Origin: Patescibacteria group bacterium | Lineage (GTDB): Bacteria; Patescibacteriota; Patescibacteriia; 2-01-FULL-39-33 | DNA length: 64,000 nt | Reading direction: 5' to 3' | Assembly: GCA_041649655.1 (NCBI GenBank) | Contig: JBAZMO010000001.1 | Coordinates: 173 to 64,172, forward strand | Part shown: positions 1-64,000 of the stretch, piece after piece | Numbering within the stretch: position 1 is the first letter of the stretch | How the letters are laid out: the number at the start of each line of letters is the position of its first letter | Made by a program: the position numbers and the translations under genes | Notes under the pieces: model-generated | Seen by the model: the letters and a program-made list of their open reading frames with translations, nothing else | What the model was told of the DNA's origin: nothing | The model's database searches: none

Positions 1-395
1 GATTTATTACTGTCGTATTTTAATATGGCCATGGCCTCGGCGCAAGTAAGCCATTGGCATTCCTTGTGTTCATCGCTTAATTTAATCTCCCGGGTCGGCA
101 GCTCCACGCCAAAAGAGATTTCCGGGATCATGATTATGTCGCCCCAAAGCAACCCATGGATATTGGTTGCCGGAATAGTCGTCGTCGCTGATAACCTTAT
201 ATAGTTGCAATTCCGGTCAATAGAAGCTTCTTCGAAGGCCTCGCGTTTGGCCGCTTCGAGCGCGGTTTCTTCTCCTTCGCCACCGCCGGCGATGGCTTGC
301 CAAATGCTCATATCATGCCTTTTAAAAACGGCATATAAATACTCATTTTGTTCTTTGACAAAGGGGAAAACTAGGACTTGGAAAGGGGCTCGCAT
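1..395 (-). CDS. Nudix hydrolase, C-terminus runs off the window edge
   Basis: Minus-strand translation from ATG at 395..393 gives MRAPFQVLVFPFVKEQNEYLYAVFKRHDMSIWQAIAGGGEGEETALEAAKREAFEEASI..., a canonical Nudix box GX5EX7REUXEEXGU. No in-window stop, so it is absent from the ORF track. Sits 14 nt downstream of the rSAM gene stop, suggesting an operon. Confidence 0.6.
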   Translation of the reverse strand, partial: MRAPFQVLVFPFVKEQNEYLYAVFKRHDMSIWQAIAGGGEGEETALEAAKREAFEEASIDRNCNYIRLSATTTIPATNIHGLLWGDIIMIPEISFGVELPTREIKLSDEHKECQWLTCAEAMAILKYDSNK

Positions 396-408
396 AAATT
401 TATTTAAG

Positions 409-1638
409 TTATAATCTGGGTTGATTTTTTTTGAGCGGGCATAGTGGGTCAATTGCATTAATATCTCCATATTCCCAGAGTGCTCGAGCTCGACAACCGC
501 CACGGCATTTTTTGTAAGCGGAACAGCTGCGGCAGGCGTGGTTGCCACATAATTTTACCATATCCACCGATTTGCGCCAGAGATCCAAGAAACTTGCATT
601 TTTTATATTGCCGGCCAGATAATTATCTCCGAAAAAGATACACGGGTAGAAATCTCCGGTTTGAGTGATCCAGCAAGCTTCTTTCCCGCAGTGGCAGCCG
701 AAATCATCAGGGCTGACAAACCATTTTTTGTCGTTAACTGTGTCGGGGTTGATGATTTCGATCTTGGATTTAAAATTTTTTATTTTGTCTAGAAAATTCA
801 GAAATTGATCCTGGGTGATAAGAAGATCATCATTTTCCTTAGCTCGTCCCAGCAGTAAGATCGGAGTGAACCGAATTAAATCCAATTTTAAATCCTCGAC
901 TAGCTTGATTATCTCTGCGTATTGGTTGATGTTTCTGCTGTTAATGGTAACGCGAGCGGCTAGTTTGGCCGTCTGGCAATGCCGCCTTAGTATTTTTATG
1001 CCAGCTATGGTTTTATCAAAAGTGTCGAGACCGCGGATGGACTCGTGGTTTTCCTTTAAGCCGTCAATACTGACGGTGATGGTATCAAGGTTTAGAGCAT
1101 TCAATTTTTGAGCATTCTTTTCGGTAATCAAGAGTCCGTTGGTAACAATAGAAACGGCGATGTCTTTTTGTCTGGCGTAGTCGATAACTTCAAATAGGTC
1201 TTCGCGAATCAGTGGTTCGCCGCCGCCTATAGTGATGAAAAAACAGCCGGTTTTTTGCATTTGGTCGAATAGGCGGAAATAATCTTGGGTCGTCAGCTCG
1301 TTTTCATCGGCTTGGTCGCCGGCGTTGCTCAAACAGTGTTTGCATTTAAGATTGCAGCGTTTGGTGAAATTCAAGGAAATTTTCATCGGGGAGGTCAGAT
1401 TCTGGCTTGGCGGATTATTGATAGTTATGACGTTAGATGTCAAAATACCCTTGGCGATTAAATCTTGTTTTAAAATTTCAAGCTCGGGATTATTCGTTGT
1501 CATCCCAGCGGTTAACAGTTGCTTGATGCGCGATGTTTCAAGCGGATTCAAATAGTATTCTTTCTTGTCCCTGGCGCTGTAGATTCTGGAACCGAAAAAT
1601 TCTTCAAGAAAGTATGTTTTATGGTTTGGTAGATCCAT
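409..1638 (-). CDS. radical SAM protein with C-terminal SPASM/twitch Cys-rich domain (peptide or protein maturase-like)
   Basis: CNLKCKHC (CxxxCxxC) radical SAM cluster motif about 90 aa from the N-terminus. GGGEPL glycine-rich SAM motif. C-terminal CHCG...C...CGNHACRSCSAYKKCRGGC auxiliary-cluster cysteines typical of SPASM domains. An N-terminal extension of about 90 aa precedes the core. Confidence 0.8.
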   Translation of the reverse strand: MDLPNHKTYFLEEFFGSRIYSARDKKEYYLNPLETSRIKQLLTAGMTTNNPELEILKQDLIAKGILTSNVITINNPPSQNLTSPMKISLNFTKRCNLKCKHCLSNAGDQADENELTTQDYFRLFDQMQKTGCFFITIGGGEPLIREDLFEVIDYARQKDIAVSIVTNGLLITEKNAQKLNALNLDTITVSIDGLKENHESIRGLDTFDKTIAGIKILRRHCQTAKLAARVTINSRNINQYAEIIKLVEDLKLDLIRFTPILLLGRAKENDDLLITQDQFLNFLDKIKNFKSKIEIINPDTVNDKKWFVSPDDFGCHCGKEACWITQTGDFYPCIFFGDNYLAGNIKNASFLDLWRKSVDMVKLCGNHACRSCSAYKKCRGGCRARALWEYGDINAIDPLCPLKKNQPRL

Positions 1639-1650
1639 ATTTTATATCCC

Positions 1651-1678
1651 AATATAGCACATCTAAAAAAATTGTCAA
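1651..1678 (-). promoter_or_regulatory. sigma70-like promoter for the rSAM-Nudix operon
   Basis: On the minus strand: TTGACA (revcomp of 1673..1678), 16-nt spacer, TATATT (revcomp of 1651..1656), about 12 nt upstream of the ATG at 1638. Confidence 0.45.
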
Positions 1679-1886
1679 GGGTTTATCTTTTTATGTCTTT
1701 TCAGTGTTTTTTGGCATATTTGGGGATCCTTATTTTTCTGGTATTTTTTGTATGTTATACTAATGAAATGGAAATTAGATAATACTTGCTTTTGGGGTGG
1801 GGGCGATTTTAAGAAGGCCAAGGATTTGATTCACAGCAATTATTTGTGCACCATAATCTTACGATAATTATTAAAATATAAAAAGT

Positions 1887-2282
1887 ATGGATAAAATATT
1901 TGGTATCGCCACTAAGGCAATCATCAGGAATGCGGATAATAAATTCCTAGTTATTTTTAAAAGCGAAACGGAAGATGTTAATCCTAATGAGATTGATATT
2001 CCGGGCGGACGCTTGAAATTCGGCGAAGACATCGAAGCCGGCTTAAGAAGGGAAGTCGAGGAGGAGCTGGGCATTGAGATAGAAATATTAAAGCCGTCCC
2101 GCGTTTGGAGCTTGCTTAAGGATGATTTGCATTTGGTCGGCATAACTTTTTTGGCGAATTACGTCAGCGGCGAAATAAAATTAAGCGGAGAGCATACTAA
2201 TCACCAGTGGATTGAGAAGGATGCTATTATGACTGGCGATTATCCGAAATGGATTAAGAAGGAATTCGGGGAGATTGCCTAG
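1887..2282 (+). CDS. Nudix hydrolase
   Basis: GGRLKFGEDIEAGLRREVEEELGIE Nudix box; 131 aa. Confidence 0.8.
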   Translation: MDKIFGIATKAIIRNADNKFLVIFKSETEDVNPNEIDIPGGRLKFGEDIEAGLRREVEEELGIEIEILKPSRVWSLLKDDLHLVGITFLANYVSGEIKLSGEHTNHQWIEKDAIMTGDYPKWIKKEFGEIA

Positions 2283-2415
2283 GGCTGTTGAAAATTTTAT
2301 TTGACAAAATTTAATATATGTGCTAAGATGATAAGTCAAGTAGGAGCTCATTAAAACTAGATTCAAACGCCTATTGTGTGTTATAATATAAACAAGCAAT
2401 CGAAAGGAGACGGTC

Positions 2416-2877
2416 ATGAACAATGTTTTCAGACATGTTGTCCAAATTACCATTGGTGATACGAATTTCGAAGAAACTGTTTATTGGCTGAATTATCTCA
2501 AGTGGTTCGGCCAAGCTCGAGAGCTGTTTATGCTTGAGTTTATGAAGCCGGTGATTCCCGAAGGTGTTCGGCCGCATGAGTTTTTTAAGGCGATTAATGT
2601 GAGTATTGTCACGGTTAAAGCCCAGATGGAATTCCGGCGCCCGGTTTATTTTGGCGATGTTGTTGAGGTTAGAATCCAGGTTAGTGATTTTCGCGAGAGT
2701 CGGGTGACAGTCATTTGCAATATCGTTGATCAGAAAACCGGAGAGTTGGTAGCGACAGGCAATCAGGTACTGGCTTTCGCCAATCTGGCCGGTAAGATTA
2801 TCCGGATGCCGGACGCTATCCGCGATCTGGCCAAAGAATATGAAGTCGAACCTGGCAGTACAGAAGTAAGACAATAG
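2416..2877 (+). CDS. hotdog-fold acyl-CoA thioesterase (4HBT/YbgC-like)
   Basis: 153 aa of typical size for the family; RBS AAAGGAGA at 2402..2409. Confidence 0.65.
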   Translation: MNNVFRHVVQITIGDTNFEETVYWLNYLKWFGQARELFMLEFMKPVIPEGVRPHEFFKAINVSIVTVKAQMEFRRPVYFGDVVEVRIQVSDFRESRVTVICNIVDQKTGELVATGNQVLAFANLAGKIIRMPDAIRDLAKEYEVEPGSTEVRQ

Positions 2878-2881
2878 TCCT

Positions 2882-4522
2882 ATGAATCTATTTTCCATAC
2901 CCCCATTAGCAAGTTCAGTGTTGTTTTTGCTTTTGGGGTTTTTTATTTTTTTAAGCAATAAGAAATCAAAGTTGAATCTGACGTTTTTTTTGGTCTGTCT
3001 GTCGACTTTTTGGTGGCAATTCAGTTGGTTTGTTTTGTTCAATACTGAGAATAGAAATTTAGTCGATATTATCGTCAAGGTTGGCTATATCGGCATAATT
3101 TTCATTCCGGTATTTTTTTATCATTTTTTTGTCTTATTTCTGGAAGATAATAATAAACTCGATAAGGTTTTGTTGAAAGCTGCTTATTTAATATCATTTA
3201 TTTTTCAATTGTGCCTAGTCGCCGGCAGTTGCTTCGTGAGCGGTTCTTATTTGTATTTTTTTGGTTATTACCCCCAAGCCGGCTTTGTGCATTTGATTTA
3301 CTTGTTATTTTTAGCTCTGATTCTGTTCAGGATAATTTATATTTTATCTTCTTACCTGAAGAAAAACGTTTCCAATAAGAATCTAAAGTATCATCAAATA
3401 AAATATTTGTTGCCCAGCATGGTTTTCTATGCCTCGGCCAGCGTCGATTTCAGCGCTAATTATGGCCTGGGGATTTATCCTTTTGGTTTTGTTTTTATTG
3501 TTATTTTTTCGTTAATTATAGCTTATTCTATTATTAAGTTGCAGTTACTAGATGCTAAGGCGATTGCCACTGAGATATTTGCTGTGTTTTTAACCTTAGT
3601 TTCTTTTGTCGAAGTATTTTCAGCCGGCTCTACTACGGCATTGATTTATCGCTTGATAATTTTTCTTATCACCCTGATCTTCGCCATCCTCCTGATCCGT
3701 TCCGTCTTGCAGGAAGTCCGCCGGCGCGAGGAGATGGAAGTCCTTAATAAGAAACTGAGCAAGGTTTCCAAGGAATTGGCTTCGGCCAACAAAGAACTGC
3801 GGCGCTTGGACGAATCCAAGTCGGAATTCATGTCGATTTCTTCCCATCAATTGCGCACACCTCTGACGATTATCAAGGGCTATTCATCGATGCTATTGGA
3901 AGGCAATTTCGGCAAATTATCCGCTCCGGTCAAAGACAGCATCAATAAGATTTTCATTTCCACCGAACGTCTGATCAATCTGGTCGAGAGCTTGCTTAAT
4001 ATCTCCCGCATTGAAGCCGGCCGGATCGACTTCAAGATCGAGCCGGTCGATTTGAGCGAGGTGACCAAATTGATGGTTAATGATTTCCAAGCCAAAGCTA
4101 AAGCGAAGAAACTAAAATTGGAATTCGTCGAGGATAAGAGCGTCCCCAAGGTGGCCGCTGACGCGCAAAAGATTAAAGACATTGTTTCCAACTTGATTGA
4201 CAACTCGATCAAGTATACCAAGCAGGGCGAAATCATGATCAACCTCCATCAGGAAGGCCAATCAGTGGTTTTTGCCTCCCAGGATACCGGCATCGGCATT
4301 GATCCGGAGGATTTGTCCCGGTTATTCAATAAATTCACTCGAGGCAAGGATTCGGCCAAGGTTAATACGGAGGGCACGGGCTTGGGCTTGTATTACGCCC
4401 GAGTTTTGATTGAGAACATGGGTGGCCGCATCTGGGTAGAATCGCCGGGCAAGAATCAGGGCAGCAAGTTTTCTTTCTCTTTGCCGTTGGCGGATAAGAA
4501 AATGGCGAAGAAAATTAGGTAG
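2882..4522 (+). CDS. membrane sensor histidine kinase
   Basis: Multi-TM N-terminal half. Coiled-coil linker. HisKA H-box SHQLRTPLT. HATPase_c N, G1 and G2 boxes (NLIDNSIKYT, DTGIGI, GTGLGL). Confidence 0.85.
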   Translation: MNLFSIPPLASSVLFLLLGFFIFLSNKKSKLNLTFFLVCLSTFWWQFSWFVLFNTENRNLVDIIVKVGYIGIIFIPVFFYHFFVLFLEDNNKLDKVLLKAAYLISFIFQLCLVAGSCFVSGSYLYFFGYYPQAGFVHLIYLLFLALILFRIIYILSSYLKKNVSNKNLKYHQIKYLLPSMVFYASASVDFSANYGLGIYPFGFVFIVIFSLIIAYSIIKLQLLDAKAIATEIFAVFLTLVSFVEVFSAGSTTALIYRLIIFLITLIFAILLIRSVLQEVRRREEMEVLNKKLSKVSKELASANKELRRLDESKSEFMSISSHQLRTPLTIIKGYSSMLLEGNFGKLSAPVKDSINKIFISTERLINLVESLLNISRIEAGRIDFKIEPVDLSEVTKLMVNDFQAKAKAKKLKLEFVEDKSVPKVAADAQKIKDIVSNLIDNSIKYTKQGEIMINLHQEGQSVVFASQDTGIGIDPEDLSRLFNKFTRGKDSAKVNTEGTGLGLYYARVLIENMGGRIWVESPGKNQGSKFSFSLPLADKKMAKKIR

Positions 4523-4539
4523 TATGCTAATTTATAATT

Positions 4540-4974
4540 ATGAAAACACACGTTACCGCCGGCGGGGTTCTTTATGACCCACGGCAGCAAAAAGTTTATT
4601 TGATTTACAAGAAAGAACGCGATGAATGGTTGTTGCCCAAGGGCCATATTGAAGGGGGAGAAGGAATCGAAGAGGCGGCCTTGCGTGAGATTAAAGAAGA
4701 AACCGGCTATAATGGAATTGAGTTAGTTAAGGATGGTTTACTCGGCAAGACGGAATTTGAATTTGAGTTGAATGGCGAGAAAGCTTTTAAAGTTATTTAT
4801 TATTATTTGGCTAAGTTACTAGAGGCGGATTTTAGGGAAACTAAAGAGAGAAATACTGAAGGATTAGAGGGGAAATGGTTTAATTTGCCGGAAGCAATCG
4901 AGAAGGCCAAACACGAAGACACTAAAAAATTATTAGAAAAAGTCGGGTTGTTTATCAATAGGTCAAAATTATAA
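4540..4974 (+). CDS. Nudix hydrolase
   Basis: GHIEGGEGIEEAALREIKEETGY Nudix box; 144 aa. Confidence 0.8.
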   Translation: MKTHVTAGGVLYDPRQQKVYLIYKKERDEWLLPKGHIEGGEGIEEAALREIKEETGYNGIELVKDGLLGKTEFEFELNGEKAFKVIYYYLAKLLEADFRETKERNTEGLEGKWFNLPEAIEKAKHEDTKKLLEKVGLFINRSKL

Positions 4975-5065
4975 TATGAGGAGTCCAAAAGAACGGTCGA
5001 GTGCCGGCCAAGAAATTAAAGAAACTTTACCGGTTATGGAAAAAGTAAATTCAAATCTAAATCTA

Positions 5066-5103
5066 AAAACACACCTCAGCTAAAACCGAGGTGTGTTTTT
5101 TAT
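5066..5103. terminator. bidirectional rho-independent terminator between the Nudix gene (+) and thrS (-)
   Basis: Hairpin AAACACACCTC...GAGGTGTGTTT flanked by A-run and T-run. Confidence 0.6.
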
Positions 5104-5111
5104 GACAGAGA

Positions 5112-6842
5112 TTATTTTTTTTCTTCAATTTCTTTTTTGATATTTTTTATGAAGTCCTCAATCTTGACAGCTCCGAGATCGCCCTCGATTCTTTTTCTAA
5201 CGGCGACGGTTCCAGCCGTTTGTTCTTTGTCGCCGACTACCAAGATGTAGGGCGTTTTTTGTTTTTCGGCGTTACGGATCCGTTTGCCCAGCGACTCGTC
5301 GGCGTCATCCAATTCGGCGCGCAGGCCGGCGGCTTGGAGTTCTGTTAGGATTTTTTGTCCGTAACCGTTGAATTTTTCCGAGACCGGAATAATGACCGCT
5401 TGGACGGGTGAGAGCCAAGCCGGAAAAGCGCCGGCGTAATGCTCGATCAGGACGCCCAAGAATCTTTCTAGCGATCCGTAGATGACGCGATGGATCATGA
5501 TCGGGCGTTTTTCCTGTCCGTCGGCGTCGATGTAGGCCAATTGGAAGCGTTCCGGCAGATTCATGTCGAGTTGGATAGTACCGCATTGCCAGGTGCGGCC
5601 GATGGCGTCTTTGATGTGGATGTCGATTTTCGGTCCGTAAAAAGCGCCGTCGCCCTCGTTGATTTTGTAGTCCTTGCCGGTGCCGTCCAGGGCTTCTTTC
5701 AGGCCGGCGGTCGCGGTTGCCCAGGCCTCATCGCTGCCGATGGATTTTTCCGGCCGGGTTGACAACTCCAGATGATATGACAAGCCGAAAGCGGCATACA
5801 TTTGATCGACCAGATTAAGCACGCCCAAGATCTCGTCTTTGATTTGGTCGGGACGCATGAAGATATGGGCGTCGTCTTGATGGAAGGCGCGGACGCGGAA
5901 CAATCCGGACAAAACGCCGGAGAGTTCGTGGCGGTGCACTAGGCCGATTTCGCCCCAGCGCAGCGGCAGGTCGCGGTAGGAATGCAGATCTTCTTTGTAC
6001 ATCAGCAGGCCGCCCGGGCAGTTCATCGGCTTGATGGCGAATTTTTCTTCGTCAATCGTCGTCTCGTACATGTTTTCGCGGTAATTTTCCCAGTGGCCGG
6101 AAATCTCCCAGAGGCGTTGCGACAGCATGATCGGCGTCTTGATTTCGCTGTAGCCGGCTTCGGCGTGCATTTGGCGCCAGTAAGCCAGCAGTTCATTCCA
6201 GACAGCCATGCCCTTTGGTTTGAAGAAAGGAAAGCCCGGCCCTTCGTCATGAAAGGCGATGAGTCCCAGCTCTTTGCCGAGTTTGCGGTGGTCGCGTTTT
6301 TCCGCTTCGGCGATCATTTCCAAATGCGCGGCCAATTCTTCTTTGGTTGCGAAAGCCGTGCCGTAGATCCGCTGCAGCATCTTGTTTTTTTCCGAGCCCT
6401 TCCAGTAGGCGCCGGCGATCTTCATCAATTTGAAAGCGCCAAGTTCCTTGGTGTTGTTGACGTGAGGCCCTTTGCATAAATCAGTGAAATCGCCGACAGT
6501 ATAAAAACTGACTTCCGTCGCTCCGTCAGCGGCCAAATCGCGGATCAGTTCCTGCTTATAGGGCTGTCCGGCCATTTTTTCCAGCGCCGCCTCGATCGGC
6601 AAGTCGAATTTTTCGAAGGGCAATTTTTGCTTGATGAGCTTGGCCATTTCGGCTTCGATTTTTTTCAGGTCTTCGGGAGTGAAGGTCTGTTGGCCGAGAT
6701 CGAAATCATAATAAAAGCCGTCGTCGATTGTCGGGCCGATGGCGAATTTTACCTGATTCCCGAATAGCTCTTGCACGGCGTAAGCCAGAAGATGCGAAGT
6801 GGAATGGCGGATTTCGTTGAGATTTTCTTTGGTGTTTGGCAT
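5112..6842 (-). CDS. thrS: threonyl-tRNA synthetase (no N-terminal TGS domain; begins in the editing domain)
   Basis: HSTSHLLAYAV and DLCKGPHV editing-domain zinc motifs. Class II aaRS motifs 2 and 3. C-terminal anticodon-binding domain. 576 aa. Confidence 0.95.
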   Translation of the reverse strand: MPNTKENLNEIRHSTSHLLAYAVQELFGNQVKFAIGPTIDDGFYYDFDLGQQTFTPEDLKKIEAEMAKLIKQKLPFEKFDLPIEAALEKMAGQPYKQELIRDLAADGATEVSFYTVGDFTDLCKGPHVNNTKELGAFKLMKIAGAYWKGSEKNKMLQRIYGTAFATKEELAAHLEMIAEAEKRDHRKLGKELGLIAFHDEGPGFPFFKPKGMAVWNELLAYWRQMHAEAGYSEIKTPIMLSQRLWEISGHWENYRENMYETTIDEEKFAIKPMNCPGGLLMYKEDLHSYRDLPLRWGEIGLVHRHELSGVLSGLFRVRAFHQDDAHIFMRPDQIKDEILGVLNLVDQMYAAFGLSYHLELSTRPEKSIGSDEAWATATAGLKEALDGTGKDYKINEGDGAFYGPKIDIHIKDAIGRTWQCGTIQLDMNLPERFQLAYIDADGQEKRPIMIHRVIYGSLERFLGVLIEHYAGAFPAWLSPVQAVIIPVSEKFNGYGQKILTELQAAGLRAELDDADESLGKRIRNAEKQKTPYILVVGDKEQTAGTVAVRKRIEGDLGAVKIEDFIKNIKKEIEEKK

Positions 6843-6995
6843 ATATTTGTTAGCTACAATATACTCTTTTCCGGCCTAATCGTAAAGGTCTTGACAGAAT
6901 TAATCTTTTTTATTAGAGTTGACTTAATATCAACAAGTTCTTTAAAGCTTAACTGGTGTTTTGTTATTATCAGACAACCAAGAGGAGGCAGAGTT

Positions 6996-7820
6996 ATGGA
7001 AGCACCAGCAGGAAGGGCGGAGGGATTACTTGAAGGGATCTTGAATCTTGATCTTCTGATTACTGGTTCGAATAAAATGATTAAAAAATGGCAAAAAGTC
7101 AGAAGTGAAAAATTGAAGTTGTTGGCTGAAGAAGTCAGGGCCGGCAATTCAACGGGAAATCCGCTTGTTGATTTTGTGGTGCTTCATTCCGGTTTGATCG
7201 GAGATCAGGATATTGCCGATGGACCGGTGGCGGAGTATGTCAAAGAGTTGTACGACCGTTGCAGCCGGGCGAAAGATGAGCCCGTGCTTGTCGTCCGGCG
7301 GGAAATTAAAATAGATGATTTCCGCCCGCGTTATTTTTCGGAGTCGTGCGGTTTGACCGAAGACGGATTAGTGGTGAGCGGACAGCGTAGTTTTGTGCCG
7401 CCGCCGACACATCGGTCTGTCAATTATCTTGTTAGCTTTGGCGTTCTCAGTGACTCGGGATTATTTTTTGATTTGGACGAGAAAAAAGCATACCTTCTTT
7501 CCGACAGTTGGAGTATGGTTAATAGTGCCGATGGTATTGTCAAACCATCGCCGTCAGCCGTGGTTCTTGGTGATGGCAGCCAGGAATTGGCTTTGCCGCC
7601 GCTTGCCAATTTGATTATGGCAAAATCTAATCCCGGCTGTTCCCCGCATTGGTCAGTGGTGGTCGGATGTCAGGCGGTTAAAGATTGGGTGTCTGATTGC
7701 GAAGATTTTCGAATTCACGGTGTGTTATCCAAATGGTTTAAATTGCACTTTGATGCTGAGGAAGAGTCGGAGCCGGAAAAAGATCCGCCGGCTGACAATC
7801 ATTATTCTCCCTCTGATTAA
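6996..7820 (+). CDS. hypothetical protein
   Basis: ATG at 6996 preceded by RBS AGAGGAGG (6981..6988). The ORF-track start at 6771 is a TTG overlapping thrS and is rejected. Confidence 0.5.
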   Translation: MEAPAGRAEGLLEGILNLDLLITGSNKMIKKWQKVRSEKLKLLAEEVRAGNSTGNPLVDFVVLHSGLIGDQDIADGPVAEYVKELYDRCSRAKDEPVLVVRREIKIDDFRPRYFSESCGLTEDGLVVSGQRSFVPPPTHRSVNYLVSFGVLSDSGLFFDLDEKKAYLLSDSWSMVNSADGIVKPSPSAVVLGDGSQELALPPLANLIMAKSNPGCSPHWSVVVGCQAVKDWVSDCEDFRIHGVLSKWFKLHFDAEEESEPEKDPPADNHYSPSD

Positions 7821-7906
7821 TTGATAACCAAGTGCAAATCGTTCTTTCATACGCAGGTCTTCGGATCTGCTTTTTTTTGCGTTCAACTTGCGTTAGACGC
7901 TTAATT

Positions 7907-9640
7907 ATGGTAAATTATAGCCATCAATTTATGGATTATGCCATTGAAAAAATCAAACGCGAGTTGATTGAGGCCGTGGCCGCGGCCGTCGGCCAGCCGG
8001 TAGACAAGTCGAAACTGGAAGTGACTCGGCCGCCGGAAGAGAGTTGGGGCGATTTTAGCGTATCTTGTTTTTATCTGACTAAACTCCTGCGCATTTCGCC
8101 CAATCAGATCGCCCAGGAATTGCAAAGCAAAATTTCCGCCAAGGGCTCAATCAAGTCCGTGAAGAATATCGGTCCCTACCTTAATTTTTATTTGGATGAC
8201 AAGCAATTGATTTCCAGAGTTATTAAAGAGATTAAAAGTAAGGGCGAAAAATACGGCCGCCGGCCGGCCGTCAAAGAAAAAATCATGGTGGAGTATTCCC
8301 AACCCAATACTCATAAGGAATTCCATATTGGTCATTTGCGCAATGTTGTTCTGGGATCATCACTAGTCAATCTGATCCGCGCGTCAGGCGCAAAAGTGAT
8401 CGCCGCCAATTATATCGGCGATATCGGCTCGCATGTCGCTAAGACGCTGTGGGTCTTGGAAAAATTCCATCAGAGCGAGCTGGAGCCGGCGCAGCACAAG
8501 GGCCAGTATTTGGGCAAATTGTATGCCGAAGCGGTTAACTTGTGCGAAGCTAATGAAGAGCATAAGCAAGAGGCCGCCGAAGTCCAAAAAAAATTGGAAA
8601 GCGGCGACAAGCATTTGACGGCTTTATGGAAAAAAACCAGGCAATGGTCATTGCAGGAATTCGATGGCATTTATGATACTCTGGGCGTCAAGTTTGACAA
8701 AGTTTTTTTTGAGAGCGAAGTTGAGAAACCGGGCAAGCAGATGGTAGCTGAGTTGTTGGAAAATAAAATCGCCGAGCGATCTCAGGGCGCAGTCATCATT
8801 AATTTGGAAAAATACGGCCTGAAGCAATTCTTGCTGTTGAAGTCCGACGGTTCGTCTTTGTATTCGACTAAGGAACTGGCGCTGGCCAAATTGAAATTCG
8901 AAAAGTACAAAATCGACGCCTCCTATGTCGTGGTCGACAGCCGCCAGAGTTTTTATTTCCAGCAATTTTTCAAGACACTGGAAGTGATCGGCTTCCGCAA
9001 GAAGACCGCGCATATCGCTTATGAATTCGTCACTTTGCCGGAGGGTGCGATGGCTTCCCGCAAGGGTAATGTGGTATTATTCGAGGATTTGTTGGCGGAG
9101 ATGACGGCTTTGGCTGAGGCGGAAACTGCGCAACGGCATGGCGATTGGTCGGAAGCGGAGATTAAAACCGTGGCGAATAAGATCGCTTTAGCGGCCATTA
9201 AATTCTCGATGATTCGAGTCGGGCGCGGCAGCGCGATTGTCTTTAATCAAGCTGAGGCCTTGTCATTCGACGGCTATTCCGGCCCTTATCTGCAGTACAC
9301 TGTTTCTAGGATTAATAGCTTGCTTAAAAAAGCCAAAGCCGGTCCGGCCAAAGAGGCGGATTACTCGCTTTTAAACGAGGCATCGGAAAGAGAGTTAGTC
9401 ATCAAGCTGGCACAATTCCCGGAAACGATCTCGATGGCCGTTGAAGAATTCGAGCCGAGCCGGCTGGCGCAATACTTGTTCGAATTGGCCAAGATTTTTT
9501 CCGGCTATTACCAAGCCGTGCCGATTTTGGGTTCTCCGGCCGAGACCGCCGCGGCGCGTTTGGCATTGGTTGCTTCTGTCAGGCAGGTGCTCGCCAATGG
9601 CTTGTCGCTTTTGGGCATTGAAATTCTGGAGCGGATGTAG
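7907..9640 (+). CDS. argS: arginyl-tRNA synthetase
   Basis: HIGH-type motif variant (HIGHLRNVVLG). DALR anticodon-binding C-terminal domain. Overall ArgRS-like sequence. Start assigned to ATG at 7907 (MVNYSHQF...). Confidence 0.9.
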   Translation: MVNYSHQFMDYAIEKIKRELIEAVAAAVGQPVDKSKLEVTRPPEESWGDFSVSCFYLTKLLRISPNQIAQELQSKISAKGSIKSVKNIGPYLNFYLDDKQLISRVIKEIKSKGEKYGRRPAVKEKIMVEYSQPNTHKEFHIGHLRNVVLGSSLVNLIRASGAKVIAANYIGDIGSHVAKTLWVLEKFHQSELEPAQHKGQYLGKLYAEAVNLCEANEEHKQEAAEVQKKLESGDKHLTALWKKTRQWSLQEFDGIYDTLGVKFDKVFFESEVEKPGKQMVAELLENKIAERSQGAVIINLEKYGLKQFLLLKSDGSSLYSTKELALAKLKFEKYKIDASYVVVDSRQSFYFQQFFKTLEVIGFRKKTAHIAYEFVTLPEGAMASRKGNVVLFEDLLAEMTALAEAETAQRHGDWSEAEIKTVANKIALAAIKFSMIRVGRGSAIVFNQAEALSFDGYSGPYLQYTVSRINSLLKKAKAGPAKEADYSLLNEASERELVIKLAQFPETISMAVEEFEPSRLAQYLFELAKIFSGYYQAVPILGSPAETAAARLALVASVRQVLANGLSLLGIEILERM

Positions 9641-9693
9641 TTGGATTTGGTTGGAGTTTTGTGCTATAATTATTTCAGTTAACTTTTTCAATC

Positions 9694-10077
9694 ATGGCTC
9701 AATCATCAAAGAAAATCGCCTTAATTGAAGACGAAAAAGATCTCGCCGGAATTTATAATCTCAAATTGCAAATGGATGGCATCAATACGGTTGTCATTAA
9801 TGACAGCTTGAAAGCGCTGGAGGTTTTACGTCGGGAAAAACCAAATCTTGTCCTTTTAGACATTATGATGCCGGATTTGAATGGTTTTGAACTTTTTGCT
9901 AAAATCAAAAAAGACCATAATCTTAAGGATGTTAAGGTTTATATCTGGAGTAATCTGGCTCAGAAAAGAGAGCAGGATCAGGCAAAAAAAATGAAAGTCG
10001 ACGGTTATCTGATTAAGTCCGATTACACGCCGTCAACTTTATCAGCTAAGGTCAGGGAGTTGTTGGGAAAAAAATAA
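9694..10077 (+). CDS. stand-alone response-regulator receiver (CheY-like) protein
   Basis: LLDIMMPDLNGFELFAKIKK phospho-acceptor region. Conserved K near the C-terminus. No output domain. A TGTGCTATAAT extended -10 lies at 9660..9670. Confidence 0.85.
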   Translation: MAQSSKKIALIEDEKDLAGIYNLKLQMDGINTVVINDSLKALEVLRREKPNLVLLDIMMPDLNGFELFAKIKKDHNLKDVKVYIWSNLAQKREQDQAKKMKVDGYLIKSDYTPSTLSAKVRELLGKK

Positions 10078-10095
10078 TAAATAATCTAATAAATT

Positions 10096-10290
10096 ATGTC
10101 CAAACCAGTTATCAGCGACGCCTGCATCGCTTGCGGCACTTGCGAAGCGATTTGCCCGGAAGTTTTTAAGGTCTCAGAAATCGAAGGCAAAATGATTGCT
10201 CATGTTTTGGAAGCGGATTATGAGGCCTTGGCGGCCAAGATCGATGAAGCGATTGGCGCCTGTCCCGTGCAGTGCATTTCTAAAGAGTAA
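10096..10290 (+). CDS. 4Fe-4S ferredoxin
   Basis: CIACGTCEAICP ... CPVQCI cysteine motifs; 64 aa. Confidence 0.8.
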   Translation: MSKPVISDACIACGTCEAICPEVFKVSEIEGKMIAHVLEADYEALAAKIDEAIGACPVQCISKE

Positions 10291-10406
10291 TCTTAGCCGT
10301 TGAAACCGTCCGTCTGCCGGGCGGTTTTTTTGATCGATTCGCTAAGTTATGGTTGACTTTCATAGGACTTTTCTGGTATATTTCAGATATTAAATTCGCA
10401 TCATTT

Positions 10407-13337
10407 ATGTCAACAGCCAAATCCAATTCGAGCGCCGGGACAGAAAAAAAATGGATCAACCCGATTCCTGAAAGAGAAAAGGAGATTCAGAAGTTTTGGG
10501 AAGATCAGAAAATTTTTGAGAAATCCTTGCAGCAAACTAAAAATGGCCAGGCCTATTCTTTTTACGATGGTCCGCCTTTTGCCACTGGCCTGCCGCATTA
10601 CGGTCACATGGTCGCCAGTTTGATGAAAGATGTCGTACCGAGATTTTGGACGATGCGCGGGCGTTATGTCGAGCGGCGTTGGGGCTGGGATTGTCATGGT
10701 TTGCCGATTGAGAATATCGTGGAAAAGGAATTGGGTTTCAAAAGCAAGAAAGACATCGAGGATTACGGCGTGGCCAGGTTCAATGAATATTGCCGCAGCA
10801 AGGTTTTGGGTTATGCTGGGGATTGGAAAAAGACTATTGCGCGTTTCGGCCGCTGGGCGGATATGGAGCATCCCTACCAGACCATGGATTTGGATTATAT
10901 GGAAAGCATCTGGTGGGTGTTCAAGGAACTGTATGATCGCGGCTTAGTGTACGAGGGCTATAAATCCATGCATGTCTGCCCCAGATGCGAGACCACTTTA
11001 AGCCAGCAGGAAGTCAGCGAGGGCTATAAAGATATCAAGGACTTATCAGTGATCGCTAAATTCGAACTAACCGATGAGCCGGGAACTTATGTCTTGGCTT
11101 GGACGACGACGCCCTGGACTTTGCCGGGCAATGTGGCTTTGGCGGTGGGGGAAGAGATTGAATATATTGAAGTAAGAATCATGAATCATGAATTGCGGAC
11201 TAATGAATTATGTATTTTAGCTAAGGCGCGGCTGGTGGATATTATGGGCGATAAAGAGTATGAAATAGTTAAAGAATTAACAGGAAAAGAATTAGTCGGC
11301 AAGAAATATAAGCCGTTGTTTCCGTATTACGAAAGCGATGAGGCCAAGGCTAAAATTCCTAACGCTGAAAACTTGTATACTATTGTAAGCGCTGATTTCG
11401 TGACGACTGAAGATGGCACTGGTGTGGTGCATATCGCTCCGGCTTATGGCGAAGAAGACATGCAGCTTGGCCGGGAAAAGGACTTGGCTTTCATCCAAAA
11501 TGTCACCTTAAGCGGCAATTTCAAAGATGAGGTCGTTGATTTCGCCGGCCTGAATGTTAAGCCGATAGGGGAGACCCAAAAGACAGATGTGGAAATCATT
11601 AAGTACTTGGCTGATAAGGGATTATTGTTTGCTAAAGAAAAATATGAGCATAGTTATCCGCATTGCTGGCGTTGCGATACTCCGTTGATTAATTACGCTA
11701 CCAGTTCGTGGTTTGTTAAAGTCACTGATATCAAATCGAAGGCCTTAAAATACGCTCAGGATATCAATTGGTCGCCGGATCATATTAAAGAAGGCCGTTT
11801 TGGCAAATGGCTGGAAGGCGCGCGCGATTGGTCGATTTCCCGCCAGCGTTTCTGGGCGTCAGTCATTCCGATTTGGAAATGCGAGTGCGGAGAAATGAAG
11901 GTTTACGGTTCAGCGGCTGAGTTGGAAAAGGACAGTGGTGAAAAAATCACTGATTTGCACAAGCATTTTGTCGATCAGATTGAAGTGCCATGTTCTTGCG
12001 GCCGGAAAATGAAACGGATTCCCGATGTTTTGGATACTTGGTTTGATTCCGGTTCCATGCCCTATGCCCAGCAGCATTATCCGTTTGAAAATAAGGAAAA
12101 ATTCGAGGCCGGTTTTCCGGCGGAATTCATTGCCGAGGGTATTGATCAGACCCGCGCTTGGTTTTATTATCTGCAGGTGATTGCGGCGGCGATCAAACAA
12201 GGCGCGGCCTTCAAGAATGCGATTGTCAACGGCATTGTCGTAGCTGGCGACGGCAAGAAGATGTCCAAAAAATTAGGCAATTATACCGAGCCGGAAGTTA
12301 TCATGGATCAATACGGCGCTGATGCCCTGCGTTATTATCTTTTGACTTCGCCGGTGATGCAGGCGGAGAATCTGAGCTTTGACGATAACGGCGTCAAAGA
12401 AGCGATGCAGAAAGTTGTCATGCTGTTGAATAATATTTTGAGCTTTTATAAATTGTATGAGATTGACGGCGATCAAACGGCCGGCGTCTCGGAAAATATT
12501 TTGGATCAATGGCTGTCGGCCAAGCTTAACGCTCTAGTCAGGGATGTGACCGCCGCCATGGAGGCCTATGATTTGCCGCGCGCCACTCGGCCATTGGCGG
12601 AATTTATCGATGAATTTTCCACTTGGTGGCTGCGGCGCAGCCGCGATCGTTTCAAATCGGACGACGAGAAAGATAAACAGCAGGCGTTAAGGACTTTCAG
12701 ACGTGTTTTAATCGAATTGTCGAAAGTAATGGCGCCGTTCACGCCGTTTGTCGCCGAATATGTCTATAAAGAAATCGGCGGAGAGTTAGAGTCGGTGCAT
12801 TTGGAAAAATGGCCGGCGGCCGGAGAAATCGACGGGAAAATTTTAGAGCAAATGGATCAGGCGAGAAAAATCGTTGAATTGGGGCTGGCGAAGCGCGCCG
12901 AAGCCGGAATCAAGATCAGGCAGCCTCTTGCTTCGCTCAAATTTCCAATTTCCAATTTCCAATTTCCAAAAGAATCGGAACAATATTATGATTTGATTCG
13001 TGATGAGATTAATGTTAAAGACGTGCTCGGAGAAGAAATTGAAAATCTTGAACTCGATTTTGAATTAACCGAAGGATTGAAGCAGGAAGGCGCTTTACGC
13101 GAATTGGTCAGGACGATCAACGGCCAACGCAAAGAGGCGGGGCTGACAATTAAGGATGAGATTAAAATCAGCTGGCAAAGCGACGGCGAAATTGTCAGAA
13201 ACGTCCTGGCTGATCATAATTTTTCAGAAGAATTAAAAAAGTCAACCCTCACCAGTGAATTATTAGAAGCGGAAAATGACGCCAAGCCGGTTGATATCAA
13301 CGGCGAGAAAGTTAAAATTAAAATAAAGAAAATCTGA
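10407..13337 (+). CDS. ileS: isoleucyl-tRNA synthetase
   Basis: PPFATGLPHYGH HIGH motif, KMSKKLGN KMSKS motif, CP1 editing domain, zinc ribbon CPRCETTL. Carries the in-frame repeat at 12939..12969. Confidence 0.95.
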   Translation: MSTAKSNSSAGTEKKWINPIPEREKEIQKFWEDQKIFEKSLQQTKNGQAYSFYDGPPFATGLPHYGHMVASLMKDVVPRFWTMRGRYVERRWGWDCHGLPIENIVEKELGFKSKKDIEDYGVARFNEYCRSKVLGYAGDWKKTIARFGRWADMEHPYQTMDLDYMESIWWVFKELYDRGLVYEGYKSMHVCPRCETTLSQQEVSEGYKDIKDLSVIAKFELTDEPGTYVLAWTTTPWTLPGNVALAVGEEIEYIEVRIMNHELRTNELCILAKARLVDIMGDKEYEIVKELTGKELVGKKYKPLFPYYESDEAKAKIPNAENLYTIVSADFVTTEDGTGVVHIAPAYGEEDMQLGREKDLAFIQNVTLSGNFKDEVVDFAGLNVKPIGETQKTDVEIIKYLADKGLLFAKEKYEHSYPHCWRCDTPLINYATSSWFVKVTDIKSKALKYAQDINWSPDHIKEGRFGKWLEGARDWSISRQRFWASVIPIWKCECGEMKVYGSAAELEKDSGEKITDLHKHFVDQIEVPCSCGRKMKRIPDVLDTWFDSGSMPYAQQHYPFENKEKFEAGFPAEFIAEGIDQTRAWFYYLQVIAAAIKQGAAFKNAIVNGIVVAGDGKKMSKKLGNYTEPEVIMDQYGADALRYYLLTSPVMQAENLSFDDNGVKEAMQKVVMLLNNILSFYKLYEIDGDQTAGVSENILDQWLSAKLNALVRDVTAAMEAYDLPRATRPLAEFIDEFSTWWLRRSRDRFKSDDEKDKQQALRTFRRVLIELSKVMAPFTPFVAEYVYKEIGGELESVHLEKWPAAGEIDGKILEQMDQARKIVELGLAKRAEAGIKIRQPLASLKFPISNFQFPKESEQYYDLIRDEINVKDVLGEEIENLELDFELTEGLKQEGALRELVRTINGQRKEAGLTIKDEIKISWQSDGEIVRNVLADHNFSEELKKSTLTSELLEAENDAKPVDINGEKVKIKIKKI
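12939..12969 (+). repeat. (AATTTCC)n heptamer tandem repeat inside ileS, encoding FPISNFQFP
   Basis: AAATTTCCAATTTCCAATTTCCAATTTCCAA; the same 31 nt occurs in leuS at 24654..24684. Confidence 0.8.
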
Positions 13338-13354
13338 ATTTTATAATTAAAAAA

Positions 13355-13379
13355 AGCGGCTCGATTGAGCCGTTTTTTT
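13355..13379 (+). terminator. rho-independent terminator after ileS
   Basis: GCGGCTC-GATT-GAGCCG hairpin followed by TTTTTTT. Confidence 0.6.
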
Positions 13380-13387
13380 GTCCATAA

Positions 13388-13412
13388 AAAAACCGCAACC
13401 CGAGAGTTGCGG
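13388..13412 (-). terminator. rho-independent terminator after the HAD hydrolase gene
   Basis: CCGCAAC-CCGAGAG-TTGCGG hairpin, with a T-run on the minus strand (A-run 13385..13391). Confidence 0.5.
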
Positions 13413-13421
13413 CCGAAGAGA

Positions 13422-14078
13422 TTAACAGAGCGATTCCATTATCAATTGTTCTAATCTTTCCGGACTGTCAGCTGAAACAAAGTCAGTTTCTTGGCCAGTG
13501 ATCTGCCAGCCGTAGCTGACGCCGATGAAGCGCAGGCCGGCTTGTTTGGCGGCCGCATAATCGCTAAGCGCGTCGCCGATATAAATCGCTTGTTCAGGCG
13601 GGATGCCCAGATAAACAGAGGCCGATCTCAGGGCTGGCGGCTTAGTTGAGAATTGGTCAAATGCGTAGATGACTTCGAAACGATCAGCCAACTCTCCCAA
13701 GGCCTTGGAAATATTAGCCAAATTATTTAGCGAAACAATGCCTAAATAATAACCCTGGTCGTGGAGTTTTTTCAATAACTCGGGAACGCCGGGATAAAAC
13801 GGTGGCGGAGCATGATGGCTGCCGAGGCAACCGAATTCATTCAGATAATCGGCGTCATGGATCAATCCCGCTTGTTCGGCGGTCAGGCCGATATTGGTCA
13901 GGAATTTAATCATCGGGAAACCGACCAGCCGGCGCCAGGCGGCGATGTCTGAGGCCTTTGGCAGAGGCAAGCCCAGAGCGTGTTTTTTGTTTATTCCCAG
14001 GCAAAATTCAATGTGCGGCTGTAGAGAATCGACTAAGACGCCGTCAAAATCGAATAGGACTAACTTGTCCATGTTCAC
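13422..14078 (-). CDS. HAD-superfamily hydrolase (phosphatase)
   Basis: Motif I LVLFDFDGVLVDS; 218 aa. Confidence 0.8.
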   Translation of the reverse strand: MNMDKLVLFDFDGVLVDSLQPHIEFCLGINKKHALGLPLPKASDIAAWRRLVGFPMIKFLTNIGLTAEQAGLIHDADYLNEFGCLGSHHAPPPFYPGVPELLKKLHDQGYYLGIVSLNNLANISKALGELADRFEVIYAFDQFSTKPPALRSASVYLGIPPEQAIYIGDALSDYAAAKQAGLRFIGVSYGWQITGQETDFVSADSPERLEQLIMESLC

Positions 14079-14218
14079 CTCCTGTTCCGTGTTCGTGTAA
14101 AGGACTGTCAGAGCAAGAAAAGATTAGCAAAATAAGTTGGGAATGTCAAGCTGGCATCATCATCTATTATCGTTCAAGAGTCCTTTTTATTTGCCGATTA
14201 ATCTGCTAAGATGGAATT

Positions 14219-14968
14219 ATGAAAAAGATGGGAATAATCATTTTGGTTTTAGCGGTTTTGGCGATCATCAGCGGCGTTTATCTTAATCGCGCCTATGCTT
14301 TTATTTATTCTAAATTCCGGCTGGTTCAGCCGCCGGCCGTCAGGGATTATCTGACTGAAAAAACTTTAAGCGAAAAATCGCAATTAATAACTTATGTCGC
14401 ATTGGGCGATTCGCTGACTTCCGGCGTCGGCGCTTCGTCCGTTTCTTCGACTTTGCCGGCGCTCTTGGCGGAAAAAATCTCCGCCGAAAAAGGATTAATG
14501 GTGGCGGTTAAGAATCTGGGCGCGCCCGGAGCGACCAGTTTCGAACTTTTGACCGGCCAAGTTCTCGATGCCGCTCGGTATAATCCGGAGATCATTACGC
14601 TGTTTATCGGCACTAATGATCTGCATAATTTCGTGCCGTTGGAAAAATTCAAGGGCAATTTGTTGGCGGCCATCGGCGCGCTCCAACATAGCACCCAAGC
14701 CGATATTTATTTGATTAACTTGCCGTATTTAGGCGCTAAGGATTTGGTTTTATCGCCGTATGATTTATATTTTGAATGGGAATTGAAAAAATATAACGCC
14801 GCTGTCAGCGAGGCGGCGCAGGCGACCGGCGTCAGATTAATCGATTTGTATTCAATTTCGGAGCAGCCGCTGAAAGCCGATTCTAATTTGTATTGCTCGG
14901 ATCGTTTCCATCCCTCGGATCGAGGTTACGCTCTGTGGGCTGATTTGATTTATGGAGATTTTAAATAA
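14219..14968 (+). CDS. SGNH/GDSL hydrolase with N-terminal membrane anchor
   Basis: VALGDSLTSGVG GDSL block; catalytic DxxH near the C-terminus (DRFHPSDRGY). Confidence 0.8.
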   Translation: MKKMGIIILVLAVLAIISGVYLNRAYAFIYSKFRLVQPPAVRDYLTEKTLSEKSQLITYVALGDSLTSGVGASSVSSTLPALLAEKISAEKGLMVAVKNLGAPGATSFELLTGQVLDAARYNPEIITLFIGTNDLHNFVPLEKFKGNLLAAIGALQHSTQADIYLINLPYLGAKDLVLSPYDLYFEWELKKYNAAVSEAAQATGVRLIDLYSISEQPLKADSNLYCSDRFHPSDRGYALWADLIYGDFK

Positions 14969-16151
14969 TTATTGGGGATCGCAAACGGCGATTTTCACCG
15001 TTATTTTTCTGGCGGCGGTTTTTATTTCCATTTGCCGCAAAAGCGATATTCGCATCCTGTCCAAAGAGACCTCCAATGAGTTGCGCGGCTTGGCGATTTT
15101 AGGGATAATTTTCACTCATCTGACTTACGGCAAATTTTATGGCACGGAATTCTTGTTCCCCTTGGGCATTTGGGGCGGCATCGCCGTCAATTTATTTTTT
15201 TTCTTATCCGGCTACGGCTTAGCCGCTTCCGCGATTTATCATCCTAAAACATTGCTGGAGTTCTATCGCAAACGCGTAGCTAAGATCTACCTGCCACTCT
15301 GGCTTTTTTTATTTTTTGTCTTGTTGGCTGATGCTTATTTATTGAATCGTTTTTATCCGTTGGCCGAGGTTATCGCCGCTTTTTTCGGTTTTTTTCCGAG
15401 AGCCGATCTTTTTGTTTCCATTAATTCGCCTTTGTGGTTTTTAACTCCGTTGTTGTTTTATTATTTGATTTTTCCTCTCATTTTCCATCAGCGTCATCCG
15501 CGTTGGTCAGTATTGGCTATTTTTATCGTTAGTTTTTCGGCTTACTGGCCCGGTTGGCCGGTAACGGAGCAGATTTGGGAGTATTATCAAACGCATTGGC
15601 TGGCTTTTCCGTTAGGCGTGTTGCTGGCGGTGTTGACGGTCTCGCCGCAAGCGGTTTGCGCCGCGTGCGTAAGAAGCAAGCGTTGCCGATCTTATCGGTG
15701 GCTGCTTTCGGCTTGGACTAAAGACACGGAGGCCGCCGCTAAACCGTTAGCTCGCCTGATTAAAAATTTTCGATCATTGCCGTCGGTCTGGCATTGGCTG
15801 ATTTTGGTTCTTTTAACCGGTTTGGCTTGGCAGACGGCCTATCATTCCGGAGTGGGCCAGGGCTTGGAAATTGAGCAAGCTTATGCCTTAGTCACGATGG
15901 CTTGTCTGATTCTGCTGTTTGCGTTTAAGAAAACCAAATTCCGCTTACTGGAAATAATCGGTGTTTATTCTTTTGAAATTTATCTGTGGCATTGGCCGCT
16001 TTTTGGCCGTTACGGTTTTTTGTATGATTATCTGCCGCCCTGGCTGGCAACCGTTTTGTATCTGCCGCTTATACTGGGTTTGGCTTACTTTTTTAATCAT
16101 TTGGCGAAATTTGCGGTCGATCGGATTATGGCAAAAAAATGCTTTAAATGA
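14952..16151 (+). CDS. acyltransferase family 3 (membrane O-acyltransferase)
   Basis: About 10 TM helices; AT3-family profile; overlaps the SGNH gene by 17 nt. Confidence 0.7.
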   Translation: MEILNNYWGSQTAIFTVIFLAAVFISICRKSDIRILSKETSNELRGLAILGIIFTHLTYGKFYGTEFLFPLGIWGGIAVNLFFFLSGYGLAASAIYHPKTLLEFYRKRVAKIYLPLWLFLFFVLLADAYLLNRFYPLAEVIAAFFGFFPRADLFVSINSPLWFLTPLLFYYLIFPLIFHQRHPRWSVLAIFIVSFSAYWPGWPVTEQIWEYYQTHWLAFPLGVLLAVLTVSPQAVCAACVRSKRCRSYRWLLSAWTKDTEAAAKPLARLIKNFRSLPSVWHWLILVLLTGLAWQTAYHSGVGQGLEIEQAYALVTMACLILLFAFKKTKFRLLEIIGVYSFEIYLWHWPLFGRYGFLYDYLPPWLATVLYLPLILGLAYFFNHLAKFAVDRIMAKKCFK

Positions 16152-16209
16152 ATTGATTGGAAGTTTTGTCAATCAGGCCGTTTCATGTTAAAATACAAGA
16201 GTAAAAACT

Positions 16210-17118
16210 ATGGATTTTAACGAACATCAGCAATTAAATCAGATGATCGAGCCGGTTGCCGATTATCCCGCTTATCCGGCCGGCTCGCCTCTTTTTAGAA
16301 AAAATAAGAACTGGCTGAAATGGCTGTCAGTGATGGCGGCAATCTTGGCGATTTTGGGCGCGTTGGTTTTTCTATTCGTAGTTTATTCGGAAGTCGCGGC
16401 GCGCGATGCCAAGCTTAAGGGGCTTTTGAAGTCGGCGCAGCAGGGAACTTCCGGCGCGATTATCGAGAGCCAGCTGCTTGGCAGTTTGATGAACGGCCGG
16501 GATGAGGCCAGTTCGACTATTGCTGCATCAGCAACGACAACCACTGGCGACCCGTTGTTCGGAGCATCGGCCGGTTCGCAAGACAGCAACCGCCGGTTGG
16601 CCGAGAAAAGCGGCCGGCCGCAATTAGGCAATGCTTCTTCCGGCTTGGTCATAGTGGAATTCGCCGATTTCAATTGCTCCGTTTGTTTGGAGGAATTTCC
16701 GATCATTCGAGCGATTTCTAATAAGTATGCTCAAGATATTTTATTTATTTTTCGCAACTATCCGGTGATTGATCAGAATTCGCTGATGCTGGCGCAAGCC
16801 GGATTGTGCGCCGAGGAGCAAGAAAAATTCTGGCCGTTTCATGATCGTCTTTTCTCGAGTCAGGGCCGGATTTCCAGCTTGGCTGATTTTCAGAAAATCG
16901 CTGTCATGTCCGGCTTGGATTGGAATCGACTTCAAGATTGCATCAATACGGAAAAATATCGGCCGCAAGTAATGGAAGATATGCAGGACGCTTTGGATTT
17001 GGGCGCGCGCGGCACGCCGACTTTCTTTGTCAACGGTAGCAAGCTGGACGGTCCGGTCAGCGAGAGCGTTTGGGAGGAAATAATCGCCAAATATAAGGAA
17101 TTAACCAAACAGCAATAA
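16210..17118 (+). CDS. DsbA-like thiol:disulfide oxidoreductase, membrane-anchored
   Basis: N-terminal TM; thioredoxin-fold CxxC (FADFNCSVCLEEFP). Confidence 0.75.
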   Translation: MDFNEHQQLNQMIEPVADYPAYPAGSPLFRKNKNWLKWLSVMAAILAILGALVFLFVVYSEVAARDAKLKGLLKSAQQGTSGAIIESQLLGSLMNGRDEASSTIAASATTTTGDPLFGASAGSQDSNRRLAEKSGRPQLGNASSGLVIVEFADFNCSVCLEEFPIIRAISNKYAQDILFIFRNYPVIDQNSLMLAQAGLCAEEQEKFWPFHDRLFSSQGRISSLADFQKIAVMSGLDWNRLQDCINTEKYRPQVMEDMQDALDLGARGTPTFFVNGSKLDGPVSESVWEEIIAKYKELTKQQ

Positions 17119-17119
17119 T

Positions 17120-17659
17120 ATGGTGGAGATAAGGATACATGGCCGGGGCGGCCAGGGCTCAGTGACAATGGCGGAACTTTTGGCGGAGGCAGCGTTTTAC
17201 AGCGGCAAGATTTCCCAGGCCTTTCCGAATTTCGGCGTGGAGCGGCGCGGCGCGCCGGTGACGGCTTTTGTCCGTCTTGATGACAAATTCATCCGTTTGC
17301 GCAGCCAGGTCTACTCGCCTGATTATGCCATTGTCCAGGATGTGACGCTGCTGGAGGGCGGCAAGATTATGTCTGACTTAAAAAATACAGCTGCTATTTT
17401 GATGAATTCTTGCAAAGAATATGTCTGTGTTGTGCCGCGAGGAGTTAAAATCAGGGATTTGGACGCGACCGGTATCGCGCGGGAGGTTATTGGCCGGCCG
17501 ATTATCAATACGGTTCTGTTGGGGGCGTTTGCCGCCATGTCCGGATTGATCAAGTTGGACGCCGTAGAAAAAGCGATCCGCCAGCGCTTCCAAGGCGAAG
17601 TCGCCGAGCTTAACGTCCAAGCGGCGAAGCGCGGCTATGAAACTATGAGTAATAATTGA
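17120..17659 (+). CDS. porG: pyruvate:ferredoxin oxidoreductase gamma subunit
   Basis: MVEIRIHGRGGQGSVTMAELLAEAA signature. Confidence 0.85.
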   Translation: MVEIRIHGRGGQGSVTMAELLAEAAFYSGKISQAFPNFGVERRGAPVTAFVRLDDKFIRLRSQVYSPDYAIVQDVTLLEGGKIMSDLKNTAAILMNSCKEYVCVVPRGVKIRDLDATGIAREVIGRPIINTVLLGAFAAMSGLIKLDAVEKAIRQRFQGEVAELNVQAAKRGYETMSNN

Positions 17660-17937
17660 TTATGAAAAATATTTTAACTTGCCAGCCGGGAACATCCAGT
17701 CAAGTCAAAACCGGCAATTGGCGCGAAGAGCATTATCCGGAATTCAACCATGAAATCTGCATCGGCTGCAAATTGTGCGAAACGATTTGTCCCGAGGGGA
17801 TTTGTTTTGACACCGGTGAAAAAAATTCCCGGGGCAAAAATATTTTTGAAGCCGATTTGGATTATTGCAAGGGCTGCGGCCTGTGCGCCGAGGTTTGTCC
17901 GGTTAAAGCCATCACGATGCGGGAAGAAAATAAGTAA
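17656..17937 (+). CDS. porD: pyruvate:ferredoxin oxidoreductase delta subunit (2x[4Fe-4S] ferredoxin)
   Basis: CIGCKLCETICP and CKGCGLCAEVCP motifs. Confidence 0.85.
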   Translation: MIMKNILTCQPGTSSQVKTGNWREEHYPEFNHEICIGCKLCETICPEGICFDTGEKNSRGKNIFEADLDYCKGCGLCAEVCPVKAITMREENK

Positions 17938-17986
17938 TTTAAAATTTATTAAAAATTGAAAATTAATCATTAGAAATTATCATATT

Positions 17987-19150
17987 ATGATGAGGATTTT
18001 AGAGGGTTCGCGAGCAATCGCGGAAACAATCAATAATATCAAGCCGGCGGTGGTCTCTTGCTATCCGATTACGCCTCAGACCCATATTGTCGAGGATTTG
18101 GCCAAATTCAAAGCTGATGGCGAGGCGGATTATGAGTATGTGTTGGCGGAAAGCGAATTCAGCGCCATTTCCGTTCTGGCGGGAGCGGCGGCGGCCGGGG
18201 TCCGGACTTATACCGCCACTTCTTCGCAGGGCCTGCTGCTGATGACTGAGGTGTTGTATAATATCGCCGGAATGCGTTTGCCGGTGGTTATAACCAATGC
18301 CAATCGCGCGGTTTCCGCTCCGATCAATATTTGGAATGATCAGCAGGACGCGGTGACGATGCGCGATGCCGGTTGGATCATGTTTTTCGGCGAGACCAAT
18401 CAGGAATCCTGCGATCTGCATGTTCTGGCTTACAAGGTGGCGGAACAATCGGCGTTGCCGGCTATGGTTAATCTTGACGGTTTTGTCCTGACTCATACGG
18501 TGGAGCCGGTGGAGGTGCCGGCGCCGGCCTTGATCAAGAAATATCTGCCTGATTGGCGGCCGGCGGAAAAATTGGATGTCAAACATCCTTTGACTTTCGG
18601 CGCTTTTGCTACGCCGGAGCATTATTTTGAAATTCGCCGAGGGTTGCATGAGGATTTGGCCTTAAGCCGGAAATTGATCGCTAAGGAAATGTCGGAATTC
18701 AAAAAGGTCTTCGGCCGGAAATTATCTTTGGTTGAATATTATGGCGATAAAAATGCCGAGACAGTCGTGGTGGCTATGGGTTCGGTTTTGGGCACGATCA
18801 AGGAAACAGTCGACGAGCTTAATAAACCCCTCCCGACCTCCCCTTTAGTAAAGGTGAAGGGTAAGGTTGGAGTGTTAAAGATTACGGCGTTCCGGCCGTT
18901 TCCGGCTGAAGAAATCATTAAGCTGATCGGCGGCAAGAAAAACATCTTGGTAATTGACAAGTCGGTGTCGCTGGGCGAGGAAGGGGTTTTGGCCGGTGAG
19001 TTGCGCCGCGCTTTCTACGGCCGGTCGAAGGCGAAAATCGTCGGCGCCATTATGGGCTTGGGCGGTCGGGATATCACTAAGGAAATGATTAAAAAAACCA
19101 TCGCCTTGGCCGTTAAAACCAAAGAAAAAACCATTTTCGTCGGCAAATAA
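17987..19150 (+). CDS. porA: pyruvate:ferredoxin oxidoreductase alpha subunit
   Basis: PorA-type domain; 387 aa. Confidence 0.85.
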   Translation: MMRILEGSRAIAETINNIKPAVVSCYPITPQTHIVEDLAKFKADGEADYEYVLAESEFSAISVLAGAAAAGVRTYTATSSQGLLLMTEVLYNIAGMRLPVVITNANRAVSAPINIWNDQQDAVTMRDAGWIMFFGETNQESCDLHVLAYKVAEQSALPAMVNLDGFVLTHTVEPVEVPAPALIKKYLPDWRPAEKLDVKHPLTFGAFATPEHYFEIRRGLHEDLALSRKLIAKEMSEFKKVFGRKLSLVEYYGDKNAETVVVAMGSVLGTIKETVDELNKPLPTSPLVKVKGKVGVLKITAFRPFPAEEIIKLIGGKKNILVIDKSVSLGEEGVLAGELRRAFYGRSKAKIVGAIMGLGGRDITKEMIKKTIALAVKTKEKTIFVGK

Positions 19151-19159
19151 GCAAATTTT

Positions 19160-20074
19160 ATGGAAAAAAACATTAAACGATATAAAGCCCCTCTGGCCCA
19201 TCTGCTTGATCCCGGCCATTCCGCTTGCGCCGGCTGCGGCATGATTATCGCTGTTCGATTATTGGTTGATGCAGCCGGTCCGAAGACGATTATGACCAGC
19301 GCCACCGGCTGCAGCGAGGTGACTACGACTCAGTATCCAATGACGTCTTTTAAGATTCCCTGGATCCATTCCTTGTTTGAAAATTCTTCCAGCGTAGCGA
19401 CGGGCGTAGCGGCGGCCTTGAAATACCAAAAGCAAGAAGATGTCAATGTGATTGCGGTCGGCGGCGATGGCGCGACTTTCGATATCGGTTTCGGCCAGCT
19501 GTCCGGCTTATGGGAGCGGGGCGATAACGTGCTGTATGTCTGCTATGACAATGAGGCCTATGAAAATACCGGCAATCAATCCAGCGGTGCGACGCCGTTA
19601 AGCGCCAGCGCGACAACGGCGCCGGCCGGCAAGAAGTCCTTCGGCAATCCGACTCGGAAAAAGGATATGATTAAAATCGCTTTGGCTCACCGATTGCCCT
19701 ATGTCGCTACTGCTACTGTCGCTTATCCCTATGACATTATTGCCAAAGTCAAAAAGGCCTTGACGATCAAAGGGCCGAAATATTTGCAGATTTATACGCC
19801 TTGCGTGCCGGGTTGGGGCATTGAGCCGCAGGACACTATTAATATTTCAAAATCAGCTGTCCAGTCCGGCTATTATCCGCTTGTCGAATATCTTGACGGC
19901 GAGTTGGCGAATAAAATGAAAATTAATGCCCGAGAGCCGATTGAGAAGTTTTTGAAGCCGCAGAAGCGATTCAGGCATTTATTCAATGCGTCCAATGGAG
20001 AAGCCGGCCTGGCGGAAATCGCCAAATGGCAGGCCTTGTGCGATGCCAACATTAAGGAATACGGTTTGATGTAA
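19160..20074 (+). CDS. porB: pyruvate:ferredoxin oxidoreductase beta subunit (TPP-binding)
   Basis: GCGMIIA ... GDGATFDIGFGQLS TPP-binding GDG motif; 304 aa. Confidence 0.85.
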   Translation: MEKNIKRYKAPLAHLLDPGHSACAGCGMIIAVRLLVDAAGPKTIMTSATGCSEVTTTQYPMTSFKIPWIHSLFENSSSVATGVAAALKYQKQEDVNVIAVGGDGATFDIGFGQLSGLWERGDNVLYVCYDNEAYENTGNQSSGATPLSASATTAPAGKKSFGNPTRKKDMIKIALAHRLPYVATATVAYPYDIIAKVKKALTIKGPKYLQIYTPCVPGWGIEPQDTINISKSAVQSGYYPLVEYLDGELANKMKINAREPIEKFLKPQKRFRHLFNASNGEAGLAEIAKWQALCDANIKEYGLM

Positions 20075-20097
20075 AAATATCAAACGAATCAACAAAA

Positions 20098-20125
20098 ATC
20101 CCTAAATATTTAGGGATTTTTTGCA
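20098..20125 (+). terminator. rho-independent terminator after porB
   Basis: TCCCTAAATATTTAGGGA palindrome followed by TTTTTT. Confidence 0.6.
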
Positions 20126-20331
20126 TTTTTGTCTTATTTTAGCTTATTTTTTTGATTAGCTATTGACAAAAACTGTAAAATAGCATAAGATTTTAGCGCA
20201 TAGTTCATAAGAAACACGGCTCCCTGGGAGTCAAAAGAGGAGGACGGCCGATGTAAGAGACAGCGCGCGCAGTGATTTTTAATTGATTTTGTTTTCAAAC
20301 TGGGAAAAAAAACAAGGAGAAACAAGTCATC

Positions 20332-20817
20332 ATGAAGAAACTCATCGTTGTCGCTATCGTTGCTATCTTTTTGACCATGTCGTCGCTTACTGCCAGCGCG
20401 GACTTCTCGCGTGCCGAGAAGAACGTTGGTCGGACGTTGATTTGCCCGTTCAAGGCCGTTGGAGCTGTCGTTACCGACGTCTTCAAGTCGTTGACGCTTC
20501 AGAAATCGACCGCTATTTTGGCAATACCGAAGCATGTCCGTCAGCAGACGACTGATATGCTCGAGAGCGCCGGGCGGACGATCGTCGGCGCCGAACCGAT
20601 TGCCGATGACGGCAACGGCGCGGCCACGACCTGGATCGCCGACAATAATTTAGATCCATTGGTGGACTTTTTCGTTTATGGCGTAACGGCCGGGGTCTGG
20701 ACTCATAACAAGTCCAATCTGGCTTTGCATCATAACCACCTCGGCCTTAAGGTGCTGGGTTGGACCGGCGGCGGAGTCGTCGCCGCTGATCTGATCGACC
20801 AAGCGGTCGAGAAGTAA
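20332..20817 (+). CDS. secreted hypothetical protein
   Basis: Signal peptide MKKLIVVAIVAIFLTMSSLTASA. RBS AAGGAGA. Preceded by a long (about 140 nt) 5' leader from a TTGACA promoter at 20163. Confidence 0.5.
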   Translation: MKKLIVVAIVAIFLTMSSLTASADFSRAEKNVGRTLICPFKAVGAVVTDVFKSLTLQKSTAILAIPKHVRQQTTDMLESAGRTIVGAEPIADDGNGAATTWIADNNLDPLVDFFVYGVTAGVWTHNKSNLALHHNHLGLKVLGWTGGGVVAADLIDQAVEK

Positions 20818-20849
20818 ACGCAATACTGCGTAGTTAATATTCGCACCCC

Positions 20850-20882
20850 GCGGGGTTCCGGAAACGGAGCCCCGCTTTTTTA
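20850..20882 (+). terminator. rho-independent terminator
   Basis: GCGGGG...CCCCGC hairpin followed by TTTTTT. Confidence 0.6.
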
Positions 20883-20950
20883 TTCTTACTTGACCCGGTT
20901 TGAAGAATGTGCTATGCTTGTGGTTGACGCATTAATTTTTTTTATTATCT

Positions 20951-23818
20951 ATGGCTAAAAGCAAAACGGCTGATTATTCGGCTATCAGAGTAGTCGGCGC
21001 TCGCGTTAACAATCTCAAGAATGTTTCCGTGGATATTCCCCGCGGCAAGCTGGTGGTTATTTCCGGCTTGTCCGGCTCCGGCAAATCCTCACTGGCTTTC
21101 GATACGATTTACGCCGAGGGCCAGCGCCGTTATGCCGAATCGCTGTCTTCTTATGCCAAGCAGTTTTTGGATTTGATGGATAAGCCGGATGTCGATTCGA
21201 TCGAGGGCTTGTCGCCGACGATCGCCATCGATCAGAGGTCATCTTCCATCAATCCACGTTCCACGGTCGGCACGATTACAGAAATTTATGATTACCTGCG
21301 GTTGCTTTACGCCCGGGTCGGCCAAGTCCATTGCCATAAATGCGGCGCGGCGCTCAAGCGCCAGACCCCGACGCAGATTCTGGAACAGCTGGCTAAATTG
21401 CCGGAGGGGCAAAGGATCAAGATTCTCGCTCCGGTGGTTTTGAATAAGAAGGGCAGCCAGCAGAAAATCATCGATAATCTTCTGAAAGCCAATCATGAGA
21501 TTTTCCGGATCGACGGCAGTTTTTATCAGGCGTCTGAAATCTCGCAGAATCGTTTGACGCTCGATAAGGATGTCAGCCATACGATCGAAGTCCAGGTTGA
21601 CGATTTGGCTATCGTTAAAGAAATAAAGAATCTGGAGACCAAGGATATCTCTTACGCCCGCCTGAATAAGGCGTTGCTGCTAGCTTTGGATTTGAGCAAC
21701 GGTTTTGTCAATGTCGCCAGTGACGGCCGGCCGGATCTTAATTTCAATCTGTATTATTTCTGCCCCAATTGCCAGATCAGCTTGCCGGAAATCGAGCCGA
21801 GCACTTTTTCTTTCAATTCGCCGTTCGGCGCTTGTCCGGCTTGCCGCGGCTTAGGCGTCAAGCTCAGCCCGGATCGCGATTTAATCATTCCCAATAAGCG
21901 ATTGACGCTGGCTGAGGGAGCGATCAAGCCCTGGTCGCGCAATTTCGCCTCGCAAAACTCCAACATGAAGCTGTTGGAAGCAGTCGCCAAGAAATACGGC
22001 TTCTCGCTTAATGCGCCGGTGTCGGAATTGCCGGAAAATGTTTTGACTTTGATTCACGAGGGCGATGGCCGGGAGTATGCCATTGATGGCAAGCCGATGA
22101 TTTTTGACGGCGTTTTGAAATTTTTAGATGATAAATATAATGATACTAAGTCGGAGTATTTGCAGAAGACGCTGGAGGATTACATGCGGGTTTCGACTTG
22201 CCAAGTTTGTTCGGGCACCAGATTGCGGCCGGAAAGCTTGGCCGTTAAAGTCGATGATCTGAGCATCTTCCAAATCACGGCTTTATCGGTCGACAGCTTG
22301 GCAAAATTGATCGCCGCTTTAGCTAAGAAGTGGGGCGAAAAAAAAGAAGGCAAGATTTCCAAGCAGTTGCTTAAGGAGATCCTGAAAAAGATTGCTTATT
22401 TGCAGAATGTCGGCTTGGGTTATCTGACTTTATCTCGCAGCGCCAACACTTTGGCCGGCGGCGAAGCGCAGCGGATCCGGCTGGCGACTCAGATCGGCTC
22501 CGGCTTGGAATCTGTCACTTATGTCTTGGACGAACCGTCAATCGGTTTGCATCCCCGCAATACCGAAAAATTAATTAATACTTTAAATGCCTTGCGTGAT
22601 AAAGGCAATTCGGTCATTGTCGTCGAACATGACGAGCAGATCATGAATGCCGCTGATTGGCTGATCGATGTCGGACCGGGCGCCGGCATCTATGGCGGTG
22701 AAATCACGGCCGAAGGCACGGTCAAAGAAGTCAAAAAAAACAAGAAATCAATCACCGGCCAATATCTTTCCGGCGCGAAAAAAATCGAAGCCAGAAGTAA
22801 TCTGCGCGAAGGCAACGGCAAGTTCATCGAGATCATCGGCGCCTCGGAATTCAATTTGAAAAATATCAATGTCAGGATTCCCTTGGGCAAATTGGTGGTG
22901 ATTACTGGCGTTTCCGGTTCGGGCAAATCCACATTAATGAATGAGATCCTGGCTAAGGCCTTGTCGGCCAGATTTTATCGCACCAAGGATCTGCCCGGCC
23001 GCCATCGGGAAATCAAGGGCTTGGAAAATTTGGATAAAGTCATTAATATCGATCAATCGCCGATCGGCCGGACGCCGCGCAGCAACCCCGCCACTTACAC
23101 CGGCGTTTTCACTTATATCCGCGATCTTTACAGCGAATTGCCGGAAGCCAAGATGCGCGGCTTTAAGCAAGGTCATTTTTCTTTCAATGTCAAAGGCGGC
23201 GGACGCTGCGAAACCTGCGGCGGCGACGGCATGATCAAGATCGAAATGCAGTTTTTGCCGGATGTCTACGTCGAGTGCGAAGAATGCCATGGCAAACGCT
23301 ATAATCACGAGGCGTTGGAGATTTATTTCAAGGAGAAAAATATCGCCGATGTGCTGGCGATGTCTGTCAGCGAGGCCAAGAAATTTTTTGGCGGCCAAAG
23401 CCAGATCATTGATAAATTGGAGATTTTGGAGCAGGTCGGATTGGGTTATCTGAAACTCGGCCAATCGGCGACAACATTGTCCGGCGGCGAGGCCCAACGG
23501 GTTAAATTGGCGACAGAATTATCGCGCCGGCCGACCGGCAAGACCCTGTATGTTTTGGATGAACCGACGACCGGCTTGCATTTCGATGATATCAAGCGGC
23601 TCTTGCAGGTTTTGAATAAGCTGGCCGACAAAGATAATTCGGTTCTGATTATCGAGCATAATTTGGAGGTGATCAAGTCAGCCGATTGGATCATTGATTT
23701 GGGGCCGGAAGGTGGTGATCGGGGGGGGTACGTGGTGGCAACTGGCACGCCATTCGAGGTGGCGGAAGTCAAAGAGAGTTATACCGGCCAGTATTTGAAA
23801 AAGGCCTTGGAGAAATAA
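20951..23818 (+). CDS. uvrA: excinuclease ABC subunit A
   Basis: Two ABC ATPase modules ([10 protein letters not shown] and [10 protein letters not shown] Walker A; two LSGGE signatures) and zinc-finger CxxC pairs; 955 aa. Confidence 0.95.
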
Positions 23819-23840
23819 CTTAATAATGTTTATTTAATTT

Positions 23841-23872
23841 AGCCCGAGGCTGTGTTGTCCTCGGGCTTTTTT
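23841..23872 (+). terminator. rho-independent terminator after uvrA
   Basis: AGCCCGAGG...CCTCGGGCT hairpin followed by TTTTTT. Confidence 0.6.
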
Positions 23873-23953
23873 ATGCGCCGGTCTAGTTAAATAGGATTTG
23901 AAATCGTTAGATTTTTGTGATAATCTTTAAATATCCTAAATTAAGACAATTAT

Positions 23954-26857
23954 ATGACATACAAGGAGTTCTTGAATGATGGAGGAGAGAAGAAGTGGCA
24001 GGATCAATGGCTGAACACAAAAATTGATCGAGCCGATGACTTCAGTTCCAAGCCCAAGAAATATGTGCTGGATATGTTCCCGTATCCGTCCGGCGCGGGC
24101 TTGCATGTCGGCCATCCGGAGGGTTATGCGGCGACTGATATTTATTCTCGTTATTGGCGGCTGAAGGGATTCAATGTCCTGCATCCGATGGGCTGGGACG
24201 CTTTCGGTTTGCCGGCGGAAAATTACGCCATCAAAACCGGCACCCAGCCGCAATTGACCACTGATAATAATGTCGCCACTTTTAAACGCCAAATTCAGTC
24301 GCTTGGCTTTTCTTATGATTGGGATCGGGAAATCAATACCACTGATCCGAAATATTATAAATGGACGCAATGGATTTTTTTGCAATTGTTCAAAAAAGGC
24401 CTGGCTTATGAGGCGACCGTGCCGATTAATTTTTGTCCGTCATGTTTGACTGGTTTGGCTAATGAAGAAGTCAAAGACGGCAAATGCGATCGCTGCGGCA
24501 CGTCGGTCGAGAAGAAGGATTTGCGCCAATGGATGTTGAAGATTACCGCTTATGCCGACAGGTTGTTGGAAGGGGTTGATAAGCTGGATTGGCCGGAGTC
24601 GATCAAGGCCCTGCAGCGGAATTGGATCGGCCGATCGGAGGGAGCAACGGTGAAATTTCCAATTTCCAATTTCCAATTTCCAATTGAGGTTTATACTACT
24701 CGCCCCGACACTCTTTTTGGCGCGACCTATATGGTTTTGTCCCCTGAACATAATCTTTTGGATGAATTGAAACCTAGAATTACTAATTGGGAAGAGGTTC
24801 AGGATTATATCGCTAAAGCCAAGAATAAATCCGATCTGGAACGGACAGAACTTAATAAGGATAAGACCGGCGTTGAGCTGAAGGGCATTAAGGCGATTAA
24901 TCCGGTCAACGGCCAGGAGATCCCGATCTGGATTTCCGATTATGTGCTGGCGTCTTACGGCACCGGCGCGATCATGGCGGTGCCAGCTCATGATGAGCGT
25001 GATTTTGAATTCGCGAAGAAGTTCGGTTTGCCGATCATCGAGGTGATTATTCCGGAAAGGATTGATAAAAGGAATCCGCCCGTAGCCGGCAAAGAAAAGG
25101 TTGAGAGAAAAAATGTCCAAGTCATTGTTCGCAATCCTCGGACGGGAAAAATTCTTTGCCTTCATTCCCATAAATACGGCTGGGTCACTTTTCCAATGGG
25201 CGGCGTCGGGACTGATGAAGATCTGTTGGCTGCCGCTAAGCGCGAGGTGATAGAAGAAACCGGTTATCGGAATTTAATTAATGGCGAAGTGCTCGGCGGG
25301 CAAGTTCGCGCTGAATATTTCGCTAATCATAAGGATGTTAATCGAGTTTCTTTCACTAACTTAGTTCGATTTGATTTGGCTGATGAAGAACAGATCGGAA
25401 TTTCTGAGGAGGAAAAAATAGCCGAGAATGAAATCCTTTGGAAAAATCCGGAAGAATTAACGTTGGATTTCATGGTTCATGCGGAAATGGATGTTTGGCT
25501 GGAACGGATTAAAAAAGGCGATATCGCTTATACGGACGTCGATAATGGTGTCATGATCAATTCGGAATTTTTGAACGGCCTTGTGCCGGCTGAAGCAATC
25601 GGCAAGATGATCGACTGGCTGGAAGAAAAAGGTGTCGGCCATAAAGCGATCAATTACAAATTGCGCGATTGGGTTTTTTCTCGCCAAAGATATTGGGGCG
25701 AACCGATCCCGCTGGTGCACTGCGAGAAGTGCGGTCCGCCAGCTGGCGGATGTGCCATTCCGCTAAATGAAAAGGATTTGCCATTAACACTGCCCCAAGT
25801 GGAAAAATACGAGCCGACCGGCACCGGCGAATCGCCGCTCGCGACAATCGATGAGTGGGTCAATACGATTTGCCCGAAATGCGGCGGTCCGGCTAAGCGC
25901 GAGACCAACACAATGCCGCAATGGGCAGGCAGTTCTTGGTATTGGCTCAGGTATATTGATCCGCATAATGATGAGGCCTTTGCCGATCAGGATAAATTGA
26001 AATACTGGCTGCCGGTCGATTTGTATTTGGGCGGAGCTGAGCATGCGGTTTTGCATTTGCTTTATGCTCGTTTTTGGAATATGGTTTTGTTTGATCTGGG
26101 CGTTGTGCCGCAAGAAGAGCCGTTTGCTAAGTTGATTAATCAGGGTTTGATTCTGGGCGAAGACGGCGAGAAGATGTCGAAGTCGCGCGGCAATGTGGTC
26201 AATCCCGATGAAATCGTCAAGGACTTCGGCGCCGACACTTTCCGTTTATATGAGATGTTTATGGGGCCATTGGAAGCGATGAAGCCCTGGAGCACCAAGA
26301 ATATTCTGGGCGTCCATCGGTTTTTGAATAGGGTTTGGGAGTTAGTTCCCCTCCTTTCCAGGGAGGGGCTAGGGGAGGTTTCGGAAGGGAATGACAAGGC
26401 AGAATTAGAAATTTTATTTAATAAGACCATTAAAAAAGTCGGCGAGGATATTGAGGCGATGAGTTATAATACGGCTATTTCAGCGCTGATGGTTCTGGTC
26501 AATAAATTCCAGTCGGCTGGTGGTATTAATCAAGAGCAATTAGAAAAATTTTTAATCATCCTGTCGCCGTTCGCGCCGCATTTGGCAGAAGAATTGTGGG
26601 GAAAGTTAGGCCAGGTGGAAAGTATTTTTAAAGAAAAGTGGCCGGAGTATGATGCAAGCAAAGTCATTGACACGGAAATTGAAATGCCGGTGCAGATCAA
26701 TGGCAAAGTACGGGCTAAATTGAAATTGCCGGCCAATATTAGTGAAACTGAGGCGAAAGCAGCTGCTCTTAGTGATGAGAATGTCAAAAAATATCTGGTT
26801 GGCGAACCAAAGAAGATTATTTTCATTAAAGGCAAGTTGATCAGTATCGTGGTTTAG
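23954..26857 (+). CDS. leuS: leucyl-tRNA synthetase carrying an internal Nudix hydrolase domain
   Basis: [20 protein letters not shown] motif, CP1 editing domain, KMSKSRGN, C-terminal KGKLISIVV. About 130 extra aa between the post-editing [19 protein letters not shown] block and [12 protein letters not shown] contain a full Nudix fold. Confidence 0.95.
24654..24684 (+). repeat. (AATTTCC)n heptamer tandem repeat inside leuS, encoding FPISNFQFP
   Basis: AAATTTCCAATTTCCAATTTCCAATTTCCAA, identical to the ileS copy. Confidence 0.8.
25115..25525 (+). other. Nudix hydrolase domain embedded in LeuRS (Nudix box at about 25198..25266)
   Basis: [51 protein letters not shown] is a perfect GX5EX7REUXEEXGU Nudix box, with the preceding beta-strands typical of the fold. 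E. coli LeuRS has only about 45 aa in the corresponding segment. Confidence 0.75.
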
Positions 26858-26877
26858 TCATATTTTAAGTTATTTTT

Positions 26878-27840
26878 ATGAAGAATATCAATGAGCAGAC
26901 AGAGCGGATCAGGGTTAGTCGTTATGAATTAGGCGGCGGAGAAATGCTGGCTTTATCTGAAAGCAATCCGCAAGAATTTTTATTAAAATATGGCGTTGAG
27001 CCGGCTTTAGAAATGTTGGAGCAAGGTCGTTATGATTATGATACGATAGTGACTAAATCTCAGCGGACGGAAGAAGAGGATAAAATTTTTATTGAAAAAT
27101 GGAAATCGGTCATCGGTTATGATCCTGACGGCAATCCTGGCAATTTGCCCTGGGTAGGACAAATACGAGATAGATACCGGCAAATATTATCGCCGGGTTT
27201 TTGTCAGTTTATTGATAAAGATAATTTTTCTGAATTCGGCGGAGAAGTCCGGTTCTATCTCTCCATTAAACAAGATTATTTATTGGATTTTTTGGAGCAG
27301 TTAGCGGGGGCGTTTGAGGAGCTGCCGGATTTATTCGCTTTCAAGATAAATATCAGCAATCAGGAGAGAAATGAAAATGCTGTTTTGTATTTGACTGAGG
27401 CCGCTACTCGTTCTGAAATAGATAAGTTGCTGCAAGTTCTTAGCGGTTTGCGTGTTCAGATCCATGATTCACAAGAGGTCTTTAATGGCTTTGACTTTCA
27501 GACGCCATTCAGCCAGCCGATTGTGGAAGAGTCAAACCGAGCCATTATCGGCCAACTGGCTTTTAATCCTTTTGCCAGCGCTAAGGGCAAAGTTAAATTA
27601 AGTTATGACGGCAGAGAAATCGGTCGGGCGCGAACTGTTAATCAGCTGTTTTCCAAGTTGGTCGAGCTAGTCAGATATTGTCGTCCCACCGATAGTTCCC
27701 CGGAGGAAACCGCTCAAATGATAGCGGCCGAAGCCCAAGTAACTTGCAGCTTTGAAGACGGCAGTGAGGAGAAAATTTTAAGTTTAGTCCAATACTGCCA
27801 GCTTTGTTTGCAAAAACTTTCTGATATCTGCAAATCTTAA
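26878..27840 (+). CDS. hypothetical protein
   Basis: 320-aa ORF; no recognisable motif. Confidence 0.5.
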   Translation: MKNINEQTERIRVSRYELGGGEMLALSESNPQEFLLKYGVEPALEMLEQGRYDYDTIVTKSQRTEEEDKIFIEKWKSVIGYDPDGNPGNLPWVGQIRDRYRQILSPGFCQFIDKDNFSEFGGEVRFYLSIKQDYLLDFLEQLAGAFEELPDLFAFKINISNQERNENAVLYLTEAATRSEIDKLLQVLSGLRVQIHDSQEVFNGFDFQTPFSQPIVEESNRAIIGQLAFNPFASAKGKVKLSYDGREIGRARTVNQLFSKLVELVRYCRPTDSSPEETAQMIAAEAQVTCSFEDGSEEKILSLVQYCQLCLQKLSDICKS

Positions 27841-27852
27841 ACCAAGTAAAAA

Positions 27853-27880
27853 AGACGCCCCGACAGCGGTCGGAGCGTTT
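27853..27880. terminator. bidirectional terminator between convergent genes
   Basis: GCCCCGAC...GTCGGAGC imperfect hairpin with an A-run and a T-run on either side. Confidence 0.45.
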
Positions 27881-27885
27881 TAAGT

Positions 27886-29523
27886 TTAATGAAAGATCAA
27901 TTCGATCACATCGTCTTTTTTGAGGCGGCTTTGAGTGAAATTGGCGATTAGAGTGCCGTTAATAATGACGCTGACTTTTTCGGCCATATAACCGCAGTTA
28001 TCCAGCCAGTCGGCAATCGATGTTTCACCGGCAATGATTAGGCGTTTGCCTTGGCAGGGAACCAGAGTAATCGAACTGGCTACTAACAATTGTTTGACTA
28101 ATTCTTTCAATTCATTGATCGCGCGGACTCCGGCCTCTCGAATGAATTCCTTTTTGATCACTAAGTCGTAGATGTTGCTAATTAACTTAGCAAGTTCTCG
28201 GAGTAGCGGATCAGGCGTTTTATCGGGGTGGACGAGTTTTTGCCAAATGTGGAAACCGCGTTGAAGCTCTTTAGTCGGCGGGTCGGCTTGGCCGCACAAG
28301 ATATGGCAGAGCCATTCGCGGCAGTAACTGTCGTATTGGTTGATTTTGAAGATATCGATCTCATTTTTTTCAAAAATCGTCTGCAGGCGGGCCAGCGGAT
28401 TTTGGCCGTCGCCCTCAGGCATCTTGACTTTCGGTTGAGGCGTGGCTTTTTCCATTGGCGTTTGCTGTTGGATCGCCGGCTCCTTGAGTGTCGCCGGTTC
28501 AGTGTCCGCCGAAGCCGATCGAAAGTATTCCCAATCCAGACCATCGAACAATTTGGGATTAACTTGGCATAATTCGGCGATCCCGGCCGTTACCGACGGC
28601 CGCAAGCCCGGGGATTGCTTGACCGCTTCAGCCAGGATATTGCCAAAAGTTGATTTGATTGGGTCTGACAGCCGATCCGGTTTCTTGAAGATCTTGATGA
28701 CTTTTTCCGCCGCTTTTTTTCCGGCTCGGGCTTCCGGCGGCAGATTATTGTTGAATAGCAACCGTATGATTGTGAATAGTTGGCCTAGGGCTTCAGTCAT
28801 CTTCCCGGTTTGGCTGGCTGTTTGAAGTGAGGCAGCGACTGCGAATCCATTGGCGGTCAAACTGTTCAAGTTGGAAGCGATGATCTCTTGGGCAAAAATA
28901 TGTCCGGGATATTCCGGCTTGGTTTCAGTTATGGATTTGGCGCCGGATTTTTTGCTTTTCGAGCCATCGCTTGGCCCGGTTAAGAGTAGTCGGCCCTGGC
29001 TCGTTTCCGGCAGGGACAACCGGGCTTGGCCGGTCGTTTGATCGTGCGCAATCAAGCCGGTCGGCTCGCCGGTCCAGAACGATCTGACTTTCTTAATGAC
29101 CGAAACCGGCAATTCCTCGTCGACTCGTTTGGCTAAATGAGGGTTAACTTCGAACAGGATGGAAATGATCGTTTCCTTGTCTTCCGGATGAAGATGAAGA
29201 TGGATCCGGTAGAGCATCGATTGGACGGCGCGGATCATTATTTCTCGGCCGTCCTCCGAGCCGAAGCAATTATTGATTCGCCGCAGCGTTTCGTGCTGCG
29301 CGGTTCGATCCTGCGTCATTAGCCAGGTGAGAAGGCCGTAAAGATAGGCGCAATGAATGTCATCTTTGGTTATCGCCCAGCATCTTGCTGCCGTCGAATT
29401 GCGGACATTGATGAAAACCAACTGCCAAAATTGATGGACAGCTGCTTTGATCAAGCGCTGATCATTGAAACGTTCATTATCCGGTGGCAGGACGCCTAAG
29501 CCAGCCAGTTGTTTCTTAGACAT
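27886..29523 (-). CDS. hypothetical protein with a beta-grasp-like C-terminus
   Basis: Start assigned to ATG at 29523 with a strong RBS GGAAGGAGGACGACTT. Promoter on the minus strand: TTGACA (29629..29624), 17 nt, TACAAT (29606..29601). Confidence 0.55.
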   Translation of the reverse strand: MSKKQLAGLGVLPPDNERFNDQRLIKAAVHQFWQLVFINVRNSTAARCWAITKDDIHCAYLYGLLTWLMTQDRTAQHETLRRINNCFGSEDGREIMIRAVQSMLYRIHLHLHPEDKETIISILFEVNPHLAKRVDEELPVSVIKKVRSFWTGEPTGLIAHDQTTGQARLSLPETSQGRLLLTGPSDGSKSKKSGAKSITETKPEYPGHIFAQEIIASNLNSLTANGFAVAASLQTASQTGKMTEALGQLFTIIRLLFNNNLPPEARAGKKAAEKVIKIFKKPDRLSDPIKSTFGNILAEAVKQSPGLRPSVTAGIAELCQVNPKLFDGLDWEYFRSASADTEPATLKEPAIQQQTPMEKATPQPKVKMPEGDGQNPLARLQTIFEKNEIDIFKINQYDSYCREWLCHILCGQADPPTKELQRGFHIWQKLVHPDKTPDPLLRELAKLISNIYDLVIKKEFIREAGVRAINELKELVKQLLVASSITLVPCQGKRLIIAGETSIADWLDNCGYMAEKVSVIINGTLIANFTQSRLKKDDVIELIFH

Positions 29524-29651
29524 AAGTCGTCCTCCTTCCAGTCCGGTGTTGGGCTTTTTTGCTTTTATTCCTAATTTCATTGTCAATGAGCTGATAGTTT
29601 ATTGTAGGCCGCTTATTAATTATTGTCAAGTGTTTTTAAGGTTTTTTAGAA

Positions 29652-29684
29652 AACAAAAAATACCCATTGCTTTGCAGCAAGGGC
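29652..29684 (-). terminator. rho-independent terminator of the GC-rich three-gene operon
   Basis: Minus-strand hairpin CCCTTGCTGCAAAGCAATGGG followed by TTTTTTGTTTT. Confidence 0.55.
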
Positions 29685-29706
29685 GTGATGGTAAAAGTGC
29701 GGGTTC

Positions 29707-29904
29707 TTAGTATTCCCAGCCCCGTCCGATTAGGCCGCGCTGGGCATACCAGGCCTTCAGGGGCAGGTAGGGGAAGCGTCGCTCAAACTCGGCTCGGGAC
29801 AACCCCTCGACCAATCCTTGCCGCTTAACGCCTTCGTGGCGACGACGCAGGTGGTCGCGGGATCGATTGAGCCGGCGGGTTTCAGCTCGTCGGAGCTTAC
29901 TCAT
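29707..29904 (-). CDS. small basic protein (65 aa), third gene of a coupled operon
   Basis: MSKLRRAETRRLNRSRDHLRRRHEGVKRQGL...; its ATG overlaps the upstream stop as ATGA; GC about 60%. Confidence 0.45.
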   Translation of the reverse strand: MSKLRRAETRRLNRSRDHLRRRHEGVKRQGLVEGLSRAEFERRFPYLPLKAWYAQRGLIGRGWEY

Positions 29905-30062
29905 GAGTCGCCTTTCTGCCAAGCCCGCTTGGCTTGTTTGCGGTCATAGCCGCGTTTGCCTCTTGGCGAAGAGTGGACTTTTTCCGTCTGCCGCGGGAAA
30001 GCGCGACGGACTTTCTTGTCCAACTCGCGCAAGTTTATTGTACCGATATGGATGGTGCTCAT
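29901..30062 (-). CDS. small basic protein (53 aa), second gene of a coupled operon
   Basis: MSTIHIGTINLRELDKKVRRAFPRQTEKVHSSPRGKRGYDRKQAKRAWQKGDS; RBS GGAGAGAA; ATGA start/stop overlap with both neighbours. Confidence 0.45.
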   Translation of the reverse strand: MSTIHIGTINLRELDKKVRRAFPRQTEKVHSSPRGKRGYDRKQAKRAWQKGDS

Positions 30063-30349
30063 GTCGTTCTCTCCTTTTGCTCGAGATCCTGTTTGATCCC
30101 GAGCAGTTGCGGACACTGCTTGACCCAGAAGTCCTGCACTTGCCGTTCGGTCCGCTTGGCGGTCCATTCGGCTTTCAGCTCCGGACTCGGGATAAGCGCG
30201 GCCTTCAGTTCGGCCGGGGCGGAAGCGATCAGTTGGCCGCCGCAGGGCTTATGCACCCTGGCGACCTTGTCGTCGGCCGTCCGTACTAGCCACCGCGCGC
30301 CGTTGTTGCCGACTGTGCCGCAAAACTCGCATGTGTGTTTCTCGCTCAT
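30059..30349 (-). CDS. small zinc-ribbon-like protein (96 aa), first gene of a coupled operon
   Basis: MSEKHTCEFCG...HKPCGG cysteine pairs. Confidence 0.5.
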   Translation of the reverse strand: MSEKHTCEFCGTVGNNGARWLVRTADDKVARVHKPCGGQLIASAPAELKAALIPSPELKAEWTAKRTERQVQDFWVKQCPQLLGIKQDLEQKERTT

Positions 30350-30398
30350 GATTCTCTTCTCCTTGTGGTTGGGGTTGCAGTTTGAATGTCCGCTTCAA

Positions 30399-30417
30399 TG
30401 AACAAGTAATTTGTTCA
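30399..30417. promoter_or_regulatory. palindromic operator-like site upstream of the GC-rich operon
   Basis: TGAACAA-gtaat-TTGTTCA perfect 7-5-7 inverted repeat, about 50 nt upstream of the first gene. Confidence 0.35.
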
Positions 30418-31419
30418 CTCAAGTGGACTGCCGATTTTTTCATTTTTAGGGAAATCGGCGGAAACCTTTTTGACAGTGGAGCGGGATTTAAGCTGGCTTT
30501 TTTGCCAACCGGCCGAGCTAGTTCAGGATCGTTCCCGATACCGCCAGGCCTCTAATATCCCCGCTCCTGGGCTCGTCCAAGCCCGCCTCTTTTTCGAGGT
30601 ATAAGGCGATTTTTTCGCCCTCAGTCGAGATGTCCGACCGCGTGTTGCCGCTGTCACGGCTCACAACCGACTTTCTTGCAGGCGTTCTCGCCAGACAAGG
30701 GACTAGGTATAGTCGCAGTGGGAACCAACGCCTCTTCAGCGTTGCTTCCCGGGCGTGCTAGCACCCGTTCAGCCGTCCTCTAGCAAGGATGGTTGTCTCT
30801 CATGCAAGTTGCCCAGATTTCCGCTCGGGTCTCGCATAAGATTAGACGCGCTCCATCTGTGCGTTCCCGCAGAGATGAAGTGTTGGCAGCCAAGCCAAAC
30901 GTGCCCGGATGCCTGCGCGCATCTGCACCGGAATGTTTTCCAATCGTTTGAAAAATAATCCGGCGCAGACGCGCATCATTAGTAATCCATTATAAGGTGC
31001 CAGTCGAGATATATTACTTTTAACTTTGACCTGTTATCAATTACTTTTTTTTGGCACGACAAGTGTTGTTGCGAGTTAACACTATTAACGTCAATTAATC
31101 TTTCCGACAGCCGGGAAAAGTGGATTTTTTTCACCCCAACCGCTAAGGGCAGGGCAGAGTCCGCGAGGGACTGATCCGCTGTTTTCCAGTTAAACCGGGT
31201 TTTAGCCGGTTTTTTTGGCTAAATCGCCGTTAGCGGGCGATCGGCCAAATTCAGCTTTCAACTCTGGGTTTGTACTTGTCGGAAAGTTTTGACATTGGTT
31301 TTACCAGGTTGATAAATCAGTATATCACACGGAAATTATTTTGTCAATAGTCATTATAATTAATTATTATTTTTGTTATTATTTTAGCTAAATTTAAACA
31401 AAATAAATCATAATAATTC

Positions 31420-31437
31420 TGTCAATCATAATTGACA
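31420..31437. promoter_or_regulatory. inverted repeat TGTCAAT-cata-ATTGACA
   Basis: Perfect 7-4-7 palindrome in an AT-rich intergenic region. Confidence 0.3.
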
Positions 31438-31454
31438 ATTTGTTATTTTCCGAC

Positions 31455-31476
31455 CATGATTCATGATTCATGATTC
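31455..31476 (+). repeat. (CATGATT)3 heptamer tandem repeat
   Basis: CATGATTCATGATTCATGATTC; related TGAATCATGA motifs recur at 38874..38903. Confidence 0.7.
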
Positions 31477-31524
31477 TAAATTCATAATTCTAGCCCGCCT
31501 GTGGATAACTTTTGTTTATGCCTC

Positions 31525-31553
31525 TTGACAAAATTTATTGGGTATGCTATACT
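31525..31553 (+). promoter_or_regulatory. near-consensus sigma70 promoter
   Basis: TTGACA - 17 nt - TATACT with TGn-like upstream GC (GGTATGCTATACT). Confidence 0.6.
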
Positions 31554-31618
31554 GTTATATTGAGTCAAAAGCCGCATTGGGCGGCTGGCGATCAATGGAC
31601 ATTCAAAGGGAGAACGAA

Positions 31619-31816
31619 ATGTCGAAAAAAGCAAAATACGTGGTTGCAGTTAAAGATATTTCCACGGGGAAGATTCTTCCTGGCAAAGTTCTGGGGAGTT
31701 TTCGAGCCGAGGAATTTGCTCGACGCGATTTTTCAAAACTCGCTCAACGCGAATGCGGTTGGGCTCGCACCTATCATTGCGGTATTTTTTTTGAGGGTAA
31801 AATTGTTAGTTTCTAG
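31619..31816 (+). CDS. small hypothetical protein (66 aa)
   Basis: RBS AAAGGGAGA 6 nt upstream of the ATG; MSKKAKYVVAVKDISTGKILPGKVLGSFRAEEFARRDFSKLAQRECGWARTYHCGIFFEGKIVSF. Confidence 0.45.
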   Translation: MSKKAKYVVAVKDISTGKILPGKVLGSFRAEEFARRDFSKLAQRECGWARTYHCGIFFEGKIVSF

Positions 31817-32164
31817 TAAACCTCAACCGGTTTCTGCCGACGGCAAGGCGTCCTGAGGCAAATAGAAGCCACAACCTCAGAAAGGAGGCGGCTATGGGCA
31901 GCGGTTGACTCCAAACCCACCCTTCGCCATATTCCGGTTCTAACCTGGATATGGCGCGTGTCGGGCTCGGAGTAATCGCCGGTTCCATAGTTGTCAGCAC
32001 CGCTGCGACAGAAAGGAGAAGTATGGACGGAGTAGGATGAACTAGGTGAAAGACCTCTCATTATTAAAAAAAACGGAAAAGAGGTCGGGTAGGCCGCCAT
32101 CACCGATGGGCAGAATAAGCCAGTCCGGCGAGCGGCGAAACAAAAAAGAACATTGTTGATTCCT

Positions 32165-32208
32165 GGGGCGTTATCCGGCAGTTGCGGAGACGCCCCCTTT
32201 TTTTAAAA
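32165..32208 (+). terminator. rho-independent terminator closing the 31.5-32.2 kb transcription unit
   Basis: GGGGCG...CGCCCC stem followed by TTTTTTT. Confidence 0.5.
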
Positions 32209-32250
32209 ACCAATTTGAGTTATAATAGTAGGGACATTAACTATCATCCT

Positions 32251-33012
32251 ATGTTAATCAATGAATTGAAAAAAATCGGCTTGTCCGACAAAGAAGCCAA
32301 AGTTTATTTGGCGGCTTTGGAATTGGGCCAGGCCTCGGTCCATGACATTGCCGGCAAGGCGGGCATCAACCGTCCGACCGCTTATACGATTCTGGATTCG
32401 TTGATCAAGAAGGGTTTATGCAGCACTTATGCCGGCAAGGATAAGAAGATCCGCTACATCGCCGAGTCGCCGGAAATGATCATCAGCGTTTTGGAATTGC
32501 AGAAGCAGGAGATCGAGGCCAAGCAGAAGATGATCGATGAACTGATGCCGCAACTGCGCGCCATTTATAATCGCCAGGAGCACAAGCCGGTGGTCAGATT
32601 TTTCGAAGGCAAGGAGGGCTTGCGGGCCATGACCCAGGAGCAGATGCCGGCCAAGCCGCAATTAATCCGGTCGTTTTTTTCATTAGACGATTTGAGGCGG
32701 GTTTATTCCAAGGAAGAGGTAGACCAGGCCTATCAGAATCGGGTGAATAATAAGACCAAAGTCAAGGCCATGTTCACTTTGAAAGAAGGCGAGGATCGCT
32801 CTCGGCCCAGTCCGTTGGACGAACGCCAGCGTTTGCCGGCTGATCGTTTTCCCATCAATTGCGATGTCGCTTTTTTCGACAATAAAGTCCGCATTGCCTC
32901 GCTTAAAGACCGTTTGAACGGCGTAATCATCGAAGACAAGAATATTTACGAGACGATGGTTTCCTTGTTCGAATTGGCTTGGCTGGGCGCGCAGAGTTTG
33001 AAGAAGAAATAA
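32251..33012 (+). CDS. TrmB-like winged-helix transcriptional regulator
   Basis: N-terminal HTH LSDKEAKVYLAALELGQASVHDIAGKAGINRPTAYTILDSLIKKGL. ATG at 32251. -10 TATAAT at 32219. Confidence 0.7.
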   Translation: MLINELKKIGLSDKEAKVYLAALELGQASVHDIAGKAGINRPTAYTILDSLIKKGLCSTYAGKDKKIRYIAESPEMIISVLELQKQEIEAKQKMIDELMPQLRAIYNRQEHKPVVRFFEGKEGLRAMTQEQMPAKPQLIRSFFSLDDLRRVYSKEEVDQAYQNRVNNKTKVKAMFTLKEGEDRSRPSPLDERQRLPADRFPINCDVAFFDNKVRIASLKDRLNGVIIEDKNIYETMVSLFELAWLGAQSLKKK

Positions 33013-33020
33013 AAATTTTT

Positions 33021-34385
33021 ATGGAGAAAAAATTTAAGCATTTGGAAAAAAATTCGGATAAAAATGAGACGGCCGAAGAACAAACCAGGGTTGAAGAATT
33101 ACTGGAGAAGCTTTTTGATTCCGAGTCGATTAATAAGGTCAATGAGGGCCATCACGGCGCTATATTCGAGCTTGATTTCAGCGGGTTGTCCGAATCGGAA
33201 AAACAAGAATTTTGTCGGCATTTTCAAATACCGATTAGTGATGCCGGCGAGGTGGCCGTCAAGATGTTGAAATTGTACCAGCCCAGGGAAGCGGAAAAAG
33301 AATTCCTTGCTCAGGAAAAGGCGGTTCAAGCCGTTAATGGCCGGGAAGAGTTAAGGGCGAATGTCGGCATACCGGAATGTTATTTCGGCGGCGAGATTTC
33401 TATTTCCGGCCGGCCGTTGAAAGATAAATTGGAAGCCGCTGGCATTAATGTCGCTACTGACCATTTTGGAGTGATTATGATGGATTTTGTCAAAGGCGAG
33501 GACTTGGGCATTTATTGCTATAAGCAATTCATTAAGGCCCATTTTGATCGATTCAAGGAGTTGGCGGGCATTGAGAAAGAAGTCGCTGCCGAGGAATATG
33601 ATTTATATTTGAACGGTGAATCAATTGATAATTTGATTTTGTTTTGTCATCGTCTTCTGGGCGTACGAGCTAAGTATCATTACCTTGATGATTCGTTTGA
33701 AGCCAGGCAGGAACGCAGCGATATAGCGAATAAACTGTTGGCTGGCATCGAAAATAAGGGGCTGTTTGACCGAAGCAAAATTAAGGATTTGCGGGCGGCC
33801 ATCAGCGCTATGCATGAGCAAGGAGTTTTTCATCGCGATTTGCATTGGCGCAATATTGTGCAAGATAAGGATGGAAAGTTGTTTATCGTTGATTTTGGTT
33901 CGGCAAAAATTGTCGAGGCGGGGGTTGGTGAAATGTCGAGTATTTACCAGTCGGAAGACGGCCGTTTGATGGATAAGGACGAAGCAATTTTGAGTTTTCT
34001 TCAGCGATTATCCGTTACTGCTGAGGAGGCGGATAAAATCAAGATTGAGCGGAATTTGGCAATGGCTGTCAAGGTGAAAAATATCGCTAATCAGGATGTT
34101 TTTAAGAGCCCTAAAGAAAGAAAAATCAATAATGCTTGGATGATTCTTCAGGAGAGTGTCGGCGCCGGCTTGAAATTAGGCCAGGTCTTGAGAGAGTTCA
34201 GTAATAACTTGGGAGAATATGCAGATAGCGATCTTTCATTCGATTATCAAATTTCTGCCTTATTGCTATTGGCGGAAAATGGTTATCGGGAAAAAGTGAA
34301 GGAATTCTGCCTGGAAAAGATTTTAGATGATAAAATCAGTCCTGTGTTTTTATCAAAGTTGGTTTCATTGGAACAATCTTTGTAA
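33021..34385 (+). CDS. atypical protein-kinase-like (RIO/Kdo-kinase-like) protein
   Basis: Catalytic loop HRDLHWRNIV and metal-binding IVDFGSAK (DFG) motifs; start 9 nt after the regulator gene. Confidence 0.6.
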   Translation: MEKKFKHLEKNSDKNETAEEQTRVEELLEKLFDSESINKVNEGHHGAIFELDFSGLSESEKQEFCRHFQIPISDAGEVAVKMLKLYQPREAEKEFLAQEKAVQAVNGREELRANVGIPECYFGGEISISGRPLKDKLEAAGINVATDHFGVIMMDFVKGEDLGIYCYKQFIKAHFDRFKELAGIEKEVAAEEYDLYLNGESIDNLILFCHRLLGVRAKYHYLDDSFEARQERSDIANKLLAGIENKGLFDRSKIKDLRAAISAMHEQGVFHRDLHWRNIVQDKDGKLFIVDFGSAKIVEAGVGEMSSIYQSEDGRLMDKDEAILSFLQRLSVTAEEADKIKIERNLAMAVKVKNIANQDVFKSPKERKINNAWMILQESVGAGLKLGQVLREFSNNLGEYADSDLSFDYQISALLLLAENGYREKVKEFCLEKILDDKISPVFLSKLVSLEQSL

Positions 34386-34403
34386 TTTTTATTATTAACA
34401 AAA

Positions 34404-34436
34404 ACAGTCCGTTACTAGGCGGACTGTTTTTGTTTT
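34404..34436. terminator. bidirectional rho-independent terminator
   Basis: CAGTCCG-ttactagg-CGGACTG hairpin flanked by A-run and T-run. Confidence 0.6.
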
Positions 34437-34439
34437 GCC

Positions 34440-36110
34440 TTATTTCCCCAAGATAATCAGGACATCGCTCGCGGCTTTGAGGCCGGCGGGCGGCGGAGCG
34501 GCGCTGACGCCGGAAAGTATCTGGAGCTCGGAAACCGTCAATGAGTATTTGCCGCCGGAAAAGTCGTAGATCTTGGTCGTCGTATAACCCTTGGTCGCGG
34601 CATTGCCGGTTTTGGTCACCGTAAAACCCTTAGCTCTTAGCCGGCTGGCTTCTTTGGCCGCCCAGCCCTCGATCGTCGTGCCGTTTTGGATTTCTAATTT
34701 TGCGCCTTCGTTCTGATACGAGTAGTCCTTGGGCGCCGCCGGTTCCAGAGTGTTAAGATCGGTCGGGGCTTCATTGCCGAAAGGAATAGTTTCAGCCGGC
34801 TTGGCGGCGATTGCCGGCTCGGTTGTTTTGGTGGTGGTCGCCTTGGTTGAAGTTGGTTGGTCTTTGAATTCGGCCCACTTGGTATAATCGATTGCCGGCG
34901 TTGACGTTCCTAAGGTAAAGATATTCTGCCAGATGAAGCCGATCTTGTCGTAATTGCCGCCGTAGGGCAGCAGCACATAAGCATCGTTGACGATTTGATC
35001 GTACAATAACGGCGTTTGGCCGTTAACCAAGCTGTAATTGATCGGATCAGTCGCTTCGATATTCTTAAAAATCTTGGCTAGTTTCAAAATTTCCCACATT
35101 TCCAAGTCGGTCGAGACGTTCTCTTTGTAAGCGGTGAACAAACTGGAGATTTTGGCCGGATCAAGGATGAAGTTGTATTGGCTGATTTTTTCTTTTAGCG
35201 CAATCAGGACTTTTTGCTGGCGTTTGGAACGGGCGAAATCCGAACCCTCGGCGCCTAAGGCGTGCCGGGATCGGGAATATTTCAAGGCGGTCGCGCCGTC
35301 GAAATGCTGCCAGCCCTTCTTGATATTCAGGGTCTCGTAACGCGATTCGATCGGCCAGTCGTTTTCTCTGCCGTTGATCGGATAGGAGTAATCGATTAAA
35401 TTATTATCGACATAAACGTCAATCCCGCCGAATTCATCAATCAGTTTTTCAAAGCCGTCGAAATCAATGACGGCGTAATAATCAATTTCGACGCCGAGCA
35501 GTTCCCCGATGAATTTACCGGTTTCCTCGCCGCCCGATCCGGGTGATTTTTTTTCGGCGTAAGCGTTGACAGCGTTGATTTTGGTCCAGCCGATGCCGGC
35601 GACTTTGACGTACATGTCTCGGGGCAGGGAGAGCATGGCTAATTGCCCGGTCGATGGCTTGTAGGTGGCGAGAATCATCGTATCGGCCAGATTGCCGGCT
35701 TCATGTTCTTTGCCCCCGATTCCCATCAGTAAGAAATTAATCCGGTCATTGGCCTCGCCTTGAAGCGGCCGGTCGCTGGAAACAATCAAGCTGCCGAGTT
35801 GGCCTAAAAAATTAAGATTAGTGAAATTTTTAATCAGATTCTCATTGGAAAAGATGATTGAAGAGGAAAAGACGGCGAAAGCGATGACGGCGACAATGGC
35901 AATGCTGGCCAGCAATCTTTTAATCTTGCCCCTTTTTTTCTTTTTAAAAATCGGCCGCACTCCTGGTGAAGATTGCAGTGAGAGTTGATTGGCGGCAGCT
36001 GAACTTGGCGCCGGTGAGGCCGGTGGCGGAGAATGGCGTTCAGAATTGACAGAATTGAATTTTTCTGTTTTTTGGTCGGAGATGAAGTTTATTTTTACCG
36101 GTTCGGTCAT
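34440..36110 (-). CDS. LytR-CpsA-Psr (LCP) family cell-envelope phosphotransferase
   Basis: N-terminal TM; LCP core LLMGIGGKEHEAGNLADTMILATY...LSLPRD; C-terminal LytR_C-like domain. Confidence 0.85.
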   Translation of the reverse strand: MTEPVKINFISDQKTEKFNSVNSERHSPPPASPAPSSAAANQLSLQSSPGVRPIFKKKKRGKIKRLLASIAIVAVIAFAVFSSSIIFSNENLIKNFTNLNFLGQLGSLIVSSDRPLQGEANDRINFLLMGIGGKEHEAGNLADTMILATYKPSTGQLAMLSLPRDMYVKVAGIGWTKINAVNAYAEKKSPGSGGEETGKFIGELLGVEIDYYAVIDFDGFEKLIDEFGGIDVYVDNNLIDYSYPINGRENDWPIESRYETLNIKKGWQHFDGATALKYSRSRHALGAEGSDFARSKRQQKVLIALKEKISQYNFILDPAKISSLFTAYKENVSTDLEMWEILKLAKIFKNIEATDPINYSLVNGQTPLLYDQIVNDAYVLLPYGGNYDKIGFIWQNIFTLGTSTPAIDYTKWAEFKDQPTSTKATTTKTTEPAIAAKPAETIPFGNEAPTDLNTLEPAAPKDYSYQNEGAKLEIQNGTTIEGWAAKEASRLRAKGFTVTKTGNAATKGYTTTKIYDFSGGKYSLTVSELQILSGVSAAPPPAGLKAASDVLIILGK

Positions 36111-36380
36111 TTTTTCAGTATTTTAAAATGCCAAATAATGGTTGGCATAGGGTGTTAAACTAAAGTAGATTATAACATTATTATAATAATTACTCAAATC
36201 GCCAGTATTTCCAGCAAATTTTTTCAAGTCGGCTGTTTTTTCGGATTAGTCAGTCGGATTTTTGGCGCTGAAATGGCCTTCACCCCTTGATTTGTATGCC
36301 TCTTTTATGTTATGCTGTAGATAGTTATCAACAGGCAGCCGGCCTGTGGAAAAATGAATATTAAACCTTAATCCGCAATA

Positions 36381-36974
36381 ATGAATAATTCGATGAATAG
36401 CGACGGCTTGCCGATCGGCAAACCTAAATGGCGGGCAATTTCGGAGTTTTTTTGGGAAATGGTCCGAGTCGCCATTATTTCCTTGGTGATAATCCTGCCG
36501 GTCAGGTATTTTTTAATCCAGCCGTTTTATGTCAAAGGCGCTTCGATGGAGCCGAATTTTTATGATCATGAATATCTGATCATCGATGAAATCAGCTATC
36601 GTTTCAACCAGCCGGCGCGCGGCGACATCGTGGTTTTCAAGTATCCTAAAGATCCCAAGCAGTATTTCATCAAGCGCGTCATCGGCTTGCCCGGGGAAAA
36701 AATCAAGATTCAGGATAATAATATTTACGTTAACGGCGCTAAGCTCAATGAAACTTATCTGCCAGAGGCGGTCGAGACGATTCTGCCGCTGCGAGGCTAC
36801 GGCGATGTCGCTTTGGCTGCTGATGAATATTTTTTGTTGGGCGATAATCGCAATCAAAGTTTGGATTCACGGATTTTCGGGCCGGTCAAGCGCGATTTGA
36901 TCGTCGGCCGCACCTGGATCCGCGGTTGGCCGTTCGGCCGGATTACTGTGTTCAATACGCCGGAGTATAAGTAA
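36381..36974 (+). CDS. lepB: signal peptidase I
   Basis: Catalytic GASMEP (Ser) and KRVIGLPGE (Lys) boxes; GDNRNQSLDSR box. Confidence 0.9.
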   Translation: MNNSMNSDGLPIGKPKWRAISEFFWEMVRVAIISLVIILPVRYFLIQPFYVKGASMEPNFYDHEYLIIDEISYRFNQPARGDIVVFKYPKDPKQYFIKRVIGLPGEKIKIQDNNIYVNGAKLNETYLPEAVETILPLRGYGDVALAADEYFLLGDNRNQSLDSRIFGPVKRDLIVGRTWIRGWPFGRITVFNTPEYK

Positions 36975-36994
36975 AATTTTTAAGATATTAAGAA

Positions 36995-38506
36995 ATGCCT
37001 AATCTGAAAAAAAATGTGACTGAAAATCCATCTAAAAAAAGAACTTCTCGCGGCAAACGGGAGATTATTACTGTTACCGGCATGCGGGATATTTTGCCGC
37101 AAGATCAGAAATATTGGCAAATCGCCATCAATTCCATTAAGAAGATCGCTAATGATTATGATTACGGCTTGATCGAGACGCCGATTTTGGAATACGCCGA
37201 TCTGTTTGTCAAAAGCACCGGCAAACAATCCGATATCGTTGAGAAGGAAATGTTCGCCTTTGTCGATCAAGGCGGCGATCAGCTGGCTTTGCGTCCGGAG
37301 GGTACGCCCGGCGTGGTCCGCGCCTATATCCAGCATGGCATGGTCAACCAGCCCCAGCCGGTTCGAATGTATTATATCGAACAGATGTTTCGCCATGAAA
37401 AGCCGCAATCCGGCCGTTATCGCCAATTTTTTCAAGCCGGTTTCGAAGCGATCGGAGAGGCCGGTCCGACTTTGGACGCCCAGATGATTCTGATGGGTTA
37501 TAATATCATTAGCGGTCTGGGTATTGGCGCGGTGGTGCAAGTCAACTCGATCGGCTGTACGGTTTGCCGCGAAGAATACAAAAAAGCGCTGTTGAAATAT
37601 TATAAACAGCACAGCAAGGCGTTGTGCGAGAATTGCCTGAACCGGTTGGCTCGCAATCCGCTCCGTCTTTTGGATTGCAAGGAGCCGAGCTGCGAAACGA
37701 TCAAGGAGGGGGCGCCGCAGATTCTTGATTATCTTGATGATGACTGTAAAAAGCATTTTATGAAAGTTCTGGAATATCTGGATGAACTCAATCTGCCTTA
37801 CGTACTCAATCCTCGCATTGTCCGAGGTCTCGATTATTATAATCGCACCGTTTTTGAATATTGGGCGGCCGAAGACCAGGAAGGCAAGACGGCTTTGGGC
37901 GGCGGCGGCCGGTTTGATGATCTGGTTGAATTGATGGGCGGCCGTGAAAAGACCCCGGCTTGCGGTTTTTCTTTGGGGCTGGATCGCGTTGTCGCCAAGA
38001 TCCGCGAGAGCGAAGCGCTGATGGAAGAAATTTATCAACCCGATGTATTTTTAGCGCAATTGGGCGAGAATGCCAAAAAGAAGGCCTTGGTGTTATACGA
38101 AAAAATGCGCCATAAATTCAAGATGTCCCAGGCCTTTTATAAAGACAGCTTGAAGGCGCAGCTGGAGCAGGCCAATAAGCTGAAAGTCAAATACACTTTG
38201 ATTCTGGGTCAGAAAGAAGTCAGCGACGGCACGATCATGTTGCGCGATATGAATGGCGCGGTTCAGGAAGTCATCGATTTCAATAAGATCGAGAGCGAAC
38301 TCTCGAAACGGCTGGAACGATATTCGGGCGCCGAGGGAGTAGCGGTCATCGATACGGAAGAAACCCGGGCGGCTATGTCGTCTAAGAAAAAGCACGATTA
38401 CGGCGATCGAGTCGCGGAAGAAACCAATGATTTTCAGGACTTCGGCGGCGGCGCAAGTTTCGGCGGCGATGAGGCCGAGCCGTCTGATGCGGCCGGCAGC
38501 TACTAA
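36995..38506 (+). CDS. hisS: histidyl-tRNA synthetase with acidic Gly-rich C-terminal tail
   Basis: MRDILP and class II motifs; HisRS-specific GGRFD (GGGGRFDDL). C-terminal anticodon-binding domain plus a DFQDFGGGASFGGDEAEPSD tail. Confidence 0.95.
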   Translation: MPNLKKNVTENPSKKRTSRGKREIITVTGMRDILPQDQKYWQIAINSIKKIANDYDYGLIETPILEYADLFVKSTGKQSDIVEKEMFAFVDQGGDQLALRPEGTPGVVRAYIQHGMVNQPQPVRMYYIEQMFRHEKPQSGRYRQFFQAGFEAIGEAGPTLDAQMILMGYNIISGLGIGAVVQVNSIGCTVCREEYKKALLKYYKQHSKALCENCLNRLARNPLRLLDCKEPSCETIKEGAPQILDYLDDDCKKHFMKVLEYLDELNLPYVLNPRIVRGLDYYNRTVFEYWAAEDQEGKTALGGGGRFDDLVELMGGREKTPACGFSLGLDRVVAKIRESEALMEEIYQPDVFLAQLGENAKKKALVLYEKMRHKFKMSQAFYKDSLKAQLEQANKLKVKYTLILGQKEVSDGTIMLRDMNGAVQEVIDFNKIESELSKRLERYSGAEGVAVIDTEETRAAMSSKKKHDYGDRVAEETNDFQDFGGGASFGGDEAEPSDAAGSY

Positions 38507-38563
38507 TCGAGTTATTGATTAATAATTGATATAAACTAATCATAGAAAGCGAGGTGAATTAAT

Positions 38564-38806
38564 GTGGCAGAAGTAAAAAGAAAAAAAGGCGAATCATTTG
38601 AAGCGCTGGTCAGGCGTTTTTCCAGAAAAGTCCAACAAAGCGGACGTTTGTTGCAGTCGCGAAAAATCCGCTACCATTCCAAAGATAAGAATAAGACAGC
38701 CGTTCGAGCCGCAGCGTCCAGGCGGTCGGAAATCACTGCCAAGCGCGAATATTTGAAGAAAATCGGCAAGTTAATCGAAGAGCCGACCAGGACTTTCAGA
38801 CGATAA
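38564..38806 (+). CDS. rpsU: 30S ribosomal protein S21
   Basis: MAEVKRKKGESFEALVRRFSRKVQQSGRLLQSRKIRYHSK; start codon may be GTG or ATG within 1-2 nt. Confidence 0.9.
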   Translation: MAEVKRKKGESFEALVRRFSRKVQQSGRLLQSRKIRYHSKDKNKTAVRAAASRRSEITAKREYLKKIGKLIEEPTRTFRR

Positions 38807-38923
38807 TTTTTAGGTTTTTAAATTTGCTCCGAAGCTGGCGACAGGTTCGGAGAAATGTGAAAAACTATTGATTGAATCATGAATTTTGAATTATGAATCA
38901 TGATTTAGAATTTGGAATTAATT

Positions 38924-38947
38924 ATTCATAATTCATAATTCATAATT
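38924..38947 (+). repeat. (ATTCATA)3.5 heptamer tandem repeat in the yqeY promoter region
   Basis: ATTCATAATTCATAATTCATAATTC, preceded by two TGAATCATGA motifs at 38874..38883 and 38894..38903. Confidence 0.7.
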
Positions 38948-38954
38948 CCGCATT

Positions 38955-39410
38955 ATGTTAGAATCCCAAATAAATTCCGCTTTTCTTGAGGCCTACAAGG
39001 CGAAAGACGAGGCCTTGGTTTCGACGTTAAGAATGTTGAAGTCCGCCATACTTAATAAAAAGATTGAGAAATCGTTGCCAAAGGAAGAAATTCTGGCTGA
39101 TGATGAGGTGATGGCTGTTTTGAAATCAGAAGCCAAGAAACGAGCTGATTCGGTGGAATCCTATCGCGCCGCCGGCCGAGAGGACTTGGCGCAGAAAGAA
39201 GAAGCGGAAATCATCATTATCAAGAAATTCCTGCCGGAACAACTGTCGGAAGAAGCTGTTAGGGAGTTGGTGGTGGCGGTTATCGCCGAGTCAGGCAACC
39301 CTGGGCCGTCCGGTTTCGGCAAGATCATGAGCGCGGTTATGGCTCGAGCCAAGGGCGCGGCTGATGGCGCGGCTGTCTCAAAGGCAGTGAAAGAAGAGTT
39401 GGGAAAATAA
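38955..39410 (+). CDS. GatB/YqeY domain protein
   Basis: 151 aa; full-length YqeY-family similarity. Confidence 0.85.
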   Translation: MLESQINSAFLEAYKAKDEALVSTLRMLKSAILNKKIEKSLPKEEILADDEVMAVLKSEAKKRADSVESYRAAGREDLAQKEEAEIIIIKKFLPEQLSEEAVRELVVAVIAESGNPGPSGFGKIMSAVMARAKGAADGAAVSKAVKEELGK

Positions 39411-39503
39411 TTCAATCTCAAGTTAGTAACTTAATAAAATCATTTTTAAATACTGAGGTAGCTTAAACTATTTCACATTACGCGCCCGGAAGGTGACAAA
39501 CAT

Positions 39504-42500
39504 ATGATTAAGAGACAAATCGTTTCTAATCAAAGGTCGTTTTTCAAAAACGCTAGAGCCGCTACTATCGGTTCCTTAGCGTTTTTTATTGCTTTATTTT
39601 TAATGCCGGCTTTGGCTTGGGCGGCCGGCGATATTCCGACATTATCCGGAGTAGTCGAGGGGACTGGTTTGCCCATGGTTAATCTGACGGTCTTTTTGCT
39701 GGCGATCTTGCGGATCTTTTTCGGCTTATTGGGAGTGCTCGCGATCGCGCTTTTGATGTATGGCGGCTTCATTTGGATGACCGCGGCCGGCGAGCCGGAT
39801 AAAGTCACCAAAGCCAAACAAATCATCTATAATACGATTATCGGCTTGATCGTGATCTTTTCCGCTTTTGCCATTACCTCTTTTTTAATGGCTTGGCTGA
39901 ACGGCTTGGGTGGCGGCGGCGATGGCGGCGGCACGACTCGGATTCCCGGCGGCAATGGCGATTGGGGCCGTTCGGCGATTGGGGCCGGACCGATTCAAAG
40001 CGTTTATCCGGCTCCTAATGCGGTCAATGTCCCGATCAATACCAGGATTGCTGTCACTTTTAAAGTTAATATCGATCCTTCCAGTATCTGCGAATTAGTC
40101 GCTGGCGAAACTTATTGCAATGGCGGATTGATGAAGAATGTCACGATTTGCGCGATTAGTTCAACCAGTTCCGATTGCCTGCCGGATCCGGAATTCAACG
40201 CTAATGTTTATGCCGATACCAAGGTCTACCAAGCGACTTCCAGCGATCAAAGGACTTTCATTTTTTCAACCAATAATTATTTAGGCCTTGATGACAATCA
40301 AGTCAGGATTTTCAAGGTTCATTTGGGCGCCGACATAGAAGCGGCTGCTACCAATGAATCGGTTTTTGCTAATCTTCGTTATCCTGATTATGCCTGGGCT
40401 TTCAAGACCAACGGCGTTCTTGATTTCTCGCCGCCTGAGGTGGCTCGAATGGAAATTTATCCCAATCCGGATAATACTCCCGACACTTACAATGTCGGCG
40501 CGCAGTCGACTGTTGGCTCGGCTTCAATTACCGCCTCAATCACCCCTCGACTGGAAACCCCACCGACGATCCAAGGCCGTCCGTTTACTGGTACGCCGTT
40601 GGTTGATATATCTCTAACTGAGGATCTTGATAATGATCCAATTATTCCAGATGATTATTTGAAATTAGGCACCTCTGGTTTTAGTGTTACTAGCACTAAT
40701 TCTGTAAAAAAAATATCATTTCAGATTAGTCCGGCTGGCGAATATATTGAATTTGATATTTCACCGGATGCGGCCAGTATCTTAGGCGTTACTTTTTCTA
40801 GAACAGGAGTTTGCGCCAATAAGGAACGTTGCTTGTTAGTAGATGATAATAAGCGTGTGACGTTGACCGGCTCCGGATTAACAATCGCTTCAACTGGCAA
40901 TTTTTCCGAGGCGCGCGGTTCAAAGTGGTCATTTACCGTCTCTCCCGCTGTTAATGGCGATGAAGTGATTTTGGCTAACGGTACTAATAAGATTAATTTT
41001 ATTTTTGCGGATACATCTTTGCCTGCTAAAATTACTAAGCGTTCAGTGGCGAGCGATGGCCGGACGATAGTCAACACTGATTATTTCACTGTTAAGTCGG
41101 CTGCGACTTCGACGGCCGGCTATCTGAAGGGCCTTAATGACGCCCTGATTGCTCACGCTGGCAATTTTGTAACATCAACTGTTGCTACTAATAAAATAAT
41201 CGTCACGCCGAAAGCGGCTGGCGCTAATTCTTTAAGCTTAACGACTAATAGCTCGGCGCTGGCTATCGACGGCAATTTATCAGGAGAAGCCAGGGTTACC
41301 GCTCGAACGCCTTTGCCGCCCGGTTCAAAGGGCGATGCCTACAATAATTCGGTTTTCCGGGTGTCTTTTACCGAGGCAATCAGCCCGATCAATATTGAAC
41401 AGCATGTCATAATCAAGATTAACGGAGATATTGTCACGGCTTCCACCACTTTGACTAATCAATACCGCACGCTGGAATTTTTGGGCACTAAGCCGTGCGG
41501 CGTTAACAGTTGCGGCAAACAGATGTATTGCTGGCTGGATCCCAACAGCGCCGATGTTTCTTTGCCGGCGAGTATAGAAATCGTGGCGGCCGGCTTGAAG
41601 ACCTGTGTCGGGACGAATGATGATTGGTGCGTTAAATTCGGCGGCACTTGCCAAGTCGGAGTTGATGGTGGCCGTTGCCAATTAACCAATGGCTTGCATT
41701 ATCCTCAGGCCGATGTTTCAGCTGATGGCGTTACCGACATGGCTAATAATTCTTTCAACGGCAATTTTAATAAATCAGAGAATAATAAAGGCGTCATGGT
41801 CGGCAATGCTGAAGGCCGATCGGGAACCGGCGCTGGCAGATCTGGCCAGCCGGCTTATAACGCCAATAGCATTACAACACCAATACACTTCGACGGCTTA
41901 GTCACTTCTTTTGCCAACGACGGCGATGCCAATGGTGATAACTTTTCTTGGTCATTCTTCGTTTCCACTCAGATTGATCGGGCCGCTCCGTTGATTGCCA
42001 AAATCTTACCAACCGGCGACAGTTCCCATGGTATCGGCCTTGATCAGACCTTCCGCGATCCGGTCACTTTAGTTTTTAATGGCTTGATGCGTCTGGCGAC
42101 TCTTCAGCCGGGCTGGGGTTATGGCGAGCGCGAGGCCGACCCCCGTTGGCATACCAGGTATTTGATTTTGAAAACGATTACGGCCGGAGCCAATCCGATC
42201 GGCTATTGGGTTAGCGCGCTCAACTTGGATGAGGGTGATTTTTCGACCGAGGCCGGCCGAGGCGATGGCCTGGCTGATTATACTGAAGCCCGCATCAATC
42301 ACAGCGCTTACGATCAGGCGGTTAATTACGGTCCGCTCGCCGGTAATGGTATTGAGTCAATCACTCAGAATTGCCTTTTGCCCGGTAATGGTCCGATAGA
42401 TGCCGGTGCTACCGGCGATAATAAGTGCGTTTATAATTCTGATGGTTCTGGCAATACTTCCGGTTGTGTCACTGATCTGGATATTGACTCGAATAGACGC

Positions 42501-42710
42501 GTTACCTCGACTAATCCGTCTTCTTATGGCTATTTGCTTTGCAAAGATATTGACGGAGCGGTTTTGTGCGCCAGTGACAAAAAATGCAAGGCCCATGTTG
42601 CTACTTCCACAAATTCTGTTTTGAATGGCAGTTGGATTATTACCAAGGATAAATCCATCACTGATTTTACTACCGGAGAAACCGGCTGCTGCTTTGGCAA
42701 GTGTTTTTAA
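39504..42710 (+). CDS. giant secreted/surface protein 1 (1068 aa) with conserved N-terminal helical-hairpin membrane module
   Basis: Signal peptide then two TM helices around the invariant MYGGFIWMTAAGEPDKVTKAK. Gly-rich linker. Long Ser/Thr/Asn/Gly-rich beta-type extracellular region. C-terminal Cys cluster CCFGKCF. Confidence 0.7.
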   Translation: MIKRQIVSNQRSFFKNARAATIGSLAFFIALFLMPALAWAAGDIPTLSGVVEGTGLPMVNLTVFLLAILRIFFGLLGVLAIALLMYGGFIWMTAAGEPDKVTKAKQIIYNTIIGLIVIFSAFAITSFLMAWLNGLGGGGDGGGTTRIPGGNGDWGRSAIGAGPIQSVYPAPNAVNVPINTRIAVTFKVNIDPSSICELVAGETYCNGGLMKNVTICAISSTSSDCLPDPEFNANVYADTKVYQATSSDQRTFIFSTNNYLGLDDNQVRIFKVHLGADIEAAATNESVFANLRYPDYAWAFKTNGVLDFSPPEVARMEIYPNPDNTPDTYNVGAQSTVGSASITASITPRLETPPTIQGRPFTGTPLVDISLTEDLDNDPIIPDDYLKLGTSGFSVTSTNSVKKISFQISPAGEYIEFDISPDAASILGVTFSRTGVCANKERCLLVDDNKRVTLTGSGLTIASTGNFSEARGSKWSFTVSPAVNGDEVILANGTNKINFIFADTSLPAKITKRSVASDGRTIVNTDYFTVKSAATSTAGYLKGLNDALIAHAGNFVTSTVATNKIIVTPKAAGANSLSLTTNSSALAIDGNLSGEARVTARTPLPPGSKGDAYNNSVFRVSFTEAISPINIEQHVIIKINGDIVTASTTLTNQYRTLEFLGTKPCGVNSCGKQMYCWLDPNSADVSLPASIEIVAAGLKTCVGTNDDWCVKFGGTCQVGVDGGRCQLTNGLHYPQADVSADGVTDMANNSFNGNFNKSENNKGVMVGNAEGRSGTGAGRSGQPAYNANSITTPIHFDGLVTSFANDGDANGDNFSWSFFVSTQIDRAAPLIAKILPTGDSSHGIGLDQTFRDPVTLVFNGLMRLATLQPGWGYGEREADPRWHTRYLILKTITAGANPIGYWVSALNLDEGDFSTEAGRGDGLADYTEARINHSAYDQAVNYGPLAGNGIESITQNCLLPGNGPIDAGATGDNKCVYNSDGSGNTSGCVTDLDIDSNRRVTSTNPSSYGYLLCKDIDGAVLCASDKKCKAHVATSTNSVLNGSWIITKDKSITDFTTGETGCCFGKCF

Positions 42711-42744
42711 GTTATACAATACAAAAAGAAATTTTAATTCTTCA

Positions 42745-45700
42745 ATGTTAGTTCGAACAAAAAAAACACTTTTAGTCATTCTTGTAATTCTGGCGGCAGC
42801 GACTTTAGCGTTGCCGGCGGCGGTTTTGGCTGCGGGCGAAGTCCCGTCGATCGGCTTATTCGGCAGTATTTTCGGCACAGCGACTTTGGCGCAGATCATT
42901 ATTCGGATCATTCAGCTGTTTATGGCGCTTCTCGGCGTCATTGTTGTGGTATTTTTGATGTATGGCGGCTTTATTTGGATGACGGCCTCAGGCGATCCGG
43001 ACAAAGTCACCAAGGCCAAGCGTATCATCTTGCAGGCGATTATCGGCTTGGTTATAATTTTTTCGGCTTTTGCCATCTCCGCTTTCATTTTTGATCGTTT
43101 CGGCCCGCCGGACGGCGGTTCTCCGACTGAGCCCTGCGAAACTGTCGGAGAAACCGACAATTGTTCGGTCGGCGGCTGCACCGGTTTGCGGACTTGTCTG
43201 GAAGGCAATATCTGGGGTCCATGCCAATTCGATCCTAATTGCGATCCGATCAATCCTCCTTATAACCTAATTCCGCCGGTCATCACTTATATTGACCCGG
43301 CTTGGGACGTTAATGGCGATACTGATCCGAGCAATATCACGGAGGCCTCTACGGCTGATGACATTTCCAATGGTGCTCCGGGCAATGCCATCAGTATTTT
43401 CGGCCGTTATTTCGGCCAAGTCAGGGGCAAGGTTTATTTTGTCAGAAATAGTGACAATATTAGAACCGAGGCCGACATTGCCGATTGTTTCGGCGCTTGG
43501 ACTAGCAATCAGATCATTGTCGTGGTGCCGGACGGTTTGGATCAAATGGATATCAGCTCGGAAACGGCCATCGTCAATGCCAGTCCGCTCAGGAATTACA
43601 ATGTAATTGTCGAGAAAAATTCGACCGGGGCGACGTCTTTGGTCTCCAATGACTGGGGGTTTCAAGTCAATAAAATCGAACGGCCGGGGATTTGTTCTAT
43701 GGTTCCCAAGAGTGGCGCCTATCCGGCGACGACGACGATTGTCGGTTGGAGATTTCCCAGCGCTTCGCCGCAGAATGTTTTGTGGTCGCTGTCGCCTTAT
43801 CATGCAACATCAAGCGCTAGTGCTTGGACCGTCAGTTCGACGATCGATACCGTGCCGCAGGATTTAAGCGGCCGCGCTCTGGTAAATATTTTTAATGGCG
43901 TTGTCAAGAGTAATTCATATTTGTTCATGGTTTCTCGAGGCCGATTGGATGATCCTTGCGGCTATGATAATCGTTCATGCGACGAGGATATTAATACTTG
44001 CGGCCAAGATGAGGGCGTAGTTTTGGCCTGCCAATTCTGTTCTGATGATCCGGCTAATGATGATCATTATCAAGCCGGCTGTGATTTGTCGAAGAATTGC
44101 ACTTGCCAAATCAACTCGAAAGACGCCTGCGTTTATAATTCTGATCAGTTGCAAAATGATAAGCAGGCCTGCTTTATTGGCGGTTGCGCCGGCTTTAAAT
44201 ATTGCACTGATAGAGGTGTTTGGAGTAGCACTTGTGTGCCATCAGCAGTCGATTGCGTGCCATATCTGGGCAATCGTTCCGGCATCGCCTCATTTTCTTG
44301 GGCTTTTAACGCTTTGAAACGGCCGATAGCCGGCATGAGCTGTAAGTCGGATATTTGGAGCGATGATACTTGCGATCTTAACGGCTGTTTTGACGCCAAT
44401 CTCGGCTGTGATACTTCTCAAACGACTGAAGAGTGGGTTGAGATTTATAATCCGACCGATAGTGCGATTGATATCAGTGATTTAAGAATCAGCTATATTG
44501 ATGATTATTTCGGCACTGAAGAAAAAACCTTTTTTTCTTTTTCTAATCCGACTGGCAAATTTATCGGCGGCAAGAGTTACATGGCCCTAAGGAACACCGG
44601 AGCCCGTTTGCCGAATATTTCTGGAAAAATAATTTTAAATAATAATTTCAGCCAAGTTGATATTGTTGAGTATGGCAATAATGATTTATCGGCGGCTTTT
44701 TCGCCCGCTTCTTTTGGTCGGAAAATAGACGGTTTGGATACCGGCAACGCGTCTGATTTTGTTTATTTTCCTAATTCGAGCGGCGATTTTCCTAACAATA
44801 CGGCCAGTTCGACGATCGGTGATCATTTGGTTATAAATGAGGTTTCTTTGGCTCATGATGCCTGTACTTGCGTGCCGAAGTCGCAATTATGCGCCCCTGG
44901 CGAAGTTGATGCCCAGACCTGCGATCCGGTCGGGCAGTGCCGGCAGGCGAGGACCTGTTCGGCCGACGGCCATTGGGGCGCTTGCGTTCAAAGCGATCCC
45001 AATTGCATTCCTTATCCGCTTGTGCCGGCCTCGACTATCGCTTCTTACAGCTGGTCGTTCGGCGCGAATGCCGGGCTCTCTGGCGCCGGTCCGATGGTGG
45101 TTAAGTCGTGCGACGGTTCGGTCGATTGCAGCCGAAACAGTTTGCCCAGCCCTTCGCCCTGGGAAGAGTGGACGCCGGAAAATTCCAATGTGGAAAATCA
45201 AGCCAGTATCGATGCCTGTTTGAATGCCACGATTTTTGCGCGTTTTACACAAACGATGGATCAAGCGACTTTGAATACGGAGAATATTAAATTGTATAAA
45301 TATAATAATAGTAACGCAACTTGGGAAGATAATCGCTTAATTGATGATATTGAATCATTACCATTAAGTGACAGTGGTGTAGATTCTTTCAATTTAAAGC
45401 TTAATCAGAATTTAATTTCAAGTACCACTTATCGTGTTTATTTAAGCAAGTCGATTCGTGATGGATTGGGGCGCAATTTGATTGATACTCCTAATGGTCC
45501 GCGGCAGGAATTATGCGGCGGTGTCGGCGATGGCAATGGCGTCTGCTGGAGTTTTAAAACTCGCGCAGCCAGCGATCCTAATAAGATGTGCGAAGTCGGC
45601 TGCGTCAATTGCGGTCCGGACAAGTACTTCAATCGTTATTACGGCCAAAAGAAACAGCACGCCGCTTATCCGATCAGCATTGATAATTCTTGCATTGTGC

Positions 45701-48700
45701 TGGATGCTACGAATTATGAATGGGACTGGACGGTCGAGCAGCAAACCACTGGTAACAGTAATAATCGCGGTTGGGAAATCATGCGGACTATGGCGAGCGC
45801 CTATTCATGGCTGTTGGATCCAATCAGCCAGTTGGCTCTGACGGCAACTGATGGCATTTTACATCAGATAAGCGGCACAGTCATATCTGGCAAAGCGACG
45901 ACGACGGCGCAGTTGGAAACACGCTGGCGCACTAATTCCAATTATTCCGCTTGGTTCGAAGGCGATGATTTTGATTTTTTTGCAGTTAGGTCTAAGGAGG
46001 CCGCGACTCAAAATTCGGGAATCTGCCGGGCGCATAACAATTTTACCGATCCAGTGGTGATTGAAAGCCAATACTGCACCAAGAGTGATACTGAGGGTGA
46101 TGCTGACAGCGATAATTGGTCCAAGCAGGTCTTGCAAAGCCCGAGTCCCTGGAAGGGGCAAACTGATGCCTGCACTAATGGCGTTATCTTCGTGCTGTTT
46201 TCCCGTAATATGATGAATGGAAGTTTATTGAACGGCGGCCTAATTAAAAATTTTGAAATTTATAAGTGCGACAATGCCGCAGCCGCTACTTCTTCTGATT
46301 TCAGCAGTTATAATGATGATTGCGAACTTCAGCCGGCTTGGCAGGCTAAAGTTTTCAATTATACTCATCAAAATATCACCTTGCAGGAGTTAATGGCCGC
46401 TGCTGACAGCGTCCAAGGATCTACAACTCCGGAGGGAATCCGGATTTATCCTCCGAATAAATTAGCGTCCAACACTTGGTATAAAGTCCTTATTAGGGGC
46501 GGCGAGAACGGGGTGCGCGGAGGAAATTCTGATTCCAATGAGCAATCCGAGGGTGTTTTGCAAGTCCCCAATCCCAATGCCAGGATAATCAACGGTGCGG
46601 AAACTTGGTATTATTGGTATTTCAAGACAGGCGCCGGCGATTGCCCGATCGATCAGGTGGCGGTCTTGCCGCAAATCAAGTTTATGCCGGTAGTCGGAGA
46701 GTCCCAGGATTATTTAGCCGACCCGTATGCTGCCAATTGCAACCATCTTAATTCTAATAATTATGTTTGGCAGTGGGATTCTTTGATCAATCCCTTTGTC
46801 GACCGTTGTCCGAACGGCAATAATTCGGGCGATTATGTCGCTTCTATTCTTTCGACCACTTCAGACGAAACGATAGCGACTTCCAGAAGCGAGGGTAATA
46901 CTAAGATCACGGCCGCCGCCGAGCAGGGCGAGTGCGAAGCTAATAAATGGGGCGCCGGCGAATTGCAGGTCGGTTATGGCGGATTCAAGGTGTCTTCTTA
47001 TGACAACACCAATTGCTTGAACACTGATATTAATATCAATTTTTCTCAAGAGGCCAAAAGCGATACTCTTAAGAATAATATTGAGCTTTACCGATGCGGT
47101 AATTCTGATTGCCGTTTTGATGATTTACAGAACTTGCAGATTACTATAAGAAATCCGCAAGGCCTTTATGAAGATCCTATCAAACCAGATCCTTTTTATT
47201 CCAATTCGGTTTATCTGGTGCCGAATATCAATCTGACTCCGGGCGCAACTTATCGAGTGGTGGTTAAGGGAGGTGATACCGGCGTTAAGTCATTTGCTAA
47301 CTCCTCATTATTGGATTTGAATTATAATTCTGAGGCCAAAGCCGGTGGTGAAGTTTGCGATCCGGGGCTTTATCCTTGGCGGTCGGGCGATCCGTTTGTC
47401 GGATTATGCAGTAATGCCTGCAAGCTCATCGGCAACTTATGCGGCACGCCACTGGCGGAATGCCAGCCGGCTGATTTATTGTGCGATGACAACTGCCACA
47501 AAGTCGGCAATAGCAATACTTCGGCCAGTTGCGGTAATAATAAGATCGATCCCGGCGAGCAATGCGACGACGGCAATACCAGAGATGGCGATAGTTGCAG
47601 CTCGTTATGCTTGCTCGAAGGCAGCAACACCAGATACGGCTCGCTATGTGGCAACGGCAAGATAGAAAAAGGCGAGCAATGCGACGACGGCAATATCGTA
47701 GATAATGATGGCTGCAGTTCCGAATGTTTGCTGGGGGTAGAGGGCGTCACTACTAACATTTTATTTAATACCAGTTTTGAAGAAGACGACATACGTACTG
47801 GTGCGTTGAAAAATTGGTCTACATATTCACAAAAGCATTCTAAAGTGGAAGTTACATCAGTTGAGTATCAATCAGGAGCTCGAAGCGTTTTAATATTGCA
47901 GGAATCTAATCAAGTATTTCCCGGTACTTGTACGGAGGCGATTTGTAATGACTTGAGTCCAGCCCTCCCAACTAATATCGGTTGCACTTGGTTGAGTGCT
48001 ACCAATCAGTGTAGTTTTAATCAGCAGGATAGTGCGCATCTTGGCAACTCCAATCCCATTTATAATTTTGGCAACACTCTATATGCACCAAATAACCATG
48101 CGGTGGTGTGGGGTGCTCTTTCTTATAATGTATCTTCGCCCGGCTTTGTGGTAGGTCAGAAGTATACTGTTAAATTTTGGTACAAGGGAATAGTTGATAA
48201 GAATAGCACTACTAGTTTGGTTTTTGGTTATAACCCTGGCAATCTTAGTCAATGCAACTCGACTAGCACATTAAATTTGAAAGATGACCCAAGTAATCCT
48301 GGCAATGAAATTTGTAAAACTGGTAAATTTTGTTCTGACGATCCTAGTCATTGCTGTTTTCAGGCGCCTTACCAAACTAAATGTTATAGCGGCATATCTA
48401 AAACAGCGATTAATCCCGGTACTTATGATGATTGGCAGCCACATACGACCGAATTTATTTACACTTCGGAATTAGCCAGCTTGCGAGATAGTGCCGGCAG
48501 ATTATTAAATGTGATAGCCCTAGTTATTCCTAATGCGCCAACAACTGATAGTGGTACCAGGCTTTATATTGATGATTTTTCGGTCGAGCAAGTCGGTTCT
48601 GTCTCTGACGCGCCGATTTGCGGCAATGGCAAGATTGAAGCCGGTGAGCAATGCGATGATGGCGCTGATAATGCGGTTGATAGTTCGTCTCTTAATCGTT

Positions 48701-51700
48701 GCACCTCCAATTGTCTTTTAAGCGGCGCGAATGCTACGAGCACAGGCGGCACTTGCGGTGACCGCAAATTACAGAATGGCCAATTTGACAGTTACTCTTG
48801 GACTTTCAATCTTGATGACAATGTCAGAGTTTGCCAAGCTGTCAGAGCCGATCTCAATCCTTGCCCTAATGGTGTTTGGTCGGTCAGCGCTGATGCCAGT
48901 GTCAGCAGTTTTGATATCTTGTTTTATCGTGGGTTTGAAGGCAATAATAAACCTGCGTCTAATTGCATTTCTGACGCAGAGATGCGGCAATACGGCTTTT
49001 GGCGGCGGATGTTTAATGAATTAGCCAAGATAGTTAAAAGTTTCTTCGGTTTCCATTCGGCTTTGGCGGCCGATTGGTGGTGTACGATGAATAATTCTAA
49101 TGACAGTAAATTTTCAGCTGAAGATTTGCAAAAAATGAGCTTGGGTAATTTCAAGCGTGATATTTTGCTGGACGGGGTGTCGACTGAGATCATCGGTTAT
49201 ACTGATGATAATGACGGTTATAAAGTTAATTTTATCCGTAAAAATAACTATCAGCCGAACACCCAGTATAAGGCGGTGGTGAATTATGTCCGCAATGGCG
49301 TCAGCAATATCCGGACTTCCGATGTGACGACTTACTCCTCAAGCTGCCGAATGGACAGCGTTAAATTCGATGTCTGGCCGCGCGGCGCGGCTAAGAATTC
49401 GGATGCGTTTTTCTGCGCTTCTGATCCGGTTGCCGGCAAGTTGGACGAGTGCGGCCGTTTCAGCGATGATCCTTATGACGACGATATGTCGGCGGCTTGG
49501 ACCATGAATCAACTGGATAACGGCTATAACTTGAACAGCAATGGCGATGCTCAAACCGCTATTAATAATCCCAATTACAAGCCGGGCAATAATCATCTTT
49601 ATCGCGTCTGGCCGCTTGATCAAGACGGGCATGTTTTGCGCGGCATTAATTTTGAGCAGAATGTGGCCAATGTCGGCGCTCTGGTCAATCAGTCGGCTTT
49701 AGGCAGCACTGGTTATGCCGGCGATTTCTGGCTGACTTCGGGGCCAACCCAGGGCCGATCTCTTTTTAACGTCAAGATCAGTGATTTGAATGATGCCGGC
49801 GCCGGCAGCGTCAGCGGCAGTTTGCCGATTTATACTTTTTTCTGCAAGAATCCCTGGCCGTCCCCCAATGATTTCCCGTTTGTTGATAGTAACGCAAATT
49901 GTCCAACTGGCACTTGTATTAATACTAATTTCGCCGCTTACTATTGCCGCGATGCCGGACTGGACAGCACGACGGCTGATGATTTGCCGTCGATCGGCAG
50001 GATAAATTCCGGGGTGGCGGTCATCGGCTCTGAAGCTTGCCCAACCACTGATCCGTGCGACAATAAGATTAAGGAGTTCTTATTCAGCGGTTCGGCTGCC
50101 GGCATAGCGACCTCCAGCAATACCATCGGCTTGAGGATTTACAACAATAATAATCATTATTCGCCGACTTTGTGGTATCAATCGCGATTCAATCCCGCTT
50201 CCCAAAGCAATTTGTCGAAATTAAGCGTCGACGGCTATAGCGCCAGCCGAGAAGGCCGGACGACTTATATTAATGCGGCTGATTTTAAAGATGGCCAGGA
50301 CAAGGTTTATTCCGACATATTTATTTTGTCTTATGACCAGAACGCCGGCGAAGCGGTTAAGAATATTTATGACCAACTCTTAGCCAACTGGTTTTTCAAT
50401 GCCGGCTCCTTGTCAGTCGGCGGCTTGGAATATTATGAAGCCCTTGGTTTTTGCAGTGAAGGCAGCCAGGCCGATCAAGATAACAGATGCTTCAGCGATG
50501 TCGATTGCTTGAAACGCGGCGCCGGTTATTGTAAGTCGGAAAAAGCCAAGATCACCCGCGATACTCAGCGCTTGGCTGATGTCCAGGATATTTACAAGGA
50601 GTTGGCTGGTTATTATGGCCGCTTACGCTGTTCTAATGATTTCAATCGTGTTTGCCGGTCCAATGCCGACTGTTACGGCGGCGGAGCTTGCGGTAATTTC
50701 TATCCTAATTTGCGCGCCGGCACTTACCTGACCGGCAAAACCTTCAGTGTTTGGCCGAGCTGGCAGGATAACCTGGGCAAGGACTTGGGAACCGCTTTGC
50801 CAGTTGATCCGATTAATAAATTGTGGGCTTGGTATGGTAAGTCAGTTGATTGCTCTAATCCTTATAATCCCGTCACTTGTTGGGACCAGACCGGCAAAAA
50901 AATGGAGTCGAATCTTGATTGGAATTCTGCCGTCTATGCTTATTACGGCACTAAAGCCGGCACTTCGACTAAGATTTATATCAAGGGTGAAAAGGACTCG
51001 ACCGGTTCGATTTGGCATGAAGATTGGGTTTCGTTGGCGACTTGGGGTTATAACCCTTTCAGTGGTTATGTAGTTGGTGGTTTTCATTCAATAGTCAGCG
51101 ACAGTTGCGGCAATAATGTTTGTGATAATTCTGCCGGTGAGACCTGCTCTAGTTGTCCTTTGGATTGTGCTTGCTTAATTGGCAAATCTTGCCAAAAAAT
51201 TTCTAGTGTTTGGCAATGCGCGACATCGACATTACCGATTGCTGCATCCGCGACCTGCGGCAATGGGATTATAAATCATAGTATTAATTATATGACTGGA
51301 GCGAATATCGGAGAAGAGTGTGATTTTATTAATGGCGTGCCGAATTGTCCTAGTCCAAATGAGCTATTTGGGAATCCTAATATTATAAAACTTGTAACAT
51401 CTACTGTTCAAGGCGCTCTTTGCTGCACTGACCAATGCAAATTATCTGATTGGTATAAATCAGTTAATTCAAATCCCAGATGTGGCGACGGCTTAAGGAC
51501 TGACCAGGAAGAATGTGATTGTGGAACGGTTGGTTATACGCCAGCAAAATATAATCCCTTTGTCTGTAATAATCTAAATTATAATCCGATAACTACATAT
51601 TTAGAACCGCCAGCTAGGCCGGTTGATAAGCCATATTGCGACACTAATTGTTTTCTTCACATTAATACTGATTACAGGTTTTGCGGTGATGGTTTAAAGA

Positions 51701-52491
51701 CAGACGAGGAAAAATGCGATCAAGGTGATCGAAATGGCGTATCCGGCGGTGATTGTAGTAATCTTTGCGAATTTACTTGTACTATTAATAACTATAATAG
51801 TGCGGCGTTGACTTTTGGGTCGGCAAAATCAATAACTCAAATCTGGGAAAATTCCGGCGGTTCAGTGACGTTGAATACGCCCATTTGCCGCTTATCAGAC
51901 AAGATAAAATTGACAGTTGAAGCAGCTGCTGTTTCTGCCGCTTCGCCGGTTTTATCAGCTTTTGCCACTGGCGCAGACGGCCAGGAATATAGTTGCAATC
52001 GAGCTAGCGCAGCTGATTATTTTCAGAATAATGGCAGTTTAAGCCCCGGTTATAATGTTAATGATTCGAATGATTGTTACGTCAAGGTGATTGATAATAA
52101 TAAAAAATGTGATGATATCAGCTGGTTTCAAAGTAATCAGGGGTGTTGTCTTTTTAATAGAGATGATAAGATGTGGCATAAACCTTTTTGGACGCCTTTT
52201 ACTGGCATTAATGCTACTGGTGATTTGTGCGATCAAAATAATACTCTATTATTGGCGTTTCCGGTCCCTATTTTAAATCCAGGCGCGGTTATTCCTAAAA
52301 TTACAATTAAAATCGACGATCAACCGACTAATATCATTGACCAGGAAATTAATGGCAGTCAAACTCTTGATGTTACTATCTCTGCCGGTTTCTGCGATGA
52401 CGTTAATCATAACATCAGTTTGTCTTACAGCGATGCTGCTTCCGTTAAGCTTTCCTCGGTCTCGCTTGGATACTGCCCTAAATTAGATTAA
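42745..52491 (+). CDS. giant secreted/surface protein 2 (about 3250 aa)
   Basis: The same N-terminal module (MYGGFIWMTASGDPDKVTKAK). EEWVEIYNPTDSAIDISDLRISY lamin-tail-domain motif. At least five CGNGKIE.GEQCDDGN..D.DGCS..CL repeats (Myxococcus-type Cys-rich repeat). Many paired-Cys modules. Start set at ATG 42745 (MLVRTKK...). Confidence 0.75.
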   Translation: MLVRTKKTLLVILVILAAATLALPAAVLAAGEVPSIGLFGSIFGTATLAQIIIRIIQLFMALLGVIVVVFLMYGGFIWMTASGDPDKVTKAKRIILQAIIGLVIIFSAFAISAFIFDRFGPPDGGSPTEPCETVGETDNCSVGGCTGLRTCLEGNIWGPCQFDPNCDPINPPYNLIPPVITYIDPAWDVNGDTDPSNITEASTADDISNGAPGNAISIFGRYFGQVRGKVYFVRNSDNIRTEADIADCFGAWTSNQIIVVVPDGLDQMDISSETAIVNASPLRNYNVIVEKNSTGATSLVSNDWGFQVNKIERPGICSMVPKSGAYPATTTIVGWRFPSASPQNVLWSLSPYHATSSASAWTVSSTIDTVPQDLSGRALVNIFNGVVKSNSYLFMVSRGRLDDPCGYDNRSCDEDINTCGQDEGVVLACQFCSDDPANDDHYQAGCDLSKNCTCQINSKDACVYNSDQLQNDKQACFIGGCAGFKYCTDRGVWSSTCVPSAVDCVPYLGNRSGIASFSWAFNALKRPIAGMSCKSDIWSDDTCDLNGCFDANLGCDTSQTTEEWVEIYNPTDSAIDISDLRISYIDDYFGTEEKTFFSFSNPTGKFIGGKSYMALRNTGARLPNISGKIILNNNFSQVDIVEYGNNDLSAAFSPASFGRKIDGLDTGNASDFVYFPNSSGDFPNNTASSTIGDHLVINEVSLAHDACTCVPKSQLCAPGEVDAQTCDPVGQCRQARTCSADGHWGACVQSDPNCIPYPLVPASTIASYSWSFGANAGLSGAGPMVVKSCDGSVDCSRNSLPSPSPWEEWTPENSNVENQASIDACLNATIFARFTQTMDQATLNTENIKLYKYNNSNATWEDNRLIDDIESLPLSDSGVDSFNLKLNQNLISSTTYRVYLSKSIRDGLGRNLIDTPNGPRQELCGGVGDGNGVCWSFKTRAASDPNKMCEVGCVNCGPDKYFNRYYGQKKQHAAYPISIDNSCIVLDATNYEWDWTVEQQTTGNSNNRGWEIMRTMASAYSWLLDPISQLALTATDGILHQISGTVISGKATTTAQLETRWRTNSNYSAWFEGDDFDFFAVRSKEAATQNSGICRAHNNFTDPVVIESQYCTKSDTEGDADSDNWSKQVLQSPSPWKGQTDACTNGVIFVLFSRNMMNGSLLNGGLIKNFEIYKCDNAAAATSSDFSSYNDDCELQPAWQAKVFNYTHQNITLQELMAAADSVQGSTTPEGIRIYPPNKLASNTWYKVLIRGGENGVRGGNSDSNEQSEGVLQVPNPNARIINGAETWYYWYFKTGAGDCPIDQVAVLPQIKFMPVVGESQDYLADPYAANCNHLNSNNYVWQWDSLINPFVDRCPNGNNSGDYVASILSTTSDETIATSRSEGNTKITAAAEQGECEANKWGAGELQVGYGGFKVSSYDNTNCLNTDININFSQEAKSDTLKNNIELYRCGNSDCRFDDLQNLQITIRNPQGLYEDPIKPDPFYSNSVYLVPNINLTPGATYRVVVKGGDTGVKSFANSSLLDLNYNSEAKAGGEVCDPGLYPWRSGDPFVGLCSNACKLIGNLCGTPLAECQPADLLCDDNCHKVGNSNTSASCGNNKIDPGEQCDDGNTRDGDSCSSLCLLEGSNTRYGSLCGNGKIEKGEQCDDGNIVDNDGCSSECLLGVEGVTTNILFNTSFEEDDIRTGALKNWSTYSQKHSKVEVTSVEYQSGARSVLILQESNQVFPGTCTEAICNDLSPALPTNIGCTWLSATNQCSFNQQDSAHLGNSNPIYNFGNTLYAPNNHAVVWGALSYNVSSPGFVVGQKYTVKFWYKGIVDKNSTTSLVFGYNPGNLSQCNSTSTLNLKDDPSNPGNEICKTGKFCSDDPSHCCFQAPYQTKCYSGISKTAINPGTYDDWQPHTTEFIYTSELASLRDSAGRLLNVIALVIPNAPTTDSGTRLYIDDFSVEQVGSVSDAPICGNGKIEAGEQCDDGADNAVDSSSLNRCTSNCLLSGANATSTGGTCGDRKLQNGQFDSYSWTFNLDDNVRVCQAVRADLNPCPNGVWSVSADASVSSFDILFYRGFEGNNKPASNCISDAEMRQYGFWRRMFNELAKIVKSFFGFHSALAADWWCTMNNSNDSKFSAEDLQKMSLGNFKRDILLDGVSTEIIGYTDDNDGYKVNFIRKNNYQPNTQYKAVVNYVRNGVSNIRTSDVTTYSSSCRMDSVKFDVWPRGAAKNSDAFFCASDPVAGKLDECGRFSDDPYDDDMSAAWTMNQLDNGYNLNSNGDAQTAINNPNYKPGNNHLYRVWPLDQDGHVLRGINFEQNVANVGALVNQSALGSTGYAGDFWLTSGPTQGRSLFNVKISDLNDAGAGSVSGSLPIYTFFCKNPWPSPNDFPFVDSNANCPTGTCINTNFAAYYCRDAGLDSTTADDLPSIGRINSGVAVIGSEACPTTDPCDNKIKEFLFSGSAAGIATSSNTIGLRIYNNNNHYSPTLWYQSRFNPASQSNLSKLSVDGYSASREGRTTYINAADFKDGQDKVYSDIFILSYDQNAGEAVKNIYDQLLANWFFNAGSLSVGGLEYYEALGFCSEGSQADQDNRCFSDVDCLKRGAGYCKSEKAKITRDTQRLADVQDIYKELAGYYGRLRCSNDFNRVCRSNADCYGGGACGNFYPNLRAGTYLTGKTFSVWPSWQDNLGKDLGTALPVDPINKLWAWYGKSVDCSNPYNPVTCWDQTGKKMESNLDWNSAVYAYYGTKAGTSTKIYIKGEKDSTGSIWHEDWVSLATWGYNPFSGYVVGGFHSIVSDSCGNNVCDNSAGETCSSCPLDCACLIGKSCQKISSVWQCATSTLPIAASATCGNGIINHSINYMTGANIGEECDFINGVPNCPSPNELFGNPNIIKLVTSTVQGALCCTDQCKLSDWYKSVNSNPRCGDGLRTDQEECDCGTVGYTPAKYNPFVCNNLNYNPITTYLEPPARPVDKPYCDTNCFLHINTDYRFCGDGLKTDEEKCDQGDRNGVSGGDCSNLCEFTCTINNYNSAALTFGSAKSITQIWENSGGSVTLNTPICRLSDKIKLTVEAAAVSAASPVLSAFATGADGQEYSCNRASAADYFQNNGSLSPGYNVNDSNDCYVKVIDNNKKCDDISWFQSNQGCCLFNRDDKMWHKPFWTPFTGINATGDLCDQNNTLLLAFPVPILNPGAVIPKITIKIDDQPTNIIDQEINGSQTLDVTISAGFCDDVNHNISLSYSDAASVKLSSVSLGYCPKLD

Positions 52492-52514
52492 AAATTTAGT
52501 TTTAATTAATTTCT

Positions 52515-53291
52515 ATGTTCGAACAAAACTCCAACACGCCGCAGCCGCCGTCGAATTTGCCTTTCGGCCAGCCGCAAAACCCTTTTATGCCACCGCCGCC
52601 GGCTAATATTCCGCCGATTGCTAATAATTTGCCGCCGCCGGCTTTTCAGCCGCCAGTCAATCAATTTGCGCCGGTGCCAAATTCTGCTCCTCAGACCGAA
52701 GATATGTTTGCCGCGACTGATCGTCCGGCATCGCCGGCAAGCGGCTATGCGGCTCAGCCGGCTGCTTTTCCGGCTTATCAGCCGGGGCCGCGTATTTCTG
52801 ATACTGATCTGTTCGGCGGCGGCGGAACCCCTTGGGGCAAGATTATTACTATCATTATTATTGTTCTAGTGGCGATCGGCGGCATCGGAGCGGCGATTTG
52901 GGGTTATAATTATTGGATTAGCGGCCTTAAACCGACTGCTCCGGCCGCCGAGACCCCGGTTGCTCCGGCTGCGGCCGCGCCGGCAATTACTGCTCCGGCC
53001 GCCGAGACCCCGGCGGTTATAGCTACTACCACGGTTGTTGCCGAAACAGTCGTTGATTCTGACGGCGATGGCTTGACTGATAGCGAAGAGACAGCGCTAG
53101 GCACTGATCCGCAGAAAGCGGATACGGACAGCGACGGCTTGACCGATTGGGCGGAGATTAAGATTTATAAGAGCGATCCCTTGAATCCCGATACTGATGG
53201 CGATACTTATAAGGATGGCGCGGAAGTGATCAATGGTTATGATCCGTTGAAGCCGGGCAGCGCGCGGCTCTATGAAGTGCCGCAGCCATAA
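52515..53291 (+). CDS. Pro-rich membrane protein with thrombospondin-type-3-like Ca-binding repeats
   Basis: Pro-rich N-terminus, TM, then DSDGDGLTDSEE...DTDSDGLTDWAE...DTDGDTYKDGAEVINGYDPLKPG. Confidence 0.6.
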   Translation: MFEQNSNTPQPPSNLPFGQPQNPFMPPPPANIPPIANNLPPPAFQPPVNQFAPVPNSAPQTEDMFAATDRPASPASGYAAQPAAFPAYQPGPRISDTDLFGGGGTPWGKIITIIIIVLVAIGGIGAAIWGYNYWISGLKPTAPAAETPVAPAAAAPAITAPAAETPAVIATTTVVAETVVDSDGDGLTDSEETALGTDPQKADTDSDGLTDWAEIKIYKSDPLNPDTDGDTYKDGAEVINGYDPLKPGSARLYEVPQP

Positions 53292-53315
53292 AGCTGATTA
53301 TCCATATTTTAAAAT

Positions 53316-54503
53316 ATGTTTTTCAAACCGAAAAAGGCGATTCCGGCCCCTGAGCCGGCCGCCGCTGAAGCGCCGCAGGGGTTTTCTGATGTTTATGTGA
53401 TGCCGGAAAAATATGTGATGCCCGGAGCGAAAACTGGCGGCAAGGGCTTACTGATTGTTTCCATTATTTTGATCGCAGTCATTTTGCTGACGGCCAGTTA
53501 TTTGATTTATGATATGATGAACAGCCAGCCGGCTGCGGTAACACCGGCTCCGATTCCGCCCCAAATCGAGGTGATGGAAGTTGAACAGCCGCTGATTGAG
53601 GCGACCAGTACAATTGAAGCTGTTGCTACGACGACTGGAACAGAAATCACCAGCCAGCCAACTAGTACCCCGGCCTTGACGCCGGCCGCACTTTCGGTCA
53701 GTTTGGATTCCGACGGCGACGGCCTGTCGGATATAGAAGAGACCTTGCTGGGGACTCTGCCGACGAACATTGATACTGATGGAGACGGTTATCGCGATGG
53801 CAGCGAGGTGGCCGGCGGCTATAATCCCACCAAGCCGGGCGATTCTCGGTTGAAGGAGTCGCCATTTATCAAATCATTGGCTACTAATTTCAGCTCGGAT
53901 AATTTTAAGACCCTTTACCCTAAGGATTGGTTGGCGGCCTTCGTTGCCGCCAATCGGCAGGCCTTGATCACGGCGGCGACCGGCGAAATCATCAGAATCA
54001 GTATTCGGGATAATCAGCTTGGCCAATCGGCGCTGGGCTGGTATCTGCAGGATCATCCCGAGGCGATTGTCAGCCAATTGCGAGTGGCGGAAGCCGGCGT
54101 TCTGTCAGGTATTTATACTGCCAACGGCTTGACGGCTTATTTGACTGATCCGGCCAAAACCAAGTTTTATGTTTTTGAATATTTAGCCGGCCAGCAGCTG
54201 GAAGTCCGTTATGGCACGGTTTTTGCGGCGATTATTAAAAGTTTTGAATTGACGGCGCCGGCCGCGGCTTTGGCGCCGAATGCCTCATCCTCAGCCGATC
54301 AGGTTTGCCAAGGATATTTGTGTTATGAGGAACCCTGCGGGCCGTTGGTCAGCGGAGAAAATTCTTGCCTGAGCGCCACGCTAAAAAAAACTTGCCATGA
54401 GCGGGCTTGCGAAATTGATAGCGATTGTCCGACCGGACAGATTTGCGTTGAGATCAGTTGTTGGAATGGTGATTTGGGGGAAATCGCCAAGGTTTGCAAA
54501 TAG
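53316..54503 (+). CDS. paralogous TM plus TSP3-like repeat protein with Cys-rich C-terminal domain
   Basis: DSDGDGLSDIEE...DTDGDGYRDGSEVAGGYNPTKPG; C-terminal CQGYLCYEEPC...CHERACEIDSDCPTGQICVEISC. Confidence 0.6.
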   Translation: MFFKPKKAIPAPEPAAAEAPQGFSDVYVMPEKYVMPGAKTGGKGLLIVSIILIAVILLTASYLIYDMMNSQPAAVTPAPIPPQIEVMEVEQPLIEATSTIEAVATTTGTEITSQPTSTPALTPAALSVSLDSDGDGLSDIEETLLGTLPTNIDTDGDGYRDGSEVAGGYNPTKPGDSRLKESPFIKSLATNFSSDNFKTLYPKDWLAAFVAANRQALITAATGEIIRISIRDNQLGQSALGWYLQDHPEAIVSQLRVAEAGVLSGIYTANGLTAYLTDPAKTKFYVFEYLAGQQLEVRYGTVFAAIIKSFELTAPAAALAPNASSSADQVCQGYLCYEEPCGPLVSGENSCLSATLKKTCHERACEIDSDCPTGQICVEISCWNGDLGEIAKVCK

Positions 54504-54961
54504 TTATGCTGCGTTACGAAATTTACAATTCCACCGGCTTAGCCGTTAATGAAAAGATGATCAAAAGATGCGTCCGGTCTTTTGCGACGGCTGCCAGAAT
54601 CAAGAAGTCGAGAAGCTTTTCTTTGGCTTTTGTCGACGGCCGGACGATCAGGAAATTCAATCGTCTTTATCGAGGCCGGGACAAAATGACTGATGTTTTG
54701 AGTTTTGCCGAACGCGACAGCGAGTTTGTCGGGCCGGGCGAAGCCGAGGAATTAGGCGAGATATTAATCTGCTCCGCTCAAGCCAAACTCCAAGCTCGCA
54801 GTAACGGCTGGCCGGTCGATTATGAGATTTGCCGTTTATTGGTCCATGGCTTGTCGCACCTCGTCGGCTATGAACATGAGGGCGTCAGCCGGCAGGAGGA
54901 ACAGCGGATGATTGATTTTGAAAAAAAAGCGCTGGCCGGATCAGAGGATTTGTCGGACTGA
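54494..54961 (+). CDS. ybeY: rRNA maturation endoribonuclease YbeY
   Basis: LVHGLSHLVGYEHEG zinc-binding H..H.....H motif. Confidence 0.85.
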   Translation: MQIVMLRYEIYNSTGLAVNEKMIKRCVRSFATAARIKKSRSFSLAFVDGRTIRKFNRLYRGRDKMTDVLSFAERDSEFVGPGEAEELGEILICSAQAKLQARSNGWPVDYEICRLLVHGLSHLVGYEHEGVSRQEEQRMIDFEKKALAGSEDLSD

Positions 54962-55080
54962 CTGAACACATTTTTTGTTCAGTAGGCGGTTGCTAAGAAA
55001 ATCGTTTCTTGATATAATTTAACAGAATTTAACTTGGAGACGGACGGCTGATTATCGGCTGTTGGTCCCCGCCCAGTACC

Positions 55081-56322
55081 ATGCTTAAAGACCATCTCAT
55101 CACCGGGCTCGATATCGGTTCAACCGCCATCAGGATCGTGACAGGCGAACGGCCGAGAAACGAAGCCAAAATCAGGATTATCGGCGCCGTGGAAGGCCCG
55201 TCCAAGGGAATTTCCAAGGGCGCGGTCGTGGACGCCGATGACGCCATTTCCGCCATTTCGGCGGTCTTGGAAAAAGCGGAACGCATGGTCGGCCAAGCTA
55301 TCAGCCATGCTTGGGTCGGCATCAGCGGCAATCATATCATTACAGCCGAGAGCCGCGGCGTCGTGGCGGTTTCCAAAGTTAACGGCGAGATCCGTGAGGC
55401 CGATGTAGAGCGAGTAGTTGAGAATGCGAAGTCGGTTTCGGCGCCGCCCAATTATGAGATACTTCATGTCATCCCCAGGAATTTCACCGTTGACTCCCAG
55501 GTCGGCATCAAGGATCCGGTCGGCATGACTGGCATCCGTTTGGAAGTGGAGACCCAGATTATCCAGGGATTGTCGGCGCAGATCAAGAATTTGACTAATT
55601 GCGTTTATCGCACCGGCTTGGAAATCGATGATTTGGTTTTATCGATCCTGGCCGCTTCAGAAAGCGTTTTGACCAATCGCCAAAAGGATCTGGGAGTCGT
55701 CGTGATCAATTTGGGAGGCCGCACCACTTCCTTGGCTGTTTTTGAAGAAGGCGACTTGTTGCATACGGCTGTCATTCCGATCGGTTCCGACCATATCACT
55801 TCTGATATTAATTTATTATTCCGGATTTCGATCGACACGGCGGAAAAAATAAAAGTTCGGGAGGGTAGTTGCTTGGCCAAAGAGTTCAAGCGCCATGACG
55901 AGATGAGATTTTCCGGCGTAGGCGGGATTGAAGAGGGTTATTTTTCCAAAAAACAAGTGGCCGAAGTCATCGAAGCCAGAACGGAGGAAATATTCCAATA
56001 CGTTGATAGGGAGCTTAAGAAGATCAGTAAATCCGGCCGTTTGCCGGCCGGCGCTGTCATTACCGGCGGCGGTGCCAAGTTAGACGGCATTGTCGAAATC
56101 GCCAAGCGTGTTCTGCATCTGCCGGCGATTGTCGGCTATCCCCATGACCTAGTGTCTTCTTTGGACAAAGTTTCTGATCCGTCATTTACGACGGCCGTCG
56201 GCTTGGCGCTGTGGGGCAATCAGGTGATTAATAAGTCAGGCGGACGCGGGCCGTCCGGAGCGAAAGTCATGAATTCCGCCATTGCCAGCTTCAGAAACAT
56301 TTTCAAATCGCTTTTGCCATAA
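55081..56322 (+). CDS. ftsA: cell division protein FtsA
   Basis: Actin-like ATPase fold LDIGSTAIRIV...; 413 aa. Confidence 0.9.
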   Translation: MLKDHLITGLDIGSTAIRIVTGERPRNEAKIRIIGAVEGPSKGISKGAVVDADDAISAISAVLEKAERMVGQAISHAWVGISGNHIITAESRGVVAVSKVNGEIREADVERVVENAKSVSAPPNYEILHVIPRNFTVDSQVGIKDPVGMTGIRLEVETQIIQGLSAQIKNLTNCVYRTGLEIDDLVLSILAASESVLTNRQKDLGVVVINLGGRTTSLAVFEEGDLLHTAVIPIGSDHITSDINLLFRISIDTAEKIKVREGSCLAKEFKRHDEMRFSGVGGIEEGYFSKKQVAEVIEARTEEIFQYVDRELKKISKSGRLPAGAVITGGGAKLDGIVEIAKRVLHLPAIVGYPHDLVSSLDKVSDPSFTTAVGLALWGNQVINKSGGRGPSGAKVMNSAIASFRNIFKSLLP

Positions 56323-56344
56323 TAATCAATAATATTTTGATCAT

Positions 56345-57160
56345 ATGCCCAGAAAACAGCCAGCCAATATAATGAGTCCTTTGGAGCCGCCGATCGCTCG
56401 GCCGAAACTGAAGAAATCTCCGCGCCGCGCTTCGGATATCTCGGCTCCGGCTGTCGGTTCGACCTCGGTCCAGTTGCCGGCCAAAGCCGGCCGCCGTTCT
56501 CGCAGTTCATCTTCTTCGGCGGCGGCTATCACACTGTTCGTCTTGTTGATTCTGGCTGTCGGCGCTTATTTTACAACCGAGTATTTGAAGAATAAAACTG
56601 AGCGGGAAATTTCAGCGGCGAATGAAGCCGCGGCGATAGCCGGCGGCCAAGCGGCCGGCCAAGCTGATTTGATCGGCCAAGCGGCTCCGGTTGATCCGAC
56701 CGCTGATTGGAAGGCATTCAATTTGTCGGCTATTTCGACATCCAGTCCGGCTTCAACTTCTTTATCTTTCAAATACCCGGCTGAATTGCAACTGACTCAG
56801 AATTCTAATAATTTGATTTTGAGCAATCCTGAAACCACCAGCACCCAGCTTAACATTAATTGGGTCAAAAGCGCTAAGACCTTAACTGAATATCTGGCCG
56901 CTTTGGACAAACTCAATGAAACCGGCTGGGAAGGCCAACCCTCAGTTGAAGTGGCGACTTCGACGGCGGCAGCGGTCATTTCCGGTTATCCGGTGATTTT
57001 CCGCCAGCAAAAACTGTTGGCTGCCGATTTGGATCAGTTCATCGTTTATGTCAAGACCTCCGACACCCTTTATGCCATCAGCTTGACTGCGTCCGGGCTT
57101 AATCAGGATTTATTGAATTTTTTTGTCACCTTTTTGAACAATTTCAAGTTCGCGCAATGA
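56345..57160 (+). CDS. hypothetical single-pass membrane protein inserted between ftsA and ftsZ
   Basis: Basic cytoplasmic N-terminus, Ser-rich, one TM, extracytoplasmic domain. Confidence 0.5.
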   Translation: MPRKQPANIMSPLEPPIARPKLKKSPRRASDISAPAVGSTSVQLPAKAGRRSRSSSSSAAAITLFVLLILAVGAYFTTEYLKNKTEREISAANEAAAIAGGQAAGQADLIGQAAPVDPTADWKAFNLSAISTSSPASTSLSFKYPAELQLTQNSNNLILSNPETTSTQLNINWVKSAKTLTEYLAALDKLNETGWEGQPSVEVATSTAAAVISGYPVIFRQQKLLAADLDQFIVYVKTSDTLYAISLTASGLNQDLLNFFVTFLNNFKFAQ

Positions 57161-57184
57161 AGCTAAGGAATTTAACCATCAATT

Positions 57185-58564
57185 ATGCCTGAAATAAAAC
57201 CGGATATCGAGACGATTGCCAAAATAAAAGTAGTAGGCGTGGGCGGCTCGGGCGGCTCGGCCGTTAATCGCATGATCGCGACAAAAATTCGCGGCGTGGA
57301 TTTTATTGCGGTCAATACCGACGTGCAGGCCCTGCACCATAATACAGCCAAAACCAAGTTCCATATCGGCCAGAAAATCACGCGCGGCCTGGGCGCCGGC
57401 ATGAATCCTTCAGTCGGTCTGGCCTCGGCTCAGGAGAATGCCGGCGAAATCCGCGATATCCTGAAGGGCTCGGACATGGTTTTTATCACTTGCGGTTTGG
57501 GCGGCGGCACCGGAACGGGAGCTTCGCCGGTCATTGCTCAGATTGCCAAAGAAGCCGGCGCGTTAGTGGTGGCTGTCGTCACTAAACCTTTCACTTTTGA
57601 GGGCAAACAGAGGATGAAGATTGCTGATGAGGGTTTGGAGATCCTTCGGCCCAATGTCGATGCCATCATCACCATCCCCAATGAGAAGATCTGGCAGATC
57701 GTCGATCAGAAGACCTCTTTTTTGGATGCCTTCAAGGAAGTCGATGATATCTTGCGCCAAGGCATTCAGGGTATCTCAGAAATTATCACGATTCCGGCGC
57801 TGATCAATGTTGATTTTGCCGATGTCAAGGCGATTATGAAGGACGCCGGTTCAGCTTTGATGTCGATCGGCGAAGGCGCCGGAGAAAATCGCGCCGTCCA
57901 GGCGGCCAAAGCGGCCGTAGCTTCGCCGTTGTTGGATTTATCAATCGATGGCGCCCAAGGCGTGCTGTTTGTCATCTCCGGCAGCTCTGATTTGGCGATG
58001 AGCGAAGTCAATGAAATCGCTTCGATCATTACGGCCGGCGCGGATGAGAATGCTAAGATTATTTTTGGCGCCAATATCGACGAAAGTTTGAAAGATCGCA
58101 TCCGGGTGACTTTGGTGGCGACCGGTTTTGGAGAACCGATGAAAAAGCCGTCTCGATCGGGAGAGCGCAGCACTTGGGGCGACAAGATCAATAATATTTT
58201 CGTGGATAAGAGTCCGGCCAACGATGACGAAGGCCCGAAATTCGGTTCTAAAGCGGTCGGCGGCGATAATGAGCCGGTTGTGATCAGATCAAGATCAGTT
58301 AATGAAGAAAACCGGAAATCGTTGTTTCATTTAGGCAGTCGCGGTTCGTCAGCTGTCGGCGACGAGGATTTCGATGTGCCGCCGATCATTAGGAAAGGCG
58401 GTTTATTCAAGCCGATCGAGGCGGTGTCGCGGAATGAATCGGCAACGGCTAATGATGATTTTGATTCTCGTTCTGTTCCTTCCAAGGCCCCGGTCCGGCT
58501 TTTGGACGAAGACGATGATGATGACTTGGAATTGCCCAGTTTTATCAGGAAGAAGATGAAATAA
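57185..58564 (+). CDS. ftsZ: cell division GTPase FtsZ
   Basis: GGGTGTG tubulin signature ([16 protein letters not shown]); long disordered acidic C-terminus. Confidence 0.95.
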
Positions 58565-58780
58565 TCGGTAAAAAATCGGCTTGGCCATGGTCAGTCCGCT
58601 TCTGGCGGATTGATTTTTTTTGAGTTATCTTCGGGTTGAAAACTTTATCCACAGCGCCGGTTTATTTTCTAAAAAAGCCAATGAAAAAGCGCCTTGCCAG
58701 TGTTGTCTTGGACGGGTATAATTAGATTCTAAGAGGGGGCGGCCATTAGGTCAGTAGCGGAAAAATCATTTCTTATAATT

Positions 58781-60829
58781 ATGGAGTCAAAAATAGCGCA
58801 AATCAAAAAACGCAACGGAGAAATCGCCGAATTCAGCCAAGCTAAAGTGACTTTGGCGATTTATAAGGCGCTGGCGGCCGTCGGGCGCGATGATGAGCCG
58901 TTGGCTCAAAGATTGTCTGATCAAGTCATCGGCGTTTTGAATGATAAATTCCATCCCCGGTCGATTCCGGCCATTGAAGAGATCCAGGACATTGTTGAGG
59001 AGGTCATGATCAAGGAGGACTTAGTCAAAGCGGCCAAGGCCTATATCATCTATCGCGAACAGCACGCCCGTTTGAGAGAATTGAAGCAATTATTGAATTC
59101 CAATGATATCATCGAGGGTTATCTGAAGAAAATGGATTGGCGGGTCAAAGAGAACGCCAATATGGCTTATTCCCTTCAAGGTTTGAATAATCATGTCGCT
59201 TCGGCGGTTTCGGCCAATTATTGGCTTAATAAGATTTATCCGCCGGAAATCAGGAACGCCCATAATGACGGCGTCATGCACATTCATGATCTCCAGATTT
59301 TGGCGGTTTATTGCTGCGGTTGGGATTTGCAGACCTTGATCCGAGTCGGTTTTTGCGGCGTCGAGGGCAAGGTGCAGAGCAAACCGCCTAAAAGATTCCG
59401 TGCCGCTTTGGGCCAAGTGGTTAATTTTTTCTATACTTTGCAGGGCGAGGCGGCCGGCGCTCAGGCCTTTGCCAGTTTCGACACTTTGATGGCGCCGTTT
59501 ATCCGCTATGAGGGTTTGGATTACAAGCAGGTCAAGCAAGGCATTCAGGAATTCGTTTTCAATATGAACGTGCCGACTCGGGTGGGCTTCCAAACGCCAT
59601 TTACCAATCTGACTTTTGATTTGATCTGTCCGTCGACGATGGCCAATGAGCCGGCGGTTATCGGCGGTGTGCCGCAGCCGGAGACCTACAAAGAATTCCA
59701 GCTGGAAATGAATCTGATCAATCGCGCTTTCGCCGAAGTCATGATGGAGGGCGATGCCAAGGGGCGGGTTTTCACTTTTCCGATTCCGACGTATAATATC
59801 AGCAAGGATTTTAATTGGGATAATGAGAACCTGGATCCGATTTGGGAGATGACTGCCAAATACGGCATTCCTTATTTCGCTAATTTCGTCAATTCCGACA
59901 TGAAGGCGGAAGATGCCCGTTCGATGTGCTGTCGGTTGCGGTTGGATAACCGCGAACTCAGGAAACGCGGCGGCGGCTTGTTTGCCGCCAATCCTTTGAC
60001 CGGTTCGATCGGCGTAGTCACGATCAATTTGCCGCGGATCGGCTATCAATTCAAGGGCAACGAATCGGCTTTTTTCTCCCGTTTGTCCCAAGTAATGGAT
60101 TTGGCGCGTCAGTCGCTTAAATTGAAGCGCGCAGTATTGGAGGACTTCACTGAAATGGGCTTATACCCTTACGCTCGATTTTATTTGTCGGAAATCAAGG
60201 AACGTTTCGGAGAATACTGGCGGAATCATTTCAATACGATCGGCATCAATGGCATGAACGAGGCCATCGTCAATTATTTGGGCAAGCCGTTATCGTCCAA
60301 AGAGGGCGGAGAATTTGCCGAGAAAATCATGGATTTCATGCTTTCTCGCTTGACTCAATATCAAGAGGAAGATGATGAGATGTATAATTTGGAAGCAACG
60401 CCGGCCGAGGGCGCCACTTATCGTTTCGCCAAAAAAGACAAAGAACTTTATCCCGATATTGCGGTCGCCAATGAACAGCAGTACCGCTTGAATAATGCCG
60501 CGCCCTATTACACTAATTCTTCGCATTTTCCCGTTAATTACTCCACTGATATTTTTGATGTTTTGGAAAAGCAAGACGGTTTGCAGATTAAGTATACTGG
60601 CGGCACGGTCGTCCATGTTTTTTTAGGCGAGAGGATGCCGGATATTGCCAGCACCAAGAATTTGGTCAGAAAAATCGCTGAGAATTTCCATTTGCCTTAT
60701 TATACCCTGACCCCGACTTTTTCGATCTGCCCCAAGCACGGCTATCTGCCGGGCGAACAGCGCTTCTGCCCGATTTGCGACGGTGAAATCGGCTATATCA
60801 GGGAGCAGAAGGAGAAGTTACCGTTATAG
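58781..60829 (+). CDS. nrdD: anaerobic ribonucleoside-triphosphate reductase (class III), body lacking the glycyl-radical segment
   Basis: N-terminal ATP-cone. NrdD core. C-terminal zinc ribbon CPKHG...CPICDG. Stop TAG at 60827 before the expected RVxGY glycyl-radical motif. Confidence 0.9.
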   Translation: MESKIAQIKKRNGEIAEFSQAKVTLAIYKALAAVGRDDEPLAQRLSDQVIGVLNDKFHPRSIPAIEEIQDIVEEVMIKEDLVKAAKAYIIYREQHARLRELKQLLNSNDIIEGYLKKMDWRVKENANMAYSLQGLNNHVASAVSANYWLNKIYPPEIRNAHNDGVMHIHDLQILAVYCCGWDLQTLIRVGFCGVEGKVQSKPPKRFRAALGQVVNFFYTLQGEAAGAQAFASFDTLMAPFIRYEGLDYKQVKQGIQEFVFNMNVPTRVGFQTPFTNLTFDLICPSTMANEPAVIGGVPQPETYKEFQLEMNLINRAFAEVMMEGDAKGRVFTFPIPTYNISKDFNWDNENLDPIWEMTAKYGIPYFANFVNSDMKAEDARSMCCRLRLDNRELRKRGGGLFAANPLTGSIGVVTINLPRIGYQFKGNESAFFSRLSQVMDLARQSLKLKRAVLEDFTEMGLYPYARFYLSEIKERFGEYWRNHFNTIGINGMNEAIVNYLGKPLSSKEGGEFAEKIMDFMLSRLTQYQEEDDEMYNLEATPAEGATYRFAKKDKELYPDIAVANEQQYRLNNAAPYYTNSSHFPVNYSTDIFDVLEKQDGLQIKYTGGTVVHVFLGERMPDIASTKNLVRKIAENFHLPYYTLTPTFSICPKHGYLPGEQRFCPICDGEIGYIREQKEKLPL

Positions 60830-60955
60830 TCAAGAGTAAAATAATTTTTAATTTTGTAATTTTTAAATAATGTCTAAATGTTTTAATGTTTAAAAATTAA
60901 GAAATTAAAAAATTATTTATAAAATTAAAAATTAAAAATTCTTAAAAAAAACCAT

Positions 60956-61125
60956 ATGGAAGGTGACAACAAAGAGAATCTCAGGCAGCCCTGCGAGGTT
61001 TATTCGCGCGTGGTCGGCTATATCCGGCCGGTCGATCAATGGAACCCCGGCAAGCAGTCGGAGTTCGGCGATCGAGCCAACTTCGAGTCCCATTGCGCCT
61101 GCCAAGGCGAAGCAGCGGCTTCATG
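60956..61125 (+). CDS. stand-alone NrdD glycyl-radical domain peptide (56 aa)
   Basis: MEGDNKENLRQPCEVYSRVVGYIRPVDQWNPGKQSEFGDRANFE matches the NrdD C-terminal glycyl-radical consensus (vySRVvGYyrPv..WN.GKq.E..dR). Separated from the nrdD body by 126 nt of AT-rich low-complexity DNA. Confidence 0.6.
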
Positions 61126-61151
61126 AGGATAAGAATGCACCGCTTAAAGAT

Positions 61152-61841
61152 ATGAGAATCGGAGGACTCCAGCCCGTAACCTTGTTGGATTATCCGCAAA
61201 AATTGGCAGCCATCATTTTCACCGCCGGGTGCAATATGCGCTGTCCTTTTTGCTATAATTACAAATTGGTCTTGCCGGAATTGCTCAGCGATGATAATCT
61301 TTATGATGAGCGGGAAGTCATCGCTTTTCTGAAGAAACGCAAGAAGTATCTTGACGGCTTAGTGATTAGCGGCGGCGAGCCGTTGGCGCAAGAAGATCTG
61401 CCGGATTTTCTCAAGCAGATGAAACAGATCGGCTATGCGATCAAGTTGGATACGAACGGCTTGGCGGCCGATATTTTGCAGCACTTGATCGGCGAACAGC
61501 TGATTGATTATATCGCTATGGACATCAAGGGACCGCTGGCTGATTATCAGAAGTTTTCCGGCGTGCCGGCCGGCCAAGTTGCCGATAGCATCAAGCTGGT
61601 CATGAAATCAGGCCTGCCTTATGAATTCCGTTCGACTTTGGTCAAAAATCTGCATACCTCGGAAGACGTTGGAAAAATGGCACAAGCCATTAAGGGGGCT
61701 AAGCTGTATTATTTGCAGAATTATTCCCAGAACGTTCCGTTGGCCGGCGATAAATTCTGCGGCCGGCAGTTTGCTGCTGAAGAATTGGAAACGATGCGAG
61801 CTTTAGCGGCCGGCAGCGTCAAAAAATGCTTAATCCGATAA
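61152..61841 (+). CDS. nrdG: anaerobic RNR activating protein (radical SAM)
   Basis: CNMRCPFCYN CxxxCxxC motif; start assigned to ATG 61152 (MRIGGLQP...). Confidence 0.85.
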   Translation: MRIGGLQPVTLLDYPQKLAAIIFTAGCNMRCPFCYNYKLVLPELLSDDNLYDEREVIAFLKKRKKYLDGLVISGGEPLAQEDLPDFLKQMKQIGYAIKLDTNGLAADILQHLIGEQLIDYIAMDIKGPLADYQKFSGVPAGQVADSIKLVMKSGLPYEFRSTLVKNLHTSEDVGKMAQAIKGAKLYYLQNYSQNVPLAGDKFCGRQFAAEELETMRALAAGSVKKCLIR

Positions 61842-61850
61842 GATAAAAAT

Positions 61851-62090
61851 ATGACTGATGCCAATATCGATGATGACATAAAAAAATTACTGGTGGAAAA
61901 TCTGGCCGATACCAAGATTTTGAAAGAAGAAATTTGCAGGATCAAATCCTATATGCGGTGGCGGACGATCGTTTCTCTTATTTGGATCGCCTTGATTGTC
62001 TTGCCGGCGATTTTAGCGCTTTTTTATGTGCCTGATTTCATTAAGGGCTTTGCCACTAGCGCGAGTTTGATTAAAAGTTTGGGGCTTTAG
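61851..62090 (+). CDS. small membrane protein
   Basis: 79 aa with one TM helix (VSLIWIALIVLPAILALFYV). Confidence 0.4.
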   Translation: MTDANIDDDIKKLLVENLADTKILKEEICRIKSYMRWRTIVSLIWIALIVLPAILALFYVPDFIKGFATSASLIKSLGL

Positions 62091-62170
62091 CGCTCGGCGT
62101 TATTTTGATTGGAGTGGAGGAGTTTTTTTCTTTATTTCTTAATTTCTTGTTTCTTTATTTCTATTAATTT

Positions 62171-63326
62171 ATGGATGAAATAATAACTCAAATCAAGGTC
62201 TTGGCCGATCGGATCAACGGCACGTGGAGGTTACTTTGACCTGGACCAAAAGAAACTAAAATTGAAGTCATTGGAAGGGGAAATGAACGCCCCTGATTTT
62301 TGGTCTGATCAGGATCGGGCGAAAGGACTGAGCCGTAAACAGCAGAATCTGCAGGCGGAAATTTCAACTTGGGAAAAATTGCGCCAGGAGACGGCGGAAT
62401 TGTTGGAATTGGCTCACATTTTTATCGAGGCGGAGGAGATCAGCCAGCATGAGCAAGAGATAAAGGATAAGTTGTTGGGGTTAGAGCAGCAATTCCAGAC
62501 GCTGGAGTTCGCCATCCTTTTTTCTTCCGATTATGACCAGGGCAATGCTATTTTATCCATCCATGCCGGCACGGGCGGCGTTGATGCGATGGATTGGGCC
62601 GGCTTATTGCTGCGGTCTTATTTGCGTTTTTGCGAACGGCACGGCTTTGAAGCGAAAATTGTGGATGAAACGGCCGGCGCCGAGGCCGGCATCAAGAGCG
62701 TCACCTTGGAGATAGCCGGCAATTACGCCTATGGCTGGCTCAAAAGCGAGAACGGCGTTCATCGCCTGGTCAGGATATCGCCCTATGACGCCGAAAAAAT
62801 GCGTCATACTTCTTTTGCCTTAGTTGAGGTTTTGCCGGAAATTGAGGAGACGGGTAAGATCGAATTGAAAGAGGACGACTTGAAAATTGATGTGTTTCGA
62901 GCCGGCGGCCATGGCGGCCAGTCAGTCAATACCACCGATTCGGCGGTGCGGATTACTCATCTGCCCAGCGGTATTGTGGTCAAGTGTCAGAATGAGCGTT
63001 CTCAATTGCAGAATAAGAATACGGCGCTGAAAGTCCTTAAGGCCAAATTGGTCAAATATTACGAAGAGCGAGCCGAGTCGGATTTGCAGAAGATAAAAGG
63101 CGAACATCGCCAAGCCGAATGGGGCAATCAGGCCAGATCTTATGTCTTGCAGCCCTATCGCTTGGTCAAGGATCATCGCACCGGCCAGGAGACCAACGAC
63201 ACTGATCGGGTTTTGAACGGAGAGTTCGATGATTTTGTCGAGGCCTATTTGAAGTGGCTGGCCGGCGGGTCGGTCGAAGCCGATAAGGCCGGAGTCGGCG
63301 TTAAAAAGAAAATAATTAAGAAATAA
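62171..63326 (+). CDS. prfB: peptide chain release factor 2 with programmed +1 frameshift (frame 0 is 62171..62236; the +1 frame runs from 62238)
   Basis: Frame 0 reads [22 protein letters not shown] then stops at UGA. Classic shift site GGAGG-tta-CTT-TGA-C at 62226..62240. The +1 frame continues LDLDQKKL... to the SPY tripeptide (SPYDAEKM) and GGQ motif ([19 protein letters not shown]). Confidence 0.9.
62226..62240 (+). promoter_or_regulatory. RF2 autoregulatory +1 frameshift site
   Basis: Internal SD-like GGAGG, 3-nt spacer, then CUU UGA C. Confidence 0.85.
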
Positions 63327-63335
63327 TTTTCAGTC

Positions 63336-64000
63336 ATGGAGGCGTTTTGGTTTGATCTTTGCCGGTCCAGATCCAGGGCGCTTTTTTATTATTCGTTGTT
63401 GTTTATAATCGGCGTCGCTGCCGCTGATTTTTTTACCTGTCCGCCCTTGGCGGTTTTTTGCTTGCTCTTATCGCTGTGCGCCGGCGTTATCTCGCTTGGC
63501 TTATTTTTTAACCAACGTCGCCGGCTGTTGCGATGTTGTTTGATTTTCACCTGCTGCCTGTTATTCGGTTTTTGGCGTTACGGCGTTTCCTTGCCTGATT
63601 ACGGCGATCAGTCGAAAATTTATCATTATGTCAGTTCGACGCAGGAGTTTATCGGCGCAGTCCGAGCGGTTGACAATCGTTTAGGCAGTCAAAAACTGAC
63701 TGTAGCGGTTGCGGAGCTGAAACAAGCCGGATTAGTAAAAAGGGTCTCCGGTTCAGTGCTGATCACCGCGCCGCTTTATCCGGACTATCGCTATGGCGAC
63801 ACGCTTAAGGTCAAATGCTTTTTGAAGTTGCCGGGATTGATTGAGGACTTTGATTACGGCCGTTATCTGGCCAAGAGCGGGATTTTTGTCTATTGCGGGT
63901 TTGCCGACATTAATACCGCGATTTCGGCCAGTCGTTCGCCGGTCGGTTTATTTTTTGATTTTAAGGATCATCTGTTCCGTTCGCTTAATGCCGCTATTAG
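63336..64000 (+). CDS. comEC: competence protein ComEC/Rec2, N-terminal part (continues beyond the window)
   Basis: ATG at 63336. N-terminal TM helices, then DUF4131-type OB domain (YPDYRYGDTLKVKCFLKLP...FDYGRYLAKSGIF). Confidence 0.7.
   Translation, partial: MEAFWFDLCRSRSRALFYYSLLFIIGVAAADFFTCPPLAVFCLLLSLCAGVISLGLFFNQRRRLLRCCLIFTCCLLFGFWRYGVSLPDYGDQSKIYHYVSSTQEFIGAVRAVDNRLGSQKLTVAVAELKQAGLVKRVSGSVLITAPLYPDYRYGDTLKVKCFLKLPGLIEDFDYGRYLAKSGIFVYCGFADINTAISASRSPVGLFFDFKDHLFRSLNAAI

Follow-up and report, generated by a model that had tools for sequence, protein, structure and literature searches.

Short perfect heptanucleotide arrays within ileS and leuS of a Patescibacteria genome

Described heptamer repeats and related elements

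Bacteria have been known since 2007 to have more 7-nt tandem repeats than expected, an excess that, to our knowledge, has never been explained; the known cases lie mostly between genes, where constraint is slight. This heptamer-repeat excess in prokaryotes was reported by Mrázek, Guo & Shah (2007), who suggested that it arises when the polymerase slips over a contact of roughly 7 nt (as related in PMC4679880 and PMC4692102). According to these two accounts, the repeats of that survey (LSSRs) are perfect tandem arrays of 7-nt units that occur sporadically across phyla, with period 7 being specifically in excess, and the arrays described here share these features. By the same accounts, LSSRs are mostly intergenic and units that are not a multiple of three were reported to be avoided in genes, whereas about two thirds of the present arrays lie in frame in essential genes, at recurrent loop-coding sites. 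A putative length-neutral homogenization of the arrays would be a further difference.

Genome-specific heptamer families include the STRR sequences of cyanobacteria (Calothrix/Nostoc) and the TAACTGA repeats of Beggiatoaceae, cyanobacteria, and Bacteroidetes (PMC4679880), as well as GGGAATC and GGGGA(T/C)T in Xanthomonas and Nostoc (PMC4692102). These families resemble the present arrays in their 7-nt units and short arrays with a preference for about four units, as described for the Xanthomonas heptamers (PMC4692102). The occurrence of one unit in distant phyla without a known vehicle and the presence of a few copies within ORFs at the protein periphery are also shared. The families differ in having one dominant unit per genome, located upstream of or between genes. 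Moreover, TAACTGA in its forward orientation has stop codons, whereas AATTTCC is open in six frames, is mostly coding, and coexists with many other units.

The Rickettsia palindromic elements (RPEs) described by Ogata et al. in 2000 are reportedly selfish DNA that lies in frame in protein-coding genes; RPEs are also mentioned in PMC10969869. As with the present arrays, these are in-frame repeats that are tolerated at the surfaces of essential proteins, including aminoacyl-tRNA synthetases, and are probably functionless. However, RPEs are 100–150 bp long, palindromic, and add length, whereas the arrays are 30-nt direct repeats that have no palindrome and cause no net insertion in leuS. Another comparable system is the (AAGACTC)n repeat of neuO in E. 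coli K1 (PMC13001214), a coding 7-nt unit of which three copies encode a 7-aa repeat and the length of which sets the reading frame. The gene that carries this repeat is dispensable phage cargo, and the number of units varies between 3 and 53 at a high slip rate; the repeat acts as a true phase switch, with two thirds of the alleles being out of frame (PMC13001214). In contrast, the present arrays have four units, a length that is fixed among relatives, and essential host genes. Literature searches found no paper on the AATTTCC repeat sequence or its peptides, and nothing relevant on heptanucleotide repeats together with Patescibacteria.

The two arrays and other heptamers of the window

The 31-mer AAATTTCCAATTTCCAATTTCCAATTTCCAA, which is built as A+(AATTTCC)4+AA, has exactly two copies in the window (the whole 64,000-nt stretch of DNA that was analyzed), at 12939–12969 in ileS and 24653–24683 in leuS. 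No further copies with up to three mismatches were found in the window. The ileS gene (10407–13337, + strand) encodes a 976-aa isoleucine--tRNA ligase (IleRS; 100% identical to P0121 over the full length) with the Pfam domains tRNA-synt_1, Anticodon_1, and DUF5915, and hosts two heptamer arrays. The leuS gene (23954–26857, + strand) encodes a 967-aa leucine--tRNA ligase (LeuRS; 100% identical to P0001) with tRNA-synt_1, tRNA-synt_1_2, Anticodon_1, and an inserted NUDIX domain, and hosts one. Both AATTTCC arrays are on the + strand inside these long ORFs, and share the codon phase and the encoded peptide. The ileS array is read in frame as K845-FPISNFQFP-854, and its strictly periodic run spans 12940–12969 (30 nt, 4.3 perfect units). 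The leuS array, A+(AATTTCC)4+AATT at 24653–24685, is read in frame from K234 to residue 244, with a strictly periodic run at 24654–24685 (32 nt, 4.6 perfect units). An earlier note on this DNA had described the identical in-frame repeat and its shared codon phase, placed the ileS copy after KIRQPLASL and the leuS copy in the variable segment between RNWIGRSEG and VYTTRPDT, and pointed out that a slip by one 7-nt unit would frameshift the gene. All of these statements hold, as do its ileS coordinates, whereas its leuS coordinates (24654–24684) are off by one base.

None of 100 dinucleotide shuffles matched the 31-mer, and the earlier argument that a 31-nt identity is unexpected by chance is valid for random sequence. 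However, the argument is much weaker for this lineage because period-7 arrays are strongly enriched and AATTTCC recurs widely. In 150 kb of DNA that was not chosen for repeats, 11 perfect period-7 arrays of at least 18 nt were observed versus 0.05 expected (about 200-fold over), and all other periods from 4 to 11 were near expectation. Similarly, 184 period-7 arrays were found in 904 kb of loci, compared with 0, 3, 10, and 1 arrays for periods 5, 6, 8, and 9, respectively.

The second array inside ileS, (GAATCAT)2.6 at 11176–11193 (+ strand), lies in the editing-domain region and is read as (R)IMNHE(L). The intergenic arrays, all listed on the + strand, are (CATGATT)3.1 at 31455–31476, which belongs to the reverse-complement family of GAATCAT; a degenerate heptamer cluster (TGAATCA, TGAATTT, and others) at 38872–38948, which ends in a perfect (ATTCATA)3.6 at 38924–38948; and (AAAATTA)2.9 at 60921–60940. 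With AATTTCC found twice and the GAATCAT family two or three times among six or seven arrays, unit sharing within the window exceeds what a random-seed model implies, which speaks against the microsatellite explanation favored below. Scans of the window for tRNA genes and Rfam families gave no matches.

Common units within the window, together with a 31-nt identity that takes in the non-periodic leading A, would fit ectopic gene conversion, either between ileS and leuS or among copies genome-wide, as the process that made the arrays or keeps them identical. A length of 31 bp is also about the minimum for RecA-type exchange. However, the identity ends at the repeat edge, with a match at only 5 of 9 bases upstream, and a first copy cannot arise by conversion. 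Additionally, the arrays that neighbor AATTTCC mostly have other units, with 8-kb neighborhoods containing 58 other arrays of 36 units versus five extra AATTTCC arrays. Furthermore, other genomes contain each array at the corresponding site (ileS in P0129; leuS in P0006, L069, and L100), and therefore each predates this genome. Conversion between the two genes, which the earlier note had offered as one explanation, is not needed, and gene conversion in general is quite unlikely. The shared 31-mer is no link between ileS and leuS. As for other regularities, a single dominant unit per genome was considered and rejected, given the variety of neighboring units and the five units in 23 kb of L125.

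The explanation that we favor, with a confidence somewhat above even, is that the two 31-mers are separate members of a class of short perfect heptanucleotide microsatellites that are made by misalignment and filtered by the loops that they encode. The members of this class are short perfect arrays of about 21–35 nt, with three to five units. That ileS and leuS have a unit in common is then explained by how few AT-rich heptamers pass this filter, not by an interaction between the genes.

Distribution, coding context, and shape of the arrays

The AATTTCC unit is not private to ileS and leuS, the two genes in which the earlier note had seen it. Arrays of at least three units were found in more than 119 contigs from other genomes. 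Among the matches listed, roughly half of the contigs are titled Patescibacteria and the rest belong to more than 10 other phyla. The source assemblies are nearly all metagenome-assembled genomes, and phage contigs are included. Heptamer arrays in general are plentiful, not only in this Patescibacteria lineage (CPR, Buchananbacteria-like) but also among phages and many other uncultured bacteria. The idea that AATTTCC is a uniquely abundant heptamer was rejected; this unit is present in 11 viral contigs, and other heptamers, with the same range of array lengths, are present in 6, 56, 39, and 14, such that other units are equally common or commoner.

The predominance of metagenome-assembled genomes among the matches could be taken to favor an assembly or sequencing artifact. 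However, the arrays are 30–32 nt long and thus shorter than sequencing reads, ileS and leuS are collinear with their homologs over the full length on both sides of the repeat, and the same arrays are found in independent ENA, JGI, and NCBI assemblies of different sources. The artifact that the earlier note had suspected is therefore rejected. A phase-variable contingency locus has a precedent in the coding 7-nt units that drive phase variation of neuO (PMC13001214), but the host genes here are essential and single-copy, with IleRS and LeuRS not being dispensable surface or modification genes. Moreover, the array length is constant in the relatives that have the array (leuS in P0006, L069, and L100; ileS in P0129). 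Artifact and phase variation together are extremely unlikely as an explanation.

Of the 30 A2T3C2 heptamers, only two are stop-free in all six frames. AATTTCC is one of these, and therefore the array can be placed at any point of a gene. Translation yields the cyclic peptide NFQFPIS, which is the same from all three frames, and the antisense peptide is GNWKLEI. Among 125 AATTTCC arrays, 65 are ORF-internal in the sense orientation, 15 are internal antisense, 22 are at an ORF edge, and 23 are non-coding, with all three frames being used. The arrays are not predominantly intergenic, given that 102 lie inside long ORFs or at their edges, and about two thirds of the (AATTTCC)n arrays are in frame within genes for housekeeping enzymes. 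The host proteins include MnmA, UvrD, GT4, MetRS, DprA, pyruvate kinase, Mur ligases, Fmt, KsgA, and TsaD.

The arrays also have a strand bias (77 sense versus 25 antisense). Together with a G-free sense strand, this bias could point to a functional nucleic-acid signal, such as a Rho-loading patch free of G, a weak G-quadruplex with two tetrads on the GGAAATT strand, or a target for a DNA- or mRNA-binding protein. Conservation of the DNA beyond the needs of the protein is in line with such a signal, and so is the bias toward about four units, which is like that read as a G-quadruplex requirement in the Xanthomonas and Nostoc heptamers (PMC4692102). Nevertheless, the arrays are found in either orientation and in all frames, their host genes are unrelated and come from more than 10 phyla, and close relatives manage without the array. 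In relatives, the orthologous sites contain units markedly unlike AATTTCC, including AATTACG, AAAGTTC, and AATTTTC, some with G and some without CC or GG tracts. A nucleic-acid signal thus appears decidedly improbable.

Among the arrays that are 28 nt or longer, 76 in all, the boundaries are not random with respect to phase; 49 (64%) begin exactly at AATTTCC and 44 (58%) stop after AA or AAT. The length distribution is narrow, non-geometric, and peaked, with modes at 27 and 30–31 nt and few arrays of 14–20 nt. Neither the fixed left boundary nor the peaked lengths are predicted by plain slippage, and both count against the microsatellite explanation. These features would be expected if preformed oligonucleotides of about 30 nt, (AATTTCC)4AA(T), were inserted or patched into the genome at many sites by an activity in trans. 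Candidate writers would be a template-copying reverse transcriptase, a primase-like enzyme, or an abundant single-stranded oligonucleotide that anneals at the replication fork, and only in-frame, loop-compatible events would survive. The spread of the AATTTCC array over many phyla and phage contigs may also be explained in this manner. The same applies to the identical arrays that occupy the same leuS codons in proteins only 53–61% identical, and to the length-neutral replacement, as oligonucleotide-style patching would give. However, the array copies have no shared flanks or target-site duplication, and orthologous sites hold different units in the same register. AATTTCC is not unusually common among the heptamers of viral contigs, and a candidate enzyme was not identified. 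In addition, the length range is shared by dozens of further heptamers within these genomes, and therefore one template would be insufficient. Such writing by a preformed oligonucleotide is unlikely.

A related suggestion of the earlier note, a mobile in-frame element, did not survive comparison: there is no net insertion in leuS, the copies have no common flanks, and other units are found at the ileS site. No clean insertion of the MITE or RPE type was seen, given that the leuS loop length is constant and that the difference of the ileS segment from relatives is 5 aa and not the array length. No inverted repeat was found at the arrays, and the self-complementarity of AATTTCC is limited to AATT. 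The phase-defined boundaries keep alive a weak version of the mobile-element idea. More broadly, heptamer arrays of about 30 nt that share a fixed 5' phase could be written or overwritten at many sites and across phyla by something other than ordinary slippage, a sequence-specific process such as a templated polymerase, a reverse transcriptase, or oligonucleotide annealing, but this is rather unlikely. If true, the result would be a new minimal self-propagating DNA that resides inside essential genes via loop-compatible peptides in every frame.

The leuS and ileS sites among relatives

In the structure model of LeuRS (pLDDT about 92), strands at 227–237 and 243–248 flank a turn at 238–242, which places the array at the predicted tip of a β-hairpin leading into the CP1 editing domain. 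The loop has 17 aa, equal to that of the array-less relatives P0002–P0005 (80–81% identical), and aligns to Thermus thermophilus LeuRS (1H3N/2BYT) with no gaps. The repeat is thus no net insertion in leuS, and the loop length is the same with and without the array. A Ser codon in this segment is AGT in the 80–81% identical relatives and TCC in the window; therefore, the segment was overwritten, not point-mutated. An array of the same length as that of the window is found at the same site in P0006, L069, and L100. When metagenomes were scanned with the leuS junction for strain variants and copy-number differences, the P0006 contig was the sole match. In other relatives, RPE-like hairpin-derived peptides fill the same LeuRS loop.

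The LeuRS relatives share the hairpin pattern F-x-I-x-N-...-I-x-V, which FPISNFQFP fits, and this peptide is modeled confidently in LeuRS. The peptide could accordingly be a selected protein module, with the DNA identity as a by-product. However, the loop sequences of the closest relatives are unrelated, and the same DNA is found in three frames, in antisense, and in non-coding DNA. Moreover, at a divergence that has saturated synonymous change, the codons of the array have stayed the same. In three comparisons, 11/11, 10/11, and 11/11 array codons were unchanged, whereas at conserved residues elsewhere the codon was retained in only 54%, 37%, and 40% of cases (P about 1e-3 to 2e-5). These results argue that a selected module, as proposed in the earlier note, is very improbable, and bear out its view that the repeat is a DNA-level feature unlike ordinary coding sequence. 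A lineage-wide presence of the feature in both enzymes, which the note had named as counting against its reading, is partly what is seen.

The array DNA is identical across deep divergence because a homogenized 7-nt unit is read at codon positions 1, 2, and 3 in successive units and therefore has no silent sites. For the closest leuS pair, the window and P0006, two changes are present in the 11 array codons; therefore, homogenization, if it exists, is slow or intermittent. In P0093, the LeuRS segment KFQISNFKFQI corresponds to a unit-wide C>A change of AATTTCC.

The structure model of IleRS (pLDDT 76–90) has a strand at 841–847, a coil at 848–857, and a helix at 858–868, and the array is predicted to form the end of the β-strand and the surface loop before the helix. 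The relative L120/P0129 matches the array perfectly across 33 nt, and other relatives have different heptamer units at this site in the same register. Among the 15 array-encodable periodic peptides of IleRS proteins, 12 are located at the array site and are derived from seven different units, and none were found in shuffled IleRS proteins as a control. Between the window and L125, T>A differences at this site lie at offsets 4, 11, 18, and 25. Such differences, which recur every 7 nt among relatives, indicate concerted evolution.

Under the microsatellite explanation, the nascent strand would misalign by one 7-nt unit during replication or repair, in keeping with the slippage idea that Mrázek et al. 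(2007) put forward for heptamer repeats in general. A lasting misalignment would result in the gain or loss of units, and a transient misalignment followed by realignment would copy one unit onto its neighbor, leaving the length unchanged. By the latter, length-neutral route, a loop-coding sequence with quasi-periodicity could become a perfect array that stays homogeneous (concerted evolution). Selection would then keep only length changes in multiples of 3 nt, stop-free units, and peptides that are tolerated by the surface loop. The arrays themselves are probably without function. The periodic substitutions are consistent with homogenization based on misalignment, and we infer the length-neutral conversion from the end states of the sequences. 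Arrays at the same codons may be explained by repeated fresh creation or by long-term maintenance, and either may hold.

Because these arrays are in essential and well-aligned genes, the reading frame, protein structure, and orthology serve as built-in rulers, which show that an array can replace a loop at unchanged length and that orthologous arrays change across all units together. The question "why seven?" becomes testable by comparative genomics of Patescibacteria and polymerase assays. Furthermore, the arrays and the hairpin-derived loop peptides make spurious "shared motifs" between unrelated proteins, and masking of both is advised in CPR homology searches and annotation.

Two other roles were considered and rejected. 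For a −1 frameshift site, the slippery-like A_AAU_UUC is in the wrong phase, with AAA UUU as the zero frame. For a terminator, several arrays follow a hairpin-like sequence; most of these are coding on translation, e.g., a second LeuRS site in L016, L053, L101, and L107.

Two identical arrays in ileS and leuS

The window contains exactly two copies of the 31-mer AAATTTCCAATTTCCAATTTCCAATTTCCAA, at 12939-12969 in ileS (isoleucine--tRNA ligase, 976 aa; 10407-13337) and at 24653-24683 in leuS (leucine--tRNA ligase, 967 aa; 23954-26857). The identical pair described in the earlier note is thus real; its ileS coordinates were correct, and those for leuS were one base off. There is no third match in the window with up to three mismatches allowed, and none among 100 shuffles. 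Tandem Repeats Finder reports both as perfect AATTTCC arrays of 4.3 and 4.6 copies. Both host open reading frames (ORFs) match database proteins at 100% identity, and these come from the same 64.6-kb contig of a Patescibacteria MAG. The two copies have an identical translation of 10 residues, and the likeness between the sites stops at the repeat edges.

An assembly artefact, as the earlier note had considered, is rejected because sequencing reads exceed the arrays in length, both genes stay collinear with their homologues across the repeat, and the same arrays appear in independent assemblies. A special relationship between the two genes is also rejected, since each array has its own orthologues in other genomes, and the gene conversion that had been proposed is not needed to explain the pair.

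The leuS and ileS sites and their codon conservation

In leuS, the 24-residue segment holding the array aligns without gaps to the LeuRS of Thermus thermophilus (1H3N/2BYT; GAEILFPVEGKEVRIPVFTTRPDT). The AlphaFold model (mean pLDDT 88.8) places the array at a predicted hairpin tip, with strands at residues 227-237 and 243-248 around a turn at 238-242 (local pLDDT about 92). The closest array-free LeuRS relatives (80-81% identical) have a loop of the same 17 residues in length (AEVDFKISNSEEQIRVY), and their DNA there differs at 18 of about 30 bases, with the shared Ser encoded by AGT versus TCC. Equal length combined with this divergence indicates that the segment was overwritten in place, rather than inserted or point-mutated. 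Among array-bearing LeuRS, P0006 (90% identical over the aligned part) has two changes, one synonymous and internal and one ATT>ATC at the edge. The more distant L069 and L100 loci (LeuRS 53-56% identical to that of the window) have an identical 32-33 nt at the same codons. The loop of another LeuRS, P0093 (KFQISNFKFQI), is exactly the product of (AATTTCA)n, with one C>A change in every unit. Array-type loops also have flanking residues in common (V/L-K-F before, I-E/N-V-F/Y after), which suggests that an old allele, not a series of independent inventions, underlies them.

In other relatives (P0009, P0013, P0017, P0021, P0029, P0031-P0034, P0042, P0062, P0073, P0101, and P0106), the same loop, equivalent to window 24650-24690, carries longer in-frame peptides, e.g., VIPAKAGIQ...GMT, VIASEAKQS...PRDD, and LPAGRQG. 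These look like translated GC-rich hairpin (palindromic) repeat elements. It would thus seem that the LeuRS loop is a hotspot for repetitive in-frame DNA in general, as with the Rickettsia palindromic elements.

In ileS, the array follows KIRQPL and is predicted to form a strand end and a 10-residue loop before a helix (pLDDT 76-90); aligning it to the IleRS structure 8C8U requires a 2-residue gap. At this site, the segment of 20 residues in the nearest IleRS relatives (77-79% identical) is unrelated, and P0129 (75% identical) has an array identical over 33 nt. In 120 relatives there are 15 peptides encodable by a heptamer array (at least 9 aa and exactly 7-periodic), and 12 of these are located here, with units AATTTCC, AATTTTC, AATTACG, AAATTCC, AAAGTTC, AATTTCG, and AATTGCG; shuffled proteins contained none. 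The DNA of two such relatives has near-perfect arrays with the register and length seen in the window. Between the window and locus L125, the same T>A change occurs in all four units (offsets 4, 11, 18, and 25), a signature of concerted evolution or wholesale in-register re-writing.

Codons are also retained within the arrays, as measured among residues conserved between genes. For ileS, 54% of codons outside the array are kept between the window and P0129, and 11 of 11 within it (probability of all array codons being kept, about 1e-3). For leuS, the corresponding values are 37% and 10/11 for L069 (about 2e-5), 40% and 11/11 for L100 (about 4e-5), and 73% and 9/11 for P0006 (0.03, ordinary).

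Distribution of heptamer arrays

Among bacterial and archaeal genomes, one per species, (AATTTCC)3 was found in at least 119 contigs, and the repeat is not private to ileS and leuS. By record labels, Patescibacteria of many classes account for about half of the matches listed, the others including Nitrospirota, Bacteroidota, Gammaproteobacteria, Planctomycetota, and Acidobacteriota. Among 125 arrays, 65 lie well within a long ORF in the sense direction and read as rotations of NFQFPIS with all three frames used, 15 are antisense within an ORF (GNWKLEI), 22 are at ORF edges, and 23 are in apparently non-coding DNA. The hosts listed are ordinary housekeeping enzymes (MnmA, UvrD, GT4 glycosyltransferases, MetRS, DprA, pyruvate kinase, Mur ligases, Fmt, KsgA, and TsaD). 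The proposed selected peptide module is rejected, as codons are invariant and the same DNA occurs in other frames, on the opposite strand, and in non-coding DNA.

LeuRS recurs among the hosts, at two sites. The second, after WYYLAYIMRG in the catalytic-core region before WLPVD, has the same AATTTCC array, read as ISNFQFPIS, in four Saccharibacteria/Parcubacteria MAGs (L016, L053, L101, and L107); only one point change separates the copies, showing vertical inheritance of the array in this setting. In one Gemmatimonadota and one Planctomycetes MAG (L032, about 1810-1893; L109, about 363-444), two (AATTTCC)n arrays in inverted orientation, about 30 nt apart, make a large potential hairpin.

The general phenomenon is the period of 7, not the AATTTCC unit. 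In 150 kb not selected for repeats (the window and four loci reached through array-free or unrelated relatives), 11 perfect runs of period 7 and 18 nt or longer were observed versus 0.05 expected under a second-order Markov model, and periods 4-6 and 8-11 were near expectation. The 904 kb around the genome matches hold 184 period-7 arrays of at least three units, versus 0, 3, 10, and 1 for periods 5, 6, 8, and 9; 58 of the 184 have units other than AATTTCC (36 different units). The window itself holds six heptamer arrays: AATTTCC (two copies), GAATCAT (also within ileS), its reverse complement CATGATT, ATTCATA, and AAAATTA. Viral contigs with (AATTTCC)3 number 11, and those with four other heptamers 6, 56, 39, and 14; typical array lengths are 21-35 nt for all five, so AATTTCC is one frequent unit among many. 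The IleRS gene of P0155 (L125, 12577-13111) has three arrays (AAATTAC, AAAATTC, and AAATTCC), and a bAvd and reverse transcriptase pair resembling a diversity-generating retroelement lies 1.5 kb downstream.

Possible origin and related systems

The nascent strand probably misaligns by one 7-nt unit while DNA is replicated or repaired; Mrázek et al. (2007; cited in PMC4679880 and PMC4692102) offered this explanation for the excess of heptamers in general. Where such a misalignment is transient, the realignment would copy one unit onto the next, and selection would pass only stop-free units, net changes in multiples of 3 nt, and loop-compatible peptides. Among the 30 distinct heptamers of composition A2T3C2, only AATTTCC and TCCATAT are stop-free in all six frames. 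Since 7 is not divisible by 3, it takes three units to encode one heptapeptide, and the cyclic peptide is equal in all three frames. In NFQFPIS, bulky hydrophobic residues alternate with Asn, Ser, Pro, and Gln, a pattern well suited to a short β-hairpin or a loop. Provided that units stay alike, each position would be read as codon positions 1, 2, and 3 in turn, such that no change would be silent and protein-level selection would hold the unit; single-unit variants, such as that of P0006, would be transient.

Misalignment does not account for boundary preferences, peaked lengths, and unit sharing within the window. Among the matches listed, 64% of arrays of at least 28 nt begin exactly at AATTTCC, the right end falling after AA or AAT in 58%. 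Array lengths have maxima at 27 and 30-31 nt and are seldom 14-20 nt; a four-unit preference is likewise reported for Xanthomonas heptamers (PMC4692102). Because of these three features, a rival is retained at low probability, in which some sequence-specific activity would write, or patch in, a segment of about 30 nt.

Among the closest known repeats are the prokaryotic heptanucleotide long simple sequence repeats and genome-specific families (STRR, TAACTGA, and GGGAATC), which are mostly intergenic; the window arrays share the defining features of this class except that habit. They do not behave as a contingency locus, an artefact, or a MITE-like insertion, and the mobile in-frame element once suggested is improbable. 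Phase variation is rejected because the host genes are essential and array length is fixed among relatives, unlike the in-frame heptamer VNTR of neuO, another of the closest known cases and a phase switch (PMC13001214).

Also close are the Rickettsia palindromic elements, which are in-frame selfish DNA but long, palindromic, and additive. Searches found no paper mentioning the AATTTCC repeat or the peptides it encodes, and none on heptamer arrays within genes of Patescibacteria. The window repeat is a real feature and a new variant within a known, unexplained heptamer class, of moderate interest in itself and of more for understanding why 7-nt repeats build up in bacteria.

No tRNA genes, and no Rfam families at the gathering threshold, were found in the 64-kb window (1-64000). 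A single 3288-aa ORF spans 42625-52491, preceded by a 1068-aa ORF at 39504-42710, and in relatives, giant proteins bearing LVIVD/fn3-like repeats are encoded close to the synthetase genes. Precomputed Pfam annotation of the identical protein P0001 places a NUDIX hydrolase domain (PF00293), modeled as β-rich, within LeuRS residues 365-500 or so (25046-25454). This insert is common to many Patescibacteria LeuRS relatives, others having α/β-hydrolase inserts (PF00561/PF06821), and many IleRS relatives have a histidine-phosphatase insert (PF00300). The LeuRS P0056, 56% identical to that of the window, also has the NUDIX insert and is labeled 'Candidatus Nanoarchaeia archaeon' at NCBI; its contig is probably mis-binned or mislabeled Patescibacteria.

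What the first reader, a model, noticed from the sequence alone, without database searches (positions are those of the whole stretch)
25060..25540. Complete Nudix hydrolase domain inserted inside leucyl-tRNA synthetase
Between the end of the CP1 editing domain ([30 protein letters not shown]) and the resumption of the catalytic core ([12 protein letters not shown]...[10 protein letters not shown]), this LeuRS has about 160 aa where E. coli LeuRS has about 45. The extra segment reads [51 protein letters not shown]. This is a textbook Nudix box (GX5EX7REUXEEXGU), together with the preceding beta-strands of the fold. It is not a degenerate remnant, and the catalytic REx2EE glutamates are intact. 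Aminoacyl-tRNA synthetases synthesise Ap4A and related dinucleotides and release aminoacyl-adenylates, and Nudix enzymes hydrolyse exactly these nucleoside-diphosphate-X compounds. A physical fusion could couple the two activities, for example Ap4A/AppppN clearance or adenylate proofreading. I do not know of a described LeuRS::Nudix chimera.
Basis: partly seen in the sequence, partly recalled or inferred. Interest (0 to 1): 0.85.

Follow-up and report, generated by a model that had tools for sequence, protein, structure and literature searches.

The report
Nudix hydrolase nested inside leucyl-tRNA synthetase
A leucyl-tRNA synthetase from an ultra-small (Patescibacteria/CPR) bacterium carries a complete, conserved Nudix pyrophosphatase domain spliced into its proofreading domain; the same Nudix family recurs in and beside other tRNA synthetase genes in these bacteria, which points to an undescribed accessory activity of the synthetases.

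Summary

The insert lies inside the CP1 editing domain, not after it. Removing it in silico restores an end-to-end editing-domain match.

It is not a misassembly. The same architecture occurs in at least 110 species-representative Patescibacteria genomes. The catalytic residues are near-invariant, and dN/dS is as low as in the synthetase body.

New here:
- The same Nudix family also sits at a second LeuRS site, in two or three copies per LeuRS, and inside a class II ProRS.
- It also exists as stand-alone genes. Six of ten examined abut aaRS genes, including a leuS that lacks the insert.
- Insert history is uncoupled from LeuRS history (rho 0.03). The closest relative (86% nt identity) differs by one clean 453-nt indel.

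The most likely function is an active pyrophosphohydrolase working alongside aaRSs. Np(n)N such as Ap4A is the best substrate guess, but the substrate is unproven. I found no paper describing this.

The parts
23954..26857 (+). leuS ORF: 967-aa bacterial-type leucyl-tRNA synthetase hosting the insert
   Evidence: ORF listed. NCBIfam TIGR00396 leuS_bact scores 1064.9 bits against a cut-off of 548.4. 1h3n matches at E 2e-229. The protein is identical to P0001, an NCBI MAG protein from a Patescibacteria group bacterium.
24104..24115 (+). HIGH signature (HVGH, aa 51-54) of the class I catalytic core
   Evidence: Located. H51, V52, G53 and H54 are invariant in the 89-sequence alignment A1.
24617..25072 (+). 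CP1 editing domain, N-terminal 152 residues (aa 222-373), including TTRPDT and the AHD(347) editing-site Asp
   Evidence: PF13603 matches aa 222-371 over profile positions 1-146 of 185. H346 and D347 are invariant, and T248, T249, R250, P251 and D252 are at least 90% conserved.
25073..25525 (+). Nudix insert (aa 374-524, 151 aa): an autonomous alpha/beta/alpha Nudix fold
25199..25267 (+). Nudix box G416-Y438 ([23 protein letters not shown]), the catalytic/metal-binding helix
   Evidence: A strict GX5EX7REX2EEXG box is present in most Nudix-bearing homologues among the 120 top hits and in 75 of 80 species-representative loci. G416, G417, E431 and E435 are 100% conserved. E422, R430 and E434 are at least 96% conserved.
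25319..25345 (+). Family-specific motif F456-A-x-H-K460-x-x-N463-R464, preceded by Y455, in the region after the Nudix box where specificity motifs lie
   Evidence: K460 is 97% conserved, N463 93%, R464 94%, A457 93% and H459 85% across 71 inserts. K and N-R are also conserved in stand-alone and ProRS members. The K..R pair aligns with AvrM14.
25526..25624 (+). CP1 editing domain, C-terminal 33 residues (aa 525-557) resuming after the insert
   Evidence: After in silico deletion of aa 374-524, PF13603 matches 1-185/185 at aa 222-406 of the deleted protein. Query 530-738 aligns to Tth 379-582.
25625..26857 (+). Remainder of the catalytic core, KMSKS (26171-26185), anticodon-binding and C-terminal domains; no leucine-specific domain
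   Evidence: Query aa 738-740 bridge Tth 582-637, so the leucine-specific domain is absent.

Best explanation
The segment is a catalytically competent Nudix pyrophosphohydrolase module. It belongs to a Patescibacteria-centred Nudix family that is functionally tied to aminoacyl-tRNA synthetases.

In this gene the module is spliced, in frame, into the loop that is only about 15 residues long in insert-free relatives. That loop lies in the C-terminal third of the LeuRS CP1 editing domain. The result is three nested levels: the Nudix domain inside the editing domain, which itself sits inside the Rossmann fold. The module folds on its own and leaves the synthetic motifs (HIGH, KMSKS) and the editing residues (T-rich region, D347) intact. 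LeuRS therefore still charges and proofreads tRNA-Leu, while the extra domain hydrolyses a pyrophosphate-containing nucleotide in cis.

The most likely substrate class is dinucleoside polyphosphates (Ap4A and other Np(n)N). Synthetases make these from the aminoacyl-adenylate plus ATP, and asymmetric cleavage returns ATP and AMP.

Shown here: domain identity, fold, position, conservation, purifying selection, recurrence in LeuRS and ProRS, and recurrence next to aaRS genes.
Inferred: catalytic activity.
Inferred more weakly: the substrate. My estimate is about 0.35 for Np(n)N within an overall 0.55.

In evolutionary terms the module behaves as a cassette. It has been gained, lost or replaced at this one site independently of the LeuRS backbone. 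The likely route is recombination through the highly conserved flanking LeuRS sequence, but that route is an inference.
For: Identity and fold:
- Pfam NUDIX is above its cut-off over the whole profile.
- AF2 pLDDT is 94 for the domain alone and 90-96 inside the full-length model, which has pTM 0.81.

Selection for catalysis:
- G416, G417, E431 and E435 are invariant, and E422, R430 and E434 are at least 96% conserved, in 71 inserts that are otherwise only 25-85% identical.
- 75 of 80 species-representative loci keep the strict box.
- dN/dS of the insert is 0.05-0.08 against 0.08-0.09 for the LeuRS body.

Host enzyme intact:
- HIGH, KMSKS and editing-site residues are conserved.
- The LeuRS equivalog model scores well above its cut-off.

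Link to aaRSs:
- The same family (profile E 1e-30 to 1e-156) occurs at a second LeuRS site and in 2-3 copies per LeuRS.
- It occurs inside a ProRS (E 1.4e-53).
- It occurs as stand-alone genes 1-2 nt upstream of leuS, including a leuS without the insert, which is the split form of the fusion.
- Other stand-alone genes lie between argS and ileS, upstream of thrS, and two genes upstream of the ProRS::Nudix.
- In total 6 of 10 stand-alone contexts abut aaRS genes.

Substrate lead:
- The best profile matches in the PDB are AvrM14 (a decapping enzyme), lupin and Aquifex Ap4A hydrolases, Dcp2, RppH and DIPP.
- Y455 and F456 lie 17-18 residues after the box. In Ap(n)A hydrolases a conserved Tyr downstream of the Nudix motif contacts the substrate (PMC5389931; the numeric offset is my recollection).
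- aaRSs are the main Ap4A source, and Nudix enzymes cleave Ap4A asymmetrically (PMC13627108).

Cassette behaviour.
Against: - No assay exists, and no NCBIfam Nudix equivalog reaches its cut-off. The best is RppH at 25 bits against a cut-off of 116. The substrate is therefore open.
- The nearest characterised relatives include RNA 5'-end enzymes as well as Ap(n)A hydrolases.
- The closest solved structure, 2azw, is uncharacterised.
- Very close LeuRS relatives work without the insert (P0006 and P0014). It is therefore dispensable for aminoacylation.
- Unrelated enzymes (alpha/beta hydrolase, GIY-YIG) are also inserted in CPR LeuRS. LeuRS may simply be a permissive scaffold.
- aaRS genes are clustered in these genomes: thrS, argS, ileS and leuS lie within 22 kb in this window. 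The six aaRS-adjacent contexts are therefore not fully independent.
- Four stand-alone members are not aaRS-linked, and one follows fpg, which is a MutT-like context.
- A sub-branch of the family has lost catalytic residues.
Confidence: 0.55

Rival explanations
1. RNA- or tRNA-end-directed Nudix. The domain would act on the tRNA held by the synthetase, or on other RNA, in the manner of RppH, Dcp2 or AvrM14. Possible reactions are removal of a 5' triphosphate, removal of an Np4A or NAD cap, or removal of a pyrophosphate placed on the 3' CCA end by toxins. The effect would be to repair or license tRNA at the enzyme that uses it.
For: - The best PDB profile hit is the mRNA-decapping effector AvrM14, matched over the whole domain at 1.6e-8. 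Dcp2 and RppH follow (AvrM14's activity per bioRxiv 10.1101/2023.11.14.566975).
- The single-sequence PDB best hit is Dcp2.
- The best NCBIfam hits are RppH and YtkD.
- The insert sits on the editing domain. From established LeuRS knowledge, that domain receives the tRNA 3' end.
- tRNA is the one ligand common to LeuRS, ProRS, ThrRS, ArgRS and IleRS.
- Conserved basic residues R385, K460 and R464 are present.
Against: - All RppH and YtkD scores are far below the family cut-offs and are confined to the Nudix box region.
- The ProRS insertion lies between the anticodon-binding and C-terminal domains, which is not near an editing site.
- Stand-alone members have no recognisable RNA-binding extension.
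- No geometric evidence could be obtained.
Confidence: 0.2
2. House-cleaning Nudix with no mechanistic coupling to LeuRS. The candidate activities are MutT-like sanitation of oxidised or non-canonical NTPs, or a generic NDP-X hydrolase. LeuRS would be merely a tolerant, constitutively expressed host for a domain gene in a streamlined genome, or the insert would be a nearly neutral hitch-hiker spread by recombination.
For: - Distribution is patchy, and the closest relatives lack the insert.
- Insert and body histories are uncoupled.
- Other unrelated enzyme domains are inserted in CPR LeuRS and IleRS.
- The stand-alone member P0195 sits 4 nt after fpg, and fpg lies about 3 kb upstream of P0318.
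- JGI names several members '8-oxo-dGTP pyrophosphatase MutT'.
- Many structural neighbours are MutT/NUDT15-type.
Against: - The same family has entered aaRSs repeatedly: two LeuRS sites, up to three copies per LeuRS, and a class II ProRS. It is also operonic with leuS, thrS and argS. Chance hitch-hiking does not explain this well.
- Purifying selection is as strong as on the essential body.
- No MutT equivalog model is met.
- No terminal repeats or endonuclease accompany the insert.
Confidence: 0.2
3. Non-catalytic Nudix-fold module. It would act as a ligand sensor, in the manner of ADP-ribose- or nucleotide-binding domains such as NrtR or TRPM2 NUDT9H, or as a structural or interaction domain modulating LeuRS.
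For: - A sub-branch of the family has degenerate boxes (E to Q, RE to AE or ME). Examples are P0072, P0101, P0244, P0257, P0221 and copy 2 of P0121.
- Non-enzymatic Nudix domains are well known (PMC5389931).
Against: - The window's copy and about 90% of inserts keep every catalytic residue of the box.
- The conservation pattern peaks exactly on the metal-binding glutamates.
Confidence: 0.04
4. Assembly artefact: a chimeric contig joining a Nudix gene fragment into leuS.
For: The insert has lower GC3 than any other 151-codon window of the gene.
Against: - The reading frame is continuous, and the editing domain resumes exactly in register.
- An identical protein is held in NCBI, JGI and ENA records.
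- The same architecture is found on contigs up to 957 kb and in at least 110 species-representative genomes from many studies.
- Flanks are 86% identical in nucleotides to a relative on both sides of a clean in-frame indel.
Confidence: 0.01

Closest known systems
Bacterial leucyl-tRNA synthetase with CP1 editing domain (T. thermophilus 1h3n / E. coli 4aq7 type; TIGR00396)
   Same: Full-length collinear match at E 2e-229. HIGH, KMSKS, the T-rich editing motif and the editing Asp are all present, and the equivalog HMM is well above its cut-off.
   Different: A 151-aa Nudix domain replaces the tip of a 15-16-residue loop inside CP1 (Tth 363-378). The leucine-specific domain (Tth ~583-636) is absent.
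Nudix Ap(n)A hydrolases (lupin Ap4A hydrolase 1f3y/1jkn, A. aeolicus 3i7u, T. thermophilus Ndx1 1vc8, C. elegans 1kt9)
   Different: Only about 20-25% identity, and no subfamily model is met. The family has its own A-x-H-K-x-x-N-R motif and an N-terminal beta-strand extension. It is embedded in a synthetase rather than free-standing. Its activity is untested.
RNA 5'-end Nudix enzymes (E. coli RppH 4s2w/6d13, Dcp2, flax-rust effector AvrM14 8dp8)
   Same: AvrM14 is the best sequence-profile hit in the PDB, matched over the whole domain and including the K..R motif. RppH is the second-best structural hit.
   Different: RppH and YtkD NCBIfam scores are 20-25 bits against cut-offs of 116-259. There is no evidence of RNA binding.
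E. faecalis MutT/nudix family protein, PDB 2azw (structural-genomics entry, function unknown)
   Different: 19% identity, free-standing, uncharacterised. It gives no functional transfer.
Other synthetases carrying an embedded extra enzyme domain, e.g. NCBIfam NF040702 'isoleucine--tRNA ligase, N-acetyltransferase domain-containing'
   Same: The principle is the same: a class Ia aaRS hosting an additional catalytic domain (one search lists the model). CPR IleRS with His_Phos_1 and LeuRS with alpha/beta hydrolase or GIY-YIG were seen here.
   Different: The inserted enzyme class and the insertion site differ. The Nudix family here also occurs as an operonic partner and in a class II aaRS.

Membership tests
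Nudix hydrolase superfamily (Pfam PF00293) | Family HMM match above the curated gathering score, covering the domain | tested here: met
   47.3 bits against 21.1, E 2.6e-12, profile positions 3-131 of 134 at aa 385-516.
Nudix hydrolase superfamily (Pfam PF00293) | Nudix box GX5EX7REUXEEXGU with the catalytic glutamates | tested here: met
   G416-GVGTD-E422-DLLAAAK-R430-E431-V-I-E434-E435-T-G437-Y438. These residues are invariant or at least 96% conserved in 71 homologous inserts.
Nudix hydrolase superfamily (Pfam PF00293) | alpha/beta/alpha sandwich Nudix fold | tested here: met
Nudix hydrolase superfamily (Pfam PF00293) | Divalent-cation-dependent hydrolysis of a nucleoside diphosphate-X substrate | not testable with these tools
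   Requires an enzyme assay.
Bacterial leucyl-tRNA synthetase (TIGR00396 leuS_bact) | Equivalog HMM above cut-off, with class I HIGH and KMSKS motifs | tested here: met
   1064.9 bits against a cut-off of 548.4. HVGH is at aa 51-54 and KMSKS at aa 740-744.
Bacterial leucyl-tRNA synthetase (TIGR00396 leuS_bact) | CP1 editing domain with T-rich motif and catalytic Asp | tested here: met
   PF13603 matches at E 5.5e-61, and matches end to end after in silico removal of the insert. TTRPDT is at least 90% conserved, and H346 and D347 are invariant.
Nudix Ap(n)A (diadenosine polyphosphate) hydrolase subfamily | Conserved Tyr in the X-loop downstream of the Nudix box that contacts the adenine of the substrate | tested here: inconclusive
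   Y455 and F456 lie 17-18 residues after the box. F456 is 80% conserved, and position 455 keeps its commonest residue in 60-80% of inserts. The motif is described in PMC5389931.
Nudix Ap(n)A (diadenosine polyphosphate) hydrolase subfamily | Specific sequence relationship to characterised Ap4A/Ap6A hydrolases | tested here: inconclusive
   Lupin Ap4A hydrolase matches at 2.9e-8 and Aquifex at 5.5e-7. However, AvrM14, Dcp2, RppH, DIPP and ADPRase score in the same range.
RppH / RNA pyrophosphohydrolase (NCBIfam NF001934-NF001938, TIGR02705 YtkD) | Equivalog HMM at or above the curated cut-off | tested here: not met
   The best score is 24.9 bits against a cut-off of 116. YtkD scores 23.4 against 154.4.
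MutT 8-oxo-(d)GTPase | Equivalog HMM at or above the curated cut-off | tested here: not met
   Only NF052459 (MutT1) matches, at 18.1 bits against a cut-off of 475.
Intein or other self-splicing/mobile insertion | Hint/intein or homing-endonuclease domains, or terminal repeats flanking the insert | tested here: not met
   No such Pfam family is found in the 967-aa protein. No direct or inverted repeats lie at 25073 or 25525. PADLOC gives no hit.

The most novel reading that the evidence does not exclude
Patescibacteria possess a dedicated, aaRS-associated Nudix module. It has repeatedly been built into synthetases: two sites in LeuRS, up to three copies per LeuRS, and also a class II ProRS. 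It is also kept as an operonic partner of leuS, thrS and argS/ileS, and it is swapped between lineages as a cassette. It would provide a previously unrecognised in-cis accessory activity of the translation apparatus. That activity would be either immediate destruction of synthetase-made Np(n)N alarmones and cap precursors, or repair or decapping of tRNA ends. This would be a new functional class of aaRS accessory domain alongside editing domains.
Probability: 0.35. Interest if true: 0.8.

Novelty: new variant of a known kind. Interest (0 to 1): 0.66.

Why it matters
Synthetases are the main cellular source of Ap4A and related dinucleotides, which are now also recognised as RNA 5' caps. How cells couple the production and removal of these molecules is unresolved. 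A synthetase that carries its own conserved Nudix hydrolase is a natural experiment on that coupling. It comes with built-in controls, because close relatives lack the domain and some genomes encode the two parts as separate genes.

The finding also bears on CPR biology in three ways:
- These tiny genomes elaborate essential enzymes with nested catalytic domains.
- The domain-level exchange is decoupled from the host gene.
- The family gives a defined, testable target, and its closest solved structure (2azw) has no known function.

If the substrate proves to be a tRNA end rather than Np(n)N, this would be a new kind of tRNA quality control attached to an aaRS.

Tried and rejected
- Searching the 5.8-billion-protein index with the insert alone found nothing. 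The identical protein is in that database, so this is a limit of the word index, not evidence of rarity.
- The broad insert alignment A2 was too divergent for back-translated locus scanning. A narrower alignment, A3, worked, but it finds only the 'PERIDKRN / AEYFA.HK' subtype. The figure of 110 species is therefore a lower bound.
- NCBIfam gave no Nudix subfamily above its cut-off.
- PADLOC gave no hit, and PHROGs gave only generic Nudix families. A defence-system reading was therefore dropped.
- The AFDB fold library was unavailable.
- No tRNA genes are in the window.
- There are no flanking repeats and no intein or endonuclease signatures, so the transposon and intein ideas were rejected.
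- The misassembly idea was rejected.
- Aminoacyl-adenylate hydrolysis ('adenylate proofreading') was considered and set aside on chemical grounds, because the substrate is an acyl-phosphate and not NDP-X. This is inference and was not tested.
- Six literature searches for LeuRS or aaRS with Nudix, in CPR, Parcubacteria or Patescibacteria, found no description. The library lacks most subscription papers, so absence from it is not proof of novelty.
- dS is saturated (above 1.4) in the dN/dS comparisons, so those ratios are only rough.
- The NJ tree and the identity matrices are simple methods. No formal reconciliation test was run.
Full report
**1. The observation**

The window encodes one uninterrupted 967-aa ORF at 23954..26857 on the + strand. 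The end of the conserved editing-domain block, [30 protein letters not shown], is aa 336-365. The Nudix-box segment REVIEETGY is aa 430-438. GVMINSEF resumes at aa 532.

Pfam gives the expected LeuRS families plus NUDIX PF00293. The NUDIX match has E 2.6e-12 and 47.3 bits against a gathering score of 21.1. It covers aa 385-516 and profile positions 3-131 of 134. NCBIfam's leuS_bact equivalog scores 1064.9 bits against a cut-off of 548.4.

**2. Exact anatomy**

Against T. thermophilus LeuRS (1h3n), query 12-365 aligns with Tth 10-362 and query 530-738 with Tth 379-582. So 164 residues stand where Tth has a 16-residue loop.

The closest insert-free relative is P0006, encoded on locus L081. It is 86% identical in nucleotides over 2415 nt. 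It differs by a single in-frame gap of 453 nt, at window 25073..25525, which is aa 374-524. The gap lies between '...IDK' and 'AYTDVDNG...'.

The native protein matches the editing-domain model PF13603 only up to profile position 146 of 185. After in silico deletion of aa 374-524 the match becomes end to end (1-185/185), and the score rises from 205.7 to 215.2 bits. The Nudix domain is therefore nested inside CP1, about 35 residues before its end.

The LeuRS functional residues are conserved across relatives with and without the insert:
- HVGH
- KMSKS
- the T-rich editing motif
- the editing Asp (H346 and D347 are invariant)

This LeuRS lacks the leucine-specific domain.

**3. Fold**

An AlphaFold2 model of the full protein, built from an 89-sequence alignment, has mean pLDDT 89.3 and pTM 0.81. 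Residues 366-531 score 90-96, apart from one loop at 71. The insert modelled alone has pLDDT 94.1 and the same secondary structure.

**4. Not an artefact, not a one-off**

The identical protein is in NCBI, JGI and ENA records as 'leucine--tRNA ligase [Patescibacteria group bacterium]'.

Among the 120 best LeuRS homologues, 69-71 carry a Nudix insert at the same site, down to about 53% overall identity. Some are on contigs of up to 957 kb. Siblings of about 800 aa lack the insert.

A scan of one genome per GTDB species, using two subtype-specific peptide patterns, found 110 genomes encoding a relative. The 80 listed are almost all labelled as Patescibacteria lineages: Paceibacterota, Kaiser-, Taylor-, Yonath-, Wildermuth-, Wolfe-, Yanofsky-, Kerfeld- and Buchananbacteria. 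Of these 80 loci, 75 keep the strict GX5EX7REX2EEXG box. An exhaustive profile search of 1.84 billion cluster representatives gave 170 hits at E of at most 1e-30 and 565 at E of at most 1e-10.

**5. Selection on the insert**

Across 71 inserts that are otherwise only 18-86% identical to the query, conservation is as follows:
- Invariant: G416, G417, E431 and E435.
- At least 96% conserved: E422, R430, E434, R385, K460 and W496.
- A family motif follows the box: F-A-x-H-K-x-x-N-R at aa 456-464.

dN/dS of the insert against two close relatives is 0.05 and 0.08, compared with 0.08 and 0.09 for the LeuRS body. dS is saturated, so these values are rough. The pattern is that of an enzyme under selection, not a decaying remnant.

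A minority sub-branch has degenerate boxes. Examples are P0072, P0101, P0244, P0257, P0221 and the second copy in P0121.

**6. Link with synthetases beyond this gene**

The same family turns up in other settings:
- At a second LeuRS site, near the N-terminal boundary of CP1. In P0216 the Nudix domain is at aa 231-377, ahead of an intact editing domain.
- In two or three copies per LeuRS. P0121 has copies at aa 245-398, 418-564 and 725-903. P0122 and P0131 are similar.
- Inside a class II ProRS, between the anticodon-binding and C-terminal domains (L094, aa 388-540, E 1.4e-53).
- As more than 100 clusters of stand-alone proteins of 155-200 aa. These share the N-terminal strand, the box and the K..NR motif.

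Ten stand-alone genes were placed on contigs:
- P0156 ends 1 nt before a Nudix-bearing leuS.
- P0230 ends 2 nt before a leuS whose editing domain is uninterrupted. This is the split form of the fusion.
- P0262 precedes a class I aaRS-like ORF.
- P0227 lies between argS and ileS.
- P0202 lies two genes before the ProRS::Nudix.
- P0318, the most abundant, lies 72 nt before thrS and miaA.
- Four are not aaRS-linked: P0195 follows fpg, P0244 is next to another Nudix gene, and P0362 and P0293 sit in unrelated contexts.

One caveat applies. aaRS genes are clustered in these genomes. In this window thrS, argS, ileS and leuS lie within 22 kb. The six aaRS-adjacent cases are therefore not fully independent.

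**7. Cassette behaviour**

Insert similarity is uncoupled from LeuRS-body similarity.
- Query against P0038: body 61% identical, insert 82%.
- Query against P0007-P0013: body 80-83% identical, insert 28-32%.
- Query against P0023 and P0029: body 79% identical, insert 18-21%.

Sliding windows place the break-points at about aa 361 and 525, which are the insert edges. Over 2485 pairs, Spearman rho is 0.03. The query's cluster at 75% or more body identity contains six insert types that share less than 50% identity with each other, plus insert-free members.

A species-representative locus on a 30-kb contig (L002) shows insert dN of 0.12 against body dN of 0.36.

The insert's GC3 is 0.41. That is lower than every one of the 516 other 151-codon windows of the gene, whose minimum is 0.43 and mean 0.55.

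No terminal repeats, intein or endonuclease signatures are present. I infer exchange by homologous recombination through the highly conserved flanks, [20 protein letters not shown] and NS.F.NGL. This mechanism is not shown.

**8. What it probably does**

The nearest characterised relatives all act on polyphosphate bridges:
- AvrM14, an mRNA-decapping effector. It is the best PDB profile hit at 1.6e-8, matched over the whole domain and including the K..R motif. Its activity is taken from bioRxiv 10.1101/2023.11.14.566975.
- Lupin Ap4A hydrolase at 2.9e-8 and Aquifex Ap4A hydrolase.
- Dcp2, RppH and DIPP.

No NCBIfam subfamily model is met. RppH scores 25 bits against a cut-off of 116.

Y455 and F456 lie 17-18 residues after the box. 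Ap(n)A hydrolases carry a substrate-contacting Tyr in a loop downstream of the Nudix motif (PMC5389931); the numeric offset is my recollection. aaRSs are the main source of Ap4A and other Ap4N, and Nudix enzymes cleave Ap4A asymmetrically to ATP and AMP (PMC13627108).

I therefore favour an active Nudix hydrolase working in cis with synthetases, with Np(n)N as the most probable substrate. My confidence is 0.55 for an active, aaRS-linked hydrolase, of which about 0.35 is for Np(n)N.

The rivals are:
- An RNA- or tRNA-end-directed activity (0.2).
- An uncoupled MutT-like house-cleaning domain hosted by a permissive scaffold (0.2).
- A non-catalytic sensor (0.04).
- An artefact (0.01).

Adenylate proofreading is unlikely on chemical grounds; this is inference.

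**9. Novelty**

The two parts are ordinary, and aaRSs with extra domains are known. NCBIfam even has a model for IleRS with a GNAT domain. Public protein records with this architecture exist but are named only as LeuRS. Six full-text searches found no description of a LeuRS/aaRS::Nudix architecture. The library is incomplete, so this is not proof.

I class the finding as a new variant of a known kind. The interest lies in three things: the recurrent link between aaRSs and this Nudix family, the nested architecture, and the domain-level exchange.

Noticed in passing
window 4540-4974 (+): A second, free-standing Nudix gene of about 144 aa with an intact box (GHIEGGEGIEEAALREIKEETG). It is only 26% identical to the LeuRS insert, lacks the A-x-H-K-x-x-N-R motif, and lies tail to tail with thrS.
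   Followed up: partly
window 5112-13337 and 23954-26857: An aaRS gene cluster within 22 kb: thrS (5112-6842, -), argS (7832-9640, +), ileS (10353-13337, +) and leuS. Between argS and ileS this genome has a response-regulator-like ORF and a small ferredoxin-like ORF (my reading of the translations; not run against any family library). A related genome (L086) has a stand-alone family Nudix gene at that position.
   Followed up: partly
window 26165-26175 (aa 738-740): This LeuRS lacks the leucine-specific domain found just before KMSKS in T. thermophilus and E. coli LeuRS. Tth residues ~583-636 have no counterpart.
   Followed up: no
P0026, P0028, P0031, P0125, P0139 (LeuRS homologues); insertion after query aa 593 or near aa 243: Many CPR LeuRS carry a further 125-200-aa insert, in several cases an alpha/beta (serine) hydrolase domain (PF06821/PF00561/PF12146), in addition to the Nudix domain. 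This gives proteins of 1100-1310 aa.
   Followed up: partly
P0088, P0089 (894-aa LeuRS), insertion after query aa 303: A 94-aa GIY-YIG (PF01541) domain is inserted in frame in the editing domain of LeuRS homologues that lack the Nudix insert.
   Followed up: no
L086:5094-8498 (+): A CPR IleRS with a histidine-phosphatase domain (His_Phos_1 PF00300, aa 523-675, E 1.4e-30) embedded in the catalytic domain. It lies downstream of a stand-alone family Nudix gene and argS.
   Followed up: no
L094:2762-4693 (+): A class II prolyl-tRNA synthetase of 643 aa with a Nudix domain of the same family at aa 388-540 (E 1.4e-53). The box variant is AARKEILEESG. A stand-alone family member lies two genes upstream.
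   Followed up: partly
P0312, P0333, P0330, P0298, P0308, P0327 (240-273 aa): Free-standing proteins that look like an excised piece of LeuRS. They consist of the tail of the editing domain (FFIPAHNDLDWEYA..., with the editing Asp changed to Asn), the family Nudix domain, and then 'AYT..G..INS'. One is on a 171-kb contig labelled Clostridiales.
   Followed up: partly
P0121 (aa 245-398, 418-564, 725-903), P0122, P0131: LeuRS proteins with three tandem or dispersed copies of the family Nudix domain. The middle copy of P0121 has a degenerate box, GGPENGQT..AIAEIMEETG.
   Followed up: partly
window 39504-52491 (+): A 1068-aa ORF with a T4SS-pilin domain (PF18895), followed by an overlapping 3288-aa ORF. 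Neither was examined further.
   Followed up: no
window 26878-27840 (+) and 27886-29586 (-): The two ORFs flanking leuS downstream (320 aa and 566 aa) have no Pfam match at E of at most 1e-4.
   Followed up: no

Follow-up and report, generated by a model that had tools for sequence, protein, structure and literature searches.

The window analyzed here, a single stretch of 64,000 nucleotides, carries on its minus strand a GC-rich patch with three chained small open reading frames (ORFs) and their own translation and termination signals:

30364-30359, minus strand: Shine-Dalgarno sequence AAGGAG ahead of ORF1
30349-30059, minus strand: ORF1, 96 aa, with a predicted zinc-binding beta-hairpin domain (CxxC...HxxC) and, after it, two helices
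before ORF2, minus strand: Shine-Dalgarno sequence AAGGAGAGAA
30062-29901, minus strand: ORF2, 53 aa, pI 11.3, with an invariant G-K-x-G-Y-x-R inside HSSPKGKRGYDRK
29904-29707, minus strand: ORF3, 65 aa, pI 11.6, in which ~30 Arg-rich residues form an N-terminal helix ahead of the conserved EFExxFPxLP...WY
29684-29648, minus strand: putative intrinsic terminator, a hairpin of 9 bp and a single bulge ahead of the U-run AUUUUUUGUUUU

An initial annotation had singled out this patch and its ATGA-chained ORFs of 96, 53 and 65 aa, and both the composition and the ORF coordinates bear it out: the stop/start overlaps lie exactly at 30059-30062 (ORF1/ORF2) and 29901-29904 (ORF2/ORF3). Its description of a self-contained, translationally coupled unit with a ribosome binding site (AAGGAG), an upstream palindrome (30399-30417) and a terminator is supported as well. 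The terminator hairpin is of modest strength (-12.4 kcal/mol, z = -1.4) and is missing from a consensus scan because of its bulge. The proposed extent of the unit, 29650-30420, requires amendment: the operon stands, but 30420 does not hold as its start, since the promoter and a structured leader reach ~900 nt further upstream.

Homologues of all three ORFs were recovered in frame in three related loci (L003, L004 and L002), and the loss of frame in relatives that the annotation had allowed for is not observed. Counted against L003, the 91%-identical relative used for this comparison, substitutions at the first, second and third codon positions number 3, 7 and 18 in ORF1, 3, 3 and 16 in ORF2, and 7, 7 and 16 in ORF3. 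The frame kept in homologues and the excess of third-position substitutions together indicate that all three ORFs are real protein-coding genes.

As initially stated, the three products belong to no described family: Pfam, NCBIfam, PHROG and PADLOC gave zero matches for ORF1-3, and profile searches and Foldseek comparisons with the PDB likewise returned no family. ORF1 carries the motif C7-x2-C10...H33-x2-C36, which is kept across 46 family members. The motif and the AlphaFold2 model (pLDDT 85) predict a zinc-binding protein, the model matching only generic small zinc domains in the PDB (E ≥ 0.17). Homologues P0001-P0007 were found, and the ORF1 profile extends to at least 55 representative clusters. 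ORF2 (22 homologues in alignment A13; named at NCBI as hypothetical protein WC517_00135, Patescibacteria group bacterium) and ORF3 (14 homologues in alignment A10) are as strongly basic as first described, with 28% Lys+Arg each. The ORF3 model (pLDDT 76) places a helix over residues 2-32 and has no PDB fold match, and no recognizable RNA-binding fold occurs among the PDB matches of the ORF1 and ORF3 models. A literature search on the ORF peptide motif and on RNA motifs of the candidate phyla radiation found nothing relevant. The nucleic-acid-binding role suggested at the outset would fit the composition of the ORFs.

One candidate relative of ORF2, the alternative ribosome-rescue factor ArfA (PF03889), was suggested by a KGKGSY-like motif. 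Both are basic peptides of ~50-70 aa, and FRQRVEK..KGKGSYMRK of ArfA resembles FPRQTEK...KGKRGYDRK of ORF2. Homology is nevertheless unsupported: the hhalign probability is 1.5-1.6%, PDB-sequence profile searches were empty at E ≤ 10, and a Pfam scan of 23 members gave no ArfA match.

The compositional contrast of the patch is clear, with a stretch of ~60% GC inside a 47% GC genome. GC content of the cassette is 0.603, versus 0.487±0.035 for the 33 long ORFs of the window, and GC3 of ORF1, ORF2 and ORF3 is 0.75, 0.63 and 0.68, versus 0.559±0.059 in the same long ORFs. Both measures lie 2-3 standard deviations above the genes of the window; GC3 is thus not uniform with that of host genes, and the host-atypical composition of a genomic island is present. 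The ORF-free region 30470-30990 has a GC content of 0.559. To the initial annotation, the contrast and the tight coupling of the small ORFs suggested foreign origin, a mobile module gained horizontally and inserted into the host chromosome that could be toxin-antitoxin-like or derived from a phage. In line with such a module, gene content at the locus differs among relatives, L002 has a relocated and inverted ORF2 homologue, and IMG/VR holds a single distant ORF2-like gene, in a viral contig beside a helicase and a primase.

Against it, the cassette occupies the same TrmB...LeuRS locus in diverged Patescibacteria (syntenic in L002, L003, L006 and L015), and a distant ORF1 homologue in L016 likewise lies beside a TrmB gene. 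The neighbors are the TrmB regulator, a kinase, LeuRS, UvrA and proteins without a Pfam match. Divergence equals that of the neighbors, DNA identity between the window and L002 being 73.5% for ORF1 and 72.5% for the flanking TrmB gene; neither patchiness nor reduced divergence was found. No boundary of an island was detected either: the search for flanking direct repeats returned only 12-14-nt chance-level pairs, nothing att-like, the 64-kb window contains no tRNA, and no integrase is present among the annotated neighbors examined. The cassette has no DNA match in phage and plasmid collections, and ORF1, ORF3 and the leader have no relatives in IMG/VR. Type II toxin-antitoxin systems share the overlapping small genes, but no toxin or antitoxin domain was found in Pfam, NCBIfam, PHROG, PADLOC or the PDB, and PADLOC reported no defence system. 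Furthermore, ORF1 homologues have a GC content of 0.56-0.64 in host genomes of 0.43-0.50. Their GC richness in every host argues for a composition that is maintained, and not for un-ameliorated foreign DNA. The GC excess is that of GC-rich RNA helices and of high-GC3 coding sequence rich in Arg, Ala, Gly and Pro; the trait is kept in every relative. As a caution, high local GC in a mid-GC genome can signal structured RNA under selection instead of foreign DNA. The shared locus, the divergence equal to that of neighbors and the lack of repeats or phage and plasmid matches leave recent horizontal acquisition unsupported; the mobile module is largely refuted and, in our view, very improbable. The best explanation is an operon that is specific to one small clade of Patescibacteria and passed on vertically within it, not an acquired island; taken as a whole, we consider this explanation moderately probable.

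Upstream of the genes lie a promoter region and an ORF-free leader of ~960 nt (minus strand, within 31347-30350, upstream of ORF1), with the following features:

31420-31437, no strand assigned: palindrome TGTCA-N8-TGACA, upstream of the promoter
31382-31403, no strand assigned: palindrome TTTTAGCTAAATTTAAACAAAA, upstream of the promoter
31347-31319, minus strand: sigma-70-type promoter with an extended -10, TTGACA, 17 nt, (TG)TATACT, matching 11/12 consensus positions
31312-31090, minus strand: 5' domain of the leader RNA, multi-stem, closed by a long-range helix with arms 31289-31277 and 31109-31097
30974-30901, minus strand: long hairpin C, a 16-bp lower stem and an upper stem, then the conserved GCAGGCAUCCGGGCAC
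30895-30480, minus strand: GC-rich, ORF-free structured part of the leader

Both promoter hexamers are invariant or nearly so in five loci (alignment A3), and the promoter is also present in L014 and L015. A scan lists it as the sole strong minus-strand promoter upstream of the ORFs and shows nothing terminator-like on that strand from there to the ORFs, which points to a single transcript, probably starting near 31312. A weaker promoter-like site at 31040-31011 (9/12) could start transcripts within the leader. The two palindromes between 31382 and 31437 are kept in the same five loci and are present in L014 and L015, and the 31382-31403 site is a perfect 22-nt palindrome in L002. A gene for a TrmB-family regulator, at 32182-33012, lies divergently beside the promoter, and we infer that the palindromes are candidate operators to which this regulator may bind.

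The leader is highly structured. The 5' domain folds with z = -4.1, and RNAalifold across seven loci predicts 25 pairs, 10 of them with compensatory changes; the closing-helix inverted repeat (I5) is 13 nt long and 92% complementary, and in L015 a G-C pair of this helix is replaced by A-U. Hairpin C is kept in L002, L003, L004 and L015 with wobble-compatible changes and one G-C to A-U pair, and its 3' half alone is retained in L005. The sequence of the 416-nt segment 30480-30895 is common to L003 only: nhmmer found no similarity in the other loci, which have a different GC-enriched structured spacer there. The minimum free energy of 30470-30990 is -247, versus -181±7 (z = -9.2 for the sense strand, -6.5 for the antisense strand); 30480-30895 alone has z = -6.9, and the ORFs have z = -3.2. 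The corresponding spacers give z = -8.9 in L002, -4.5 in L015, -3.6 in L005 and -2.6 in L004, with coding controls from +0.3 to -2.3. Several leader hairpins have A5-6 loops, such as CCUC-GAAAAA-GAGG at 30599-30586. Rfam returned 0 matches at the gathering score over the whole window; in 29000-32300, a threshold of E ≤ 10 brought up nothing but noise of the microRNA type. Scans of sequence collections with the invariant 5'-leader motif gave nothing beyond the known contigs and one chance match in an unrelated gene (L012).

Conservation of the leader exceeds that of the ORFs it precedes. Compared with L003, the 5' domain is 97.3% identical, hairpin C 96.8% and 30480-30895 97.8%, versus 90.3%, 85.1% and 84.5% for ORF1-3 and 88.8% for TrmB. 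Among the 41 leader substitutions relative to L003, 29 are unpaired and all 12 of the paired ones keep the pair by wobble, a count biased by the use of the alifold structure. High identity of the 416-nt segment could also reflect recent recombination instead of selection. The segment differs from L003 by a 1-nt indel and so lacks a reading frame. One might regard it as a functionless, decayed remnant of former cassettes, with nothing of importance beyond the three genes and the leader directly before them; the lineage-specific sequence of the interval would fit, as would the extra genes or fragments (a 143/147-aa gene, a T2SSF fragment) that the equivalent interval holds in L002 and L004. Several observations argue otherwise. 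tblastn with the relatives' extra genes (143/147/135 aa) finds nothing in the interval, identity to L003 is above the 84-93% of coding genes, the fold is extreme on the sense strand (z = -7 to -9), and substitutions avoid or preserve predicted pairs. We regard the remnant as extremely doubtful.

The last part of the leader is a compact element directly ahead of ORF1:

30478-30350, minus strand: two-hairpin element with linker and Shine-Dalgarno sequence, comprising a GGUUUYY flank, hairpins 1 and 2, an ACAUU tail, an A-rich linker and AAGGAG at 30364-30359
30459-30430, minus strand: hairpin 1 of the element
30426-30390, minus strand: hairpin 2 of the element, containing the palindrome at 30399-30417

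The perfect palindrome noted upstream of the genes, TGAACAA-N5-TTGTTCA, is present and was matched in 0/100 shuffles; it is no isolated site, forming hairpin 2 of a repeated ~75-nt RNA element. A covariance model (R1) finds 16 copies in eight loci, one of them in the 64-kb window and five to six in L014, each in front of a different small gene. Every copy (16/16) lies on the sense strand and 15/16 lie directly 5' of the start codon of small genes at this locus type, ~20-45 nt ahead of it. Pairing is observed in 93.9% of paired cells, versus 31-49% with slid partners, and compensatory double changes occur at 12/23 base pairs, counts that come from ~8 independent metagenomic loci and in part from a model-fitted alignment. 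G-U pairs are frequent, which indicates that the element folds as sense-strand RNA. Structure with compensatory changes thus occurs together with fixed position and orientation, as in a cis-regulatory RNA leader. Rfam gave no match at E ≤ 10. The element is a candidate new RNA motif whose covariation is unusually clear given the small number of sequences, and we infer that it is an undescribed, modular cis-acting signal of which relatives reuse a copy before each small-gene unit. Sequestration of the Shine-Dalgarno sequence by pairing with the GGUUUYY flank, which would be the simplest way to act on translation, was tested and found no support: duplex energies are no better than those of random 10-mers (median percentile 0.49; 2/15 copies ≤ 0.1).

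The same repetition could be read at the DNA level, with the element acting as a promoter or operator for a dedicated factor or as an integron attC-like recombination site that shuffles small-gene cassettes. It recurs before each unit, always 20-45 nt ahead of the start codon, unit order and content vary among relatives, and hairpin 2 is a near-perfect, operator-like palindrome. Yet the stems differ between copies of one genome while pairing is kept (in L004, hairpin 1 is GCCGAG/CUCGGC in one copy and GAUGAUU/AAUCAUC in another), and a sequence-reading protein would not explain this pattern. Furthermore, two positions carry G-U pairs in 8-10 of the 16 copies, and these would turn into A-C mismatches if the opposite strand were the one that folds; no sigma-70 hexamer pair is found inside the element, and attC sites are much longer and less conserved in sequence. 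A DNA-level role is therefore improbable.

These features suggest a polycistronic small-protein operon under RNA-level control, with its own basic proteins probably involved. A conserved sigma-70-type promoter beside the divergent TrmB-family gene would produce one minus-strand transcript of ~1.66 kb. Its order would be the 5' multi-stem domain, the long hairpin, the GC-rich variable structured spacer, the two-hairpin element, the three coupled genes, encoding one zinc-binding and two very basic small proteins, and the terminator. The element would couple all units to one trans-acting factor that acts on mRNA processing, stability or translation; the likeliest factor would be the basic ORF2 or ORF3 product of the locus itself, or the zinc-binding ORF1. 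A broader proposal, which we put forward tentatively as a minority view, is an undescribed Patescibacteria RNA-protein system that combines the TrmB-linked promoter, the long leader and a two-hairpin riboregulator before each unit, in which the encoded Arg-rich and zinc-binding microproteins recognize these RNAs and either control the whole array or join the leader in a lineage-specific ribonucleoprotein.

Alternatively, the GC-rich RNA itself could be the main product, a stable noncoding RNA on which ORF1-3 assemble as a lineage-specific ribonucleoprotein, the ORFs being co-transcribed in order to load on it. The higher conservation of the leader and its extreme fold z-scores agree with this, as do the A5-6 loops, the two proteins of pI > 11, the zinc-binding one and the 30-residue Arg-rich helix that opens ORF3. 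However, sequence conservation of the most structured segment stops at one close relative, a discrete RNA is not delimited by any terminator or processing site, and the gene sets that follow the shared 5' domain differ among relatives. We think this alternative rather unlikely and retain the operon under RNA-level control as the preferred reading.

Patescibacteria are abundant and mostly uncultured, with reduced genomes in which much gene content has no assigned function. The locus adds a long structured leader whose evolution is slower than that of its downstream genes, and three uncharacterized microprotein families that are linked to a TrmB-type regulator and of which one comprises at least 55 sequence clusters. 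If the proteins bind the RNA, it would offer a compact, testable case of RNA-based control of microprotein expression in a poorly studied group.

Several known systems resemble parts of this arrangement. Integron cassette arrays likewise contain same-orientation, mostly orphan small genes, each with a repeated hairpin element, in a content that varies among relatives. In integrons, the attC R'' (RYYYAAC) and R' (GTTRRRY) cores lie 3' of each cassette, with IntI nearby, whereas the element described here is 5' of the genes and sequence-conserved over its ~75 nt, its G-U pairs mark folding of the sense-strand RNA, the R''/R' cores are absent on inspection of alignments A1 and A11, and the annotated neighbors include no integrase. 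Polycistronic mRNAs of phage T7 contain intercistronic hairpins processed by RNase III, and by analogy a conserved hairpin element is repeated between the cistrons of a long transcript in L014; here, however, the setting is chromosomal and non-phage, and the element combines a pair of hairpins with GGUUU and ACAUU, which are single-stranded and conserved. The N-terminal arginine-rich helix of ORF3 and the short leader hairpins with GAAAAA-type loops recall lambda N and nut (boxB) antitermination, a likeness that we take to involve no sequence homology. Unlike in the lambda system, no boxA was identified on inspection, and the loops have 6 nt versus 5; A-rich loops are common in AT-rich RNA. 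The autoregulatory leaders of ribosomal proteins (rpsF/S6:S18, L20) differ in that the element here has no Rfam match, precedes several unrelated small genes and is confined to a few Patescibacteria, and in that ORF1-3 are not ribosomal proteins by Pfam or NCBIfam. They share with this locus a structured RNA directly upstream of small, basic, coupled genes, and by analogy with them a protein encoded by the operon would plausibly bind the leader of its own mRNA.

The cassette lies on the chromosome of a member of the Patescibacteria (CPR). Genes nearby encode UvrA, a protein kinase, a TrmB-family regulator and a leucyl-tRNA synthetase (LeuRS) into which a NUDIX domain is inserted. Three minus-strand ORFs of 96, 53 and 65 aa chained by ATGA junctions had been described here in the initial annotation, and their coordinates proved exact.

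30349–30059, minus strand: ORF1, 96 aa
30062–29901, minus strand: ORF2, 53 aa (NCBI hypothetical protein WC517_00135, "Patescibacteria group bacterium" MAG)
29904–29707, minus strand: ORF3, 65 aa (NCBI hypothetical protein WC517_00130, "Patescibacteria group bacterium" MAG)
30059–30062 and 29901–29904, minus strand: ATGA overlaps (ORF1/ORF2 and ORF2/ORF3)
29684–29648, 3′ of ORF3: modest terminator-like hairpin with U-run

ORF1–3 are real, translationally coupled genes. Substitutions relative to the related locus L003 (91% DNA identity overall) concentrate by codon position (first, second and third: 3, 7 and 18 in ORF1; 3, 3 and 16 in ORF2; 7, 7 and 16 in ORF3), and this third-position excess is the mark of protein-coding selection. 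Contrary to the concern that frame might not be preserved in relatives, all three frames are intact in L003, L004 and L002 (45–91% identity, tblastn). ORF1 has seven close homologues, and a profile search yields 55 clusters at 50% identity; ORF2 has 22 homologues and ORF3 has 14. ORF1 carries a C7xxC10...H33xxC36 pattern, and its confident model (pLDDT 85) comprises a small zinc-binding β-hairpin domain and two helices; Foldseek returned only generic zinc modules for it (ZZ, B-box, eL24-like; E ≥ 0.17), and Pfam gave no family match among 46 ORF1-family members. Lys+Arg make up 28% of each of ORF2 and ORF3 (pI 11.3 and 11.6, respectively). The ORF3 model shows an arginine-rich helix of 30 residues and then two short helices, for which no PDB fold match was found. 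In ORF2 the motif G-K-x-G-Y-x-R is invariant across the homologue alignment. A resemblance to ArfA was tested by profile comparison, PDB profile searches and a Pfam scan, and homology was rejected. A 53-aa protein from the viral contig L018 (IMG/VR UViG_3300002966_000458, 3394–3555), whose gene adjoins a DnaB-like helicase and a primase, shares the HSTKKGKRGYDR motif with ORF2; the motif therefore occurs beyond the Patescibacteria locus.

The GC rise that had been reported is real (60.3% in the cassette versus 48.7 ± 3.5% in 33 long ORFs of the window), and GC3 of ORF1, ORF2 and ORF3 is 0.75, 0.63 and 0.68 versus 0.56 ± 0.06 in the long ORFs. The initial annotation took the contrast to indicate horizontal acquisition, possibly of a toxin-antitoxin-like or phage-derived system, but a foreign, toxin-antitoxin or phage module now seems very improbable. 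In L002 (a 249-kb contig, GTDB genome JBAZRV01), ORF1 and ORF3 homologues are flanked, as in the window, by the TrmB gene on one side and the NUDIX-LeuRS on the other, with the ORF2 homologue on the opposite strand inside that interval. Window and L003 are collinear for 2.7 kb, the ORF2/ORF3 pair adjoins LeuRS both in a 24-kb JGI contig and in L006, a more distant locus, and P0075, a distant ORF1 relative, sits in a group of small genes with a TrmB gene directly upstream of it. The cassette is as old as its neighbours, since ORF1 has diverged from L002 about as far as TrmB (73.5% and 72.5% DNA identity). ORF1 homologues are GC-rich (0.56–0.64) in all five host backgrounds of 0.43–0.50 GC, which argues for a maintained composition and not foreign DNA awaiting amelioration. 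Searches found no att-like repeats flanking the cassette, no tRNA gene or Rfam family anywhere in the 64-kb window, no DNA match to the cassette in phage or plasmid collections, no match to defence or toxin-antitoxin profiles and, among viral sequences, no relative of ORF1, ORF3 or the leader. Judged by these comparisons, the cassette is not an acquired island.

Two genes without a family match separate ORF3 from LeuRS, and L002 lacks both: one of 566 aa (27886–29586, minus strand) with its own promoter (29629–29601), and one of 320 aa (26878–27840, plus strand). In L003 and L015, homologues of the 566-aa protein come directly after the small-gene cassette. The LeuRS (23954–26857, plus strand) carries its NUDIX hydrolase domain at residues 385–516 (Pfam E = 2.6e-12), after the editing domain; the insertion is present in the L002 orthologue, and LeuRS of the L006 lineage is without it. 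Elsewhere in the window, a 3288-aa ORF (42625–52491, plus strand) is preceded by one of 1068 aa.

No credible ORF occurs for ~1 kb upstream of ORF1. The unit as initially drawn began at 30420 and missed a promoter and structured leader farther upstream.

31420–31437: conserved palindrome TGTCA-N8-TGACA
31382–31403: conserved AT-rich palindrome, 22 nt, perfect in L002
31347–31319, minus strand: promoter TTGACA-17-(TG)TATACT, 11 of 12 consensus positions
31310–31090, minus strand: leader 5′ domain, 97.3% identity to L003
30974–30917, minus strand: hairpin C, its region 96.8% identical to L003
30895–30480, minus strand: GC-rich part, 97.8% identity to L003

The two promoter hexamers hardly vary across five loci, nor do the first ~50 transcribed bases (AUCAACCUGGURAAACCAAUGUCAAAACUUUCCGACAAG), and all of these recur in L014 and L015. 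The palindromes (31382–31437) lie between this promoter and a divergent one (31525–31553, plus strand); they are likely operators and possibly sites for the adjacent TrmB-like regulator. By sequence comparison, this is a single strong conserved promoter with conserved palindromes beside a TrmB regulator gene. An ORF-free stretch of ~50% GC (31820–32180) between a small plus-strand gene (ending at 31816) and the TrmB gene shares 82% identity with L003, has fold z-scores of −2.2 (plus) and −3.9 (minus) and no Rfam match, and may be the TrmB 5′ UTR.

Within the locus, conservation is highest in the leader's "non-coding" DNA, whose segments exceed ORF1 (90.3%), ORF2 (85.1%), ORF3 (84.5%) and TrmB (88.8%) in identity to L003. 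A 1-nt indel relative to L003, the one close comparator for the GC-rich segment, excludes a hidden reading frame there. The sense strand of 30470–30990 folds at −247 kcal/mol versus −181 ± 7 for dinucleotide shuffles (z = −9.2), compared with z = −6.5 antisense and −3.2 across the ORFs. A long-range helix (31289–31277 with 31109–31097) closes the 5′ domain (z = −4.1); RNAalifold retains it across seven loci, L015 showing a double change from G-C to A-U, and predicts three inner stems as well; compensatory changes occur in 10 of 25 pairs. Hairpin C is kept in five loci via wobble-compatible changes, the L005 copy being incomplete. Window and L003 leaders differ at 41 positions, 29 unpaired and 12 paired, all 12 keeping the pair through wobble, a count biased by deriving the structure from these same two sequences. 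The GC-rich spacer has no detectable homologue beyond L003; equivalent spacers in other loci are likewise GC-enriched (0.50–0.54) and structured, with z = −8.9, −4.5, −3.6 and −2.6, versus +0.3 to −2.3 for coding controls. The leader thus described is, on folding and comparative grounds, long, conserved and structured. The spacer's narrow distribution might suggest a functionless remnant of lost cassettes, to which, beside such conservation, we give hardly any credence.

Short leader hairpins with A5-6 or GAAAAA loops (30491–30621; e.g., CCUC-GAAAAA-GAGG, 30599–30586) have similar counterparts in the leaders of L002, L004, L005 and L015, and could be candidate protein-binding sites or mere A-rich loops. 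In L004, a 98-aa type II secretion F-domain gene fragment (1039–1335) is inserted between the 5′ domain and hairpin C, so sizeable insertions can evidently be accommodated by the leader.

A two-hairpin element emerged when the 130 nt preceding ORF1 were aligned with the sequences ahead of other small genes in L002, L004 and L005. In order, it consists of GGUUUYY, hairpin 1 (8 bp), a short linker, hairpin 2 (~15 bp, two bulges), ACAUU, an A-rich linker, the Shine-Dalgarno sequence and the start codon. Hairpin 2 contains the perfect palindrome noted initially (30399–30417), which we recover, once in the window. The covariance model of the element, R1, finds 16 copies in eight loci (31–84 bits outside the model-building set), with one in the window and five or six in L014, each 5′ of a different small gene. 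Relatives' arrays hold extra small-protein families (Cys-rich ~140 aa, ~147 aa and 50 aa), each preceded by the two-hairpin leader. In the distant lineage L016 (4374–7753), an ORF1-family gene follows a TrmB gene inside a small-gene cluster that encodes a stand-alone 87-aa RNA polymerase alpha-CTD-like protein (Pfam E = 2.9e-7); the R1 leader is absent from this cluster.

Among the 16 copies, 93.9% of cells pair, versus 31–49% with slid partners, and 12 of 23 pairs show both-sided changes; this covariation comes partly from a model-fitted alignment, and the short, independent metagenomic loci behind it number only about eight. G-U occurs at two positions in 8–10 of the 16 copies, and because these pairs are mismatches on the other strand, the structure is that of the sense RNA. 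The palindrome in hairpin 2 could suggest a promoter, operator or recombination site acting at the DNA level, which we regard as unlikely: hairpin 1 varies in sequence among copies of one genome yet stays paired, which speaks against a DNA operator recognised by sequence alone. What the copies show instead is a modular element of structured RNA ahead of every small-gene unit.

Our overall picture, a small-protein operon controlled by leader and element, we consider somewhat probable; its descriptive parts deserve much more confidence, and the identity of any trans-acting factor much less. One transcript of ~1.66 kb would be made from a promoter controlled by the TrmB-like protein through the palindromes. 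The two-hairpin element would place all units under one shared trans-acting factor that sets mRNA processing or stability, or translation, and basic or zinc-binding products would be natural candidates for it. Alternatively, the elements may be processing sites. Masking of the Shine-Dalgarno sequence by the element's 5′ flank was tested and not supported. The strong fold and basic products would also suit a stable non-coding RNA forming a ribonucleoprotein with ORF1–3, a doubtful reading, if less so than the other rivals.

Curated families gave no match for the RNA elements (Rfam included, for the two-hairpin element) or the three protein families, and literature searches on the peptide motif and on RNA motifs in the candidate phyla radiation found nothing relevant. 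An operon with a structured regulatory leader is of a familiar kind; unfamiliar are the modular reuse of one leader ahead of many unrelated genes for microproteins, and the leader's being better conserved than its own genes. With the operon's products as candidate trans-acting factor, the arrangement would resemble ribosomal-protein leader autoregulation, and as possible processing sites the elements would resemble the T7 intercistronic RNase III sites.

Follow-up and report, generated by a model that had tools for sequence, protein, structure and literature searches.

The window analysed here, a stretch of 64,000 nucleotides from a Patescibacteria group bacterium, carries on its minus strand three translationally coupled genes for small proteins (g96, g52 and g64), followed by a 566-aa ORF after g64 and preceded by a long non-coding block that begins downstream of a near-consensus promoter (Table 1). 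An earlier note on this DNA had proposed that positions 30420–30995 may be a structured non-coding RNA belonging to a class not yet described, a proposal that is now supported by covariation, selection and the absence of an Rfam match. Its limits of ~570 nt were drawn too narrowly, however: the structured, conserved and ORF-free block reaches from ~30375 to ~31311, and the feature is ~940 nt long (about 31311–30375), with the stretch first singled out forming its downstream two-thirds. In our judgement, and on evidence that is computational throughout, 30420–30995 is probably the core of a ~940-nt structured RNA with the minus strand as its sense strand.

Table 1. Position, strand and basis of the features at the locus (window coordinates).
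Feature	Position	Strand	Basis or remark
Sigma-70-type promoter TTGACA-17-TATACT with extended -10 TG (TGnTATACT)	31319..31347	-	Motif scan, 11/12 matches; near-consensus
5′ domain closed by long-range stem P1	31097..31289	-	Inverted repeat and conservation in 8 lineages
Conserved linker ACACUUGUCGUGCC from 5′ domain to hairpin H	31053..31066	-	UUGUCGU invariant in 8 lineages
Long hairpin H (19 pairs, small internal loop, 8 pairs)	30914..30978	-	Alignment A6
Near-invariant 29-nt motif GGUGYAGAUGCGCGCAGGCRUCCGRGYAC	30901..30929	-	Covers the 3′ arm of H and the adjoining flank
Block 2: GAGACAACC, then hairpins UCCUU-GCUA-GAGGA and GGGUG-CUAGCA-CGCCC	30743..30807	-	Covariance model R1
Middle hairpins with single-stranded conserved motifs CCUAGUCC (30707-30700) and GACAGCGGCAACAC	30642..30709	-	Order shared by L007 and L011
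3′ three-way junction: hairpin Ha, closing helix Hb, two inner hairpins	30478..30584	-	Predicted fold
Recurring unit (RU) before the ribosome-binding site: hairpin-1 and ~40-nt palindrome	30388..30459	-	Alignment A11
Three translationally coupled small genes g96/g52/g64	29710..30349	-	ORFs and ATGA overlaps
g96 (96 aa; zinc ribbon and two long helices)	30349-30059	-	
g52 (52 aa; pI 11.3)	30062-29904	-	
g64 (64 aa; pI 11.7)	29904-29710	-	

The sequence of the promoter points to transcription starting near 31311. Between the window and L007 (positions 1–90) the promoter sequence has 92% identity, and it is found in every lineage with coverage (L003, L004, L005, L007, L010 and L011; see below for the lineages). 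No ORF lies between the promoter and 30420–30995, and the terminator scan predicts no intrinsic terminator ahead of g96 on the minus strand, so the structured RNA is probably the 5′ part of the operon transcript. The absence of such a terminator suits a cis-acting leader equally well. On the plus strand, the terminator scan returned three stem-plus-T-run sites.

The proteins of the operon belong to no annotated family: g96, g52, g64 and the 566-aa ORF product have no match among the Pfam, PHROG and PADLOC families. The AF2 model of g96 has a pLDDT of 91.5; sequence and fold searches of the PDB gave no significant match to this protein, and its best weak fold matches include zinc ribbons of the eL24/Rlp24 ribosomal type as well as other zinc-binding folds. 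The family of g96 homologs comprises 52 proteins, none of which carries an annotation. In L002, L003, L004, L007, L010 and L011, homologs of g96, g52 and g64 occur in the same islands as the RNA, in varying order, with g96 always present and the very basic g52 and g64 usually so, and a gene for a TrmB-family regulator is adjacent in the window and in L004, L011 and L013–16.

From the contigs of g96 homologs we obtained about nine island-carrying lineages of Buchananbacteria-like Patescibacteria (the window, or L001; L002, identical with L009; L003; L004, identical with L006 and L008; L005; L007; L010; L011; and L029), and the more distant loci L012 and L013–16 were also recovered. Motif scans of genomes and metagenomes returned at least four loci, of which three are duplicates of known contigs and one, L007, is new. 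Several of the relatives' contigs are too short to reach the RNA.

Coding content, folding and selection

No credible ORF appears in the ORF list on either strand of 30420–30995, and no gene is called over this stretch in two independent assemblies. The longest start-to-stop ORFs in it, of 67 aa (GTG start) and 57 aa (TTG start), both on the plus strand, have no Shine-Dalgarno sequence in front of them, in agreement with the earlier description of a region free of ORFs with start or ribosome-binding signals. The GC content, put at ~58% in that description, is 54.2%, and with a window mean of 47.1% the phrase "AT-rich genome" was an overstatement, although 30420–30995 is still GC-enriched. GC content is 54–66% across 29700–30950, above that of the surroundings.

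The excess of stems that had been noticed by eye is borne out by folding. The minimum free energy (MFE) of 30420–30995 is −238.4 kcal/mol on the plus strand (z −6.9) and −262.4 kcal/mol on the minus strand (z −10.7), and 0 of 100 dinucleotide shuffles match it. When MFE is regressed on GC over the 332 overlapping 576-nt windows of the 64 kb, the stretch ranks first of the 332 on both strands and lies at −5.5 sd on the minus strand. The full 937-nt segment 31311–30375, folded as the minus strand, has a z of −11.0, and the equivalent gaps in L004, L007, L010, L011 and L013 give z values of about −6 to −9 by an approximate shuffle, against 0 to −3 for coding controls. Both stems that had been quoted as examples exist: GGGCTCGTCCAAGCCC is hairpin Ha of the 3′ junction, and CCGGATGCCTGCGCGCATCTGCACCGG lies inside long hairpin H and the conserved motif (30929–30901).

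Comparison with the closest relative, L002, shows where selection acts. The two sequences are 90.8% identical over 2.1 kb, very unevenly so: identity is 97–99% in each 100-nt bin of 30400–31299, with the exception of 93.9% in 31000–31099, and 72–95% in the flanking genes. Over 30375–31311, 29 of 937 sites differ (3.1%), compared with 33 of 185 (17.8%) four-fold degenerate sites counted in the three small genes and the beginning of the 566-aa gene; the non-coding block evolves ~6 times more slowly than the four-fold sites of the adjacent genes, and the RNA is more constrained in sequence than the downstream proteins. Unpaired positions make up only 34% of the MFE fold but take 15 of the 29 substitutions, and at 8 more the pair is kept via G-U intermediates. 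A 1-nt indel at 30722 is tolerated. The block thus shows constraint above that of neutral sites without a coding signature, as is generally expected of a structured RNA.

Across lineages the RNA measures 940–1300 nt. Between its conserved anchors the helices vary in length and sequence, and L007 and L011 have 300–400 nt of extra hairpins there.

Helices, conserved motifs and the sense strand

The 5′ domain is closed by stem P1, in which AAACUUUCCGACA (31289–31277) pairs with UGUCGGAAAGAUU (31109–31097) across an insert of 167 nt in the window and of about 230 nt of unrelated sequence in L007. The stem persists in 8 lineages, and in L011 three of its pairs carry double changes (U-A to C-G, C-G to U-A and A-U to U-G). 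The motifs UAACUGGAAAACAGCGG and AAAUCCACU are conserved within the domain beside a variable inner hairpin, whose stem is GUCC/GGAC in the window, GCUC/GAGC in L007, L004 and L003, and GCCC/GGGC in L005 (alignment A5). This domain always follows the promoter directly and is the only part of the RNA that is tied to it.

Downstream of the linker, hairpin H was compared in 7 lineages (alignment A6): 80.7% of cells are paired, as against 30–47% with slid partners, and 6 pairs are changed on both sides. Its 3′ arm belongs to the 29-nt motif, which, apart from three two-fold positions, is near-identical in the window, L002, L003, L004, L005 and L007, while the 5′ arm varies; among the matches listed, the motif pattern is found in Patescibacteria contigs only. 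As read from its sequence, the motif could also form an alternative hairpin, GAUGC-GCGCAG-GCAUC, that would compete with H.

The covariance model R1 of block 2, built from the window, L002 and L007, finds homologs on the same strand and in the same relative position in L007, L005 (E = 1e-6), L003 (2e-5) and L004 (8e-4), with E values ranging from 7e-30 to 8e-4; the first hairpin is expanded by 19–26 nt in L005, L003 and L004. In alignment A8, which was fitted to the R1 model, 98.6% of cells are paired (34–44% when slid) and 6 of 15 pairs have changes on both sides; none of 500 shuffles attains these values. The loops GCUA and UAGC of the two hairpins are complementary to each other.

In the 3′ junction, hairpin Ha (GGGCUUGGACGAGCCC, 30584–30569) is conserved, and the closing helix Hb is formed in the window by GGAGCGGG (30567–30560) and CCCGCUCC (30485–30478). 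Hb is kept with different sequences in L011 (GGGUGAG/CUCACCU), L029 (GGGCGAGG/CCUCGCCU) and L007 (GGAG..GGCU/AGCC..CUCC), with a clean U-A to C-G exchange between L011 and L029, in a comparison made by hand, MAFFT and RNAalifold having misaligned the 3′ end of L011.

The RU consists of hairpin-1 (GCCGAUUU...AAAUCGGC, 30459–30430) and the palindrome (30428–30388), and 12 copies of it are found in 9 lineages, where they precede several small genes. In alignment A11, 84.6% of cells are paired (28–53% when slid) and 8 pairs are changed on both sides, a value that 0 of 500 shuffles reach; the stem of hairpin-1 occurs as GCCGA/UCGGC, GAUGA/UCAUC and GGUGA/UCACC. Many of the pairs in the RU are G-U. 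At one conserved position of the palindrome the sense strand has an A-C mismatch, which would be a G-U pair on the other strand.

Compensatory pairs thus exceed shuffled or slid controls in A6, A8 and A11, and P1 adds three double changes, as is expected of a structured RNA. Since the alignments are shallow (5–12 related sequences), and since A8, and in part A6, had been fitted to the very structure under test or derived from it, these covariation statistics are indicative rather than R-scape-grade. The earlier note had held that the lack of both an Rfam match and covariation would speak against an RNA; an Rfam match is indeed absent, but covariation is present in every helix that can be aligned across lineages. 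Together, an excess of structure, purifying selection, compensatory changes, a strand preference, the lack of a coding signal and a conserved linkage to the promoter and to small basic proteins characterize the locus.

Four lines of evidence point to the minus strand as the sense strand: it folds 24 kcal/mol better, though the plus strand is the T-richer one; G-U pairs are in excess in H (26 G-U versus 10 A-C, favouring the minus strand) and in the RU; all covariance-model matches are on the gene-sense strand; and the promoter points in this direction. The T-run sites on the plus strand and the A-C mismatch in the RU palindrome count against a tidy minus-strand picture.

The same data bear on the alternative that the repeats work at the level of DNA, as operators or as recombination or cassette-junction sites that would act as duplex or cruciform DNA and not as RNA. 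Both strands do fold far better than shuffles, the RU stands before different small genes amid cassette-like differences in gene order between lineages, and the conserved A-C mismatch falls on the sense strand, all of which such an element would accommodate. It is nevertheless improbable: the helices are kept via G-U pairs, which become mismatches when read on the opposite strand or in a duplex-symmetric site; a long-range stem with arms ~170–230 nt apart and a compensated three-way junction are RNA-type features; the 64 kb hold a single copy; and no recombinase, integrase or transposase is encoded nearby. A REP, MITE or IS-end element was likewise rejected, block 2 and the RU each occurring once in the 64-kb window with no transposase nearby.

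Comparison with known RNA families, genes and mobile elements

A search of the whole window with Rfam 15 at the gathering threshold, which took in RNase P, tmRNA, SRP, 6S, group I and II introns, riboswitches, OLE, GOLLD, ROOL, HEARO and raiA, gave 0 matches; at E ≤ 10, 29900–31700 gave only sub-threshold matches to miRNA-type hairpins, and the relatives L007, L029 and L011 gave the same outcome, with no family. ARAGORN found no tRNA or tmRNA. A group II intron domain V, considered by eye for GAGCCGUGACAGCGGC, was rejected, the element having no GNRA loop and no Rfam intron match. Within the part of the literature that was covered, no RNA of this kind is described from Patescibacteria.

Nor did comparison at the protein level recover a gene. 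In tblastn searches with all stop-to-stop ORFs of ≥40 aa taken from 10 related loci, only frame-independent matches that mirror the nucleotide conservation were obtained, and the 10 longest six-frame fragments of the region have no Pfam match. A leader peptide starting at the conserved AUG at 30922 (MRAGIRA...), inside the 29-nt motif, was rejected as the cause of the conservation: the ORFs range from 9 to 96 codons with unrelated sequences, the AUG is missing in L029 and opens a 4-codon ORF in L011, and no Shine-Dalgarno sequence is present. The database ORFs that cover the homologous sequence, one of 103 aa in L007 and one of 62 aa in L004, are probably false, because they have no protein-level match and the AUG ORFs are unrelated in length and sequence, and both are flagged here as likely false gene calls over the same RNA. 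An intact gene at this position in relatives, which the earlier note would have taken as a sign of a pseudogene, is not what the relatives contain: the extra genes in L003, L004 and L007 are inserted cassettes without homology to the region, and the genes of 143–147 aa just upstream of g96 in L003 and L004 do not match it.

A decayed gene or a mobile-element or phage remnant with incidental hairpins is thereby largely refuted, and we hold it to be very improbable. The raised GC content, the orphan status of the neighbouring proteins and the annotated ORFs in L007 and L004 would be in keeping with such an origin. A divergence of ~3% against 18% at neighbouring neutral sites is the opposite of decay, however; there is no protein-level similarity to the relatives' ORFs or to Pfam, and neither the length nor the frame of the called ORFs is conserved. 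Nothing similar came up in BLAST searches of phage and plasmid collections or in three motif scans of viral contigs. Nothing was found in favour of the suggestion, made in the earlier note, of a domesticated mobile-element remnant.

A guide-RNA array, of the TIGR stem-loop form or CRISPR-like, is more improbable still. The locus does resemble the TIGR stem-loop arrays that occur in the Candidate Phyla Radiation (CPR) in being a run of many consecutive hairpins in non-coding CPR DNA (PMC12045711), but it has no direct or tandem repeat periodicity, its hairpins are very different in size and are joined by long-range pairing, the tandem units of two 8–12-nt spacers flanked by box C/D motifs that mark a TIGR array are lacking, and the sequence is strongly conserved and constant between strains, not spacer-like. 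No Cas protein is encoded nearby, none of the island proteins has a PADLOC match that would link them to a defence system, and no neighbouring gene matches Tas or the Nop domain, in a test made with Pfam, whose reach ends short of a more diverged Nop fold.

Possible roles of the RNA

We think it rather likely that the locus specifies a new large, modular structured RNA of Buchananbacteria-like Patescibacteria, made within the transcript of a small-gene operon; this RNA may act in a ribonucleoprotein (RNP). A minus-strand transcript would arise from the strong, conserved promoter (31347–31319) and begin near 31311; its first ~940 nt, which are non-coding, would fold into the 5′ domain, hairpin H with its motif, the two-hairpin block, the three-way junction and the RU, and transcription would read on, without a recognisable terminator, into the three tiny coupled genes. 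With lower confidence, the RNA may serve as a scaffold and partner of the zinc-ribbon protein and the highly basic mini-proteins, and the long flanking hairpins (H and the RU palindrome) may mark boundaries of processing or stability. These long perfect helices on either side of the core may be sites of double-strand-specific processing, and g96, g52 and g64 would be putative RNA-binding partners. A fuller version of this proposal, which we offer as a tentative possibility, is a ~1-kb Patescibacteria-specific class of RNA that is excised at the flanking hairpins and forms an RNP with the zinc-ribbon protein and the two basic proteins, the GCUA and UAGC loops making tertiary or intermolecular contacts.

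Besides rRNA, RNase P, tmRNA and introns, large elaborate bacterial RNAs are rare, and OLE, GOLLD, ROOL and HEARO each opened a new line of biology. OLE RNA is ~600 nt or more in length, has conserved loop and junction nucleotides and is co-transcribed with genes for its Oap partners. The genomes of Patescibacteria are tiny and leave little DNA to spare, and an important function is implied when ~1 kb of non-coding sequence in such a genome is more constrained than the proteins encoded next to it. OLE (ornate, large, extremophilic; RF01071) is portrayed as a large folded bacterial non-coding RNA in an operon with genes for small partner proteins (PMC9723947, PMC10898510). Like it, the RNA in the window is large and intricately folded, has conserved nucleotides in loops and junctions, and is placed in an operon beside genes for small proteins, its putative partners, with which it would be co-transcribed; unlike it, this RNA has no match to the OLE model and no oapA, oapB or oapC neighbours, and it comes from Patescibacteria rather than Firmicutes. 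OLE with its adjacent partner genes is the closest functional analogy and is not a family match. With GOLLD, ROOL, HEARO and raiA the RNA shares its size class, a modular build whose peripheral helices vary, discovery by comparative genomics and, among the loci listed, a restricted phylogenetic range; it differs from them in having no Rfam match at the gathering threshold or at E ≤ 10, no association with phage or tRNA (as in GOLLD and ROOL) and no IscB (as in HEARO). If the RNP reading is true, the RNA would be among the largest non-ribosomal bacterial RNAs and part of the first large machine of non-coding RNA and protein described in the CPR. The locus offers a concrete, testable candidate, in which the promoter, the domains and the conserved motifs are defined and three proteins are candidate partners.

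The main alternative concerns what such an RNA would do. As a cis-acting 5′ leader only, it would control read-through (e.g., by processive antitermination), stability or translation, perhaps together with the TrmB-family regulator, whose gene is a neighbour in the lineages named above. This reading, which we consider rather doubtful, would account for the position of the RNA behind a conserved promoter and ahead of the first gene without an intervening terminator, for the constant place of the 5′ domain directly after the promoter, for RU hairpins immediately before ribosome-binding sites and for the alternative hairpin of the invariant motif that would compete with H. Known leaders of the processive-antitermination type, such as the EAR element and the put RNA of phage HK022, are about 70–130 nt long. 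The likeness to them, and to long leaders, lies, going by their description, in a structured 5′ end directly after the promoter and in the absence of a terminator before the genes, but the RNA studied here is multi-domain, partly mid-operon in one lineage and, at 940–1300 nt, several times as long as known cis-regulators. In that lineage, L010, the module of H plus core lies elsewhere in the operon, between two RUs and downstream of the g96 homolog, which argues against a simple leader for g96, and in L003, L004 and L007 other genes separate the RNA from g96. The sequence of the RNA is, moreover, under stronger constraint than the proteins that it would supposedly regulate. A functional RNA in its own right is favoured by this placement in L010, L003, L004 and L007, by a multi-domain size of 0.94–1.3 kb, by constraint above that of the proteins and by the co-occurrence of basic proteins; with low confidence, we favour an RNP or processing role over that of a plain cis-regulatory leader. 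Within block 2, the complementary GCUA and UAGC loops could pair with each other.

The g96 family and the surrounding island

The protein encoded by g96, the first of three coupled small genes downstream of the conserved RNA (window 30059-30349, minus strand), belongs with 51 homologs to a patescibacterial protein family that counts 52 cluster representatives and carries no annotation, and in which a VHKPCG sequence is invariant and a CxxC motif is also present. Structure modeling confidently predicts a zinc ribbon followed by two long helices; g96 has no Pfam family and no significant relative in the PDB.

The hairpin-plus-palindrome unit (RU) is found repeatedly, ahead of several different small genes, and the content and order of the genes behind its copies vary between lineages. 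As judged from these sequences, the island formed by the RNA and the small-gene region is cassette-like in its organization, with no recombinase in sight there. In some lineages, small proteins similar to type II secretion/PilC (T2SSF) repeats are inserted within it.

Features of the island, its flanks, and related loci (L numbers) from other Patescibacteria
Feature	Location	Strand	Remarks
RU	window 30388-30459; L003, L004, L007, L010, L011, L029	-	alignment A11; strand given for the window copy
T2SSF-like small proteins	L003 1039-1335; L007 1350-2078; L010 1101-1430		between RNA domains or after them
ORF-free gaps, 600-700 nt	L007 3150-3830; L012 2253-2844		downstream of g96 homologs
AT-rich spacer	window 31360-31560		24-36% GC; between minus- and plus-strand promoters
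Second promoter, near-consensus	window 31525-31553	+	across the spacer from the minus-strand promoter (31347-31319)
Perfect DnaA box, TGTGGATAA	window 31500-31508		within the spacer
CATGATT x3 tandem repeat	window 31455-31476		within the spacer

The AT-rich spacer

The equivalent spacer of L011 carries an identical DnaA box at about 2201-2209. The spacer in the window is unlikely to be oriC, because the cumulative GC skew shows no switch there.

Gene calls and other structured stretches

Two database gene calls overlap conserved RNA blocks (the near-invariant motif and the two-hairpin block 2), one of 103 aa at L007 432-743 (NCBI/ENA) and one of 62 aa at L004 8920-9108 (JGI). Because neither reading frame is kept in other lineages, both are probably spurious ORFs. 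The plus-strand runners-up in GC-corrected folding, 16129-16704 (-3.4 sd) and 33985-34560 (-3.1 sd), gave no Rfam match at the gathering threshold. Within the L007 gap lies one more long hairpin (3317-3403), which shows up solely as sub-threshold, miRNA-like Rfam matches.

Elsewhere in the window, the 967-aa leucyl-tRNA synthetase (23954-26857, plus strand) has a NUDIX-domain match (PF00293) inserted between synthetase domains, an insert that it shares with its L004 ortholog.
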